Shown: in pieces, positions 1 to 32,823 of the stretch
How the letters are laid out: every line of letters starts with the position of its first letter
Position numbering within the stretch: the first letter of the stretch is position 1
Source of the DNA: Myxococcales bacterium
Lineage (GTDB): Bacteria; Myxococcota_A; Polyangia; Nannocystales; Nannocystaceae
Direction of reading: 5' to 3'
Assembly: GCA_020633295.1 (NCBI GenBank)
Contig: JACKDW010000001.1
Span: forward strand, 1,405,828-1,438,650
DNA: 32,823 nt
Notes under the pieces: model-generated
What the model was told of the DNA's origin: nothing
The model's input: the letters and a program-made list of their open reading frames with translations, nothing else
The model's database searches: none
Position numbers and translations under genes: made by a program

Positions 1-872
1 GGTTGAGCGCGCCGGTCGTCGTCGCGGCGATGACCGGCGGTACGGACGAGGCCGCGAAGATCAACCAGGACTTGGCGCGCGCCGCCGATGAGCTGGGGCT
101 CGGATTCGGGCTCGGCAGTCAGCGCGCGATGTTCGAACGCCCCGAGACCGCCTGGACGTTCAAGGTCCGTGAGCAGGCGCCCAACGTCCTGCTGCTCGGC
201 AACCTCGGGCTCGTGCAGGCCCGGCAGATGACCACCGGGCAGATCCAGGACCTGTGCGGAGAGACGGGCGCAGACGCGCTCTGCATCCACCTCAATCCGG
301 CCATGGAGATCGTCCAGCCCGGCGGCGATCGGGACTTCTCGGGCGGCGCCGACGTCCTGCGCCGTCTCGTCGAGGAGCTGACGATCCCGGTCGTCGCCAA
401 GGAGACCGGCTGCGGGCTGTCGCGCTCGGTTGGCGCGCTCATCCGCTCCTGCGGCGTCGAGCACGTCGACGTGAGCGGCGCGGGCGGAACGAGCTGGGTG
501 GCCGTGGAGGCTCACCGGGCGGACAACGACACCGCGCGGCACATCGCCGAGGAATTGTGGGACTGGGGCATCCCGACTGCGGCCTCGCTCCTGCAACTCG
601 AGGGTCTCGGCCTGCAGATCATCGCCACCGGCGGCCTGCGTACGGGCAGCGACGTGGCTCGCGCGGTCGCGCTCGGCGCGAGCGCGGGCGGGCTCGCCTC
701 ACCGGTGCTGAAGGCCCACCGCGCCGGCGGGTTTGAGGGCGCCCGCGCGTTCCTGGGCCGCGTCGTTCAGACTGTCCGCAGCATCATGCTGCTTACGGGG
801 TCGCGGACCATCGACGAGCTGCGCCAGAGCCCCCGGGTGATCGGACCGACGCTCGAGCGCTGGCGCGTGTGA
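1..872 (+). CDS. fni: Type 2 (FMN-dependent) isopentenyl-diphosphate delta-isomerase; 5' end lies outside the window (reading frame enters at base 3)
   Basis: The ORF is open from the window edge to the TGA at 870-872. It carries the TIM-barrel alpha-hydroxyacid-oxidase-like motifs VVAKETGCGLS and DVSGAGGTSWVAVE typical of IDI-2, and sits first in a mevalonate-pathway operon. Confidence 0.8.
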   Translation, partial: LSAPVVVAAMTGGTDEAAKINQDLARAADELGLGFGLGSQRAMFERPETAWTFKVREQAPNVLLLGNLGLVQARQMTTGQIQDLCGETGADALCIHLNPAMEIVQPGGDRDFSGGADVLRRLVEELTIPVVAKETGCGLSRSVGALIRSCGVEHVDVSGAGGTSWVAVEAHRADNDTARHIAEELWDWGIPTAASLLQLEGLGLQIIATGGLRTGSDVARAVALGASAGGLASPVLKAHRAGGFEGARAFLGRVVQTVRSIMLLTGSRTIDELRQSPRVIGPTLERWRV

Positions 873-898
873 GCCGCGACGTCAACCTCGGGAGCACC

Positions 899-1822
899 AT
901 GACCCCGCGACTTCACCCCCACGCCTCGGCGAGCGGCAAGGTCATCCTCGTCGGTGAGCACGCGGTCGTGTACGGGCAGCCTGCGCTCGCGGCCGGGCTC
1001 CCGGACGGCCTCGAGCTGTGGGCGTCGCCGCTGGACCGGCGCACCGACGCCACGCGCCTCGTGATCCCGGAGTGGCAGCTCGACCTCGTGCTGACGCCCG
1101 ACAACGACCACCCCGTCGCCCGCGCGACCCTCGAGGTCCTCGGGTTCTGCGACGGCCCGCTCACGGGCTGGCGCATCACCGGCACCTCGCGTCTGCCGAG
1201 CCGCGCCGGATGCGGATCGTCGGCGGCGCTCTCGGTCGCGCTCGCCCGTTTGGTGCTCGGTGACGAGGCCGCGCCGGCCGACATCATCGAGGCCTCCCTG
1301 GCCGGTGAGCGGGTGTTCCACGGGAACCCGTCCGGGATCGACAACCTCGTGGCGACCACGGGCGGGATCGTCCGCTTCGTGAAGGGCCAACCCGCAGCGG
1401 AAATTGCGGTGAAGGCGCCACTCCCCTTGCTCGTTGTCCCGACAGGCATCCCGCGCTCCACGGCCGCCCAGGTCACCAAGGTTCGGGAGCGCCTCGCGCG
1501 ACTCCCATCGATCGTGCGCCCGATCTTGGACGCGATCGGGCATGCGACGGACGACGCCATCTCTGCCATCAATTCCTGCAATTACAATATTTTGGGTGAG
1601 ATCTTCACAGTGACACATGAACTTCTCTCGAGCCTCGGCGTCTCGTGTCCGGCGCTTGATTCGCTCCAGGCCGACGCGCTCTCAGCGGGCGCGCTTGGCG
1701 CGAAGCTGACCGGTGCTGGGGGCGGTGGCTGCCTCCTCGTGCTCCCTCCTGCCGACCCGTCCCCTGTGATCGACGCGATGCGCGCGCGCGGCCTGGAGCC
1801 CCTCGCGGTGGAGGTTCGCTAG
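899..1822 (+). CDS. mvk: Mevalonate kinase (GHMP kinase family)
   Basis: N-terminal SGKVILVGEHAVVYG motif (GHMP motif 1), a P-loop-like SRAGCGSSAALSVALA, and a C-terminal KLTGAGGGGC. A GGGAG Shine-Dalgarno lies 5 nt upstream of ATG 899; an alternative GTG at 869 overlaps the fni stop. Confidence 0.8.
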   Translation: MTPRLHPHASASGKVILVGEHAVVYGQPALAAGLPDGLELWASPLDRRTDATRLVIPEWQLDLVLTPDNDHPVARATLEVLGFCDGPLTGWRITGTSRLPSRAGCGSSAALSVALARLVLGDEAAPADIIEASLAGERVFHGNPSGIDNLVATTGGIVRFVKGQPAAEIAVKAPLPLLVVPTGIPRSTAAQVTKVRERLARLPSIVRPILDAIGHATDDAISAINSCNYNILGEIFTVTHELLSSLGVSCPALDSLQADALSAGALGAKLTGAGGGGCLLVLPPADPSPVIDAMRARGLEPLAVEVR

Positions 1823-1824
1823 CC

Positions 1825-2874
1825 ATGGTCGGAGAGCTCAGACAGCACGCTCGAAGCGCGCGCGCGGTTGCGCACGCGAACATCGCGCTGGTCAAGTACT
1901 GGGGCAAGCGACCAGGTGCGGGCGAGGACCTCAACCTCCCGGCGGTCGGCTCGCTGTCCATGACGCTCGATCAGCTGCGCAGCGAGACCGAGATCGGGCC
2001 GGCGGACGCGGACGAGGATCGCTTTGAACTCGACGGTGAGCTCGTGACCGGCGCGGTCGCGGCCCGCTCGTTTCGTCACCTCGATCGGATCTGGCGCCAC
2101 TTCGGGGGCGAAGGGGCCACGCGCCCTGCCCTGCGCGTCCTCTCCCGCAACTTCGTCCCCACGGCCGCCGGCCTGGCCAGCTCGGCCTCGGGCTTCGCCG
2201 CCCTCACGCTCGCCGGGACGGCCGCGCTGACCACCGCGCTCGACGGGGCGTCACCGCGGGATCGGTTTGCCCCGCTCTCAGCGCTCGCGCGTCGTGGCTC
2301 TGGTTCGGCCGCGCGCTCCCTGTGGGGCGGGTTCGTGCGGCTCGATCGCGGTGAGCGCGACGACGGCTCGGACTGCCGCGCGCGCCCGCTGTTTGCTCGC
2401 GATCACTGGGACCTCGAGTTGCTGGTGGTCCACACCGCGCGCGGCAAGAAGTCGATCGGCTCGACCGAGGGCATGACCCGCAGCCGCGAGACCTCGCCCT
2501 ACTACGCCGCGTGGGTCCGCGAGTCCAAGGCTGATCTGGACGCGGCCGAGCAGGCGCTCGGACGTCGCGACCTGACCGCGCTCGGGGCCACGGTCGAGCA
2601 CAGCTGCTTCAAGATGCACGCCTGCATGCTGGCCACGCGCCCGCCGATCCTCTACTGGAACGGCACGACCCTCGAGGTCATCCGCGCGTTGTGGGACGCG
2701 CGGGCCGACGGACTCGAGGGCTACGCGACCAGCGACGCCGGCCCACACGTCAAGGTCCTCTGCCGCTCCGAGATCGCCGCCGCGCTCTCCGAGCGACTCG
2801 CGCGCGTCACCGGCGTGCTCGGGATCGATCGCGTGGGACCCGGGCCCGACGCCCACGTGGAGGTCCTCCCGTGA
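1825..2874 (+). CDS. mvaD: Diphosphomevalonate decarboxylase
   Basis: Signature NIALVKYWGKR near the N-terminus and an MVD-like GLASSASGFAAL P-loop. The start is 3 bp after the mvk stop. Confidence 0.85.
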   Translation: MVGELRQHARSARAVAHANIALVKYWGKRPGAGEDLNLPAVGSLSMTLDQLRSETEIGPADADEDRFELDGELVTGAVAARSFRHLDRIWRHFGGEGATRPALRVLSRNFVPTAAGLASSASGFAALTLAGTAALTTALDGASPRDRFAPLSALARRGSGSAARSLWGGFVRLDRGERDDGSDCRARPLFARDHWDLELLVVHTARGKKSIGSTEGMTRSRETSPYYAAWVRESKADLDAAEQALGRRDLTALGATVEHSCFKMHACMLATRPPILYWNGTTLEVIRALWDARADGLEGYATSDAGPHVKVLCRSEIAAALSERLARVTGVLGIDRVGPGPDAHVEVLP

Positions 2875-5153
2875 CGGACGTGTTCGTCTCGGCGCCCGGC
2901 AAGGCGTTCCTGATCGGCGAGTACGCGATCCTGCACGGGGCGCCGGCGATCGTCACAGCGGTCGACGTACGGGCCTTCGCCCAGGCCGCCAGCAGGTCGG
3001 GCGTCGAGACGCCGATCGTGCGCTGCACTCGAGCGGCGGTCGCCGACGCCCTCGAGCGTGACATCCCGTCCCTCGGACCGGCGCCGTCGGTCGATACGAG
3101 GGCGTTCGCGCCGGGCCGCCGCAAGCTCGGTCTCGGCTCGAGCGCTGCGGTGGCCGCCTGTGTGGCCGCATATCACCTTCGACGCGCCAAGCCGGACGCC
3201 CCCGCGGAGACGCTGCGGGACGAGATCTTCGCCCGCGCCTTCGACGGGCACCGCGCGGCCCAGGACGGGCGCGGCAGCGGAGCGGACGTCCTGGCGTCGG
3301 TCTACGGCGGCTCGCTGAGCGTCCGGCTCGCGGGTGGTCGGTGCGCGATCGAGTCGCGACCGCGCGCCGACTGGCTCACGATCGGCTTCGTCGACGCCGG
3401 CGCGCCCGCCAGCACCACGTCGTTTGTCCGGGCCATCGAGGCCGCGCGAGCCCGCGACGCGGACGCGATCGAGCAAGGGATCAGCCAGCTCGCGCAGGCC
3501 AGCGCGCGCTTCCACGCCGCGTTTCGCCCGTTCGCGCCCGGTGACGTCGCGGCGGCGCTGTACGCCGAGCTTCGGGCCGCCACCCTGCTGCACAACGACG
3601 GGCTTCGCCAGCTGCAGCGGGCCGCCGATGTCCCGATCATGACGGAGGCGATCGAGACGATCCTCGCCGTGGCGACGGAGTTCGGCCTGGCCGCCAAGCC
3701 TAGCGGCGCCGGCGGGGGCGACCTCGTCGTCGTCTTCGCCCACGAGCCAGCCGCCCTCGACCGCTTCGCCGTCGCGCTGCAACGCGAGCACGGGCTCGCG
3801 CTGCTTCGACACCTGCGACCGTCCGCGCCGGGGCTGCGCTTTGAGGCCCGCGAGCCGGCGACCTCCCGCCTCGCGGGCTTCTTCAAGCTCGACATCGCCG
3901 CGCGGCGGGCCGCGGTCGCCCACGCGGCTGGGATCGAGCCGACGAGCTTCTCCTCGGTCGACATCGGCGCGCTCGGGCTCGAGAGCGCCGACAACCTGAT
4001 CGAGAACGTCGTCGGCACCCTCGAGCTGCCCTTCGCCATCGCCACCAACTTCGTCGTCAACGGCCGCGACTTCCTCGTGCCCATGTGCGTCGAGGAGGCC
4101 TCCGTGGTGGCCGCGGCGTCGAACGCCGCGAAGATGATCCGCGCCGGCGGCGGGTTCGTGGCCCACGCCGATCCACCGTGGATGATCGCGCAGATCCAGC
4201 TCGCGCGCTGCCGTGCGGGGGGACTTCGCGCGGAGGAGGCCGCGGCTCGGATCACGCGCGAGCGCGACGCCCTGCTCGAGCTGGCCGATCGCGCCCATCC
4301 GCGTCTGCGCGCCCGCGGCGGCGGCTCCCGCGAGCTCGAGGTGCGCGTGCTCGCCGAGGACATGCTCGTCGTGCACGCGATCATCGACTGCCGCGACGCC
4401 ATGGGCGCCAACCTCATCAACACGATCGCCGAGGAGCTGGCGCCGGCGATCGAGCGCATCACCGGCTGGGCCGCAGGATTGCGGATCCTCAGTAACCTCG
4501 CCGACCGCCGCTGCTCGCACGTCGTCGCGCGTGTGCCCCCCTCGGCCCTCTGCGCCAACCTGCCGTCCAACGAGTGGACCGCCGACGCGGTGGTCGAGCG
4601 CGTGGTCGCGGCCTCGCGCTTCGCCGAGCTCGATCCCTACCGCGCGGCGACCCACAACAAGGGGATCATGAACGGGGTCGACGCGGTGATCCTCGCGACC
4701 GGCAACGACTGGCGCGCGATCGAGGCGGCGGCCCACGCCTACGCGGCCCAGGGCGGTCGCTACGCGCCGCTGGCGATCTGGCGAAAGGGCGCGGACGGCT
4801 GGCTCGAGGGTCGCATGTCGATGCCGACGGCCGTGGGCATGGTCGGCGGCGCGACCAAGGTCCACCCCGCCGCCCGCCTCGCGCTCGATCTGCTCGACTG
4901 TCGATCGAGCGCGGAGCTCGGCGAGGTGATCGTGGCCGCAGGGCTGGCCGCGAACCTCGCGGCCCTGCGCGCGCTGGCGACCGAGGGCATTCAACGCGGG
5001 CACATGTCCCTGCACGCGCGCTCGATCGCCCTCGGCGCCGGGGCCACGAGCGACGAGCTCGAGGCGCTCACCGAGCAGCTGATCGCGTCCGGCGAGATCA
5101 AGCACGAACGCGCGATCGAGCTACTTCGCGCCCTGCGGGCGACACGCCGCTGA
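2871..5153 (+). CDS. In-frame fusion of phosphomevalonate kinase (N-terminal ~330 aa) and class II HMG-CoA reductase (C-terminal ~430 aa)
   Basis: GTG 2871 overlaps the mvaD TGA (GTGA). The N-terminal half has GHMP/PMK motifs SAPGKAFLIGEYAILHG, KLGLGSSAAVAA and KPSGAGGGD. The C-terminal half matches class II HMGR throughout (ENVVGTLELPFAIATNFVVNGRDFLVPMCVEEASVVAAASNAAK, DAMGANLINT, DPYRAATHNKGIMNGVDAV, ATEGIQRGHMSLHAR). There is no stop or frame change at the junction near 3840-3860. Confidence 0.75.
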   Translation: MTDVFVSAPGKAFLIGEYAILHGAPAIVTAVDVRAFAQAASRSGVETPIVRCTRAAVADALERDIPSLGPAPSVDTRAFAPGRRKLGLGSSAAVAACVAAYHLRRAKPDAPAETLRDEIFARAFDGHRAAQDGRGSGADVLASVYGGSLSVRLAGGRCAIESRPRADWLTIGFVDAGAPASTTSFVRAIEAARARDADAIEQGISQLAQASARFHAAFRPFAPGDVAAALYAELRAATLLHNDGLRQLQRAADVPIMTEAIETILAVATEFGLAAKPSGAGGGDLVVVFAHEPAALDRFAVALQREHGLALLRHLRPSAPGLRFEAREPATSRLAGFFKLDIAARRAAVAHAAGIEPTSFSSVDIGALGLESADNLIENVVGTLELPFAIATNFVVNGRDFLVPMCVEEASVVAAASNAAKMIRAGGGFVAHADPPWMIAQIQLARCRAGGLRAEEAAARITRERDALLELADRAHPRLRARGGGSRELEVRVLAEDMLVVHAIIDCRDAMGANLINTIAEELAPAIERITGWAAGLRILSNLADRRCSHVVARVPPSALCANLPSNEWTADAVVERVVAASRFAELDPYRAATHNKGIMNGVDAVILATGNDWRAIEAAAHAYAAQGGRYAPLAIWRKGADGWLEGRMSMPTAVGMVGGATKVHPAARLALDLLDCRSSAELGEVIVAAGLAANLAALRALATEGIQRGHMSLHARSIALGAGATSDELEALTEQLIASGEIKHERAIELLRALRATRR

Positions 5154-5327
5154 CCGACGCGACTGGTTTGCGTGATCGATTCGCCGCGCTGAGGCGTCCG
5201 TCACAGCGCCGCTTTACAGAACCAGTAGGATGCACCCACACTTCCCCCGGTATCGCGCGCCCGCGCCCGCTACATCCCCCTACCTATCGACTGGACTGCG
5301 TCCCGCTTCCCGATTTGGAGCCGCGAG

Positions 5328-6299
5328 ATGGTGAACGCCACAGAACCCCGCCTCTTCTGCGTCCCCGCGCCGACCGCTGACGAGCGCGACGAGGACTACA
5401 CGCCCCCGGACGGCGCCCCGCCCGGGCCGTGGTCGCTCGCCAGCGCCTATCGCTACTGCGAGCGCCTGGCCACGACCCACTACGAGAACTTCCCCGTCGC
5501 CTCGCGGTTCATGCCGGCCCACCTGCGCGGGAACGTCATGGCCATCTACGCGTTCGCGCGCACGGCCGACGACTTCGCCGACGAGCCGCGCTACGCCGAC
5601 CGCCGCGTCGAGGCGCTGAACCGGTGGGAGACCCTGCTCGAGGCCTGCTACCACCGCGACGTCGAGCACCCGGTGTTCCTCGCGCTGCGCGACACGGTGC
5701 GTCGCCACAACATCCCCATCGGCCCGCTCAAGGATCTCCTGACCGCGTTCCGCATGGACCTCACCAAGCACCGCTACAACACCTTCCAGGAGATCCGGCA
5801 CTACTGCCGCCACTCGGCCCACCCGGTCGGGCGCCTCGTGCTCTACGTCCACGGTCACCGCGCCCCCGATCTCCACCGCTTCAGCGACGAGATCTGCGCG
5901 GCCCTGCAGATCGCCAACTTCCTGCAGGACGTCTCCGTCGACCTGCCCCGCGGCCGCTGCTACCTGCCCGAGGAGGACCTCGTGCACTTCGGCGTCACGC
6001 GCGAGGACCTGCTCGCGCGTCGCCACACCCGCAACTTCCTCGACCTCATGGCCTTCTCGGTCGTGCGCGCGCGCGCCATGTTCCTGCGCGGTCGCCCGCT
6101 GATCCGCCAGGTCTCGCCCGGCCTGTCCATGGAGCTCGACACCATCTGGGGCGGCGGCATGGCGATCCTGCAGCGCATCGAGGACATGGGCTACAAGGTC
6201 CTCGACAGCCGGCCGACCCTCGAGAAGCGCGACATGGCCGGCATCGCGGTGCGCTCGCTGTTCCGCTTCGGGCGCCGCTTCATCCGCGGCGAGGTCTGA
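5328..6299 (+). CDS. hpnC: Squalene/phytoene synthase family enzyme, HpnC-like (hydroxysqualene synthase)
   Basis: YCERLATTHYENFPVASRFMPAHLRGNVMAIYAFARTADDFADE is an HpnC-type N-terminus. GGAG lies 8 nt upstream of the ATG, and the gene is first of an hpnC-hpnD-hpnE order. Confidence 0.7.
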   Translation: MVNATEPRLFCVPAPTADERDEDYTPPDGAPPGPWSLASAYRYCERLATTHYENFPVASRFMPAHLRGNVMAIYAFARTADDFADEPRYADRRVEALNRWETLLEACYHRDVEHPVFLALRDTVRRHNIPIGPLKDLLTAFRMDLTKHRYNTFQEIRHYCRHSAHPVGRLVLYVHGHRAPDLHRFSDEICAALQIANFLQDVSVDLPRGRCYLPEEDLVHFGVTREDLLARRHTRNFLDLMAFSVVRARAMFLRGRPLIRQVSPGLSMELDTIWGGGMAILQRIEDMGYKVLDSRPTLEKRDMAGIAVRSLFRFGRRFIRGEV

Positions 6300-6409
6300 G
6301 ACCAGGACCAGAACTGGACCAGGATCGGGACGAGCACGAAGGCGAAGGAGCGCGGAGGCTTGAGTACGGACGTGCGACGAGGGACGGAGGAGCGCGGGGG
6401 CGAACGCGC

Positions 6410-7357
<948 letters not shown>

Positions 7358-7432
7358 CGCGGCGCCCCAGCGACACGGGCCGTCGAGGCTGCAGAGGCCA
7401 CAAGAGCTGCAAGGAAGCAGGAGCGAGCAACA

Positions 7433-8764
7433 GTGCGACGCGTCGTGATCATCGGAGGCGGACTCGCCGGGCTGGCCTGCGCCGTGCGCCTGGCGGGCGC
7501 GGGCCAGCGCGTCACGGTGGTCGAGGCCACCAAGCGCGGCGGCGGGCGCTCGCGCTCGTTCCCCGACTCCTCCTTCGGCCGCGAGCTCGACAACGGGCAG
7601 CACCTGATGATGGGCTGCTACCGCGAGACGCTCGCGCTCCTGCGCACGCTGGGCACGCAGGACGGCGTGCGCTTCCAGCAGAACCTCGCCATCGAGATGG
7701 CGCGACCGGGCGGGCGGCGGATCCGGCTGCGCTGCCCCGCCCTGCCCGCGCCCATGCACCTCGTCAGCGGGCTGCTGACCATGCGCGGGCTCGGGGTCGT
7801 GCACCGGGCCTCGGCGCTGCGCGCCGGCCTCGTGCTCAGCGGCGAGGTCCGGCGCCCCGACGACAACGAGACCTGCGACGCCTGGCTCACGCGCATGGGC
7901 CAGACGACCGCGATCCGCAACGCGTTCTGGGAGCCGCTGATCTGGGCGGTGCTCAACGACGACCCGCTGATCTGCTCGGCCGCGATGTTCATGGCGGTGC
8001 TCGAGCGCGCGTTCATGGGCACGCGCGACGACTCGCGCCTCGGCGTGCCCTGCGTGCCCCTGAGCCAGCTCTACGTCGATCAGGCCGCCGACTACGTGCG
8101 CGCCCGGGGCGGCGCGCTGCGCTTCGGCGCGCCCGCGCGGTCCGTCGCGCGCGCGGGCGCGACGCAGCGCGTGCTGCTGAAGTCCGGCGAGGCGCTCGAC
8201 GCCGACGTGATCGTCGCCGCGGTCCCGCCGCGCGCGCTGCTCGAGCTGCTCGACGACGTCGCCGACTCACCTGTCTTTCAAGACATCAAAAAACTCAAGA
8301 CCGCGCCGATCGTCAACCTGTGGTGCGAGCTCGACCGCTCGCCGCTCGGCGGCGCCGAGATGATCGGCCTCGTCGGCAGCCCGCTGCACTGGCTGTTCGA
8401 CCGCAACGTCATCGAGCGCGCGCCCCCCCGCGCGCCGGTGCTGCTCAACTGCACGATCTCGGGCGCGCGCGGCTGCGTCGATGACTCGCCCGCGGCGCTG
8501 CGCCAGCTGCTGCAGGACGAGCTCGCGCGCTACTTCCCGGGCCCGCCGGTGACGATCCAGCGCTGCCGCGTGATCAAGGAGAAGCGCGCGACCATCTCGC
8601 ACGCCGCCGGGACCTACCAGTGGCGCCCCGAGACGCGCAGCCCGATCAAGGGGCTGTACCTCGCGGGCGACTGGGTGCGCACCGGGCTGCCCGCGACGAT
8701 CGAGTCTGCGGTCCAGAGCGGCCACCAGGCGGCGGCCGCGATCCTCGAGGACGCGACGCGCTGA
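7433..8764 (+). CDS. hpnE: Squalene-associated FAD-dependent desaturase / hydroxysqualene dehydroxylase (amine-oxidase-like)
   Basis: GTG start gives an N-terminus (V)RRVVIIGGGLAGLACAVRLAGAGQRVTVVEA, a Rossmann dinucleotide-binding motif. The C-terminus GLYLAGDWVRTGLPATIESAVQSG is the FAD-binding tail of the phytoene-desaturase/HpnE family. It follows hpnC and hpnD directly. Confidence 0.7.
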   Translation: MRRVVIIGGGLAGLACAVRLAGAGQRVTVVEATKRGGGRSRSFPDSSFGRELDNGQHLMMGCYRETLALLRTLGTQDGVRFQQNLAIEMARPGGRRIRLRCPALPAPMHLVSGLLTMRGLGVVHRASALRAGLVLSGEVRRPDDNETCDAWLTRMGQTTAIRNAFWEPLIWAVLNDDPLICSAAMFMAVLERAFMGTRDDSRLGVPCVPLSQLYVDQAADYVRARGGALRFGAPARSVARAGATQRVLLKSGEALDADVIVAAVPPRALLELLDDVADSPVFQDIKKLKTAPIVNLWCELDRSPLGGAEMIGLVGSPLHWLFDRNVIERAPPRAPVLLNCTISGARGCVDDSPAALRQLLQDELARYFPGPPVTIQRCRVIKEKRATISHAAGTYQWRPETRSPIKGLYLAGDWVRTGLPATIESAVQSGHQAAAAILEDATR

Positions 8765-8807
8765 CGGCTCACGCGAGCCGCCGCGCGCCGCTCGGGCGAC
8801 GCGGCGC
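8765..8807. terminator. Two adjacent GC-rich hairpins between the convergent hpnE and secreted-protein genes (possible bidirectional terminator)
   Basis: CGGCTC-acgc-GAGCCG (8765-8780) and GCGCCGC-tcgggcgac-GCGGCGC (8785-8807). The second overlaps the stop of the minus-strand gene. No U-tract follows. Confidence 0.35.
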
Positions 8808-10591
8808 TACTCGACGATACGCTGGCCCGGCTGCATCTGGATCTCGTCGGTCGTGCCGTCGTGGGTCGGCAGGTGCAGCGTGCCGAGGTTGACCGCGAAG
8901 GCGTTGAGCCAGTACGGGCCGATCGTGATGCGCTCGTTGAGCGGCCACGCGCTGATGTCGATGGTCCCCTTCACGCCCGGCGTGACCGTGACCTCCCAGT
9001 CGAAGCGCGGGTTGTTCAGCCGCCAGCCGTAGGGGTACGTGCCCTTGTCGGCCTCGTACGGGATGGTCGTCGTGAACTCGCGGGTCGTGTCCTTGCTCCA
9101 CGACAGCTCGTGCTTCACCTGCGTCGTCTTGCCCTTGGTGCTCTTGATCGGCTCGCCGTCGAGCACCGATCGGTAGTCGATCTTCGGCTTGCCGGTGCCG
9201 CCGAGCTTGAAGCCGATCTGCGCGCTGCCGGAGACGAGCCCGAGCAGGCTCAGCTGCGTCCGCGTGACGCTCGCGGGGATCCACCAGTCGATCCCGCAGT
9301 TGCTGCCGCAGCTCTCGAAGGGCGGGGTGAACTGCTTGCCGTGATCGAACTGCAGGTTGTTCGGGATCTTCTCGTCGAGCAGCTTGCCCCCGAGCACCCA
9401 GAGCTTGACGCGGACGTAGGCGCCCGCGGTCAGCACCAGCTCCTTGCCGTCGAACACCTCGCTCTGCTTGAGGCCGACGCTCGAGTAGTAGCTCGCGTCC
9501 GCGTTGAGGACGTGCGGGTCGACGACCGTGCTGTACTCGGTCGCGCCGTAGGTCCGGCCCTTGGTCTTGAGCGTGGTCGGCGAGGTGTCGACCTTGAACT
9601 CCACGGGCACGCGCAGGCCGAAGCCGTACCAGGCGTGCGCGCCGATCTCGAACTCGCCGATGCCGAAGTCCCACTCCTCCTCCCACTCGAAGGAATTGTC
9701 GATGGTGAAGCCCGTCAGGAACTTCGCCACGTAGCTGGCCGCGCCGGTCCCCTGCACCGCGGGCAGGAAGCGCGAGATCGTGGGCGGCAGCGCCGGGTTG
9801 AGCACCGCGGTCGCCAGCTTCGAGTAGTTGAGCACGCCGTCGACGACGGTCGGCACGCGCAGCGACGTCGCCGACGCGCGCGCGAGCGTGCTCGTCGGCA
9901 CCGAGACGCGCGTCGTGATCGTGACGTCCCCGAGGCCCTCGCCGATCGCGTCGAGCAGCGCCTGGTCGCCGCCTTGGTTCATGGCCGCGACGAGCGGGTG
10001 CGACGACGGCTTGCCCGCGAGCTCGGCCTTGTAGGCGTTGAGCGCCGCGCGCTGCGTCTTGGTCAGCTGCTTGACGAGCATGCGCGCGCCCGGGCGCACG
10101 CTCCGGGGCAGCGGGGCCACGCGCGACAGCCCGCCGCGCAGCGCGTCCGCGTCGGTGACGGTGAAGGTCGTCGACGACACGAGCACCGTCGCCTGCGGCG
10201 TCTGGATGACCTGCTCGTCCATCGACGGCGCGCCGAGCAGCGCGCCCTTCGGCAGCGCGGCGAGCTGCGTGTTGAGCTGGTGATGGTTCGCGAGCACCTC
10301 GTCGGCCAGCGCCTCGACCTTGACGTCGCCGCGCCCCGCGACCTTGACCGTGTCGCGCTTGCGCAGCGACAGCGCGCCCTGCTTGACCACCCCGTCCTGC
10401 GCGACGCGGCGCTGCACGAGCGTCGGGCTCGCGTCGACGCTCGCCGCCGACGCGACCTGCGGCGCGAGCTGGAGCGTCAGCAGCGTGACGCCGGCGAAGA
10501 CCAGAACACCGCCGCGACGGGCGCGGCGACGACGAGAACTCGAGATTCCACCCACGGTCGCAGGGTACTCGCATCCCCTCGCGGCGCGCAC
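8807..10591 (-). CDS. Large secreted hypothetical protein (594 aa) with a twin-arginine-like signal peptide; family not recognised
   Basis: GTG start. The N-terminus SSSRRRRARRGGVLVFAGVTLLTLQLAPQVASAAS has an RR n-region, a hydrophobic core and an AxA site. The mature part is compositionally ordinary, beta-rich and Ser/Thr/Gly/Trp/Tyr-rich. The overlapping ORF 8769..10574 is an Arg-rich shadow frame. Confidence 0.6.
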   Translation of the reverse strand: MRAARGCEYPATVGGISSSRRRRARRGGVLVFAGVTLLTLQLAPQVASAASVDASPTLVQRRVAQDGVVKQGALSLRKRDTVKVAGRGDVKVEALADEVLANHHQLNTQLAALPKGALLGAPSMDEQVIQTPQATVLVSSTTFTVTDADALRGGLSRVAPLPRSVRPGARMLVKQLTKTQRAALNAYKAELAGKPSSHPLVAAMNQGGDQALLDAIGEGLGDVTITTRVSVPTSTLARASATSLRVPTVVDGVLNYSKLATAVLNPALPPTISRFLPAVQGTGAASYVAKFLTGFTIDNSFEWEEEWDFGIGEFEIGAHAWYGFGLRVPVEFKVDTSPTTLKTKGRTYGATEYSTVVDPHVLNADASYYSSVGLKQSEVFDGKELVLTAGAYVRVKLWVLGGKLLDEKIPNNLQFDHGKQFTPPFESCGSNCGIDWWIPASVTRTQLSLLGLVSGSAQIGFKLGGTGKPKIDYRSVLDGEPIKSTKGKTTQVKHELSWSKDTTREFTTTIPYEADKGTYPYGWRLNNPRFDWEVTVTPGVKGTIDISAWPLNERITIGPYWLNAFAVNLGTLHLPTHDGTTDEIQMQPGQRIVE

Positions 10592-10618
10592 CCGGCTCGC
10601 CCGCCGGCGCGTCGCTTT

Positions 10619-10639
10619 TACATGACTATAGAGACATAT
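10619..10639. promoter_or_regulatory. Copy 1 of the palindromic AT-rich motif TACATGACTATAGAGACATAT, 28-48 bp upstream of the secreted-protein gene start
   Basis: It is an AT island in about 72% GC DNA with ATGa-N8-ACAT inverted-repeat architecture. A TTGACC -35-like hexamer lies immediately upstream on the coding (minus) strand. It matches the copy at 13491-13511 at 17 of 19 positions. Confidence 0.45.
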
Positions 10640-10722
10640 TAAAGATCACGCGCGGTCAAGGCGGACCGCCGCGACGACGAGCAGCCCGCGGGCCCGCGCG
10701 CGACGAGCAGCGCCGCGGCGCG

Positions 10723-11769
10723 CTACCGCAGCGCCGGGAGCACCGCGACGAGCGCGACGCCGACGACGACCGCGAGGCCGATCAGCGCGACCGCGATGAA
10801 GACCGCGATCGTGCGCGGCGCGGGCCCCTCCGCCGGCGCGCGCCGGTCGCTCGCCTCGACGCCCACGGGCGTCGTCGCCGACGACGACCGCGTGAGCGCG
10901 GCCGCGGTCGCGGGCGCGAGCGAGTTCATCCCCAGCGCCTCGACGAGCACGCCGCCGACCTCCGGGTCGCGCTGGATCGCGGCCGCGGCCGCGAGCGCGG
11001 CGTCCGGATCGCCGAGGCGCTCGTGCGCGTGGATCCGGTACATCGCGAACATCAGGCGGTACTGGTGGGCCTCGGGCACGTCGCCGACGCGGGCCCCGAC
11101 GAGCTCGCGCACGCGCGCCGCGTCGCCCTCGCGGACCAGCACCGACGCGAGCCCGACGCGATAGGCGCTGTCGAGCACCACGTCCTCGGGCGCGGGGTCA
11201 CAGCGCTCGATCCAGGCGCGCGCCGCCGCGAGCGCCCCCAGGCTCGCGGCCGCGCCGGCGAGGTTGACGAACAGGAGGTGGCGAAAGCCCGGGTCGCGCA
11301 GCTCCTCGATCGCGCGCTCGAGCACCGCGCGGCGCTCGAGGTGCTTCCCGCCCATCCCGTAGCCCTGGTTCAGCATCGTCGCGCACCACCACAGCAGGCG
11401 CTGATGCTCGACGCGCGGCGCGGCGCGGACGAGCGCCGCGGCCTCGCGAAAGCGCCGCGCCAGCTGCTCCTGGACGTCCGCGAGCCCCGAGCGCGTGAGC
11501 GACTCGCAGCCGGGCGGCGGGCGCACCGTCGAGTATGGGTTGTCGGGGAGCGGGCGCCCGGCCTGCAGGCGCAGCGCGGCGAGCCGCGCCTCGCCCTCGA
11601 GCGTGTGAGCGAGCCGCGCGGGCTCGAGGCGTCGCCGCCCGATCAACATCTGCACGCCGCAGTACTCGCAGGTCACGCTGCCGCCGGTCTCCTCCACCCG
11701 CGCCGGCGCGCCGCAGCGCTCGCAGCTGAGCACGCGGAGCTCGACGTCAAACGTCCGCTGCATCGTCAC
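10723..11769 (-). CDS. Hypothetical protein with an N-terminal zinc ribbon (CxxC...CxxC), helical repeat region and a C-terminal transmembrane anchor
   Basis: N-terminus LSCERCGAPARVEETGGSVTCEYCGV. The C-terminus TIAVFIAVALIGLAVVVGVALVAVLPALR is a hydrophobic tail anchor. Start is GTG 11769 or ATG 11763. Confidence 0.55.
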   Translation of the reverse strand: MTMQRTFDVELRVLSCERCGAPARVEETGGSVTCEYCGVQMLIGRRRLEPARLAHTLEGEARLAALRLQAGRPLPDNPYSTVRPPPGCESLTRSGLADVQEQLARRFREAAALVRAAPRVEHQRLLWWCATMLNQGYGMGGKHLERRAVLERAIEELRDPGFRHLLFVNLAGAAASLGALAAARAWIERCDPAPEDVVLDSAYRVGLASVLVREGDAARVRELVGARVGDVPEAHQYRLMFAMYRIHAHERLGDPDAALAAAAAIQRDPEVGGVLVEALGMNSLAPATAAALTRSSSATTPVGVEASDRRAPAEGPAPRTIAVFIAVALIGLAVVVGVALVAVLPALR

Positions 11770-11889
11770 CCGCGCACGAGCGTACCAGCGAAGCGCGCGG
11801 GCCCGGGGCCCCGCGGCGAGCGATCGGCCCGGAGGTGCACACGAGCGCGCGCGCCCCCGCGCGCCCGCGCGCCCGTCGAGGCGCGGCGC

Positions 11890-13335
11890 TCAGCCGACCG
11901 GCGGGAAGGTCACGAGCTTGAGCCCGGCGCCCGTCATGTCGGAGTAGGTGTAGGGCTGGTTGAGGCCCGTCACGGTCAGCTGGACCGCGTAGTTCTGCGG
12001 GCTGATCTTGAACGCCTGGTTCGCGCCCTGGTCTACGAGCCAGATGAAGCCGTCGACGTCGACGCTGACCCCGACCGGCGACACGCAGCCCGGGATCGCC
12101 ACGAGCGGCGCGACCGTCGACTTGCTCTTGACGTCGATGACCGCGAGCCCGCAGCCGCCGAGCAGCCCGGCGCCGACGTCGACGGCGTAGTAGGCCCGGT
12201 CCGCGTCCGAGACCATCACGCCGCGCATCGACTGGTTACCCGTGTTAATGAAGCTCCACTGCCCGCTCGCGGCGTCGAAGCTCGCCGCGACGCCGGCGCT
12301 CGCGATCCACGGGTTGCCGTACTGGTCGAGCGCCATGCCGTAGGTCCACATCTGCCCCGAGGGCGGCTGCGGGACCTCGACGCGCTCGACGTCGAGCGTG
12401 TCCCCGTCGATGCGGATGAGCGGCCCCTGCTGCCAACCGATGACCCAGAAGTCGAGGTTCTTGTCGACCGCGCCGCCGTACGGGCCGTAGCTGAGCTGGG
12501 CCAGCGCGGATGACCAGCCCGGCACCGCGACCTCGTCCTCGGCCTCGCCCGTGACGCTGCTCAGCCGGCGAAAGCGCCCCGTGTTGGCCGCGTAGTCGTA
12601 CCAGCCGATCCACACGCGCGGGTTCGCGTTGGCGCAGCCGTCGAGGCCGACCGCGCCCTCCCACGCGACCGGCCGCGGCCCGTGCTGATAATGGTCCGAG
12701 GGGATCGGGTGGTTCCACACCACGCACTCGTCCTGGAACCACGGGTACACGTCCCCGGCGCCGCTCGAGGTCTCGATCACGCCGTTGTTGTTGCGATCGA
12801 CGCAGTCGTCCGGGCGCGCCGCGATCTTCGTGATGCTGCCCGCCGACGGGCTGCCGACGATCCCGCCGCCGCGGTTGACGACGACCGCGTCGCCGTAGAG
12901 GCCGACGGAGGTCCGCGACGGCTCGGAGACCGCCTCGGGCCCCGTCCTGTAGCGCGCGAGCTCGACGCCCGACTTCGTGTCGATCTTCGACACGGTGCCC
13001 TCCGGCGAGTTCGCGATCCAGATGTTCGAAAAGTCAGGCGTGTTGCCGGTCGGCCCCCCGCCCCAGCAGTCGCCGCCGCCGCCGGGCAGCGCGTCGGTCT
13101 CGAAGCCGTCGCCCATGTCGAACTTCATGTCGGCGCCGCCCGAGTTGGTCAGGTCGATGCCCGAGCCGCTCGTCGAGGCCGTGACCCCGGGGCTCGAGAC
13201 GGCGCCGCTGTCGATGTCAGAGTCCGAGTCGCCTGACCCGCCCCCGCCGCAGCCCGCGCCCACGCAGGTGAAGAGCGTGCCCGAGAGGAGCACCGCGCAC
13301 CAAGGGACGACCACCACGAGACCACGACGACGCAT
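11890..13335 (-). CDS. Secreted lipoprotein, probable beta-propeller (Vgb/SMP-30-like repeat character), Gly/Asp-rich N-terminal linker
   Basis: ATG start. The signal MRRRGLVVVVPWCAVLLSGTLFTC is followed by a Cys and Gly/Ser/Asp linker. Repeated blades have the character NIWIANSPEGTVSKID, GFIWLVDQGANQAFKI and GNPWIASAG. Confidence 0.6.
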   Translation of the reverse strand: MRRRGLVVVVPWCAVLLSGTLFTCVGAGCGGGGSGDSDSDIDSGAVSSPGVTASTSGSGIDLTNSGGADMKFDMGDGFETDALPGGGGDCWGGGPTGNTPDFSNIWIANSPEGTVSKIDTKSGVELARYRTGPEAVSEPSRTSVGLYGDAVVVNRGGGIVGSPSAGSITKIAARPDDCVDRNNNGVIETSSGAGDVYPWFQDECVVWNHPIPSDHYQHGPRPVAWEGAVGLDGCANANPRVWIGWYDYAANTGRFRRLSSVTGEAEDEVAVPGWSSALAQLSYGPYGGAVDKNLDFWVIGWQQGPLIRIDGDTLDVERVEVPQPPSGQMWTYGMALDQYGNPWIASAGVAASFDAASGQWSFINTGNQSMRGVMVSDADRAYYAVDVGAGLLGGCGLAVIDVKSKSTVAPLVAIPGCVSPVGVSVDVDGFIWLVDQGANQAFKISPQNYAVQLTVTGLNQPYTYSDMTGAGLKLVTFPPVG

Positions 13336-13490
13336 GTTGTTGCGCTACCACAGAAGCCGCGCCGCGTGGGCTCCGACGCGCGCGCGCCGAGGCGCGGCGG
13401 GCGAGCGACCGCGGCGCCGCGCCGCGGCCCCGAACTCCGTGTGCACACAACGTTCTCGAGCGGCCCGGCCGCGACGTCGCGCGCTCCGGG

Positions 13491-13511
13491 TACATGTCTA
13501 TACAGACATCC
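13491..13511. promoter_or_regulatory. Copy 2 of the palindromic motif TACATGTCTATACAGACATCC (perfect ATGTCT-N4-AGACAT inverted repeat), upstream of the beta-propeller lipoprotein gene
   Basis: It is an AT-rich island about 155 bp upstream of the minus-strand start at 13335 and downstream of the kinase stop. Its half-sites ATGTCT/AGACAT are exact reverse complements. A TGTGCACA palindrome lies 40 bp away at 13442-13449. Confidence 0.45.
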
Positions 13512-13615
13512 CAAAACCACAGGTCCCAAAGCTCAGGCTCGTTTTCACGCGCGCGCGCTCCGCGCGCGCGCGCCGGCGAGATCGCGCCGACCCGACGCGC
13601 GCCGCCGCGCGCCGC

Positions 13616-16270
13616 TCAGGCGCCGCGCGCCGCCGCGTTGAGCCGCTCGACCAGCACGTCCGGCGAGACCGGCTTCGTCATCACGTCGGCGATGCCCAGC
13701 TCGCGCAGCGTCAGCATGTTCTCCGGGGTCACGAAGCCCGAGGTCGCGATCACGAGCGCCTCGGTCGCGCGCTCGCGCTTGATGACGCGGCACAGCTCGA
13801 CGCCCGACATCCCCGGCATCCGCAGGTCGACGACGATCGCGTCGAAGCGCTCGGCGTCGATCGCCGTGAGCGCGGCGGGCCCCGTCGACGCCGTGCGCAC
13901 GCTCCAGCCGAAGCGACGCAGGTAGCCCGAGAGCGCGACCAGGAGCACCTCCTCGTCGTCGACGAGCAGCACGCGCCCGCGCTCGACCGAAGGCCGCCCG
14001 CGCGCGCCGCTCGCCGCGCCGCGCCGCTGCACCGCGCGCTCCTCCGACTCGGCCGCCGGGATCGAGATGACGAAGCGCGCCCCGCCCCCGGGCGCGGGCT
14101 CGTGGCGCAGCGAGCCGTGGTGGTCGGCGACGATGCCGTAGGCGAGCGAGAGCCCGAGCCCGGTGCCGTCCCCGAGCTCCTTGGTCGTGAAGAAGGGATC
14201 GAAGATGCGCGCGGCGTGCTCTTCGGCGACGCCGGGGCCGTTGTCCTCGATCACGTACTCGACCCGCGCGCCGTCCTTGCGCGCGGCGATCAGGACGCGC
14301 TTGGCGTGCTCGCGCTCGTCGTCCTGGAGCGCGTGGAGGGCGTTGCTCAGGATGTTGAGGAAGACCTGCTGCAAGCGCACCCGATCGGCGCGCACGGGCG
14401 GCAGCGGGCCGATCTCGCGCACGACCTTGATGTCGGCGAGGCGGAACTGCTCGCTCAGCAGCATGAGCGCGCGGTCCAGCGACGCGCGCGCGTCGATCGT
14501 CTGCATCTCGAGCTCGCTGGTCCGCGCGAACCCGCGGATGTTGTCGACGATCCGCGCCATGCGCTCGATCTGCTCGATGATCAGGTCCTGCTCGCGCGTG
14601 AACGCGACGAGCGGCGCGCTCGGCATGGAGCGCATGGTCTCGACGAAGATCCGGATCGCGGTGAGCGGCTGGTTGAGCTCGTGCGCGACGCTGGCCCCCA
14701 GCTCGCCCATCGCCGCGAGCTTCCCGGCCTGGACCAGCTGCGCCTGCACCCGCTTCAGCTCGGTGATGTCCTGCGCGACCATGTAGAGCCGCTCGACCTG
14801 CCCGCCGCGCAGCTCGGGGATCACGTGCACCGTGAAGTGCATCATCCCGGACGGCATCGGCACGGCGACCTCGCTCGAGGCCAACCGCCCGGCGAGCCCC
14901 TCGTCGAACAGCGGGCGCACGAGCTGGACCAGCGACTCCCCGGCGATGTCGCCGAAGCGCGTGCCGATGACCTGCTCGCGCGTCTGCCCGCGCGCCTCGC
15001 AGTAGCGCTTGTTGACGAAGCGGTAGCGCAGCTCGCTGTCGAGCGCGGCGATCATGACCGGGATGTTGTCGGTGATCAGCAGCAGCTGCTCCTCGCGCGC
15101 GCGCGCGCGTCGCTCGGCCGCGGCCGCGCGCCGCTCGGCCCGCTTGATCGCGGTGACGTCCTGCATCACGATCCCGACCGAGCGCACCACGCCCTCGTCG
15201 ATGATCGGGTACAGCTTGATCAGCCAGTCGTACTCCTGCGCGCCGCCGCGCGGCGGGACCCCGGTGAACGCGAACTCGACCGGCTCGCCCGTCTCGACCA
15301 CCCGGGCGAAGACCGGCTCGACCGGGTCCGCGTGGCGGCCGAGCACCTCGCGGATCGTCCGACCGATGTGCGCATGGACCGGCGCGCCGTTGATCGAGGC
15401 GAGCTGCTCGTTGATCCGCTGGTAGCGCAGGTCGCTCCCGACGAGCGCGAGGCCGACCGGCGTGGTGCCGTAGAGCCGCTGCAGCTCGACGAGCTGGGCC
15501 CGCGCGACCGCCTCGCTCTCGCGCAGCGTCCGCTCGACCGCGCGGCGCTGCGCGACCTCGAGCTCGAGCGCCCGGTTCGCCTCCGTCAGCTGGCGCGTGC
15601 GCTCGGCGACCATCCGCTCGAGCTCCTCGCTCCGCTGCGCGCGCTCGCTCTCTAGGTTTCGCGACTCACGGTGCGCGTGGACGATCGTCGCGCACGTCGC
15701 GAGCAAGGGCTCGAGCGCGTCGACCAGCGACGCGTCGTAGCCCCCCGGCCGGTTCGCGATCCCGACCATCCCGATCATCACGCCGCGCCGGGAGAACGGG
15801 ACGCCGAAGAACGCGCGCAGCGGCGGGTGCCCGGTCGGCACCCCGGTGCTGCGAGGGTCGCGCGCGGGGTCGTTGGCGACGATCGGCTCGGCGCTCGTGA
15901 TCACGCGCCCGAACAGCGTGTCGAGATTTCTGAACTCGAGCCCGCTCTCGACGTGCTGCTCGTAGAACGCGCGCGACGCGGCGTCCCACGCGATGTTCGT
16001 GATCACGTGCGACTTCAGGTACGGAGTCCACACGCCGTCGCGCAGCTCGTGGTGAACCTCGCCGATGAAGCCGTACTCGCTCTCCGTGAGAGCGAGCAGG
16101 CTGTCGAGCAGCGCGCGAAACAGCCGCCTCGGCTCGACGTCGTCGATGTACCGCATCTGCGCGCGGTGAATCGCGGTCAAGAGGTCCCGTGTGAAGCTCT
16201 CCTGCACGTCCCCGGATCCTGCCGCTGACCAGCCGCGCCCGCGACCGCGTCGCTCCTCATGAGCATACAT
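13616..16270 (-). CDS. Cytoplasmic hybrid sensor histidine kinase: GAF, two PAS domains, HisKA, HATPase_c and a C-terminal receiver domain
   Basis: ATG at 16270 gives MYAHEERRG. GAF-like region GFIGEVHH...AFFGVPF, PAS segments, H-box SVAHELNQPL, N/G boxes IEDNGPGV and GTGLGLS, and receiver LLVDDEEV...DLRMPGMSG...K. No transmembrane segments. The upstream in-frame Cys/Arg-rich extension is judged non-coding. Confidence 0.8.
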   Translation of the reverse strand: MYAHEERRGRGRGWSAAGSGDVQESFTRDLLTAIHRAQMRYIDDVEPRRLFRALLDSLLALTESEYGFIGEVHHELRDGVWTPYLKSHVITNIAWDAASRAFYEQHVESGLEFRNLDTLFGRVITSAEPIVANDPARDPRSTGVPTGHPPLRAFFGVPFSRRGVMIGMVGIANRPGGYDASLVDALEPLLATCATIVHAHRESRNLESERAQRSEELERMVAERTRQLTEANRALELEVAQRRAVERTLRESEAVARAQLVELQRLYGTTPVGLALVGSDLRYQRINEQLASINGAPVHAHIGRTIREVLGRHADPVEPVFARVVETGEPVEFAFTGVPPRGGAQEYDWLIKLYPIIDEGVVRSVGIVMQDVTAIKRAERRAAAAERRARAREEQLLLITDNIPVMIAALDSELRYRFVNKRYCEARGQTREQVIGTRFGDIAGESLVQLVRPLFDEGLAGRLASSEVAVPMPSGMMHFTVHVIPELRGGQVERLYMVAQDITELKRVQAQLVQAGKLAAMGELGASVAHELNQPLTAIRIFVETMRSMPSAPLVAFTREQDLIIEQIERMARIVDNIRGFARTSELEMQTIDARASLDRALMLLSEQFRLADIKVVREIGPLPPVRADRVRLQQVFLNILSNALHALQDDEREHAKRVLIAARKDGARVEYVIEDNGPGVAEEHAARIFDPFFTTKELGDGTGLGLSLAYGIVADHHGSLRHEPAPGGGARFVISIPAAESEERAVQRRGAASGARGRPSVERGRVLLVDDEEVLLVALSGYLRRFGWSVRTASTGPAALTAIDAERFDAIVVDLRMPGMSGVELCRVIKRERATEALVIATSGFVTPENMLTLRELGIADVMTKPVSPDVLVERLNAAARGA

Positions 16271-16350
16271 GACAATTGAGGAATTACCGTCGCCGAGCCG
16301 CGGGTAATTGTACCTGCTGCATTTTTGGACAGGTTTGAATTTTTCCGCGT
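16265..16350. promoter_or_regulatory. AT-rich leader/promoter region of the hybrid kinase, containing a degenerate third copy of the TACATGAC motif and an AATTACCG/CGGGTAATT inverted repeat
   Basis: TACATGACAATTGAGGAATTA (16265-16285) matches motif copy 1 at 15 of 21 positions and overlaps the kinase start codon. The inverted repeat is 16282-16289 with 16301-16309. The stretch TTTTTGGACAGGTTTGAATTTTTCC (16322-16346) holds a TACAAT -10-like hexamer on the minus strand. Confidence 0.35.
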
Positions 16351-16379
16351 CGCGTCGCGCCCCACGGGCGCACGCGAGC

Positions 16380-17660
16380 TCACGCGCCCGCGAGCTCGCG
16401 GGCGCTCGGCAGCGGGCGCACGCGCCAGCCGAGCACGAAGCCGAGCACGAGCACGCCCGCCATGATGTACAGCGTCGTGTCATACACGTGCACACGGCTC
16501 GCGCCCTCGGGCAGCGCCGCGATCGCGAGCTCGCGGGTGCGCGTGATCAGGATCGGCCCCGCGATCCCGGCGGCGCTCCAGGCCAGCAGGATGACGCCGT
16601 GCACCGCGCCCACGTTGCGGGCGCCGAACAGGTCGGCGAGGAACGCCGGGATCGTCGCGAAGCCGCCGCCGTACATCGAGAAGATCGTGACGACCGCGAT
16701 CTGAAACAAGAGCCAGCTCCCGCTGGCGCCGAACTGCGGGATCAGCACGAACAGCAGCGCCTGCGCGGCGAAGAAGATCAGGAACACGGCGCGCCGGCCG
16801 ATGTAGTCGGAGATGGTCGCCCAGAAAAACCGGCCGCCCGCGTTAAACCCGCCGATCACCGAGAGCATCACCGCGGCCTGCTCGGGCGTGCGCCCGAACA
16901 CGTCCTGCATTAAAGGTGACCCTTGGGACAGAATTGAGATGCCGGCGCTGATGTTGATGAACAGCATGAACCACAGCAGCCAGAACTGGCGCGTGCGCAC
17001 GGCCTTCCCTAACGTGAGGTCCGGCTCGGCCCTGCTGCCCGCGCCGACCGCCGGGGGCGTCCACCCCTCCGGCGTCCACCCCTCCGGCGGCCGCCTGAGC
17101 GCGCGCGCGGCCAGCAGCATGACGACCGCGTAGACGCCCCCGAGCGTGTAGAGGGTCGCGGGCACGCCGGAGCTGTCGATGAGCCAGCGCATCACGGGCG
17201 CCGCGATCACGGCGCCGCCGCCGAAGCCGAGCACCGCCATGCCGGTCGCCATCCCGCGGCGGTCCGGGAACCACTTCACGAGCGCGCTGACGGGCGAGAT
17301 GTAGGCGAGCCCGAGGCCGACCCCGCCGATCACGCCGTAGCCGAGGTACAGCAGCCACAGCTGCCCGGTCCCGACCCCGAGCCCGCCGACCGCCATGCCG
17401 CCGCCGAACAGCAGCGCCGCGAGCGTCGCCGCGCGCTTTGGACCATGTCGCTCCAGCCAGGTTCCGCCGAACGCCGCGCTGATCCCGAGCAGCGCGATCG
17501 CGATCGAGAAGGTGTAGGCCGACACGCTCGTCCACGCCGGGTGAAGCGCGGCGATCGGCTTGTTGAACACGCTCCACGCGTAGACGGAGCCGACGCAGAG
17601 GTGGATGGCGACGGCCGCAGGCGGGATCAGCCAACGATTCGGCTTCGGCATCGCCGCCAT
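16380..17660 (-). CDS. MFS transporter, oxalate/formate antiporter (OFA)-like family
   Basis: Twelve predicted hydrophobic helices and MFS signature-like GxLxDRxGRR (ISDYIGRRAVFLI). Start taken as ATG 17660 (MAAMPKPNRWLIPP). The upstream in-frame Ser/Arg-rich extension to 18470 is rejected. Confidence 0.7.
   Translation of the reverse strand: MAAMPKPNRWLIPPAAVAIHLCVGSVYAWSVFNKPIAALHPAWTSVSAYTFSIAIALLGISAAFGGTWLERHGPKRAATLAALLFGGGMAVGGLGVGTGQLWLLYLGYGVIGGVGLGLAYISPVSALVKWFPDRRGMATGMAVLGFGGGAVIAAPVMRWLIDSSGVPATLYTLGGVYAVVMLLAARALRRPPEGWTPEGWTPPAVGAGSRAEPDLTLGKAVRTRQFWLLWFMLFINISAGISILSQGSPLMQDVFGRTPEQAAVMLSVIGGFNAGGRFFWATISDYIGRRAVFLIFFAAQALLFVLIPQFGASGSWLLFQIAVVTIFSMYGGGFATIPAFLADLFGARNVGAVHGVILLAWSAAGIAGPILITRTRELAIAALPEGASRVHVYDTTLYIMAGVLVLGFVLGWRVRPLPSARELAGA
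17046..17080. repeat. Perfect 15-bp tandem duplication (GGCGTCCACCCCTCC x2 plus a partial copy) inside the MFS gene
   Basis: Seen directly in the sequence. It encodes the duplicated pentapeptide PEGWTPEGWTP in the central loop and keeps the frame. Confidence 0.8.
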
Positions 17661-17685
17661 GATACGGCAGCGGCCGCGCGCCCGA

Positions 17686-25357: not shown

Positions 25358-27046
25358 TCACAGCTTCAGGAGCTCCGGCGGGATCTCGAGCCCGCCCATG
25401 CGGGAGAGCTCGCGGAGCGCCGGCGCGACCTTGCGGGACGCCTTGAAGCTCGTCGCCCCGTCCTTCGCGTCGCGCTCGGCCGCGAACATCACGCGGTGAT
25501 CGATCGAGCCGTCCTTCTCCACGCGCGGCGCCGTGATCTCGCGGATCTGCATCGACTCGCCGTTGACGCCGGTGTTGAGCTGCACGACGACATCGACCGC
25601 CTGGGCCAGCGCTGTCGTCAACGGCATCAGCCCGCCGCCCGCCGATGTCCCGAACGCGGCCAGGCGCGAGAGCGCGTGCGCGCCGCTGACACCCCACAGC
25701 GAGACGACCGCGCCGCGGCTGGCACCGGCGAAGGCGTCGAGCACATCCGGCGCGTCGACGGGGCTCACTTGGTGGGAGACGAGCAGGTCGAGGCCGCCGC
25801 GGAGGAGCAAGCCGAGCACGCTGGTCAGCGAGAGGGTGTCGGCGGGATCAGGCATACGCCGGATGTGAACCCACCCGCGGTGCTGCACGCCCAGCAGCCC
25901 GCCGTCGGAGACGAGCGCCACTCGCATGTTCGTCGGGATCTCGCCGACGAGCGCCTCCATGAAGCGGTCGAGGTTGACGCCGCCCGACGCCGACACGATC
26001 ACGCGACGGCTGTTGCGCAGCATCAACAACAGGAACTCGCGCATGTCGTCGCTGAGCACGCCCTCGGACACGAGCGCCGCCAAGCTCTTCGCGTCGGTCT
26101 TGATCCGCCGCAGGCACAGCACCGGCACGCGGCCCTGGTGGGGAGGGAGCAGCGCGTGCATGTGGAAGCCGTGGTCGACCACGCCCTCGATGATCTGCGC
26201 GCCCTCGAACCACAGCCCGCGCTTGCGCGCCAGTCGGCGGATCGCCAGCCCCAGCGCGCGCGGGACCGTGAAGCGGAGGTTCTCGAGCCGGCTCCCCAGC
26301 TCGCCGTCGCGGACGACGTGGATCGGGCCGGCGCCGGTGACGTTGATCTCGCGGATCGCGTCGTCACGCATCAGCGAGCTCAGCGGTCCGTACTCGAGCA
26401 GCTCGGCCGCGAGGCGCTGCTCGAGCTCATCGATGTCGACGCCGTCCTCGAGCGTGGCCTTGACCGCGTTGATCGCCTGGTCGAGCTTGGCGAGCGCCTT
26501 GCTGCGATCCTCGTCCGGGACGTCGGAGCGCTTGGGCTGCTTGATCGGGTCGAGCCGCGGCGCGGCCTGCAGGACGTCGCGGATGATGCGGTCGGCGATC
26601 TTGTCGAGGTAGGTGCTCTCGACCCCCGCCGCCGCGACGCGCTTGGCCGAGGTCACGAGGCTCGTCTCGTCCGCCGAGAGGTCCGCGAAGCGCGGGCGCT
26701 CCTTCGAGACGCGGGCGGTCAAGCTCTCGATCGACTCCGCGGGGTCGATGACCGCGTCGTCCCCCTCGAGCATGAGGATGTAGTCGCCGACGTAGATCCG
26801 ATCGGCGCGTCGCACCACCCGCGCCCCCTCGACCCGGCGACCGTTGATATAGGTGCCGTTGGTGCTCTCGAGGTCGATGCACTCGACGGTGCCCTCGTGC
26901 CTGCGAAACCGCAGGTGGTGCTTGGAGACGTTGACCCGGTCGAGCACGAGGTCATTGTCCTCCTCGCGCCCAATCGCGAATTGGTCGCCCCCAAAGTCAA
27001 AGCGCTGCGTTTGACCACCCTTCTCGTGGACGACAACGTAGAGCAC
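25358..27046 (-). CDS. N-terminal FHA domain fused to a CpaF/TadA (type IV pilus / Tad secretion ATPase)-like core with degenerate catalytic motifs (predicted pseudo-ATPase)
   Basis: FHA core RFDFGGDQFAIGREEDNDLVLD...HLRF...NGTYING. The downstream region is colinear with CpaF (EINVTGAGPIHVV; HALLPPHQGRVPVLCLRRI). Walker A GGTGSGKT is replaced by SASGGVNLD, IEDTAEL by VSDGGLL, Walker B/Glu IIVGEVRG by LLVSHQVS, and His-box TGHDG by GASRG. GTG start 27046. Confidence 0.7.
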   Translation of the reverse strand: MLYVVVHEKGGQTQRFDFGGDQFAIGREEDNDLVLDRVNVSKHHLRFRRHEGTVECIDLESTNGTYINGRRVEGARVVRRADRIYVGDYILMLEGDDAVIDPAESIESLTARVSKERPRFADLSADETSLVTSAKRVAAAGVESTYLDKIADRIIRDVLQAAPRLDPIKQPKRSDVPDEDRSKALAKLDQAINAVKATLEDGVDIDELEQRLAAELLEYGPLSSLMRDDAIREINVTGAGPIHVVRDGELGSRLENLRFTVPRALGLAIRRLARKRGLWFEGAQIIEGVVDHGFHMHALLPPHQGRVPVLCLRRIKTDAKSLAALVSEGVLSDDMREFLLLMLRNSRRVIVSASGGVNLDRFMEALVGEIPTNMRVALVSDGGLLGVQHRGWVHIRRMPDPADTLSLTSVLGLLLRGGLDLLVSHQVSPVDAPDVLDAFAGASRGAVVSLWGVSGAHALSRLAAFGTSAGGGLMPLTTALAQAVDVVVQLNTGVNGESMQIREITAPRVEKDGSIDHRVMFAAERDAKDGATSFKASRKVAPALRELSRMGGLEIPPELLKL

Positions 27047-27121
27047 ACCATGGCTTACCGCGAACGCCTCCTCCCCAGCAAGCGCCGATCCTACGCGCGC
27101 GCGCGGATGCGACCGGCGCGG

Positions 27122-27160
27122 TTAAAAAAACAGCGCGACGCGAGCGGGACGCGTGAAGAC
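27122..27160 (-). terminator. Possible weak intrinsic terminator (short GC stem followed by a T7 run on the minus strand) downstream of the CcmH-like gene
   Basis: The minus strand reads ...ACGCGtcccgctCGCGTCGCGCTGTTTTTTTAA. It holds the only run of seven T residues in the window, but the stem is imperfect. Confidence 0.25.
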
Positions 27161-27183
27161 GCAACGGTCACGGGAGCAGCCCG

Positions 27184-27651
27184 CTAGGAGAAGCCGTCGA
27201 CGCGATCAAGCGCGTCATCGAGCGCGTCCATCTCGCGCGCGTTCGCGGGTCCCCCTGAGGGCGTGGTCGCGCTCGCGCCACCGCGCGCGGCCTGCCCCTG
27301 GCGGATCCAGCGTCGCGAGATCATCACCAGCGCCGCGATCGCGAGGAGCGCCAACACGAGCGTGCCGTAGATCAGATCGGGACGTCCGAGGTAGCCCTGG
27401 ATGTCGGGGAAGCGCGAGACGAGCTCGGTCTCGATCTCGTCGCGCGTCTTGCCGCTCTCCGCCATCGAGAGGATCTCGCGCTCGAGCGTTCGCGCGGCTG
27501 GCGACGGGCACGTGGCGATGGTCCGCCCCGGACAGTAGGGCGACATCAGATCCTGGGCGAGCTGATTGGCGATCTGCTCGGCCTGGGGCTGACTCGGCGA
27601 GTTGACCTGGGTTGCGGTCGCGGAGCTCATCAGCAACGTACGCACCAGCAT
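27184..27651 (-). CDS. Small single-pass membrane protein, weakly CcmH/CycL-like (cytochrome c biogenesis) but with atypical Cys spacing and no clear signal peptide
   Basis: LMSPYCPGRTIATCPSPAARTLEREILSMAESGKTRDEIETELVSRFPDIQGYLGRPDL resembles the CcmH periplasmic domain. One transmembrane helix LIYGTLVLALLAIAALVMI. The N-terminus is not hydrophobic. Confidence 0.35.
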   Translation of the reverse strand: MLVRTLLMSSATATQVNSPSQPQAEQIANQLAQDLMSPYCPGRTIATCPSPAARTLEREILSMAESGKTRDEIETELVSRFPDIQGYLGRPDLIYGTLVLALLAIAALVMISRRWIRQGQAARGGASATTPSGGPANAREMDALDDALDRVDGFS

Positions 27652-27728
27652 AGCCGATCACGCGGACGCGGGGCACGCGATCCGCGTGGGGGGGCGACAA
27701 CGCGTCCCCGCCACGCGCGCGCGGGCTG

Positions 27729-28511
27729 CTAGATATCGAGGCGCTTGGCCTTGCGCTTGCCGCCGGAGCCCTTCTTCTTGCGCTGCTCCTGCTTCTTGGT
27801 CTCCAGCGCCTCGGTGCAGAACTTGTCGTGCTTCTCTTTCTGCTTGGGATCGCTCAGGTCGAGGCGCTCCCACTCCTTGTCGGTCAGCTGGCGCACGTAC
27901 TTGGCGACCTTCTGCTCGACCACCTGCCACTGCACTTCGACCTTCTCGAGCTCGACCTTGTCGCCGTCGTTGTAGGCCTTCGGGTAGTTGTTCATCACGT
28001 GCTCGTGGGCCTCGAGGATCGAGCTGATGAACTTGGACTGCTCGAGGATCCGCGGCTCCTTCGAGAACAGGCGCTTCTGCCACTGGTCGATCTTCGGCAC
28101 GTAGAGCTGCTTGAACTGGAACCACTGCTCCTCTTCGGGGGTCCCGGGCTCAACGCCGAAGGCCTTGGCGCCCTCCACCTTGACGGCCTCGCGGAAGCAC
28201 TCCAGCTCCTCCCAGTAATTGAGCATCTTGCTCAAGTTCTTCTTGTCGTACTTGTAGAGGTGCTTCTCGCCCTCGGGGTCCTTGCGGTCCCAGGCCTTGA
28301 GCTCGGCGTCGGTGGGCGGCGGGAGCCCGTTGGGACGCGGCTTCGGTTTGGGCGTGTAGGTCTTTTCGAACTCGGTCTTTGGATCGCTGGCGAGCGCGTC
28401 CTTGATCGACTGGCGCTCACCCTTTCCGCTGCACGCGGAGACCAACATCAGCGACAGTGTGAACGCACCCAATGTAGCCGTGCCAACAATCCGCATCGCG
28501 CCTGATCTCAT
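27729..28511 (-). CDS. Lys/Glu-rich lipoprotein, hypothetical
   Basis: ATG 28511 with GGAG 5 nt upstream. Signal MRSGAMRIVGTATLGAFTLSLMLVSAC with lipobox VSAC. The mature protein is highly charged (K/E/W-rich) with a KRKAKR tail. Confidence 0.6.
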   Translation of the reverse strand: MRSGAMRIVGTATLGAFTLSLMLVSACSGKGERQSIKDALASDPKTEFEKTYTPKPKPRPNGLPPPTDAELKAWDRKDPEGEKHLYKYDKKNLSKMLNYWEELECFREAVKVEGAKAFGVEPGTPEEEQWFQFKQLYVPKIDQWQKRLFSKEPRILEQSKFISSILEAHEHVMNNYPKAYNDGDKVELEKVEVQWQVVEQKVAKYVRQLTDKEWERLDLSDPKQKEKHDKFCTEALETKKQEQRKKKGSGGKRKAKRLDI

Positions 28512-28633
28512 TGGTTCTCCCTGCCCTGTCGTGAGGTTCAACGATCCGAAGCTGACCTCTGGTGCCAACTGTAACGAGCGATCACCCGGGCTGTAAAGCA
28601 GTTTCGGGGGGACCGGCCCCCAAGGCCTCTACC

Positions 28634-28681
28634 GTGAAGAAGGGACACGAAGCAGGGACACGAAGCAGGGACGAAGAACGG
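28634..28681. repeat. Tandem 13-bp direct repeats GGGACACGAAGCA x2 plus a degenerate third copy within a 375-bp divergent intergenic region
   Basis: Seen directly as GAAGAAGGGACACGAAGCAGGGACACGAAGCAGGGACGAAGAACGG. A GGGGGGACCGGCCCCC hairpin lies at 28603-28620. Confidence 0.6.
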
Positions 28682-28886
28682 CGAAAAAACCTGCTTGTCG
28701 GGCACTCTCGAACCTGTAGACTGCCCCCAACTGGCGCGGGTCCACTCCGCCTCGAGGCAACCCACTCGAGCGTCGACCCTGCGCCGCGCCACGAACACGG
28801 TCGCTGCCCCCCTCGTTCAACGCAGCACCAGTGCACCATCGGGCGCTCCAACACGACGAGAGTCAACACAGGAGAAGTCGTCTGCC

Positions 28887-29720
28887 ATGACAGTCGCCAG
28901 GAAGGCCAAGAAGTCCGCCAAGAAGGCCAACAAGAAGGTCGCCACCTCGAAGAAGGCGGCCAAGAAGACCGCGAAGAAGAAGGCCGCCAAGAAGGCCAAC
29001 AAGAAGGCCGCCAAGAAGTCGACCACGGCGCCCAAGAAGTCGACCAAGAAGAAGGCCGCCAAGAAGGCCAACAAGAAGGCCGCCAAGAAGGCCAACAAGA
29101 AGGCCGCCAAGAAAGCGACGAAGAAGGCAGCGACGAAGAAGGTCGGCAAGAAGGCGGGCAAGAAGAAAGCCGCCAAGAAGGCCGCTGCGCGCAAGTCGAC
29201 GAAGACGACCGCCGCCAACAAGAAGCCGCGCCGGCGCAGCGCGAACGCGCGCAAGCCCGTCGAGCTGACCGTCGGCGATCCCGCCCCGGCCTTCGAGCTC
29301 GACGCGGACAACGGCAAGACCTACTCGCTCACGCGTCTGCACGGCAAGCGCGTGGTCCTGTACTTCTACCCCCGCGACAACACGCCCGGCTGCACCACCG
29401 AGGCGTGTGACTTCCGCGACCTCCACGACGACTTCAAGTCCGCCAACACGATCGTCCTCGGGGTCAGCTCGGACTCGGTCGACTCGCACAAGAAGTTCCG
29501 CGCCAAGCTCGACCTGCCGTTCCCGCTGCTCTCGGACCCGAGCAACAAGATCGCCACGGCCTACGGCGCGTACGGCAAGAAGAAGGGCGGCACGGATCTC
29601 GGCTCAATCCGCAGCACCTTCATCATCAGCCCCGAGGGGCGCATCGAGACCATGTACACGGCCGTGCGCGTCAAGGGGCACGCGAAGACCGTGCTGCAGC
29701 AGGCCCAGGAAGCCGCCTAG
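28887..29720 (+). CDS. bcp: Peroxiredoxin Bcp (thiol peroxidase, PRX_BCP subfamily) with an about 110-aa N-terminal histone-H1/AlgP-like Lys-Ala repeat extension
   Basis: AGGAGAAG Shine-Dalgarno 9 nt upstream. The N-terminus is (AKKAAKK/ANKK)n. The C-terminal domain GDPAPAFELDADNGKTYSLTRLHGKRVVLYFYPRDNTPGCTTEACDFRD...VLGVSSDSVDSHKKF...LPFPLLSD...STFIISPEGRI has the T-P-G-C-T peroxidatic Cys motif. Confidence 0.8.
   Translation: MTVARKAKKSAKKANKKVATSKKAAKKTAKKKAAKKANKKAAKKSTTAPKKSTKKKAAKKANKKAAKKANKKAAKKATKKAATKKVGKKAGKKKAAKKAAARKSTKTTAANKKPRRRSANARKPVELTVGDPAPAFELDADNGKTYSLTRLHGKRVVLYFYPRDNTPGCTTEACDFRDLHDDFKSANTIVLGVSSDSVDSHKKFRAKLDLPFPLLSDPSNKIATAYGAYGKKKGGTDLGSIRSTFIISPEGRIETMYTAVRVKGHAKTVLQQAQEAA
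28896..29215 (+). repeat. Coding low-complexity repeat (GCCAAGAAGGCCAACAAGAAGGCCGCCAAGAAG-type 9-33 bp units) encoding the KKAA tail
   Basis: Seen directly as repeated gccaagaag / gccaacaagaag units. Confidence 0.7.
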
Positions 29721-29728
29721 CGGCGCGC

Positions 29729-29786
29729 CCGAACAGGCCTTCATCGAGCGGCCGCTGGTGTACCAGCGGCCGTTCGCCGTTCGGGC
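29729..29786. terminator. Nested inverted repeats (outer GCCCGAAC/GTTCGGGC; inner perfect CGGCCGCTGG-tgta-CCAGCGGCCG) between the convergent bcp and small-membrane-protein genes
   Basis: Seen directly. The inner stem is 10 bp with a 4-nt loop and is followed by a T-containing tract TTCGCCGTTCGG. It is a likely bidirectional terminator. Confidence 0.5.
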
Positions 29787-29805
29787 TTCGGACGCCGTGC
29801 CCACG

Positions 29806-30162
29806 TCACGGCCAGCCGACCCACGCGCGCAGGAGCGAGCCGACGACCACGCTGAGCGAGTTGGCCAGCAGCGACCACAGCAGCGCGCGTCGCAGGCCGA
29901 GCGCGCGCATGAGCAGCGCCTCGGTGACGAGCGCGAAGCCCTCGGCGACCGCGAAGAACAGCTCGTAGCGCGAAAGCGGCACGATCGCGGGGATGACCCA
30001 CCAGACCACGGGGTGCGTGATCGCGCTGGCCAGGAAGCCGTATCCAGTACAGACGACGAGCGAGCGCTCGCGCGCGCGCGCGAGCGCGTACGCGTAGACC
30101 GGCGTCTCGACGAGCTGCGTCAACGCGAAGGCCGACAGCCACATCCAGAACCACTCGCTCAT
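29806..30162 (-). CDS. Small polytopic membrane protein (about 119 aa), hypothetical; translationally coupled to the upstream Blh-like gene
   Basis: ATG 30162 overlaps the upstream TGA (ATGA). The protein MSEWFWMWLSAFALTQLVETPVYAYAL... is hydrophobic with 3-4 predicted helices. No lycopene-cyclase-domain PxEE motif was found. Confidence 0.5.
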   Translation of the reverse strand: MSEWFWMWLSAFALTQLVETPVYAYALARARERSLVVCTGYGFLASAITHPVVWWVIPAIVPLSRYELFFAVAEGFALVTEALLMRALGLRRALLWSLLANSLSVVVGSLLRAWVGWP

Positions 30163-31175
30163 CGCCGCGCCTCCATCCACAGCGCGGCCGCGGCCGCGAG
30201 CTCCAGGTGCCCGTGGAAGCGCGCCATCCGGAAGTAGCCGTGATTGGCGGCCATCAGGTCGAGCACGGCCCAGACCGCGAGGCCGCAGCAGAGGATCGTC
30301 GTGACGATGACGACCGCGCCGCCGACGTCGCGCCAGAGCCCGCGCACGCTGCCGGCGAAGGTCGGCGGGGTGACGCGGGCGCGATCGTCATCGGGCAGCA
30401 GCACGAGCCAGACGACGTAGTGGATCGTCTGGGCGAACGCGTAGAGCAGCACGAGGCGCGTGGCCAGGCTGCCGGAGAGCCCCGGGGACAGACGCGCGAC
30501 CTGGTAGACATGATCGAGGGGACCGAGCGCGCGCGAGAGGCCGCCGGCCGCGAGCGCGAGCGCGAGGTCGCTGAGCAGCAGCGCGCTGACGCCGACGTAG
30601 AGCGCGAGCGGGAGCCAGTGCAGGCGCGTGGTACGAGGGCGCCACGCCCACCACAGGAGCACGGCGACGAGGTTGTGCGCGTGGGCGAACACGATGTCGC
30701 GCGCGCCGCCGCAGGCCGCGAGCGCGGCCGCGAGCGCGCCGACGGTGACCAGGCCGAGCAGCTTGCGCCCTGCCCCGGCGCGCGACACGAGCACCGCGCC
30801 GGCGGCCCCGAGGAAGCCGAAGAGCACGTCGGCGCCGAGCGCCGTGGCGAGGATCGGGACCCCGGCGGCGAGCCACAGCGCGGCGCGTCGATGGAAACCT
30901 GGCTGAATCACCAGGTATCGAAGATCGCCGAGCAGGTGCGGGATCCCCCAGACGATCGGGCCGAGCGCGAGGATCCACAGCGGGATGAGCAGCGTCGCGG
31001 TCGCGGCCGAGGCGATCGCGCAGGTCGCCAGCAGCGCGACCCGCAGCTCGCGGCGGACCATCAGCGGGCGCGCGAGCGGCCCGAGCAGGCGCAGCCATCG
31101 CCGTCGCAGCCAGTCGACGGGCGCGACCGCGGAGACGGCAATCCGCAGCGGCTCGCTCCGCGTCAACGACGTCAC
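30159..31175 (-). CDS. Polytopic membrane protein, possibly Brp/Blh-family (beta-carotene 15,15'-dioxygenase-like)
   Basis: GIPHLLGD resembles the N-terminal GLPHGALD motif of Brp/Blh, and several His residues lie in the helices (AHAHN, TIHYV, ANHGYFRMARFHGH). Start is uncertain: GTG 31175 with a GGGGG Shine-Dalgarno, or ATG 31061. The + strand ORF 30207..31331 is a shadow frame. Confidence 0.4.
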   Translation of the reverse strand: MTSLTRSEPLRIAVSAVAPVDWLRRRWLRLLGPLARPLMVRRELRVALLATCAIASAATATLLIPLWILALGPIVWGIPHLLGDLRYLVIQPGFHRRAALWLAAGVPILATALGADVLFGFLGAAGAVLVSRAGAGRKLLGLVTVGALAAALAACGGARDIVFAHAHNLVAVLLWWAWRPRTTRLHWLPLALYVGVSALLLSDLALALAAGGLSRALGPLDHVYQVARLSPGLSGSLATRLVLLYAFAQTIHYVVWLVLLPDDDRARVTPPTFAGSVRGLWRDVGGAVVIVTTILCCGLAVWAVLDLMAANHGYFRMARFHGHLELAAAAALWMEARR

Positions 31176-31327
31176 GCTGTCGCCCCCATGCGCGCGGCGA
31201 TCTTGTCACGGACGCGCGGGCCGGCCAAGCGACGGGGAGCCGGCGCGAGCGCGCGCGCGCAACTTGGCCCACGAGACATGTGCGATCCAACGCGCGAGCG
31301 AGCGCGCCGGCCTGTCGAGCGCGCCGG

Positions 31328-32566
31328 CTAGCGGACCGCGAAGGCGAGCAGATCGCCGCGGTTGGTGACCGCGTAGAAGCGCTGCGTCACCGGGTCGTAG
31401 CTGGGCACGCTCGAGACGCCGCTGCCCGTGTCGAGCCGCGCGAGGAACTCGCCCGTGCGCGCGTCGAGCGTGAGCAGGCCGGTGTCCGAGTGGGTCACGA
31501 ACACGAGGTCGTCGACGATCACGGGCGTCGACAGCACGCCCGGATCGACCTGCTGTCGCCAGCGCTCGCGACCGCCGCGCTCGATCCCGAAGATGCCCTC
31601 GAGGGAGGAGGTGAACACGAGCACCCCGCCCGGCCCGGCGATCACGCTGCCGGCGCCCTTGACGGGCTTGTGCCAGCGCTGGCTGCCGTCGTCGATCGAG
31701 AGGCCGTACACGCCGGTGCTCGCGCCGGAGACGACGAGCTCGCCGGCGTTGGCGTCGACGAGCGGGGTGCCGTCGGCGTCGACGAAGTCGCCGCGCTCGG
31801 GCGGCGCGACGCTCGTGGTCCACAGCGGCACCCCCGAGTTCGCGCCGAGCGCGACGACGCGCCCGTCGTCGAAGCCCGAGAACACCACGCCGTCGCTCGA
31901 GACGCCGTCGCCGAGCTCGAGCAGCGAGAGGCCGGAGCGCCCGTGGACCGTGAAGTTGGTCTGGAACAGGCTCTCGTCGGCGGGGTACTGCCAGCGCCAA
32001 TCACCGGTGGCGAGATCGAGCGCGTAGATCTGGTCGCGCGAATTGGCGAAGTAGACGATCTCGCCGTGGATCAGCGGCTGATTGCGGATCGTCCCCGGGG
32101 TCTCGTAGGACCACCGCGGCGCGCGGGTCTCGAGGTCGAGCGCGACGAGGGCGCCGTTGTCGGTGCCGAACACGAGCACGTTGTCGTCCTCGGCGAACAC
32201 CGGGATGCTCGAGATCGATCCGCTGATCGGGATCTCCCACGCGACGGAGCCGTCGTTGCCGTCGAGGGCGAACAGCGTGCCCTCACGGCTGCCGACGTAG
32301 AGCACGCCGCGCTTGTGGTCGGTGGTCACGCCCGCGAATTCGTCGGGCCGCAGCACGAAGTTGTCCGGCAGCGTCAACCGCTGCATGAACATCAGATCCA
32401 TCACCTGCCGCGGCGCCGCGTCGTCCTCGGGGTACAGCTCGACGGTGGTCGGGCGCGTCTGGCAGCCGGCGAGCGCGCCGAGCAGCGCGAGCCCGAGGGC
32501 GGCCACGAGCTGCGGCCGCGCGCGCGCGCTGCTTCGACGTCTCGGGTTGGCCGCCTTCGCGCTCAC
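31328..32566 (-). CDS. bamB: Lipoprotein with PQQ-like beta-propeller repeats, BamB-like outer-membrane protein assembly factor
   Basis: Signal with lipobox LLGALAGC. Repeated blades of the type G.lyVGS.dG.lfALD...G...W. The start GTG overlaps the stop of an upstream TPR (YfgM-like) gene, as in the conserved yfgM-bamB arrangement. Confidence 0.55.
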   Translation of the reverse strand: MSAKAANPRRRSSARARPQLVAALGLALLGALAGCQTRPTTVELYPEDDAAPRQVMDLMFMQRLTLPDNFVLRPDEFAGVTTDHKRGVLYVGSREGTLFALDGNDGSVAWEIPISGSISSIPVFAEDDNVLVFGTDNGALVALDLETRAPRWSYETPGTIRNQPLIHGEIVYFANSRDQIYALDLATGDWRWQYPADESLFQTNFTVHGRSGLSLLELGDGVSSDGVVFSGFDDGRVVALGANSGVPLWTTSVAPPERGDFVDADGTPLVDANAGELVVSGASTGVYGLSIDDGSQRWHKPVKGAGSVIAGPGGVLVFTSSLEGIFGIERGGRERWRQQVDPGVLSTPVIVDDLVFVTHSDTGLLTLDARTGEFLARLDTGSGVSSVPSYDPVTQRFYAVTNRGDLLAFAVR

Positions 32567-32823
32567 GGAGTCTCGCCCGCCTCCTCGCCCTCGGGCGCTG
32601 CGGGCGGCTCGGCGGCGGGGTTGGTGAGCGCCGCGGGATCGAGCGCCTCGAGGCGCGCGCGGACCTCCTGCTGCGCCATCGACATCTCGGTCTGGGGGTA
32701 CTCGGTGTTGTACTTGCGATAGATCTCGAGGGCTTCGTCCTGGCGCCCGAGCGCCTCGAGCACGCGCCCCTGGTGGTAGAGCGCGGCGTCGCGATAGAAG
32801 CCGCCCTTCTCCGGGCCGAGCAG
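32563..32823 (-). CDS. TPR-containing protein, YfgM-like; C-terminal part only (ORF open to the window edge)
   Basis: The reading frame is open from 32823 down to the TGA at 32563-32565. TPR-like LLGPEKGGFYRDAALYHQGRVLEALGRQDEALEIYRKY. Acidic Pro/Ala-rich C-terminus. Confidence 0.45.
   Translation of the reverse strand: MLGPEKGGFYRDAALYHQGRVLEALGRQDEALEIYRKYNTEYPQTEMSMAQQEVRARLEALDPAALTNPAAEPPAAPEGEEAGETP

Follow-up and report, generated by a model that had tools for sequence, protein, structure and literature searches.

Nucleotides 2871–5153 on the forward strand of the window, by which we mean the whole 32,823-nt stretch of DNA analyzed here, very probably encode a genuine fusion of a phosphomevalonate kinase (PMK)-type kinase with a class II HMG-CoA reductase (HMGR), made as one 760-residue polypeptide rather than from two genes, and the fusion appears to be old and fixed within a clade of myxobacteria. 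The gene, its parts and its neighbors are as follows:

3–872, + strand: fni, type 2 isopentenyl-diphosphate isomerase (TIGR02151, 315 bits vs 281); 5′ end cut by the window edge
869–1822, + strand: mvk, mevalonate kinase (TIGR00549, 217 bits vs 163; Pfam GHMP_N and GHMP_C)
1825–2874, + strand: mvaD, diphosphomevalonate decarboxylase (TIGR01240, 226 bits vs 171)
2859–2863, + strand: Shine-Dalgarno-like GGAGG, 7 nt 5′ of the GTG start of the fusion gene, read from the sequence
2871–5153, + strand: pmk::hmgr fusion gene, 760 codons plus the TGA stop; product of 79.6 kDa
2871–3845, + strand: PMK-type GHMP kinase domain (aa 1–325), as predicted from Pfam, motifs, family profile and AF2 fold
3831–3869, + strand: junction G321-L-R-F-E-A-R-E-P-A-T-S-R333 (aa 321–333), leading from the PMK GLR through an 8-residue connector to the HMGR SRL, with no stop or start codon
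3861–5150, + strand: class II HMGR domain (aa 331–760), as predicted from TIGR00532 and the alignment with 1qax
5328–6299, + strand: hpnC, squalene synthase of the HpnC type (TIGR03464, 320 bits vs 250), 174 nt 3′ of the fusion gene
6440–7357, + strand: hpnD-like presqualene diphosphate synthase (TIGR03465 is the best model, 253 bits, just under 278.6); start codon uncertain
7433–8764, + strand: hpnE, hydroxysqualene dehydroxylase (TIGR03467, 420 bits vs 283)

The frame of the fusion gene is free of stops up to the TGA at 5151–5153, and the other two forward frames carry stops throughout. Its GTG start at 2871 overlaps the mvaD stop codon (GTGA), and the N-termini of homologs align at the same position. 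The coding GC3 stays at ~0.8–1.0 and is unbroken across the junction between the two halves. Together with the Pfam and NCBIfam domains, the open frame and its GC3 bear out the original prediction that both enzymes are encoded by a single ORF. The coordinates given in that prediction, 2871–5153, are also right, but they correspond to 760 codons; the accompanying size of 820 aa belongs to a mechanical ORF that begins at GTG 2691 and runs into the upstream mvaD gene, and the predicted mass of about 86 kDa gives way to a computed 79.6 kDa. The product is 100% identical to the 760-aa protein MCB9749466.1 at NCBI.

As far as sequence can tell, the C-terminal half is a complete class II HMGR. It scores 362.4 bits with the NCBIfam model TIGR00532 (cut-off 259.95) and only 58.5 bits with the class I model TIGR00533 (cut-off 441.8), and the Pfam HMG-CoA_red domain at aa 342–716 covers positions 2–368 of the 368 in PF00368. 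The same half aligns end to end with residues 4–426 of the 428 in 1qax (405 bits), an alignment in which E409, K597, D613, and H711 correspond to the catalytic residues E83, K267, D283, and H381 of Pseudomonas mevalonii HMGR; all four are invariant in the 29 fusion proteins of alignment A1. In the AF2 model of the full-length monomer, low pLDDT values are found at aa 373–384, the stretch that holds the conserved ENVVG motif.

The genes around the fusion belong to the same biosynthetic route. The fni stop codon overlaps the mvk start, and the mvaD product is of the diphosphomevalonate type, the phosphomevalonate decarboxylase model giving it just 116 bits (cut-off 475), so that a PMK is needed earlier in the pathway. 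The suggestion that the operon is dedicated to squalene was partly justified, in that hpnC, hpnD, and hpnE do follow on the same strand; it was overstated in view of the 174-nt gap that precedes them, the use of isopentenyl diphosphate for all isoprenoids and the presence of the same synteny in relatives with unfused genes. A promoter and terminator scan of this gap was empty, a result that is uninformative for a myxobacterium with 72% GC, and the window gave no hits in Rfam or tRNA scans.

The N-terminal half is best read as an ERG8-type PMK, and on sequence grounds it appears to belong to a divergent PMK-like family lying below the TIGR01220 cut-off. It contains the Pfam domains GHMP_kinases_N (PF00288, aa 84–147) and GHMP_kinases_C (PF08544, aa 236–305) and the kinase motifs I (PGKxxLxGEY, aa 9–18), II (GLGSSAA, aa 87–93), GSGxD (aa 135–139), and III (KPSGAGGGD, aa 276–284), all of which are invariant in alignments A1 and A2. 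Both halves of the protein had been described as full-length and motif-complete, and this holds, the catalytic residues being kept across many divergent orthologs. The half scores below every NCBIfam cut-off, with 71 bits on the mevalonate kinase (MK) model TIGR00549 (cut-off 163) and, marginally lower, 66.4 bits on the PMK model TIGR01220 (cut-off 165.7), so that its assignment as a PMK depends on what the pathway requires and on closer relatives. With a genuine MK and a diphosphomevalonate decarboxylase already encoded in the operon, PMK is the sole missing step, and the window contains no other GHMP kinase candidate for it. Standalone relatives with 36–43% identity favor the PMK model (107–130 bits on TIGR01220 vs 78–97 for MK), still at sub-cut-off scores. 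A single-sequence PDB search with the N-terminal half gave weak matches, led by MKs, and did not discriminate MK from PMK; a family profile and a fold search were used in its place. Among solved structures, the profile matched 3k17 (Lin0012, ERG8-like) with 174 bits, any MK with at most 98 bits and the PMK 1k47 with 77 bits. The AF2 model of the kinase domain (pLDDT 93.9, pTM 0.92) likewise has GHMP kinases as its fold matches, and in Foldseek 3k17 is again the best (TM 0.82), 1k47 reaching 0.73 and MKs 0.61–0.73. In the profile search and in the fold search alike, several MKs rank above the PMK of Streptococcus pneumoniae. The 3k17 structure has been used as a template for yeast Erg8 and resembles the S. 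pneumoniae PMK (PMC3060802); we found no published assay of Lin0012.

These scores leave some room for a domain that is not a PMK at all, namely a second MK, a kinase acting on another substrate, or a silent regulatory or scaffold domain, with the PMK encoded elsewhere in the genome. Such a reading could draw on the slightly higher MK score, on the MKs that head the single-sequence matches and on the fusion of HMGR to a true MK in other phyla. We regard it as unlikely, given that mvk, two genes upstream, encodes a bona fide MK, that the type of the decarboxylase requires a PMK for which the window offers no other candidate, and that both the 36–43% identical relatives and the family profile point to PMK models and Lin0012. 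The version with a dead domain is further opposed by the invariance of all ATP and substrate motifs. A different question is whether the continuity of the ORF is itself deceptive, the stop between mvaK2 and mvaA having been removed, in this genome only, by a recent mutation or by an error in sequencing or assembly. Many relatives do have separate genes that fall little short of a fusion, so that one mutation could mimic it: 10 of 16 unfused pairs lie in the same frame (p = 0.016 vs the 1/3 expected, from which no inference is drawn, the loci being phylogenetically non-independent), and 7 of those 10 are split by a single stop codon. Against this stand the best 120 database relatives (700–780 aa, 55–73% identity), every one of which combines HMGR and GHMP domains; they come from many samples and four cultured genera, the named carriers among them being Nannocystis, Enhygromyxa, and Plesiocystis of the Nannocystaceae. 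The identical protein MCB9749466.1 is encoded on a 1.44-Mb contig, and residues 1–710 of MCA9719747.1, from a 3.1-kb contig of a second assembly, are identical as well, junction included. With the junction gap-free among the relatives, constant in length, conserved in residues and devoid of a remnant Met, and with the GC3 running through it uninterrupted, we consider the chance of a locally lost stop, as the original prediction had allowed, to be close to nil.

Even a truly fused gene might yield separate products, free PMK and free HMGR, through internal initiation or proteolysis of the connector. Apart from the fall of AF2 confidence at the junction (pLDDT 60–78, which is moderate, with a pTM of 0.64 for the full-length monomer, a model that does not fix the domain orientation), nothing positive speaks for this, and we find it highly improbable. 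As had been proposed, the junction contains neither a stop nor an internal start: there is no in-frame ATG, GTG, or TTG at nt 3700–4076, so that the HMGR should not be produced outside the fusion, and the next in-frame start codons, at 4077 and 4083, would cost the HMGR ~75 N-terminal residues, ENVVG included. Nor does the connector look like a protease-accessible linker, being short, fixed in length and Pro-containing. Of 114 fusion proteins, 108 place 8 residues between GLR and SRL, and the connector shows an invariant Pro, a consensus of x[ED]xRxPx[NS] and, in the 108 proteins with this standard spacing, no Met. Across the 29 sequences of alignment A1, the junction is free of gaps, and G321, R323, P329, S332, and R333 are invariant.

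A single polypeptide thus being the preferred reading, its origin can be sought among unfused neighbors. In an exhaustive search of representatives, the fusions fell into essentially a single 50% cluster (P0102), alongside P0315 and some fragments; fusion counts were not taken from a protein search with the N-terminal half, from which full-length fusions were absent, probably owing to candidate selection by shared words. A tblastn search returned 'full-length' matches in Acidobacteria, Calditrichaceae, Nevskia, Rhodanobacteraceae, and many Polyangia metagenome-assembled genomes (MAGs); at the ORF level, these proved to be adjacent separate genes, and a cross-phylum PMK::HMGR fusion was rejected. 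We compared the window with unfused Polyangia loci carrying pmk and class II hmgr (mvaK2-like and mvaA; L019, L011, L039, L040, L068, and L002–L004). Their domains are orthologous to those of the window (33–38% identity for PMK, 51–57% for HMGR), follow the same mvk-mvaD-pmk-hmgr order and have the same end motifs, GLRxE in PMK and SR[LI]PGFYKL at the HMGR start. They differ in having two ORFs, the pmk stop overlapping the hmgr ATG or sitting a few codons ahead of it. In the unfused locus L019, the pmk end, ...APGLRLETLS*, overlaps via ATGA the hmgr start MTSSRIPGFYKL; the corresponding junction in the window is APGLRFEAREPATSRLAGFFKL. The fni-mvk-mvaD-pmk-hmgr-hpnCDE synteny is common to fused (L001 of Plesiocystis, L043) and unfused (L019, L011) loci; in the two unfused ones, fni and hpnC/D flank the pair as in the window, and L019 also has hpnE. 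Comparison with orthologous operons, which had been recommended as a check, thus finds the genes fused in the loci of the clade and separate in other Polyangia. In a neighbor-joining tree of the HMGR domain, calculated without bootstrap, all fusions form one clade that adjoins the unfused Polyangia; the fusion is probably monophyletic on this unbootstrapped tree, with a probable second origin in P0315. The shared synteny and the pmk stop abutting or overlapping the hmgr start argue that two coupled genes were joined early and that the join has become fixed. In an ancestral mvk-mvaD-pmk-hmgr operon, the neighboring and tightly coupled pmk and hmgr would have merged when the stop of the first and the start of the second disappeared, an ancient event that predates the diversification of the whole clade. 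The last PMK strand (GLRxE) would then lead through a rigid, Pro-containing connector of 8 residues into the first residues of the HMGR (SRLxGF). The fusion thus appears to be a fixed feature of a myxobacterial clade comprising Nannocystis, Enhygromyxa, Plesiocystis, and many uncultured relatives.

Like MvaE and IspDF, the protein is encoded by a single conserved ORF that combines two catalytic domains, both complete and both from one pathway. MvaE, from Enterococcus faecalis and related Gram-positive cocci, is a fusion of acetoacetyl-CoA thiolase and class II HMGR and resembles the window protein in carrying another mevalonate-pathway enzyme N-terminal to the HMGR and in joining non-consecutive activities (steps 1 and 3 in MvaE, steps 5 and 3 here). 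It differs in its partner, a thiolase rather than a GHMP kinase, and in its lineage, Bacillota; moreover, MvaE has been characterized biochemically, whereas PMK::HMGR is known here from its sequence. The C-terminal half of the window protein also matches, with 279 bits, the HMGR chain of 7m1z, deposited as acetyl-CoA C-acetyltransferase, which is probably the reductase part of a thiolase-HMGR protein. IspDF of the MEP pathway (Campylobacter jejuni, Mesorhizobium loti) offers a parallel in that steps 3 and 5 are fused and the intervening kinase is skipped, and serves as a model of a fusion with a scaffolding role in place of direct channeling, although its pathway, folds and chemistry are unrelated. 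IspDF has been suggested to associate with IspE, the kinase of the step in between; no counterpart is known for MK here. Finally, HMGR::MK fusions occur in MAGs of Rhodanobacteraceae, Nevskia, and Calditrichaceae (L013, L023, L078, L008, and L005). These, too, are encoded in mevalonate operons and combine a class II HMGR with a GHMP kinase from that pathway; unlike in the window, the kinase is C-terminal and is an MK (TIGR00549, 242 bits), which catalyzes the consecutive step, and the fusions are of independent origin in other phyla.

From the conservation of both active sites, we infer a bifunctional enzyme with both domains active. The reductase half would convert HMG-CoA and 2 NAD(P)H to mevalonate, and the kinase half would convert mevalonate-5-phosphate and ATP to mevalonate-5-diphosphate. 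As a class II HMGR is obligatorily dimeric and its subunits share active sites, the fusion should form a dimer or a larger assembly with one kinase per reductase subunit, which would impose a 1:1 stoichiometry and co-localize steps 3 and 5 of the pathway. Since these steps are not consecutive, direct channeling would bring no obvious gain; the fusion may instead dock the intervening MK. More tentatively, and with rather low probability in our estimate, the connector may fix a PMK on each subunit of an HMGR dimer or hexamer and thereby recruit MK, so that a single complex would take HMG-CoA as far as mevalonate-5-diphosphate; alternatively, HMGR may be tuned allosterically by the substrate or product of PMK. 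Under the same tentative reading, fusions of class II HMGR with GHMP kinases would have at least three origins (Nannocystaceae-type PMK::HMGR, P0315-type PMK::HMGR, and HMGR::MK in Gammaproteobacteria and Calditrichota), and their recurrence would reflect a general advantage of tethering.

We found no description of a PMK::HMGR fusion in openly searchable papers and their supplements. Current understanding is not overturned by it; it would be the third natural case, after MvaE and IspDF, of fused non-consecutive steps in the synthesis of isoprenoid precursors, and a clean, datable case of fusion from translationally coupled neighbors, with unfused intermediates persisting in sister lineages. 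The fusion could also be tried as a compact part in mevalonate-pathway engineering. The sole NCBI name of the protein is "HMG-CoA reductase, degradative," which makes the PMK step seem to be missing in Nannocystaceae and their relatives, and a 2023 study of sterols in Nannocystis reported no obvious PMK or HMGR homolog (PMC10152446). Pathway surveys based on the presence or absence of individual genes could misclassify these producers of sterol- and hopanoid-related compounds.

The gene at window positions 2871-5153 (+), here termed pmk::hmgr, is one ORF holding two complete domains, a kinase half (residues 1-325) and a reductase half (residues 331-760), which meet at residues 321-333 (nucleotides 3831-3869). 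The original prediction of a single stop-free frame holds, with its size reduced from 820 aa to 760 codons. The longer, mechanically called ORF (2691..5153) owes its first 60 codons to overlap with the upstream gene, mvaD (1825..2874). We place the start at GTG 2871 because this codon forms GTGA together with the overlapping upstream stop and follows a GGAGG by 7 nt, because orthologues in a 29-sequence alignment of fusion proteins begin at the same position, and because the NCBI protein MCB9749466.1, identical to the window protein, is 760 aa long. The computed product mass is 79.6 kDa, replacing the earlier estimate of about 86 kDa. The junction was correctly described as lacking a stop or internal start: the frame is open, GC3 remains at 0.8-1.0 throughout, both other forward frames contain many stops, and no in-frame ATG, GTG or TTG occurs from nt 3700 to 4076. 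The next in-frame starts, at 4077 and 4083, fall some 75 residues into the reductase, and the HMGR half has no start codon of its own. The two halves come from well-known families and contain these Pfam domains:

Residues 84-147, GHMP_kinases_N
Residues 236-305, GHMP_kinases_C
Residues 342-716, HMG-CoA_red

The C-terminal half is, by its sequence, unambiguously a class II HMG-CoA reductase (HMGR), scoring 362 bits with TIGR00532 (cut-off 260) and just 58 bits with the class I model. Residues 4-426 of the 428 in Pseudomonas mevalonii HMGR (1qax) align with it end to end (405 bits), and position counting along this alignment equates Glu83, Lys267, Asp283 and His381 of the P. mevalonii enzyme with E409, K597, D613 and H711, which are invariant in 29 out of 29 orthologues. 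The N-terminal half scores below all NCBIfam cut-offs when taken alone, reaching 71 bits with the mevalonate kinase (MK) model and 66 bits with that for phosphomevalonate kinase (PMK). With a bona fide MK (217 bits) and a decarboxylase of the diphosphomevalonate type (226 bits; both NCBIfam) already present in the operon, PMK is the single missing step of the pathway. The nearest standalone relatives of the kinase half (36-43% identity, 305-340 aa), mostly labelled PMK by JGI, score highest on TIGR01220 (107-130 bits versus 78-97 bits for MK), and the profile of the kinase family matches Listeria Lin0012 (3k17) with 174 bits and any MK with at most 98 bits. An AF2 model of this half (pLDDT 93.9) likewise has 3k17, an ERG8-like structure used as a template for yeast PMK (PMC3060802), as its nearest fold (TM 0.82). 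The assignment of the N-terminal half as a predicted PMK is well supported, if indirectly. Its nucleotide and substrate motifs (PGKxxLxGEY, GLGSSAA, GSGxD, KPSGAGGGD) are intact and invariant in both the fusion alignment and a second alignment covering the kinase motifs. Both halves had been judged full-length and motif-complete, as the Pfam domains, the 1qax match and the kinase motifs confirm, and the catalytic residues have been kept under long-term purifying selection.

Loss of a stop codon had been offered as an alternative to a true fusion. The best 120 matches among 5.8 billion proteins, from many independent metagenomes as well as Nannocystis, Enhygromyxa and other Nannocystaceae genomes, are 700-780 aa long (median 759), share 55-73% identity with the window protein and all contain both domains. 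The same single ORF is present in Plesiocystis pacifica SIR-1, which, like Nannocystis and Enhygromyxa, is a member of the Nannocystaceae. The 29-sequence alignment has no gap at the junction, where G321, R323, P329, S332 and R333 are invariant, and the spacing between the C-terminal G[LIVM]R of PMK and the N-terminal SR[L] of HMGR is exactly 8 residues in 108 of 114 fusion proteins. This short, rigid-looking connector has the consensus x[ED]xRxPx[NS]; among the 108, its Pro is invariant and Met is absent from it. A second assembly (MCA9719747.1) has the same sequence over the junction, across residues 1-710. The fused relatives, the gap-free conserved junction and the second assembly rule out an artefact or a local stop loss; the PMK::HMGR fusion is real and conserved.

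Orthologous operons, named in the original prediction as a comparison, were collected by a genome scan (one genome per species) followed by ORF and HMM analysis of the loci. Nannocystaceae relatives are fused, and unfused Polyangia pairs are separate, with pmk upstream of hmgr. Such a PMK-like gene lies directly upstream of hmgr, as a separate ORF, in many Polyangia MAGs, and the same adjacency recurs in MAGs labelled Acidobacteria, Calditrichaceae, Nevskia and Rhodanobacteraceae. One in-frame stop is all that parts the two genes in seven loci. In the unfused Polyangia locus L019, PMK ends ...APGLRLETLS*, its TGA overlapping the start codon (ATG) of MTSSRIPGFYKL; the corresponding stretch of the window is ...APGLRFEAREPATSRLAGFFKL. 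The order fni-mvk-mvaD-pmk-hmgr-hpnC-hpnD(-hpnE) is common to the fused loci L001 (P. pacifica) and L043 and the unfused L019 and L011. Myxococcus-type clusters (L072, from Myxococcus sp. 1LA, and L037) have another order, fni-hmgr-mvk-mvaD, and no PMK-like gene upstream of hmgr; thus, the adjacency permitting fusion is specific to the Polyangia-type operon. In a neighbour-joining tree of HMGR domains (no bootstrap), all fusions but one, P0315, form one clade beside unfused Polyangia-type sequences. The junction sequences, shared synteny and this tree argue that the fusion is a derived state fixed in one lineage, and as such it is evolutionarily explicable.

Searched exhaustively with the PMK half, the set of 50%-identity representatives yielded 3,731 relatives, among the top 150 of which P0102 is the sole full-length fusion cluster besides fragments and P0315. 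The latter (L081 2415-4610, on a metagenomic contig, in the context mvk-mvaD-fusion) is a 731-aa PMK::HMGR that shares 42% identity with the window protein; its connector has about 11 extra residues, and its HMGR C-terminus is shorter. Since P0315 lies outside the Nannocystaceae-type clade, it probably arose by a second, independent fusion. A different architecture, HMGR::MK, was also observed in MAGs labelled Rhodanobacteraceae, Nevskia and Calditrichaceae:

L013 9030-11303, HMGR::MK fusion
L023 9027-11300, HMGR::MK fusion
L078 9033-11306, HMGR::MK fusion
L008 9114-11444, HMGR::MK fusion
L005 9060-11324, HMGR::MK fusion

Each is a single stop-free ORF (755-777 aa) with an N-terminal class II HMGR and a C-terminal bona fide MK (TIGR00549, 242 bits), and is directly preceded by a separate PMK-like gene.

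The three enzymes HpnC, HpnD and HpnE constitute a bacterial squalene route. Their genes (window 5328-8764) lie directly 3′ of the mevalonate genes, 174 nt separating pmk::hmgr from hpnC:

Downstream of the fusion gene, hpnC (320 bits)
Downstream of hpnC, hpnD-like (253 bits, slightly below cut-off)
Downstream of hpnD-like, hpnE (420 bits)

A mechanical ORF at 5429..7357 (642 aa) was rejected as a chimera of hpnC read out of frame and the real hpnD. Linkage of the mevalonate cluster with hopanoid/squalene genes has been noted earlier in Nannocystineae (PMC9304148). Squalene genes do adjoin the mevalonate genes, but "squalene-dedicated" is too strong a term for the operon, because the mevalonate genes feed all isoprenoids. 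Further along the window, three consecutive minus-strand ORFs (8807-10591, 10723-11769 and 11890-13335; 594, 348 and 481 aa) carry a strong coding signature (GC3 0.96) and no Pfam match. They are followed by a signalling cluster at 13616-20982 (-), which includes:

13616-16495 (-), GAF-PAS-HisKA-HATPase-receiver hybrid histidine kinase, 959 aa
18669-19523 (-), PP2C phosphatase
19558-20982 (-), zinc-ribbon protein with two FHA stretches

Composition shifts at 28001-31000, with GC down to 0.62 at 28-29 kb (about 0.72 elsewhere) and AT skew up to +0.42 (29-30 kb) and +0.35 (the next kilobase, 30-31 kb). Scans of the whole window for tRNAs and Rfam families found none.

Both activities would reside on one chain of about 80 kDa. 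Class II HMGRs are obligate dimers with shared active sites, as seen in the P. mevalonii structures; each reductase subunit of the fusion would therefore be expected to carry one kinase. A fixed 1:1 stoichiometry and co-localisation of PMK and HMGR would be the likely benefit, and the fusion might in addition act as a platform for binding mevalonate kinase. Because pathway steps 3 and 5 are non-consecutive, direct channelling between HMGR and PMK is not obvious. The AF2 monomer of the full protein (pLDDT 81, pTM 0.64, junction pLDDT 60-78) does not settle the domain arrangement.

The nearest architectural analogues are MvaE (thiolase-HMGR) and IspDF (PMC13001223), both of which, like PMK::HMGR, fuse non-consecutive steps of isoprenoid-precursor synthesis; no description of a PMK::HMGR fusion was found in the literature searched. 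A 2023 study of Nannocystis sterols reported that it could identify no obvious homologue of either PMK or HMGR in N. pusilla Na p20 (PMC10152446). This gap may be an annotation or search issue, since Nannocystis genomes carry the fused gene under the name of HMGR only (P0082, P0106). The window protein, too, already has a GenBank entry, and the name given there conceals the kinase half. As a predicted bifunctional pathway enzyme, PMK::HMGR is a new variation on a known type, useful for annotation and of mild interest to enzymology and engineering, if unsurprising to specialists.

Follow-up and report, generated by a model that had tools for sequence, protein, structure and literature searches.

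Genes of the window and copies of the palindrome

The window, i.e. the complete stretch of 32,823 nt that was analyzed, has a GC content of 71.4%. Its plus strand carries a mevalonate/hpnCDE block, the last gene of which encodes an hpnE-like hydroxysqualene dehydroxylase (7433-8764). The minus strand carries a gene for a hypothetical protein of 582 aa (H6713_05615; 8807-10555; 594 aa when read from a GTG at 10591), which has an Arg-rich N-terminus with a hydrophobic, signal-like segment, and a gene for a protein of 481 aa whose N-terminus is of the lipoprotein type (…LLSGTLFTCVGAGCGGGG…; 11890-13335); no Pfam domain was found in either protein. Downstream of the 481-aa gene, and in the same orientation, lies a gene for a zinc-ribbon-like membrane protein of 348 or 388 aa (10723-11769 or 10723-11889). 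A hybrid histidine kinase with the composition GAF-PAS-PAS-HisKA-HATPase-REC, thus lacking a DNA-binding output domain, is encoded at 13616-16270 (minus strand). Pfam scans of 29 ORFs, among them the main coding ORFs of the window, recovered neither a PadR protein nor any other DNA-binding regulator, and a search with the PadR HMM against the six-frame translations of the window and of all Myxococcota loci examined gave no match. The first-pass annotation was therefore right that the window encodes no PadR-like regulator, which makes an unlinked regulator plausible and is consistent with control in trans.

The same annotation had described an AT-rich inverted repeat, ATGTCT-N4-AGACAT, in the promoter regions of three minus-strand genes. 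Copies 1 (TACATGACTATAGAGACATAT, 10619-10639) and 2 (TACATGTCTATACAGACATCC, 13491-13511) were found where it had placed them, with 17 of 19 positions identical (10619-10637 versus 13491-13509). When the degenerate 19-mer was searched with at most three mismatches, just these two copies were recovered in the window and none in 100 dinucleotide shuffles, so that a chance match is indeed negligible and the repeated AT-rich palindrome formed by copies 1 and 2 is real. The inverted repeat is perfect in copy 2, but the left arm of copy 1 reads ATGACT and thus contains one mismatch. In full, the unit is a palindrome of 20 bp, ACATGTCT-N4-AGACATGT, equivalent to CATGTC-N6-GACATG. Matches of at least 13/16 to this unit occur four times in the window versus 0.00 expected (60 shuffles), and three of the four fall within the intergenic DNA (2.26 kb) versus 0.000 in 300 shuffles.

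Within copy 1 the unit (m1, 10620-10639) reads ACATGACT-ATAG-AGACATAT and matches the family consensus at 14/16 positions; it precedes the first GTG (10591) of the 582-aa gene by 28 nt and the start annotated in GenBank (10555) by 64 nt, and follows the stop codon of the preceding minus-strand gene at a distance of 83 nt. Within copy 2 (m2, 13492-13511) it reads ACATGTCT-ATAC-AGACATCC, likewise 14/16, with 156 nt separating it from the ATG of the 481-aa lipoprotein gene downstream and 104 nt from the stop codon of the hybrid kinase gene upstream. A site that was absent from the first-pass annotation, s4 (ACCTGTCT-TTCA-AGACATCA, 13/16, 8269-8288), lies inside the hpnE-like coding sequence. The additional match is weak (ACTTGGCC-CACG-AGACATGT, 13/16, right arm perfect); it is intergenic (31262-31281), 86 nt upstream of a minus-strand gene for a 338-aa protein (30159-31175). 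The flanks of the copies have no sequence in common, and an Rfam search of the whole window gave no matches at the gathering threshold.

The proposed third copy, TACATGACAATTGAGGAATTA, does overlap the in-frame ATG of the hybrid kinase (16270), but its position is 16266-16286 rather than 16265-16285, and it does not hold up as a degenerate full site. Only its left half, the 8-mer TACATGAC that it has in common with copy 1, resembles the motif, and the overall match to the family consensus is 10/16, a grade that is reached 21 times in the window versus 14.5 times in shuffles, i.e. no better than chance. Copy 3 is a half-site at best and has no statistical support as a full site.

Promoter context and the site inside hpnE

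On the gene strand, m1 is flanked by weak -35/-10-like hexamers (TTAATA-16-TAAAAG), a layout that parallels the TTGACA-16-TACATT of a PadR-MFS promoter on contig L269 (see below). The TTGACC that had been put forward as the -35 box is separated by 23 bp from the single good -10-like hexamer, which rules out a sigma-70 promoter formed by the two. No convincing -35/-10 hexamers surround m2, and a sigma-70 consensus scan of positions 8000 to 16600 gave no promoter. The terminator scan flagged neither m1, m2 nor s4, and a role as intrinsic terminator was rejected, as the stems are AT-rich and, on the gene strand, the T-runs of the window precede the hairpin. It could be argued that the likeness of copies 1 and 2 merely reflects an AT-rich core promoter, that is, a -10 box and its surroundings, with no separate binding site, since the gene strand of both has a central -10-like hexamer (TATAGT and TATAGA, respectively). 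We consider this highly improbable: the family varies most in its central 4 bp (ATAG, ATAC, TTCA, TTAT, CTCG, TCCG) and is conserved in the flanking arms, no -35 box is found at a workable distance from the central hexamers, and one copy resides in a coding sequence and others between convergent genes.

The coding copy is s4. Its core, TGTCT-N4-AGACA, is perfect (8272-8285) and is followed by AAAAAA. The site spans hpnE codons 279-287 and draws on codons that end in A or T; such codons are rare in hpnE, and 6 of the 14 in the gene fall within these nine. Compared to the closest relative (HpnE 83% identical), the changes CCG to CCT, GTG to GTC, CAG to CAA, GTC to ATC and CGG CGG to AAA AAA create the palindrome and the A-run, so that s4 arose through codon changes that are either synonymous or conservative. 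The recoding points to selection for the DNA word inside the gene, which favors an operator function, and s4 would then be a clean example of a putative binding site made inside a conserved gene by codon choice.

Distribution of the motif in related genomes

The first-pass annotation had treated the motif as a feature of one cluster with three promoters. We found the same motif in the closest sequenced relative (the Polyangia MAG Co_bin.371) and in Nannocystis, often in arrays with a 14-bp period and up to 3-4 units. It is thus lineage-wide in the Polyangia and Nannocystis relatives and not peculiar to the cluster in the window; it is absent from four syntenic loci of other Myxococcota. Most copies in the relatives are located upstream of lipoprotein or secreted-protein genes, at 4-135 nt for the promoter-proximal ones on the gene calls used. 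In loci that were sampled without reference to the motif the density is around one site per 10 kb. Of 11 intergenic sites in myxobacteria, around 2 are flanked by convergent genes; examples of sites in convergent spacers are those at position 6301 of L226 and 306 of L001, and an array after hpnE in L368. The only orthologous promoter in which conservation could be checked, that of the 582-aa gene in Co_bin.371 (50%-identical homologue), has no site, contrary to what the first-pass annotation would predict.

The distribution brings to mind the REP and REPIN elements, which are likewise short, lineage-specific, mostly intergenic, sometimes clustered and often near the 3' ends of genes. The palindrome could accordingly be a high-copy hairpin that is restricted to Nannocystis, Co_bin.371 and the MAG of the window and either spreads within intergenic DNA or persists there. 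If it acts at all, it would then do so as an RNA or DNA stem-loop, for example in the formation of transcript 3' ends, in mRNA stability or in the binding of gyrase, rather than as an operator. In line with this, copies are frequent, almost always intergenic, often 5-100 nt from stop codons (convergent spacers included) and present in tandem arrays, and metagenomes contain longer hairpin families on the same core, e.g. CCAGAnnTGACATGTCT-TCCG-AGACATGTCAnnTCTGG. Unlike REP sequences, however, the motif is AT-rich in a GC-rich genome and its arms are conserved and yet not complementary: the mismatches in m1, m2 and s4 are uncompensated in the opposite arm. The minimum free energies of the hairpins are -0.5/-4.7 kcal/mol for m1, -3.7 for s4 and -9.0 for m2, versus shuffle means of -0.7 to -3.7, so that the hairpins of m1 and s4 are not or only marginally more stable than those of shuffles. 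The arms of m1 and s4 are non-complementary at 2-3 positions, which together with the weak hairpins fits the reading of half-sites by a protein. Furthermore, s4 arose from in-frame point substitutions in a conserved coding segment and not by insertion, the flanks of the copies are dissimilar, the transcribed strand has no U-tract after the hairpin, and the same 14-bp arrays are found in a PadR autoregulatory promoter. Since two of the copies form unstable hairpins and a coding sequence contains one copy, we rate a REP-like element below a PadR operator and find it rather unlikely.

The candidate regulator

The first-pass annotation had connected the ATGT-N8-ACAT geometry to PadR-like repressors, which agrees with the literature: the canonical PadR-family operator is an ATGT/ACAT repeat with an 8-10-nt spacer (PMC3506622), and PadR of B. 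subtilis contacts CNTGNA-N6-TNCANG in a 6-6-6 layout, the base-specific determinants being C6, T8, G9 and A11 with their symmetry mates (PMC5728393). The two-half-site 6-6-6 layout is found in m2 (CATGTC-TATACA-GACATC), m1 (CATGAC-TATAGA-GACATA) and s4 (CCTGTC-TTTCAA-GACATC). Like the operators of B. subtilis PadR/padC, L. lactis LmrR/lmrCD and B. cereus bcPadR1/2, which have the same 6-6-6 palindrome, the family consensus CATGTC-N6-GACATG keeps the C, T and G of both half-sites. The innermost half-site base, A11/T18 in the B. subtilis operator, is C/G here versus A/T there, and each window copy has the full CNTG in its left half only, the right half ending in A or C and not in G. Both deviations weigh against recognition by PadR; base specificity may differ between PadR subfamilies.

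A connection to PadR by genomic context was found on contig L269, where a PadR gene (PF03551, E=4.7e-15) and an MFS efflux gene share a divergent promoter whose spacer is occupied by a perfect ACATGTCTGCACAGACATGT. The overlap of a site with the -35/-10 spacer, best seen in L269 and the m1-like arrangement, may be a further likeness to PadR operators. In the same spacer of the homologous Baekduia locus we found ATGTC-N6-GACATGTC-N6-GACATGTC, i.e. the same 14-bp array as in Nannocystis and Polyangia. A PadR gene adjoins the site only in contigs of the Solirubrobacterales (L269 and L373/L374), thus in Actinomycetota, and adjoins none of the myxobacterial sites examined, which again weighs against PadR. 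Unlike known PadR operators, the window sites have no adjacent PadR gene, are dispersed over lipoprotein and secreted-protein genes instead of serving one detoxification/efflux operon, and include a coding site; some family members even occur in convergent spacers or 14-bp arrays.

Considering these data, we assign a probability of around 0.55 to the explanation that the copies are operators of a PadR-family regulator, dimeric and of the winged-helix type, whose gene lies outside the window; that PadR binds in the organism of the window, and that it represses by binding, we infer. The full site would be an 18-20-bp palindrome, (A)CATGTC-N6-GACATG(T), with one monomer on each CATG-containing half-site. 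At m1, the bound repressor would sit between the -35-like and -10-like hexamers and block the access of RNA polymerase until released by an effector. A single unlinked regulator would control several units through the sites at 10620, 13492 and 8269, with a perhaps for the weaker 31262 and 16266: the gene for the 582-aa secreted protein, the operon of the lipoprotein and the zinc-ribbon protein and, possibly, the hybrid kinase as well as the terminal part of the hpn operon. The regulator, or PadR paralogs of like specificity, would have many further targets in the lineage, reaching well beyond the cluster in the window and so far mostly consisting of lipoprotein or secreted-protein genes. Several observations do not favor a PadR regulator: the density of sites is high for a typical PadR regulon, no promoter is expected in the convergent spacers, m2 has no recognizable -35/-10 hexamers, and the orthologous promoter of Co_bin.371 is devoid of a site.

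In locus L332, a perfect double site that adjoins no PadR gene is located 38 nt upstream of a gene for a 102-aa MarR-like wHTH protein and diverges from the gene of a secreted PD40-type protein. This raises the question whether the sites are bound by another dimeric regulator or abundant DNA-binding protein, MarR-like winged-helix or nucleoid-associated, that uses TGT-N8-ACA and would act as a global regulator or organizer of envelope and secreted-protein genes. The high density, the convergent spacers and the coding copy fit a global binder, and so does the lack of PadR near the myxobacterial sites. A protein of another family nevertheless seems unlikely to us, as the wHTH gene of L332 has no homolog in any other locus examined. 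CRP/FNR-family sites, including that of Myxococcus MrpC (GTGTC-N8-GACAC), resemble the motif in their TGTC...GACA half-sites, the myxobacterial setting and the many target promoters, but CRP/MrpC-type sites need TGT-N10-ACA; the motif is two bp shorter, which is not tolerable for a rigid dimer. LacI-type sites need a central CG, which is missing from the motif as well. PadR, moreover, is the only family with experimental evidence for the exact geometry and the CATG bases (PMC3506622, PMC5728393).

A broader and more speculative possibility is that the palindrome is a lineage-wide, high-copy word of Polyangia and Nannocystia genomes, selected strongly enough to enter coding sequences and operon ends, through which a global winged-helix protein, PadR-like or other, coordinates the lipoprotein and secreted proteome. 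If so, a density of around one site per 10 kb would amount to perhaps hundreds to a thousand sites per genome, and the word would belong to a global system, regulatory or architectural, that is so far undescribed in myxobacteria. Most likely, we are dealing with regulatory sites of a rather ordinary type, among which the copy within a coding sequence is unusual, and the effect on general knowledge would be modest because PadR operators of such geometry are already well described. For the uncultured Polyangia lineage and Nannocystis, recognition by PadR would provide a testable regulatory word, CATGTC-N6-GACATG, which would tie uncharacterized lipoprotein and secreted-protein genes to one trans-acting PadR-type sensor and perhaps bring the hybrid kinase and the squalene (hpn) operon under the same sensor.

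The palindrome copies in the window and their genes

Two AT-rich palindromes, TACATGACTATAGAGACATAT at 10619-10639 (copy 1) and TACATGTCTATACAGACATCC at 13491-13511 (copy 2), were recovered with the sequence and at the positions that the first-pass annotation had given, and 17 of their first 19 positions are identical, as claimed. The ATGTCT-N4-AGACAT inverted repeat that had been ascribed to both is perfect in copy 2, but copy 1 carries one arm mismatch. The G+C content of the window is 71.4%, and the claim that a chance match is negligible was borne out for these two: a degenerate 19-mer gave 0 matches in 100 dinucleotide-preserving shuffles, and at up to 3 mismatches copies 1 and 2 were its sole matches in the window. 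A third, degenerate copy had been placed at the start of a hybrid kinase gene. It does overlap the in-frame ATG (16270) of that gene, but its true position is 16266-16286 (+1 base), and it has the left 8-mer alone in common with copy 1. Its agreement with the family consensus is 10/16, a level near that of shuffles (21 such matches in the window vs 14.5), and copy 3 was therefore not counted as a site. Directly past it (16279-16326), the plus strand contains an inverted repeat AATTACC...GGTAATT and then a terminator-like hairpin that has a T-run (GCGGGTAATTGTACCTGC TGCATTTTTG). A 12-codon plus-strand ORF, MTIEELPSPSRG*, begins at the ATG within copy 3; together with the hairpin it could represent a short divergent transcript, or chance. 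This ORF and a second one on the plus strand, MTIETY*, which also starts from an ATG within the motif, were each judged to be chance.

A plus-strand mevalonate pathway block with hpnC/hpnD/hpnE-like squalene genes (3-8764) is followed by a minus-strand series that encodes a 582-aa secreted protein (8807-10555; GenBank H6713_05615, from a metagenome-assembled 'Myxococcales bacterium'), a zinc-ribbon/membrane protein, a 481-aa protein with a lipoprotein signal and a GAF-PAS-HisKA-HATPase-REC hybrid kinase, and then, also on the minus strand, an MFS transporter, a methyltransferase, and PP2C and FHA proteins. Copy 1 lies upstream of the 582-aa gene (594 aa when counted from the first GTG) and copy 2 upstream of the 481-aa gene. 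The two proteins are unrelated to each other (best E=7.5 by BLASTP), and an alignment of 140 nt around the three copies revealed no similarity outside the motif, so that the copies stem neither from promoter duplication nor from a mobile element. A repeat finder run on the window returned nothing relevant to them.

Several other features of the window were observed. The GHMP/mevalonate kinase gene (869-1822) contains an AT-rich island of rare A/T-ending codons at 1571-1620 (GC 0.55 over 1501-1600), in which no match to the palindrome was found. A GHMP-kinase (phosphomevalonate-kinase-like) domain and HMG-CoA reductase form one ORF (2691-5153), a fusion present in all syntenic Myxococcota loci fetched (e.g. 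5512-7818 in L241 and 5775-8054 in L242; L-numbers denote loci from other genomes and metagenome contigs). At 28695-29720, an AhpC/TSA peroxiredoxin has a Lys/Ala-rich, histone H1-like N-terminal tail of ~190 aa, which is coded by 18 copies of a 12-nt AAGAAGGCCGCC-type repeat (28923-29204).

A palindrome family in related genomes

The palindrome is not peculiar to the cluster of three promoters to which it had been assigned. Matches at 13 or more of the 16 specified consensus positions occur four times in the window (8269, 10620, 13492 and 31262) and 0.00 times in shuffles, and three of the four fall in the intergenic DNA of the window, which totals 2.26 kb. In a scan of a genome collection with a pattern fitted to three sites, at least 3 matches in Myxococcota of ~70% G+C were among the 117 or more matches listed, none of which came from the window's own genome, at least two of the three in Polyangia bacterium Co_bin.371 and at least one in Nannocystis bainbridge; the composition-based chance expectation for this pattern is ~4e-6 per 10-Mb genome at ~70% G+C. 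Co_bin.371 also holds the closest HpnE and a homologue with 50% identity to the 582-aa protein. Loci that were fetched without regard to the motif contained three sites (L001), one site (L241, the hpn locus of Co_bin.371) and one array (L368), which corresponds to a density of ~1 site per 10 kb. The syntenic hpn loci of four other Myxococcota (L242, L243, L245, L367) contained no site, bar a marginal 13/16 match in L243, and given this distribution over the Co_bin.371 and Nannocystis loci on the one hand and these four on the other, the motif is lineage-restricted. Viral contigs yielded 0 matches to the specific pattern; at least 120 matches to a looser pattern were uninformative. The literature on the 8-mers returned p53 response elements only and nothing for myxobacteria. 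In mitis-group streptococci, a conserved …TCATGAATACACGTGTCTTTAAAGACATCTCAAAA… sequence matches the search pattern (~100 Streptococcus loci, L124-L240, among the matches listed) and lies at an apparent gene start (e.g. L124 1537-1560).

The full unit extends beyond the motif as first delimited: a longer palindrome, ACATGTCT-N4-AGACATGT, takes in TACATG on the left, and perfect copies of it occur at L207 and, in the N. bainbridge locus L226, at 2941. A 14-bp period is common (e.g. GACATGTCTCTCAC GACATGTCTTTATA GACATAAAAAA in Nannocystis), as overlapping ATGT-N8-ACAT units share an ACATGT junction; this hexamer was observed 9 times in the 8-kb Nannocystis locus, vs 0.4 expected. Five clusters of GACATGTC units were seen in the 8 kb of L226, so that nearly every intergenic spacer there has one (including 2941-2991, 6301-6320, 7193-7226 and 7864-7897). 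A convergent spacer of 37 bp belongs to this stretch, and one of its arrays begins at a stop codon; the neighbours include Usp, lumazine-binding, PP2C and dienelactone hydrolase genes.

Most of the myxobacterial sites stand 4-135 nt upstream of a gene by the gene calls used, and the products of the genes concerned are mostly lipoproteins or secreted proteins: in the window the 582-aa and 481-aa proteins, elsewhere an FG-GAP lipoprotein (L199), DUF4215 lipoproteins (L207, L001) and a multicopper-oxidase-like lipoprotein (L241). Around 2 of 11 sites fall in spacers between convergent genes (L226 6301, L001 306). The orthologous promoter of the 582-aa gene, read above homologues at 50% and 39% protein identity, contained no site.

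A site within the hpnE coding sequence

A search for the TGTCT-N4-AGACA core revealed a perfect match at 8272-8285, within hpnE and followed by AAAAAA. A/T-ending codons constitute 3.2% of this gene (n=14), and 6 of the 14 fall in the nine codons of the site (8269-8288). The closest relative, L241, has the same gene order and an 83% identical HpnE, and reads CCG GTG TTT CAG GAC GTC CGG CGG where the window reads CCT GTC TTT CAA GAC ATC AAA AAA. The changes are synonymous and conservative (V>I, RR>KK), without indel, and from this comparison the palindrome was written into the coding sequence by codon changes. As read from the codons, this recoding is the strongest internal evidence for selection on the DNA word itself. 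The 3' end of the hpn operon carries the palindrome in three genomes (L241 11392-11411, L368 5165-5198, window 8269-8288). The spacer after hpnE holds a site in L241 and an array in L368 (Nannocystis sp. MAG), where it is convergent; in the window the site is inside hpnE instead, and just 42 bp separate hpnE from its convergent neighbour.

Candidate regulators of the palindrome

PadR-family regulators are described as recognising inverted ATGT/ACAT repeats whose halves are 8-10 nt apart (PMC3506622). For B. subtilis PadR, crystallography and mutagenesis defined an 18-bp site, CNTGNA-N6-TNCANG, whose outer C matters most (PMC5728393). The PadR-type geometry that had been proposed for the motif agrees with this, since the family consensus CATGTC-N6-GACATG has the same 6-6-6 layout, retains C, T and G of both halves and departs at the innermost half-site position only; the window copies themselves have CNTG in the left half alone. 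In B. subtilis PadR, C-to-A changes at the CNTG position lower the affinity 19-38-fold. The operators of CRP/MrpC, LacI, MetJ, LexA, HutC/GntR, MerR and C-proteins were rejected because their spacing or central bases misfit.

No PadR gene adjoins the window sites. It had been noted that the window encodes no such regulator, and the scans agree: none of the 29 window ORFs scanned has a DNA-binding domain, and neither the window nor the myxobacterial loci fetched gave a match to the PadR HMM. PadR-linked palindromes were found in another phylum. The perfect palindrome occurs at 26 loci on metagenome contigs of at least 64% G+C, among the 120 or more matches listed, which far exceeds the composition-based prediction. 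In L269 it takes up the spacer of a TTGACA-16-TACATT promoter between a divergent PadR gene (PF03551, E=4.7e-15) and an MFS efflux gene. This is the classical arrangement of an autoregulated PadR gene. The L269 PadR was assigned to the Solirubrobacterales by its homologues, and the same spacer of the corresponding Baekduia locus reads ATGTC-N6-GACATGTC-N6-GACATGTC, a 14-bp array as in Nannocystis.

On the gene strand, copy 1 is flanked by TTAATA-16-TAAAAG, a weak form of the L269 layout; copy 2 lacks convincing -35/-10 hexamers, and a scan for sigma-70 consensus promoters around the sites found none. That plain promoter similarity or chance accounts for the copies is very improbable. A REP-like element is unlikely: the hairpins predicted for copy 1 and the hpnE site have little stability (-0.5 to -4.7 kcal/mol) and mismatches between the arms go uncompensated, both of which speak for a protein that reads half-sites rather than for an RNA or cruciform structure. 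A terminator scan did not flag the motif sites, and known RNA families were absent from the window. Five metagenome contigs (L256, L293, L297, L300, L334; GC 0.65-0.67) contain ~38-nt perfect hairpins, CCAGAnnTGACATGTCT-TCCG-AGACATGTCAnnTCTGG, which share the palindrome core and occur as a tandem pair in L334; this family looks REP/REPIN-like.

Another DNA-binding protein might read the sites, which we regard as somewhat less improbable than a REP-like element. In L332 (71% G+C), two overlapping perfect or near-perfect palindromes (410-443) lie between a gene for a secreted PD40-repeat protein and a gene for a 102-aa MarR-like winged-helix protein, making this an alternative candidate regulator family. 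Given this gene, the lack of a PadR near the myxobacterial sites, the origin of the PadR-linked examples in another phylum, the site density and the convergent spacers, we hold the probability that the motif copies are PadR-type operators, as predicted, to about 0.55.

Textbook PadR regulons have a lower site density and less placement in convergent spacers than the family described here. The sites go beyond the textbook case in being dispersed lineage-wide upstream of envelope and secreted-protein genes, in their 14-bp arrays and in the site that was accommodated in hpnE via codon choice. Tentatively, and at rather low odds, the palindrome may be a recognition word of the Polyangia and Nannocystia with a global role in regulation or architecture.

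Follow-up and report, generated by a model that had tools for sequence, protein, structure and literature searches.

A conserved FHA-fused, CpaF/TadA-type predicted pseudo-ATPase of Nannocystales and its probable role as a phosphothreonine-gated scaffold

What might a protein with the fold of a pilus motor do once its nucleotide and Mg ligands have been replaced? The question is raised by a gene in a myxobacterial DNA stretch of 32,823 nucleotides (the window), the product of which was originally predicted to be an FHA domain fused to a CpaF/TadA-like secretion ATPase core with every catalytic motif degenerate. ATPases of the PilT/VirB11 family are usually taken to act exclusively as motors, whether in pili, secretion systems, or archaella. 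The open reading frame is a real gene; its GC3 is 0.93, and 238 homologues found at E ≤ 1e-5 have the same N-terminus as the 562-aa protein. Its parts, assigned on the basis of the ORF and its GC3, the Pfam FHA match, homology and fold similarity to CpaF, and an alignment of 120 family members, are as follows.

25358..27046, minus strand: FHA-pseudoCpaF gene, 562 aa, GTG start
26747..27046, minus strand: FHA domain, residues 1-100
26612..26746, minus strand: disordered linker, residues 101-145
26396..26611, minus strand: three-helix-bundle region, approximately residues 146-217 (model helices 142-161, 178-198, and 205-217)
26087..26395, minus strand: N-terminal (PAS-like) domain of the ATPase fold, approximately residues 218-320, placed by the profile-anchored residue map
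25517..26086, minus strand: RecA-like C-terminal domain, approximately residues 321-510, in which none of the nucleotide and Mg ligands remains
25958..25993, minus strand: pseudo-Walker A segment S352-A-S-G-G-V-N-L-D-R-F-M363, >90% conserved across the family

The N-terminal FHA domain is intact, in agreement with the original prediction. Residues 25-87 match PF00498 with an E-value of 6.5e-16 (59 bits against a Pfam cut-off of 20.7), and the pThr-binding residues G26-R27, S41, H44, and N63-G64, which make up the G-R, S-x-x-H, N-G pattern, are invariant in a 41-sequence alignment. We regard the domain as a predicted phosphothreonine reader with its binding residues intact. The linker that follows (pLDDT <50 for residues 103-143 in the AF2 model) carries the family-specific motif [LVF]-T132-S-A-x-R-V-x-x-A-G-[VI]-E-S-[ST]-Y-[LV]-D. 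Its TSA.R core was found in 117 of the 120 family members and in the relative P0126, and the 120 proteins of the sister search yielded a single match, in a different sequence context. This linker sequence may be a phosphorylation or docking site.

The rest of the protein had been described as colinear with Tad/CpaF ATPases and as keeping their fold despite the loss of motifs, and both statements are borne out. The best sequence match in the PDB was 8rkd (phmmer E 1.7e-12 over residues 200-505), and the best structural match of the AF2 monomer model (pLDDT 82.5) was CpaF 8rjf (Foldseek E 8.8e-26, ∼430 columns). CpaF, FlaI, archaeal GspE, VirB11, and PilT were the top Foldseek matches, and the two-domain fold, with a PAS-like N-terminal and a RecA-like C-terminal domain, is present in the model. 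PF00437 (T2SSE) was not matched by the 562-aa protein at E ≤ 1 in the Pfam search and is absent from all 120 homologues listed; the NCBIfam score for TIGR03819 (TadA) was 83.6 bits, below the cut-off of 373. Class III CpaF proteins are built as FHA-IDR-3HB-NTD-CAD, with the three-helix bundle being a feature of classes II and III (PMC12019362). The 562-aa protein has the class III order, in which the FHA match, the low-pLDDT linker, and the helices spanning residues 142-217 are followed by alpha/beta domains.

We mapped the functional residues with a profile-anchored alignment, using CpaF numbering and the roles of the Arg fingers R217, R223, and R347 and of the partner D215 from PMC12019362. 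The Walker A sequence GGTGSGKT has become ASGGVNLD, such that G286 and K287 are replaced by N358 and L359 in all 120 family members and T288 by D360 in 119 of them. The Asp box EDAAE reads SDGGL in the 562-aa protein: E308 is replaced by S380 (120/120), the Mg-holding E312 by L384 (Arg in 104 of the 120 members), and D309, as D381, is the only one of the three acidic residues to be kept. The catalytic Walker B residue E357 corresponds to Q426, with Arg (61) or Gln (59) across the family; the His-box residue H374 corresponds to S443, where the family has Ser or Thr; and the second His, H382, is W451 in every member. The Arg fingers R217 and R223 are V289 (K/I/T in the family) and H295 (Y/S/F), respectively. 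The inter-chain Arg finger R347 (R416) and the acid that stabilizes it, D215 (E287), are kept in 120 of 120 members. In CpaF hexamers the D215/R347 pair is an inter-domain and inter-chain contact. The invariant LRR at residues 312-314 was considered for the role of the N-terminal domain Arg fingers and was dropped, because R217 and R223 are given as the fingers (PMC12019362) and both are lost here. Basic residues beside the old pocket (R361 and R416, invariant, and Arg at position 384 in the same 104 members) could support a non-canonical ligand.

Two explanations would remove the puzzle, namely that the motifs were misaligned in a protein that is still an active ATPase, or that the gene is a relic drifting toward a pseudogene with no function of its own. 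The former is extremely improbable. It draws on a mafft --add alignment that shifted the register by 2-5 residues and so put the Walker A Lys opposite the invariant R361 and the catalytic Glu opposite D431. We rejected that register because one constant offset aligns the flanking beta-strands gaplessly, the model's secondary structure fits the phmmer register, and a regex search finds no P-loop. The phmmer alignment, the HMM-anchored alignment, and the predicted secondary structure share one ungapped register; the shifted alternative would still lack G-K-[ST] and would place a Phe at the Mg-binding Thr position; and neither the Pfam nor the NCBIfam threshold is reached. The pattern [AG]xxxxGK[ST] was found nowhere in the 562-aa protein or in any of the 120 family members, so the degeneracy of all the catalytic motifs is independent of the alignment register. 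The motif strings quoted in the original prediction sit at the correct positions in the phmmer and profile-anchored alignments, and a check for an overlooked GxxxxGK[ST] or catalytic Glu did not recover either. We conclude that the 562-aa protein is a predicted pseudo-ATPase for which canonical ATP binding or hydrolysis should no longer be possible. Canonical motifs predict activity and are no proof of it, and some labelled pseudoenzymes were later found to be active or to bind ligands. The second explanation, decay, has the loss of every catalytic motif in its favor and is effectively refuted by the pattern of conservation. The ORF is intact in 62 species-level genomes, which, where the lineage is named, belong to Nannocystales/Nannocystaceae or carry broader myxobacterial labels, with the exception of one MAG labelled Polyangiaceae. 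Identity across 119 homologues is 50-66%, and the FHA binding residues are invariant along with those that replaced the catalytic ones (ASGGVNLDRF). Compared with L013, which is 90% identical, dN/dS is 0.15 overall, 0.12 for the former ATPase domain, and 0.08 for the FHA domain. Only this comparison was used; values of 0.5-0.6 against 56-60%-identical relatives were set aside as inflated, since saturation and constraint affect synonymous sites at this GC3. Gene order is also conserved, and adjacency to one neighbor has outlasted an inversion. The invariant replacement residues and the dN/dS of 0.15 argue for a selected pseudo-ATPase rather than decay, and purifying selection has maintained the gene throughout Nannocystales.

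The genes around it had been noted to include a PP2C phosphatase, a double-FHA protein, and a TPR protein, and all three are present. They belong to the following set, in which counts refer to the 62 family loci (the X635, X403, Zn-ribbon-FHA, and PP2C genes lie farther from the match, and the fetched flanks were often <8 kb).

27729..28568, minus strand: conserved lipoprotein with the motif WDRKDPEGEKHLYK, upstream on the same strand (lipobox, alignment; 58/62 loci)
27184..27651, minus strand: CcmH-like single-pass membrane protein with an acidic C-terminal tail, ELDALDDALDxVDxF (Pfam CcmH, E 2.6e-12)
24076..25278, minus strand: cytoplasmic protein with a SUKH(SMI1/KNR4)-like N-terminal part and C-terminal TPR, directly downstream (Pfam TPR; 50/62 loci)
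22154..24061, plus strand: exported protein X635 with a Zn-phospholipase-C/P1-nuclease-fold domain, beta-sandwich domains, and an acidic tail (39/62 loci)
21051..22262, plus strand: lipoprotein X403 with a CarboxypepD_reg-like domain (Pfam, conserved lipobox; 39/62 loci)
19558..20982, minus strand: Zn-ribbon protein with two FHA domains (Pfam DZR and two FHA stretches; FhaB/FipA-like by NCBIfam; 38/62 loci)
18669..19523, minus strand: PP2C Ser/Thr phosphatase of the Stp1/IreP family (Pfam PP2C; NF033484, 233.4 bits against a cut-off of 230; 29/62 loci)

The CcmH-like gene adjoins the FHA-pseudoCpaF gene in 60 of the 62 loci and also adjoins the gene for the 36%-identical P0126; in Enhygromyxa it is inverted with adjacency retained. 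Its product scores 46.7 bits with the Pfam CcmH model, above the cut-off of 25, and in alignments to the PDB CcmH structures 2kw0 and 2hl7 an invariant SPYC (SxxC) takes the place of the CcmH CxxC (RCPxC). A hydrophobic N-terminal signal is absent in all six orthologues inspected. We take the protein to be a partner specific to the FHA-pseudoCpaF family. Its topology is ambiguous, because the signal peptide is absent, yet positive charges follow the TM helix. An AhpC/TSA neighbor, considered as a CcmG-like partner of CcmH, was rejected as such and is a PrxQ/BCP-type peroxiredoxin. A sigma-70-like site at 28597-28568, the only one in a scan of 23900-28800, lies at the lipoprotein gene (27729..28568). 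For the TPR protein, an SMI1_KNR4 match was obtained in two of seven orthologues (best E 8.6e-6).

The PP2C/double-FHA/TPR neighborhood thus noted is a conserved cluster rather than an incidental grouping, extending across Nannocystales and, at ∼30% identity, into Kofleriaceae/Haliangium-type genomes. The linkage is not universal; in the genus Nannocystis proper, the part of the cluster from the TPR gene to the PP2C gene is not adjacent to the FHA-pseudoCpaF gene. Synteny inside one order partly reflects shared ancestry. No Ser/Thr kinase gene was found in the window; a kinase is near the FHA-pseudoCpaF gene in 3 of the 62 family loci, and in Pseudenhygromyxa (L001, kinase gene at 12272-13591) it is inserted directly after that gene. 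The window gave no meaningful PADLOC matches for defence systems, no Rfam match, and no tRNA.

The positional orthologues outside the family form a large His-box-less clade of FHA-CpaF-like proteins in Kofleriaceae/Haliangium-type genomes (e.g., P0148, P0295, and P0324). They share with the family the cluster of SUKH-TPR, lipoprotein, PLC-like, (Zn-ribbon-)FHA, and PP2C genes, and their FHA domains are 44-46% identical to those of the FHA-pseudoCpaF family. These proteins, however, keep K287, T/S288, E308, E312, R217, R223, and R347, have lost the His box, often have Asp in place of E357, possess a longer linker and a kinase in the cluster, and lack both the TSA motif and the CcmH-like partner. 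Since the nucleotide ligands are kept, the sister-clade proteins are likely to bind nucleotide. The same cluster surrounds relatives of ∼28% identity in L010, L011, and L012; its components are homologous, and a Ser/Thr kinase is present in all three loci. The SUKH-TPR orthologues of sister-clade loci are ∼30% identical, those of X403 in L010 and L012 are 33-35% identical, and that of the Zn-ribbon-FHA protein in L010 is 31% identical. The loss is graded: canonical FHA-CpaF proteins have 11 of 11 functional sites, the nucleotide ligands survive in the His-less sister clade, and the FHA-pseudoCpaF family keeps the contact pair only. In a rough tree the degenerate clade is sister to canonical FHA-CpaF proteins. 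FHA-pseudoCpaF is one order-wide family of a wider radiation in the class Polyangia, a large group of FHA-CpaF-like proteins that are degenerate in part or in full. Polyangiaceae relatives (L075-L080) and P0132 (L007) are also P-loop-less and do not have the module next door, so that the module is no universal companion of degenerate FHA-CpaF proteins.

We favor, at a probability of roughly 0.6, the reading that FHA-pseudoCpaF is a class III CpaF/TadA-type pseudo-ATPase that descends from FHA-fused pilus motors, is held under purifying selection, and works as a pThr-gated scaffold or adaptor. A protein that has lost its ATP residues, yet is strictly conserved in one myxobacterial order within a kinase/phosphatase cluster, is probably a regulated scaffold and not a motor; we infer the phospho-dependent docking, the partners, the ring formation, and the output from domain content and conserved context. 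The FHA domain would recognise a pThr that a Ser/Thr kinase adds and the cluster's PP2C removes. The body with the CpaF fold, which may still form a ring, would serve as a platform independent of nucleotide, to which two products of adjacent genes would bind: the SUKH-TPR protein and, through its cytoplasmic tail, the CcmH-like membrane protein. The signalling module would thereby be coupled to the exported products of the cluster, namely a lipoprotein and a Zn-phospholipase-C-like protein.

Two other functions are compatible with a selected pseudo-ATPase. The protein may sense a non-canonical ligand, with a remodelled pocket (candidate residues are ASGGVNLDRF, S380-D381, the Arg found at 384 in most members, R416, D420, D431, and W451) that binds nucleotide, a second messenger, or a phosphorylated ligand, making it an allosteric switch and not a passive scaffold. 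We consider this rather unlikely. Conservation within the family is among the highest at the former active-site positions, which fits retained binding better than a purely structural role, and the binding residues kept by the sister-clade positional orthologues, which have no His box and in many cases no catalytic Glu, suggest that the ancestor was already a binder or switch rather than a motor. Nevertheless, two Arg fingers have disappeared, as have the Lys of the P-loop and the Thr and Glu that bind Mg, no Pfam or NCBIfam model of a ligand-binding variant matches, and the conservation could be explained equally well by a self-filled pocket or a protein-protein interface. Less probable still is a decoy, an option raised alongside the regulatory scaffold in the original prediction. 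Here the pseudo-ATPase would occupy ring positions or the platform-binding site, co-assembling or competing as a poison subunit with an active CpaF/KilF paralogue encoded elsewhere and so regulating a Tad/Kil-type machine, with the FHA domain controlling recruitment. Descent from FHA-CpaF proteins in the rough tree, the retained E287/R416 contact pair, and the existence of active KilF-type FHA-CpaF proteins in Myxococcota agree with such a role. Mixed rings are unlikely, though, because identity to canonical FHA-CpaF over the core is only ∼22%, and the conserved neighbors make up a different, self-consistent module. Gene context lends the decoy no support either, with neither Tad nor Kil genes seen nearby: the Pfam scans agree with the earlier remark that no pilin, secretin, or TadB/C gene is visible in the window, in that no secretin, prepilin peptidase, or TadB/C was found among its GC3-supported ORFs (very small Flp-type pilin ORFs fall outside this search), and none of these genes, nor a pilin gene, was among the Pfam-annotated neighbors in four family loci (L001, L002, L004, and L005), where flanks extended to 10 kb at most. 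A pThr-gated scaffold remains our preferred reading.

Pathways in which Thr phosphorylation acts through an FHA scaffold, a Ser/Thr kinase, and a PP2C include Fha1/TagH-PpkA-PppA of T6SS and the actinobacterial FhaA/FhaB-PstP-PknA/B. The gene content here suggests the same logic, in which pThr would be read by FHA proteins and erased by the Stp1/IreP-family PP2C, while related loci encode a kinase. Those pathways, however, use simple FHA scaffolds that recruit active machines, whereas in the present protein the fusion partner of the FHA domain is a dead motor fold, and genes for T6SS or cell-wall synthesis are absent from the cluster. In type VII secretion, EssC/EccC also combine FHA domains with P-loop ATPase domains, some of them degenerate and regulatory (a topic of PMC9436818); they belong to the FtsK/SpoIIIE superfamily, have at least one catalytically active domain, and are membrane-embedded, so the shared combination of FHA and ATPase fold is an analogy only. 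Closer is the Tad pilus motor CpaF/TadA of Caulobacter crescentus (PDB 8rjf, 8rkd, and 9e24), with which FHA-pseudoCpaF shares the class III domain order and the D215/R347 pair. It differs in the replacement of Walker A, the Asp-box Glu, the Walker B Glu, both His residues, and R217/R223, in falling below the PF00437 and TIGR03819 thresholds, and in having no Tad genes nearby. That FHA-CpaF fusions exist in myxobacterial Kil systems, as had been stated, is documented for KilF of the Myxococcus xanthus Kil (Tad-like) prey-killing system. This CpaF-type protein with an N-terminal FHA fusion is described as the central hexameric ATPase; a secretin and a prepilin peptidase accompany it, and FHA proteins and lipoproteins are numerous in its cluster (PMC8460266). 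FHA-pseudoCpaF resembles KilF in being a myxobacterial CpaF-type protein with an N-terminal FHA domain whose cluster includes FHA proteins and lipoproteins, but it has lost the catalytic motifs and is accompanied by no secretin, peptidase, platform, or pilin gene. The Kil paper makes no mention of Nannocystineae (PMC8460266). The literature searched yielded nothing relevant on degenerate CpaF, pseudo-ATPase, or KilF paralogues and no description of a scaffold function for FHA-pseudoCpaF.

A broader proposal, which we advance as speculation and think unlikely, is that in Polyangia the whole cluster encodes an unrecognised machine that is associated with the envelope and evolved from an FHA-CpaF motor of the Kil/Tad type. 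Its hub would be a pThr-gated CpaF-fold ring, in Nannocystales nucleotide-free and tethered to the membrane by the pseudo-CcmH. This hub would govern the deployment or activity of the Zn-phospholipase-C-like enzyme that is exported and of the lipoprotein that partners it, serving predation or envelope-lipid remodelling. If this were true, the three stages (active motor; ATP-binding and His-less; fully dead) would record a stepwise conversion of a motor into a signalling scaffold. The family itself, in 62 species-level genomes that are essentially all Nannocystales, has kept the fold and one inter-subunit contact pair while its nucleotide ligands were exchanged for invariant residues, and the three-step natural series bears on what a CpaF-fold ring does without hydrolysis and how a motor turns into a scaffold. 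It also defines an uncharacterised module, comprising a Ser/Thr kinase, PP2C, FHA readers, SUKH-TPR protein, lipoprotein, and Zn-PLC-like exported protein, in a predatory lineage rich in natural products. Homologues are annotated publicly as 'Flp pilus assembly complex ATPase component TadA' or 'pilus assembly protein CpaF'; for FHA-pseudoCpaF genes these labels are misleading and could lead to Tad pili being inferred for genomes that may lack them.

The gene for the FHA-CpaF-like protein (25358..27046, minus strand, GTG start, 562 aa) is genuine; full-length homologues with the same N-terminus number in the hundreds, and its codon-position GC signature (GC3 0.93) matches that of the surrounding genes. 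The Pfam scan recognized residues 25-87 as a canonical FHA domain (E 6.5e-16) and returned no T2SSE match, and the top NCBIfam match, a TadA-family model, scored 83.6 bits, far under the cut-off of 373. In a phmmer comparison with all PDB sequences, Caulobacter CpaF was the first match (E 1.7e-12, residues 200-505). An AlphaFold2 model built from 41 homologues was confident (mean pLDDT 82.5) except in the linker at 103-143, and its closest structure was CpaF 8rjf (E 8.8e-26, ∼430 aligned columns), followed by FlaI, archaeal GspE, VirB11, and PilT. The CpaF cryo-EM paper gave the name class III CpaF to the layout seen in the model, with FHA domain, disordered linker, three-helix bundle, NTD, and RecA-like domain in this order (PMC12019362).

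The same paper assigns K287 and T288 of CpaF to Walker A, E357 to Walker B, E312 to the Asp box, where it coordinates Mg, and R217 and R223 to the NTD as Arg fingers; R347 of the ATPase domain is an inter-chain Arg finger stabilized by D215 in the NTD of the adjacent chain (PMC12019362). With canonical CpaF-like proteins as the profile, we aligned 120 members of the Nannocystales family; the register agreed with phmmer and with a separate HMM alignment.

Counterparts of CpaF functional residues in the window protein and in the 120 family members
G286: N358; N in 120/120
K287: L359; L in 120/120
T288: D360; D in 119/120
E308: S380; S in 120/120
E312: L384; R in 104/120
E357: Q426; R in 61, Q in 59
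H374: S443; S/T in the family
H382: W451; W in 120/120
R217: V289; K in 61, I in 45, T in 12
R223: H295; Y in 73, S in 23, F in 10

The original prediction had read SASGGVNLD, VSDGGLL, LLVSHQVS, and GASRG as the degenerate Walker A, Asp box, Walker B, and His box. These strings were correctly placed, because the pattern [AG]xxxxGK[ST] was found in none of the 120 proteins over their whole length and the strands flanking the P-loop align with CpaF without gaps at a single offset. A second aligner gave a register a few residues off, which on the same two observations does not rescue activity, and an alignment artefact is effectively excluded as the explanation for the missing motifs. A decaying relic is likewise effectively excluded, and we take the loss of the motifs not to be decay. 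The dN/dS ratio against a 90%-identical relative (locus L013) was 0.15 for the whole gene and 0.12 for the former ATPase domain, the ASGGVNLDRF segment is conserved at >90% in the family, the replacement residues rank among the most conserved positions of the protein, and many invariant columns surround the former pocket.

All 120 members have kept two interface residues: R416 corresponds to R347, and E287 to D215. That both remain is the one hint from sequence that ring-type packing may still exist. The phospho-threonine-binding FHA residues (G26-R27, S41, H44, and N63-G64) are invariant. The disordered linker carries a short family-specific motif, [LVF]-T132-S-A-x-R-V-x-x-A-G-[VI]-E-S-[ST]-Y-[LV]-D, whose TSA.R core is shared by 117 of 120 members and by P0126, a distant member; of the 120 sister-search proteins it matched only P0153, in another sequence context. 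The motif around T132 may serve as a phospho-acceptor or docking site.

Among the species-representative genomes scanned, 62 carry the family, including Nannocystis punicea, N. exedens, N. pusilla, Enhygromyxa salina, Plesiocystis pacifica, Paraliomyxa miuraensis, and many MAGs; those MAGs with lineage labels are Nannocystaceae/Nannocystales or more broadly myxobacterial, with one Polyangiaceae exception (L051). The nearest locus is in a 'Polyangia bacterium' MAG (90% identity). An exhaustive search that used just the ATPase-like part as query gave only ∼10 cluster representatives at E<=1e-30, below which matches fell steeply to generic CpaF-like proteins. Walker A was missing from 49 of the best 149 out-group representatives, and 8 of the 10 scanned among these were FHA plus T2SSE proteins; Polyangiaceae relatives are also P-loop-less, with different sequences. 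NJ analysis of 405 columns with 100 bootstraps gave a rough tree, with possible long-branch effects, in which the family is monophyletic (98%) on a long branch. The family is nested in a clade (78% support) that takes in every degenerate FHA-CpaF-like protein and has the canonical FHA-CpaF proteins as its sister. Myxococcus KilF is a described FHA-fused CpaF (PMC8460266). One P-loop-less FHA-T2SSE protein, P0132, lies between BamA-like Omp85 and TamB genes (region L007 6706-17593) and not in the signaling module; degenerate paralogues thus occur in more than one envelope-related context. Several proteins from the search with the ATPase-like part (P0131, 1156 aa; P0133, 1605 aa; P0129; P0140; P0144) contain two to three complete tandem CpaF-like ATPase modules per polypeptide, each with Walker A intact, and look like covalently linked motor 'pseudo-oligomers'.

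The gene neighborhood is conserved in much of the family.

Neighbors of the pseudo-ATPase gene, with occurrence near a family member at 62 genome loci (many flanks are <8 kb, so counts of the farther genes are limited)
27729-28568, lipoprotein gene, upstream of the CcmH-like gene; 58/62
27184-27651, minus strand, CcmH-like gene, upstream neighbor; 60/62
24076-25278, minus strand, TPR gene, downstream neighbor; 50/62
22154-24061, plus strand, exported protein X635, past the TPR gene; 39/62
21051-22262, plus strand, exported protein X403, a lipoprotein with a CarboxypepD_reg-like domain, past the TPR gene; 39/62
19558-20982, Zn-ribbon protein with two FHA domains, after X635/X403; 38/62
18669-19523, PP2C of the Stp1/IreP family, after X635/X403; 29/62

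In the genus Nannocystis proper the TPR-to-PP2C part was not adjacent, full-length flanks included. The CcmH-like gene is inverted in Enhygromyxa with adjacency kept, and it is also upstream of P0126, the 36%-identical outlier; Pseudenhygromyxa has a kinase gene inserted directly 3' of the pseudo-ATPase gene. Between the CcmH-like and pseudo-ATPase genes (27100-27140, minus strand), a run of seven T follows a GC-rich stretch, unusual at 72% GC; it was not called by a consensus scan and could be a weak terminator or attenuator.

The CcmH-like protein exceeds the Pfam threshold and aligns with solved CcmH structures. Its RCPxC redox motif has become SPYC with an invariant Ser, so that SxxC replaces CxxC (SPYCPGR...CPS invariant). 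No signal peptide was detected; the protein has a single TM helix with basic residues after it, and its C-terminal tail is acidic and conserved. The counterpart in L033 is at 7388-7828 (minus strand). We see in the CcmH-like protein another apparently repurposed enzyme fold, perhaps a second pseudoenzyme of the gene unit, and a plausible membrane anchor. The TPR protein has a SUKH/SMI1-KNR4-like N-terminal domain (Pfam match in 2 of 7 orthologues, E 8.6e-6), a fold common among immunity and adaptor proteins, and in some orthologues a basic Arg/Lys-rich C-terminal tail.

FHA-CpaF-like genes of ∼28% identity occur in three unrelated contigs (L010, L011, and L012) within the same arrangement. On those contigs the TPR gene is followed by two genes of unknown function, then by (Zn-ribbon-)FHA and PP2C genes, and last by genes for a small FHA protein and a Ser/Thr kinase. 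The two sets of loci have homologous TPR, X403, X635, and Zn-ribbon-FHA proteins (30-35% identity), and because of this common arrangement with homologous components the window protein is a positional orthologue of the sister clade. The best 120 matches of a search seeded with P0148 formed two groups. About 29 were canonical FHA-CpaF proteins in which none of the eleven functional sites is altered; the other ∼91, a 'His-less' clade with named members from Kofleriaceae and Haliangium, retain D215, R217, R223, K287, T/S288, E308, E312, and R347, lack both His-box histidines, and have Asp for E357 in 55 of 91. Of the functional sites, just the D215/R347 pair is left in the Nannocystales family. 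The series likely runs from a motor, through a probable ATP binder with impaired hydrolysis, to a nucleotide-free protein, which suggests that motor activity was never necessary for the module's conserved function.

The sequence-level case for a pseudo-ATPase is strong, and the best-supported reading is that it is a scaffold regulated via its FHA domain, a function and mechanism that we infer. The kinase/PP2C pair of the module would act on the scaffold through this domain, and the conserved neighbors would tie it to membrane and exported components. A non-canonical ligand sensor is favored by the invariance of the remodeled pocket and by the sister clade, which is predicted from its residues to bind ATP. 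A decoy subunit for an active CpaF encoded elsewhere in the genome is disfavored by a core identity of only ∼22% and by a neighborhood that lacks Tad genes; neither the window nor the Pfam-annotated family loci showed a secretin, prepilin peptidase, or TadB/C gene. The open literature covers FHA-fused KilF and the class III CpaF architecture, and our search of it found nothing on CpaF-type proteins without catalytic motifs or on this gene module. Public records name family members TadA, CpaF, 'FHA domain-containing protein', and even 'oxoglutarate dehydrogenase inhibitor'. As read from these comparisons, the pseudo-ATPase is a pseudoenzyme that derives from class III CpaF, is kept by selection across an order, and lies in an uncharacterized signaling module, and the family and its relatives offer a testable evolutionary series.

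Elsewhere in the window, positions 1-8764 (plus strand) hold a mevalonate-pathway block with an FMN-dependent dehydrogenase-like gene, GHMP kinases, and diphosphomevalonate decarboxylase. An 820-aa ORF (2691-5153, plus strand) appears to be a fusion of GHMP-kinase domains with an entire HMG-CoA reductase domain; it shares ∼180 nt with the decarboxylase ORF upstream, and its start and the fusion are both provisional. Next come genes for squalene/phytoene synthases, two in tandem (5328-6299 and ∼6302-7357), and for an amine-oxidase-type flavoprotein (7433-8764), a set resembling an HpnCDE-type squalene route. Four GC3-supported ORFs (594, 348, 481, and 338 aa; 8807-13335 and 30159-31175, minus strand) had no Pfam/NCBIfam match, and one adjoins bamB (31328-32566). 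A PrxQ/BCP-type peroxiredoxin (28695-29720, plus strand; L033 counterpart 5348-6400) has an N-terminal extension of ∼190 aa, and the region corresponding to its upstream part is, in Enhygromyxa, a long, highly repetitive, low-complexity coding stretch.

Follow-up and report, generated by a model that had tools for sequence, protein, structure and literature searches.

A bacterial Bcp/PrxQ peroxiredoxin with a long, disordered lysine/alanine tail that may tether the enzyme to the nucleoid

The window, by which we mean the whole stretch of 32,823 nucleotides that was analysed, contains a gene, bcp, whose product joins a lysine- and alanine-rich N-terminal tail to a peroxiredoxin domain of the Bcp/PrxQ type. 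The gene and the features that flank it are as follows.

28636..28672, no strand assigned: 13-bp tandem repeat GAAGCAGGGACAC, 2.8 copies, between bcp and the divergent lipoprotein gene (Tandem Repeats Finder)
28683..28745, plus strand: upstream block of about 60 bp with one mismatch to the sister genome (alignments)
28695..28722, plus strand: candidate promoter TTGTCG-N16-TAGACT, inside the upstream block
28870..28875, plus strand: Shine-Dalgarno-like AGGAGA, 11 nt 5' of the bcp ATG (sequence)
28887..29720, plus strand: bcp gene, stop codon included, with an ATG start and a 277-aa product (ORF list and sequence)
29746..29775, no strand assigned: perfect hairpin with a 13-bp stem, between bcp and the minus-strand genes that converge on it from downstream

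The identical 277-aa product has also been predicted from two independent metagenome contigs in ENA. The region 5' of bcp is a divergent-promoter spacer, and its length depends on where the divergent lipoprotein gene is taken to begin, being 375 bp with a start at ATG 28511, which gives a 260-aa lipoprotein matching the length of its orthologue, and 318 bp with the longest possible ORF. A preliminary description of this DNA had pointed to a 375-bp intergenic region with 13-bp repeats and had called it unusually long; the length and the repeat are real, but gaps between listed ORFs elsewhere in the window reach about 175-550 bp, and the spacer is thus not exceptional. The 13-bp repeat is found in same-species contigs, forms a 36-bp insertion relative to the nearest sister genome (L081) and fails to align in a more distant genome (L086). 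Given its absence from L081, the repeat does not count as a conserved element of regulation, and we ruled it out as a conserved operator. The upstream block of about 60 bp retains its core, CTCTCGAAC, in the more distant genome and carries the candidate promoter, whose function we infer from the sequence; its hexamers score only 8/12, which is why the promoter scan did not report it. A search of the long bcp leader for RNA elements returned no Rfam match at E<=1. Beyond the gene, the hairpin has a predicted RNA fold of -53.4 kcal/mol (z = -5.7) and is likely a bidirectional terminator. The neighbours of bcp encode a CcmH-like protein, a lipoprotein, membrane proteins and a PQQ/BamB-like propeller, none of them with a DNA-related function, and those conserved beside it are envelope proteins.

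Within the gene, the following segments can be distinguished.

28887..29246, plus strand: tail-coding region, aa 1-120 (composition, GC3, AlphaFold2)
28905..29185, plus strand: repetitive DNA tract encoding the tail, with periods of 12 and 72 nt (Tandem Repeats Finder)
28977..29072, plus strand: 96-bp segment between direct repeats (DNA alignment)
29271..29648, plus strand: AhpC-TSA (thioredoxin-fold peroxiredoxin) domain, aa 129-254 (Pfam, PDB Bcp matches, pLDDT >90)
29370..29408, plus strand: active-site segment, from P162-RDNT-PG-C169 (peroxidatic Cys) to C174 (resolving Cys) (sequence)

The Bcp/PrxQ part of the product comprises residues ~125-277. Pfam AhpC-TSA (PF00578) matches aa 129-254 with 144.5 bits against a cut-off of 26 (E=1.9e-42), the fold runs on to about aa 276, and AlphaFold2 models the domain as a beta/alpha thioredoxin-like fold with pLDDT >90. 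The top NCBIfam matches are PrxQ/Bcp models, and the best PDB matches are all Bcp (5enu, 3drn, 5iph and 3gkk, E 1e-33 to 1e-28), whereas structures of Prx1/AhpC match at 1e-15 or weaker and those of Tpx at 1e-5. The motif PRDNTPGC is intact and satisfies the PxxxTxxC pattern, and in C169-TTEA-C174 the resolving Cys lies five residues on, in helix alpha2, as in the atypical 2-Cys subtype; P162, T166, C169, C174 and R242 are invariant in an alignment of 35 homologues. By these features the catalytic part is an ordinary Bcp/PrxQ thiol peroxidase with intact catalytic residues, and its identification as such in the preliminary description is confirmed. The equivalog thresholds of NCBIfam are missed (126 bits against a cut-off of 140 for the PRK09437 Bcp model, 148.6 against 260 for PerredPrxQDein); judged by these scores, the product is a family member by Pfam and not an equivalog of the PRK09437 or PerredPrxQDein proteins, although it falls only narrowly short on the E. 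coli-type model. A weak match to an NCBIfam encapsulin-cargo model, with an 'LTVG' string, was considered as a sign of encapsulin targeting and rejected, the match being compositional (E=0.43) and LTVGD forming the strand, conserved among Bcps, with which the fold opens.

The tail is of a very different character. Its 120 residues include 50 K (42%), 5 R and 34 A (28%) and no D or E, for a net charge of +55; it is built of K, A, T, S and N, without a hydrophobic or amphipathic segment, and has 2 P and no SPKK motifs. AlphaFold2 predicts it to be disordered, with pLDDT of about 50 and no secondary structure. We also compared the tail to models of the H1, Hc2 and AlgP families. It has no match to Pfam HC2 (PF07382) at E<=1, though some homologues carry a precomputed PF07382 match, and it reaches 17.1 bits on the NCBIfam model hist_H1_lk_Burk, whose cut-off is 80. 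A search of a collection of 5.8 billion proteins with the tail alone gave no scored match, because the composition correction of HMMER removes the tail. The likeness of the tail to H1-type proteins is therefore, as far as these models tell, compositional: the earlier designation of the tail as H1-like stands for its composition (Lys/Ala-rich, acid-free, disordered and repeat-encoded) and falls for family membership, since no H1, Hc2 or AlgP threshold is reached.

That the tail is encoded by a repetitive DNA tract, and that its repeat copy number might vary between strains, had likewise been suggested, and both are borne out. The 96-bp segment is cleanly missing, in frame (32 aa), from an otherwise identical 245-aa variant (P0001/L087), and repeat number and tail length differ between strains, among those of M. 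xanthus as well as within this population.

The preliminary description had named an internal Met just upstream of the Bcp fold as the finding that would leave the repeat tract untranslated. We found no such codon. Between codon 1 and codon 156 there is no in-frame ATG, GTG or TTG, and the next possible start, GTG156, lies inside the Bcp fold, where initiation would remove the first ~30 fold residues, including the conserved P134, F136 and L138; an internal start codon was rejected on these grounds. GC3 stands at 0.96 in the tail as in the domain, against 0.38-0.51 in the other two plus-strand frames of the tail region. The Shine-Dalgarno and ATG are conserved, being covered by a block (AACACAGGAGAAGTCGyCTGCCATGACAGTCGCC) that the sister genome keeps, whereas the DNA 5' of the bcp start differs from that genome by indels that are not multiples of three. 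Because no internal start precedes the fold, GC3 is 0.96 throughout, and the ATG and Shine-Dalgarno are conserved, the tail must be translated, and on this reading-frame evidence the fusion of tail and domain is shown to be real. The rival reading, in which the tract is an untranslated 5' leader and the real protein a tail-less Bcp made from an internal codon, can appeal to the near absence of stops from all six frames of the tract, which makes the open frame alone weak evidence for translation. It is effectively refuted by the start codons, GC3 and conserved initiation region just described, by the indels of the tract, every one of which is a multiple of three, and by the C-terminal tails of homologues, which must be read through from the domain. 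Alternative-frame genes over the tract (28817..29317 and 28863..29489 on the minus strand, 28562..29410 on the plus strand) were also rejected. They are open because the repeats lack stops, two of the alternative frames hold 7-8 stops in a homologue (L086), and the sense frame is the sole frame continuous with the conserved domain.

To count how often such tails occur without bias from the tail, we searched with the Bcp domain alone and took the best 150 cluster representatives. A basic tail is present in 49 of these (39 N-terminal, 10 C-terminal), and a neighbour-joining tree requires at least 20 changes of tail state; the trait thus recurs across lineages and at both termini, in the domain search and in the homologue sets. 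N-terminal tails are found in Nannocystis and the source lineage, C-terminal tails in Myxococcus (including M. xanthus DK1622, ABF89674.1), Corallococcus, Pyxidicoccus, Archangium and Hyalangium, and tailed Bcps also occur in Planctomycetota and Bdellovibrionales MAGs. Each cultured myxobacterial genus recovered by the searches has a tail on its Bcp. Hundreds of entries with an N- or C-terminal tail, ABF89674.1 among them, are annotated in databases merely as 'peroxiredoxin Q/BCP', so the architecture is not peculiar to one genome, and the source gene is one ordinary member of the tailed-Bcp class. Among 142 N-tailed homologues the tails have a median length of 103 aa and carry a median net charge of +32; lysine prevails over arginine (K/(K+R) 0.89), and hardly any residue is acidic. 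The tail sequences are mutually unalignable, and the net charge is always strongly positive across the 142 N-tails and 13 C-tails of the wider set of retrieved homologues; these patterns support compositional selection on the tail. In ~895 kb of fetched loci, a sample too small for judging whether Bcp is special within a genome, only Bcp orthologues carry such tails, apart from a few short Lys-rich patches.

In text searches of the open-access literature for a bacterial Bcp or other peroxiredoxin with lysine-rich, H1-like or nucleoid features, we found no study of the tailed proteins, and a search there for the accession numbers of the DK1622 protein likewise returned no paper. The sole mention that turned up is the line for AKV01056 ('Thiol peroxidase, Bcp-type') among low-complexity regions tabulated in a supplement. 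The preliminary description knew of no characterised case; a eukaryotic Lys-tailed enzyme, PfnPrx, has already been characterised as chromatin-associated.

Comparison with known systems places the two parts of the protein separately. The domain shares its fold, the PxxxTxxC pattern, the Cys spacing of five and the Arg with the Bcp/PrxQ enzymes of E. coli (BCP), Xanthomonas campestris (BCP, 3gkk), Burkholderia (5enu) and Sulfolobus (Bcp1, 3drn), and identity to the solved Bcp structures is about 50%. Characterised or solved bacterial Bcps are single domains of about 150-180 aa, whereas the source protein adds a 120-aa polycationic N-terminal tail. Yeast Dot5/nTPx (PDB 2a4v), a nuclear-localised thiol peroxidase, has a PrxQ/Bcp-class domain related to that of the source protein (E=8e-21) but differs in its eukaryotic nuclear localisation, which does not rely on a polylysine repeat tail.

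Among characterised proteins the nearest analogue is PfnPrx (formerly MCP1) of Plasmodium falciparum, which likewise combines an AhpC-TSA domain with a strongly positive Lys-rich tail, with the order of the parts reversed (PMC3064226). PfnPrx is nuclear and associated with chromatin genome-wide by localisation and ChIP, and its authors propose, without having demonstrated binding, that the tail contacts DNA like the C-terminal tail of histone H1 (PMC3064226). It differs in being eukaryotic, in having its tail C-terminal after an acidic middle region, in preferring glutaredoxin and in the lack of homology between its tail and the source tail. Dps offers a bacterial likeness, an antioxidant enzyme held on the nucleoid via short flexible lysine-bearing terminal tails. 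The Dps tail is N-terminal in E. coli and C-terminal in mycobacterial Dps, an alternation that mirrors that of the tailed Bcps. Nevertheless, Dps is a ferritin-like dodecamer rather than a peroxiredoxin, with tails of about 10-25 residues, against a repeat tract of 120 residues here; its nucleoid association and DNA condensation are described in PMC11077075. Composition and disorder are shared between the source tail and a series of H1-like bacterial domains, namely those of AlgP, PhaF, Chlamydia Hc1/Hc2, the Anaeromyxobacter CarD C-terminal domain, Streptomyces DdbA and the tails of actinobacterial TopA, Ku and HupB, as is modular fusion to unrelated domains, and Hc2 also shows repeat-encoded length polymorphism (PMC2848022). 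However, the source tail has no sequence homology to these domains, is proline-poor and lacks SPKK, and none of their fusion partners is a peroxidase.

In view of the composition of the tail and of its analogues, tethering to the nucleoid is plausible, but like peroxidase activity, binding to DNA and any protection of the cell it is something that we infer. Presumably the catalytic domain uses Cys169 to reduce H2O2 and organic hydroperoxides, after which a Cys169-Cys174 disulfide would form and be recycled by thioredoxin. The disordered polycation fused to this complete Bcp/PrxQ would most likely hold the enzyme electrostatically, without regard to sequence, to some polyanion of the cell, with the nucleoid as its most probable target, a reading to which we give slightly better than an even chance. 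Tethering of this kind would concentrate peroxide removal beside the DNA, as the tails of Dps do for ferroxidase activity and as proposed for the PfnPrx tail. Being built of slippage-prone repeats, the tail would drift in length between strains while keeping its charge. Precedents for DNA binding by comparable regions are the Lys/Ala(/Pro) tail of the H1-like domain of Anaeromyxobacter CarD (PMC2919716), the AlgP and PhaF tails (PMC9239181) and the Lys-rich low-complexity regions of Ku, topoisomerase I and histone-like proteins (PMC6821194).

Against the nucleoid reading stand the neighbours of bcp, with no DNA-related function among them, the failure of the tail to reach any H1, Hc2 or AlgP threshold and the empty search with the tail alone, as well as the acidic low-complexity tail on another protein of the window. 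Nor is DNA the sole candidate target, since the similar tail of AlgP belongs to a protein that is found at polyphosphate granules. A tether to a non-DNA polyanion such as polyphosphate granules or RNA/ribosomes, which would concentrate the enzyme there rather than on the nucleoid, draws on the co-purification and polyP-kinase-dependent co-localisation of AlgP, with its KPAA-repeat H1-like tail, with such granules (PMC9239181), on the description of PhaF, whose tail is homologous, as an RNA-binding translation activator in PMC12818456, and on the likelihood that a disordered polycation of +55 would by its composition have no intrinsic selectivity among polyanions. We consider it unlikely, if a serious contender, given that in vitro the tails of AlgP and PhaF bind DNA as well, with a supposed role in linking granules to the nucleoid (PMC9239181), and that the conserved bcp neighbourhood contains no polyP or RNA-metabolism genes. 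Myxobacteria rank first among bacteria for low-complexity regions (PMC6821194), which lowers the prior for a specific role of any given tail; the tail might then have no targeting role and be a tolerated expansion in prone lineages, perhaps a mere solubility or spacer 'bristle'. The free variation of tail length, the unconserved tail sequences and the acidic low-complexity tail of another gene of the window fit such an expansion. What makes it improbable to us is that composition is so tightly held (acidic residues almost excluded, K well above R, charge always positive), that the same enzyme has gained basic tails at both termini in several phyla, and that such tails are nearly confined to Bcp orthologues in the fetched loci.

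Polycations bind anionic phospholipids, and the conserved bcp neighbours are envelope proteins, both of which would suit a tail that directs the enzyme to anionic membranes; a related suggestion is self-assembly or condensates, and either would bias the enzyme towards lipid hydroperoxides or a chaperone/holdase role. Chaperone activity is described for some PrxQ, such as Deinococcus DR0846 (PMC6590489). We nonetheless regard membrane targeting or assembly as very improbable, with neither a hydrophobic or amphipathic segment in the tail nor a signal peptide. The Bcp domain, moreover, is near neutral, and its net charge does not differ between tailed and tail-less Bcps (p=0.39). This led us to reject charge compensation between tail and domain, and nothing therefore indicates intramolecular or self-coacervating charge pairing.

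Bcp/PrxQ is usually regarded as a small, soluble and rather dispensable cytoplasmic peroxidase. About a third of the closest Bcp sequence clusters nevertheless bear a long, acid-free polylysine tail at one terminus or the other, and this recurrence on either terminus argues that the location of the enzyme matters for its function in these lineages. Tentatively, and at somewhat less than even chance, the nucleoid reading may extend to the class as a whole: the tailed Bcp would be a peroxidase that resides on the nucleoid, that evolved repeatedly and that spans the phylum Myxococcota along with some Planctomycetota and Bdellovibrionota. Its polylysine tail would station the thioredoxin-recycled enzyme on the chromosome, where H2O2 and organic hydroperoxides would be removed at the site of Fenton damage. 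So placed, it might also pass oxidation on to proteins bound to DNA. If the tail does hold the enzyme on DNA, it would provide a second bacterial route, besides Dps, for local protection of the nucleoid from oxidative damage, a peroxiredoxin analogue of Dps and an independently evolved counterpart of the peroxiredoxin that malaria parasites keep on their chromatin. The hypothesis is accessible in the genetically tractable M. xanthus DK1622 through its C-terminally tailed ABF89674.1.

As a separate observation, a second protein encoded in the same window bears a low-complexity tail, in that case an acidic one.

The bcp gene lies at 28887..29720 (+) in the window, whose G+C content is approximately 72%; it begins with an ATG preceded by AGGAGA 11 nt before the start and encodes a 277-aa product. 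The product matches Pfam AhpC-TSA over aa 129-254 (E=1.9e-42, 144.5 bits against a cut-off of 26), its top NCBIfam models are PrxQ and Bcp, and its best PDB matches are the bacterial and archaeal Bcps 5enu, 3drn and 3gkk (E 1e-33 to 1e-29). The NCBIfam equivalog for E. coli-type Bcp was narrowly missed (126 bits against a cut-off of 140). The active site is complete (P162-RDN-T166-PG-C169, a second cysteine at 174, and Arg242), with Cys174 lying five residues past Cys169 in the alpha2 atypical 2-Cys arrangement, and P162, T166, C169, C174 and R242 do not vary across an alignment of 35 sequences. Its fold, motif, catalytic residues and closest relatives all place the protein in the Bcp/PrxQ subfamily.

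The tail (aa 1-120) has 50 Lys, 5 Arg, 34 Ala and neither Asp nor Glu, which gives it a net charge of +55; the DNA encoding it is a tract of repeats (28905-29185) with 12-nt and 72-nt periods. The Bcp domain, at +3, is close to neutral. AlphaFold2, run with the 35-sequence alignment, predicted the peroxiredoxin fold with a pLDDT above 90 and residues 1-125 without secondary structure at a pLDDT of about 50. The domain matches, the intact active site, the tail composition, the repeat tract and the predicted structure together make the preliminary description, a C-terminal Bcp/PrxQ peroxiredoxin with a Lys/Ala-repeat N-terminal tail encoded by repetitive DNA, an accurate one. The window protein has no match to Pfam HC2, scores only 17 bits against the NCBIfam model hist_H1_lk_Burk (cut-off 80), and its tail is proline-poor and without SPKK motifs. 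Judged by sequence, the protein stands outside every H1, Hc2 or AlgP family, and "H1-like" describes composition only.

Repeats of this kind would go untranslated if the true start lay just upstream of the Bcp domain, a possibility raised in the preliminary description, and we found no such start. The next in-frame ATG, GTG or TTG after codon 1 is GTG156, approximately 30 residues inside the fold and past the invariant P134, F136 and L138, so no start codon could yield an intact tail-less enzyme. GC3 is 0.96 in both tail and domain and 0.38-0.51 in the other two plus-strand frames of the tail. The ATG and ribosome-binding site are kept in the sister genome L081 (GCA_030430565.1), whose Bcp is 91% identical over the aligned domain and whose DNA upstream of the ATG differs from the window by 1- and 2-nt indels, and length differences within the repeat tract are all multiples of three. 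On these four grounds (start codons, GC3, conservation and indels), the tail is translated.

All six frames across the tract are nearly without stops because of its repeat composition, and the mechanical ORFs overlapping it at 28817..29317 (-), 28863..29489 (-) and 28562..29410 (+) were therefore rejected as genes. Two of these alternative frames hold 7-8 stops in the more distant homologue, L086, and one of the ORFs combines a high GC3 with a repeated hydrophobic FLAAFL motif. Such ORFs could mislead gene callers.

A whole-protein search retrieved 1245 relatives at E<=1e-10, and nearly all of the best 120 of these carry a basic N-terminal extension of 35-260 aa. Since this search favours candidates that share the tail, the Bcp domain alone was also used as a query, the target being 1.84 billion cluster representatives (50% identity). 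Among the best 150 domain matches, 39 carried N-terminal and 10 C-terminal acid-poor, K/R-rich tails, 83 had no extension, and 18 had other extensions. On a neighbour-joining tree of the domains, the trait required at least 20 gains or losses against a mean of 41 for shuffled labels, which makes it clustered yet clearly polyphyletic, the count being only indicative because the tree is rough. When one genome per GTDB species was scanned with the domain, the Bcps retrieved were mainly cyanobacterial and without a tail, and only two loci (Nannocystis pusilla and a Myxococcales MAG) had a lysine-rich N-terminal tail. The carriers were as follows:

N-terminal tail: Nannocystis exedens, N. pusilla, N. 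punicea, N. bainbridge
N-terminal tail: Nannocystaceae MAGs, Myxococcota MAGs, a Bdellovibrionales MAG, Phycisphaerales
C-terminal tail: Myxococcus, including M. xanthus DK1622 (ABF89674.1 / Q1CXY1, 274 aa)
C-terminal tail: Corallococcus, Pyxidicoccus, Archangium, Hyalangium, a Planctomycetota MAG

Two suborders of one phylum thus bear like tails on opposite ends of the same enzyme, a comparative pattern stronger than the preliminary description could draw on. The C-terminal tails are of AKKAAPAKK type, 31-251 aa long, with net charges of +9 to +46. The 142 N-terminal tails have a median of 103 aa in length and +32 in net charge, with K/(K+R) at 0.89; because this charge and lysine bias is kept and acidic residues are almost excluded while the sequences cannot be aligned, the pattern looks like selection on charge and composition and not on sequence. 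A 164-aa Bcp from a Nannocystis sp. MAG is tail-less and 63% identical to the window's domain, so some tailed lineages may also retain a paralogue that lacks the tail, or the tail may have been lost from certain members. Different extensions also occur among the relatives (L014, a Myxococcota MAG locus with approximately 100 aa before the Bcp domain, and proteins P0137, P0148 and P0066), either Ala/Pro/acidic instead of basic or pairing a basic N-terminal with an acidic C-terminal tail; they recall the acidic and basic regions of the Plasmodium peroxidase PfnPrx.

The exact 277-aa protein is also present on two independent metagenome contigs. In a 245-aa variant from the same population, 96 bp lying between direct repeats (window 28977-29072) are cleanly missing; apart from this and one synonymous change, the aligned tail DNA is identical. 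Short-read assemblies allow two readings of the 96-bp difference, true polymorphism or collapsed repeats. Finished M. xanthus genomes answer the question of strain-to-strain variation, a check proposed in the preliminary description: tail repeat number varies, with 4-, 8-, 12- and 18-residue in-frame indels beside a virtually invariant Bcp domain, and the proteins range from 254 to 274 aa (alignment A5). The DK1622 protein has a C-terminal AKKAPAKK-type tail of approximately 120 aa.

An acid-free, 120-residue polylysine chain should bind polyanions, and the best explanation for the tail is that it would tether an active peroxidase to the nucleoid, a reading we favour because of several precedents of matching composition. 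Among bacteria, the example of an antioxidant enzyme kept on DNA is Dps, whose tails bear lysines. The closest enzyme-level analogue of the window's tailed Bcp is PfnPrx, a nuclear peroxidase of the AhpC-TSA type that has a C-terminal Lys-rich tail and is associated with chromatin genome-wide (PMC3064226). In Ku, topoisomerase I and histone-like proteins, low-complexity tails rich in Lys bind DNA without sequence specificity (PMC6821194, PMC3553676, PMC7398561). In M. xanthus CarD, the HMGA DNA-binding domain can be functionally replaced by the H1-like C-terminal domain of the Anaeromyxobacter protein (PMC2919716, citing Garcia-Heras 2009).

The leading alternative is that the tail would bind the enzyme to polyphosphate or RNA, since AlgP localises to polyP granules (PMC9239181). 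Neutral low-complexity expansion would fit the standing of myxobacteria as the most low-complexity-rich bacteria known (PMC6821194) and the acidic low-complexity tail of another window protein, but it is less likely, given how constrained the composition is and that tails were gained repeatedly at either terminus. Nucleoid tethering, the function we infer for the tail, is testable in M. xanthus.

Searches of the open-access literature, including by the DK1622 protein accessions, turned up no study of basic-tailed Bcps from bacteria, and two peroxiredoxin family surveys leave extensions or fusions unmentioned. The sole trace was a supplementary-table row of low-complexity regions, "Thiol peroxidase, Bcp-type", KAAATKAAPKKAAAKP... 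Databases contain many tailed Bcps labelled simply as peroxiredoxins, so the window's gene is an unexceptional representative of a large class that has drawn no comment. This class combines known kinds, Bcp and H1-like tail fusions, and the concept of a DNA-associated antioxidant enzyme already has precedents in PfnPrx and Dps.

Upstream of bcp lies a divergent lipoprotein gene, 27729-28511 (-), with a spacer of 375 bp if the lipoprotein starts at the ATG giving its orthologue's 260 aa. This protein, without a Pfam match, adjoins bcp in three genomes and ends in a short basic stretch, KKQEQRKKKGSGGKRKAKRLDI (27732-27863 (-)). Two relatives share the gene order CcmH-like / lipoprotein / bcp / ... 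/ PQQ-BamB-like propeller / TPR, and none of these neighbours is obviously connected with Bcp through DNA or redox functions. The 13-bp tandem repeats reported upstream of bcp are real (28636-28672) and present only in same-population contigs (L083 and L087), falling in a gap in L081 and unaligned in L086. A conserved block of approximately 60 bp follows at 28683-28745, with one mismatch between the window and L081; its core, CTCTCGAAC, is also kept in L086 (64% identity). The block contains a weak sigma-70-like candidate promoter (TTGTCG-N16-TAGACT, 8/12, below the scan threshold), and could serve as a promoter or as the operator of some regulator. Immediately before the candidate -35 hexamer, the 6 consecutive A residues at 28684-28689 number 14 in L083, a homopolymer length polymorphism beside the conserved block. 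No Rfam family matches the bcp upstream region.

Between bcp and the convergent downstream gene, a perfect 13-bp-stem hairpin (29746-29775), G+C-rich and without a T-run, has a much more favourable predicted fold than shuffled versions (z=-5.7). In L086, a GFA (glutathione-dependent formaldehyde-activating-like) gene at 2563-2922 directly follows bcp on the same strand and is absent from that position in the window. The window protein with the acidic tail is a 635-aa product of 22154-24061 (+) without a Pfam match; its C-terminal tail reads GEDDDEDAEEDAEEDAEDAEGDEEDAEDA, and the DNA at approximately 23920-24020 looks K/T/R-rich in another frame.
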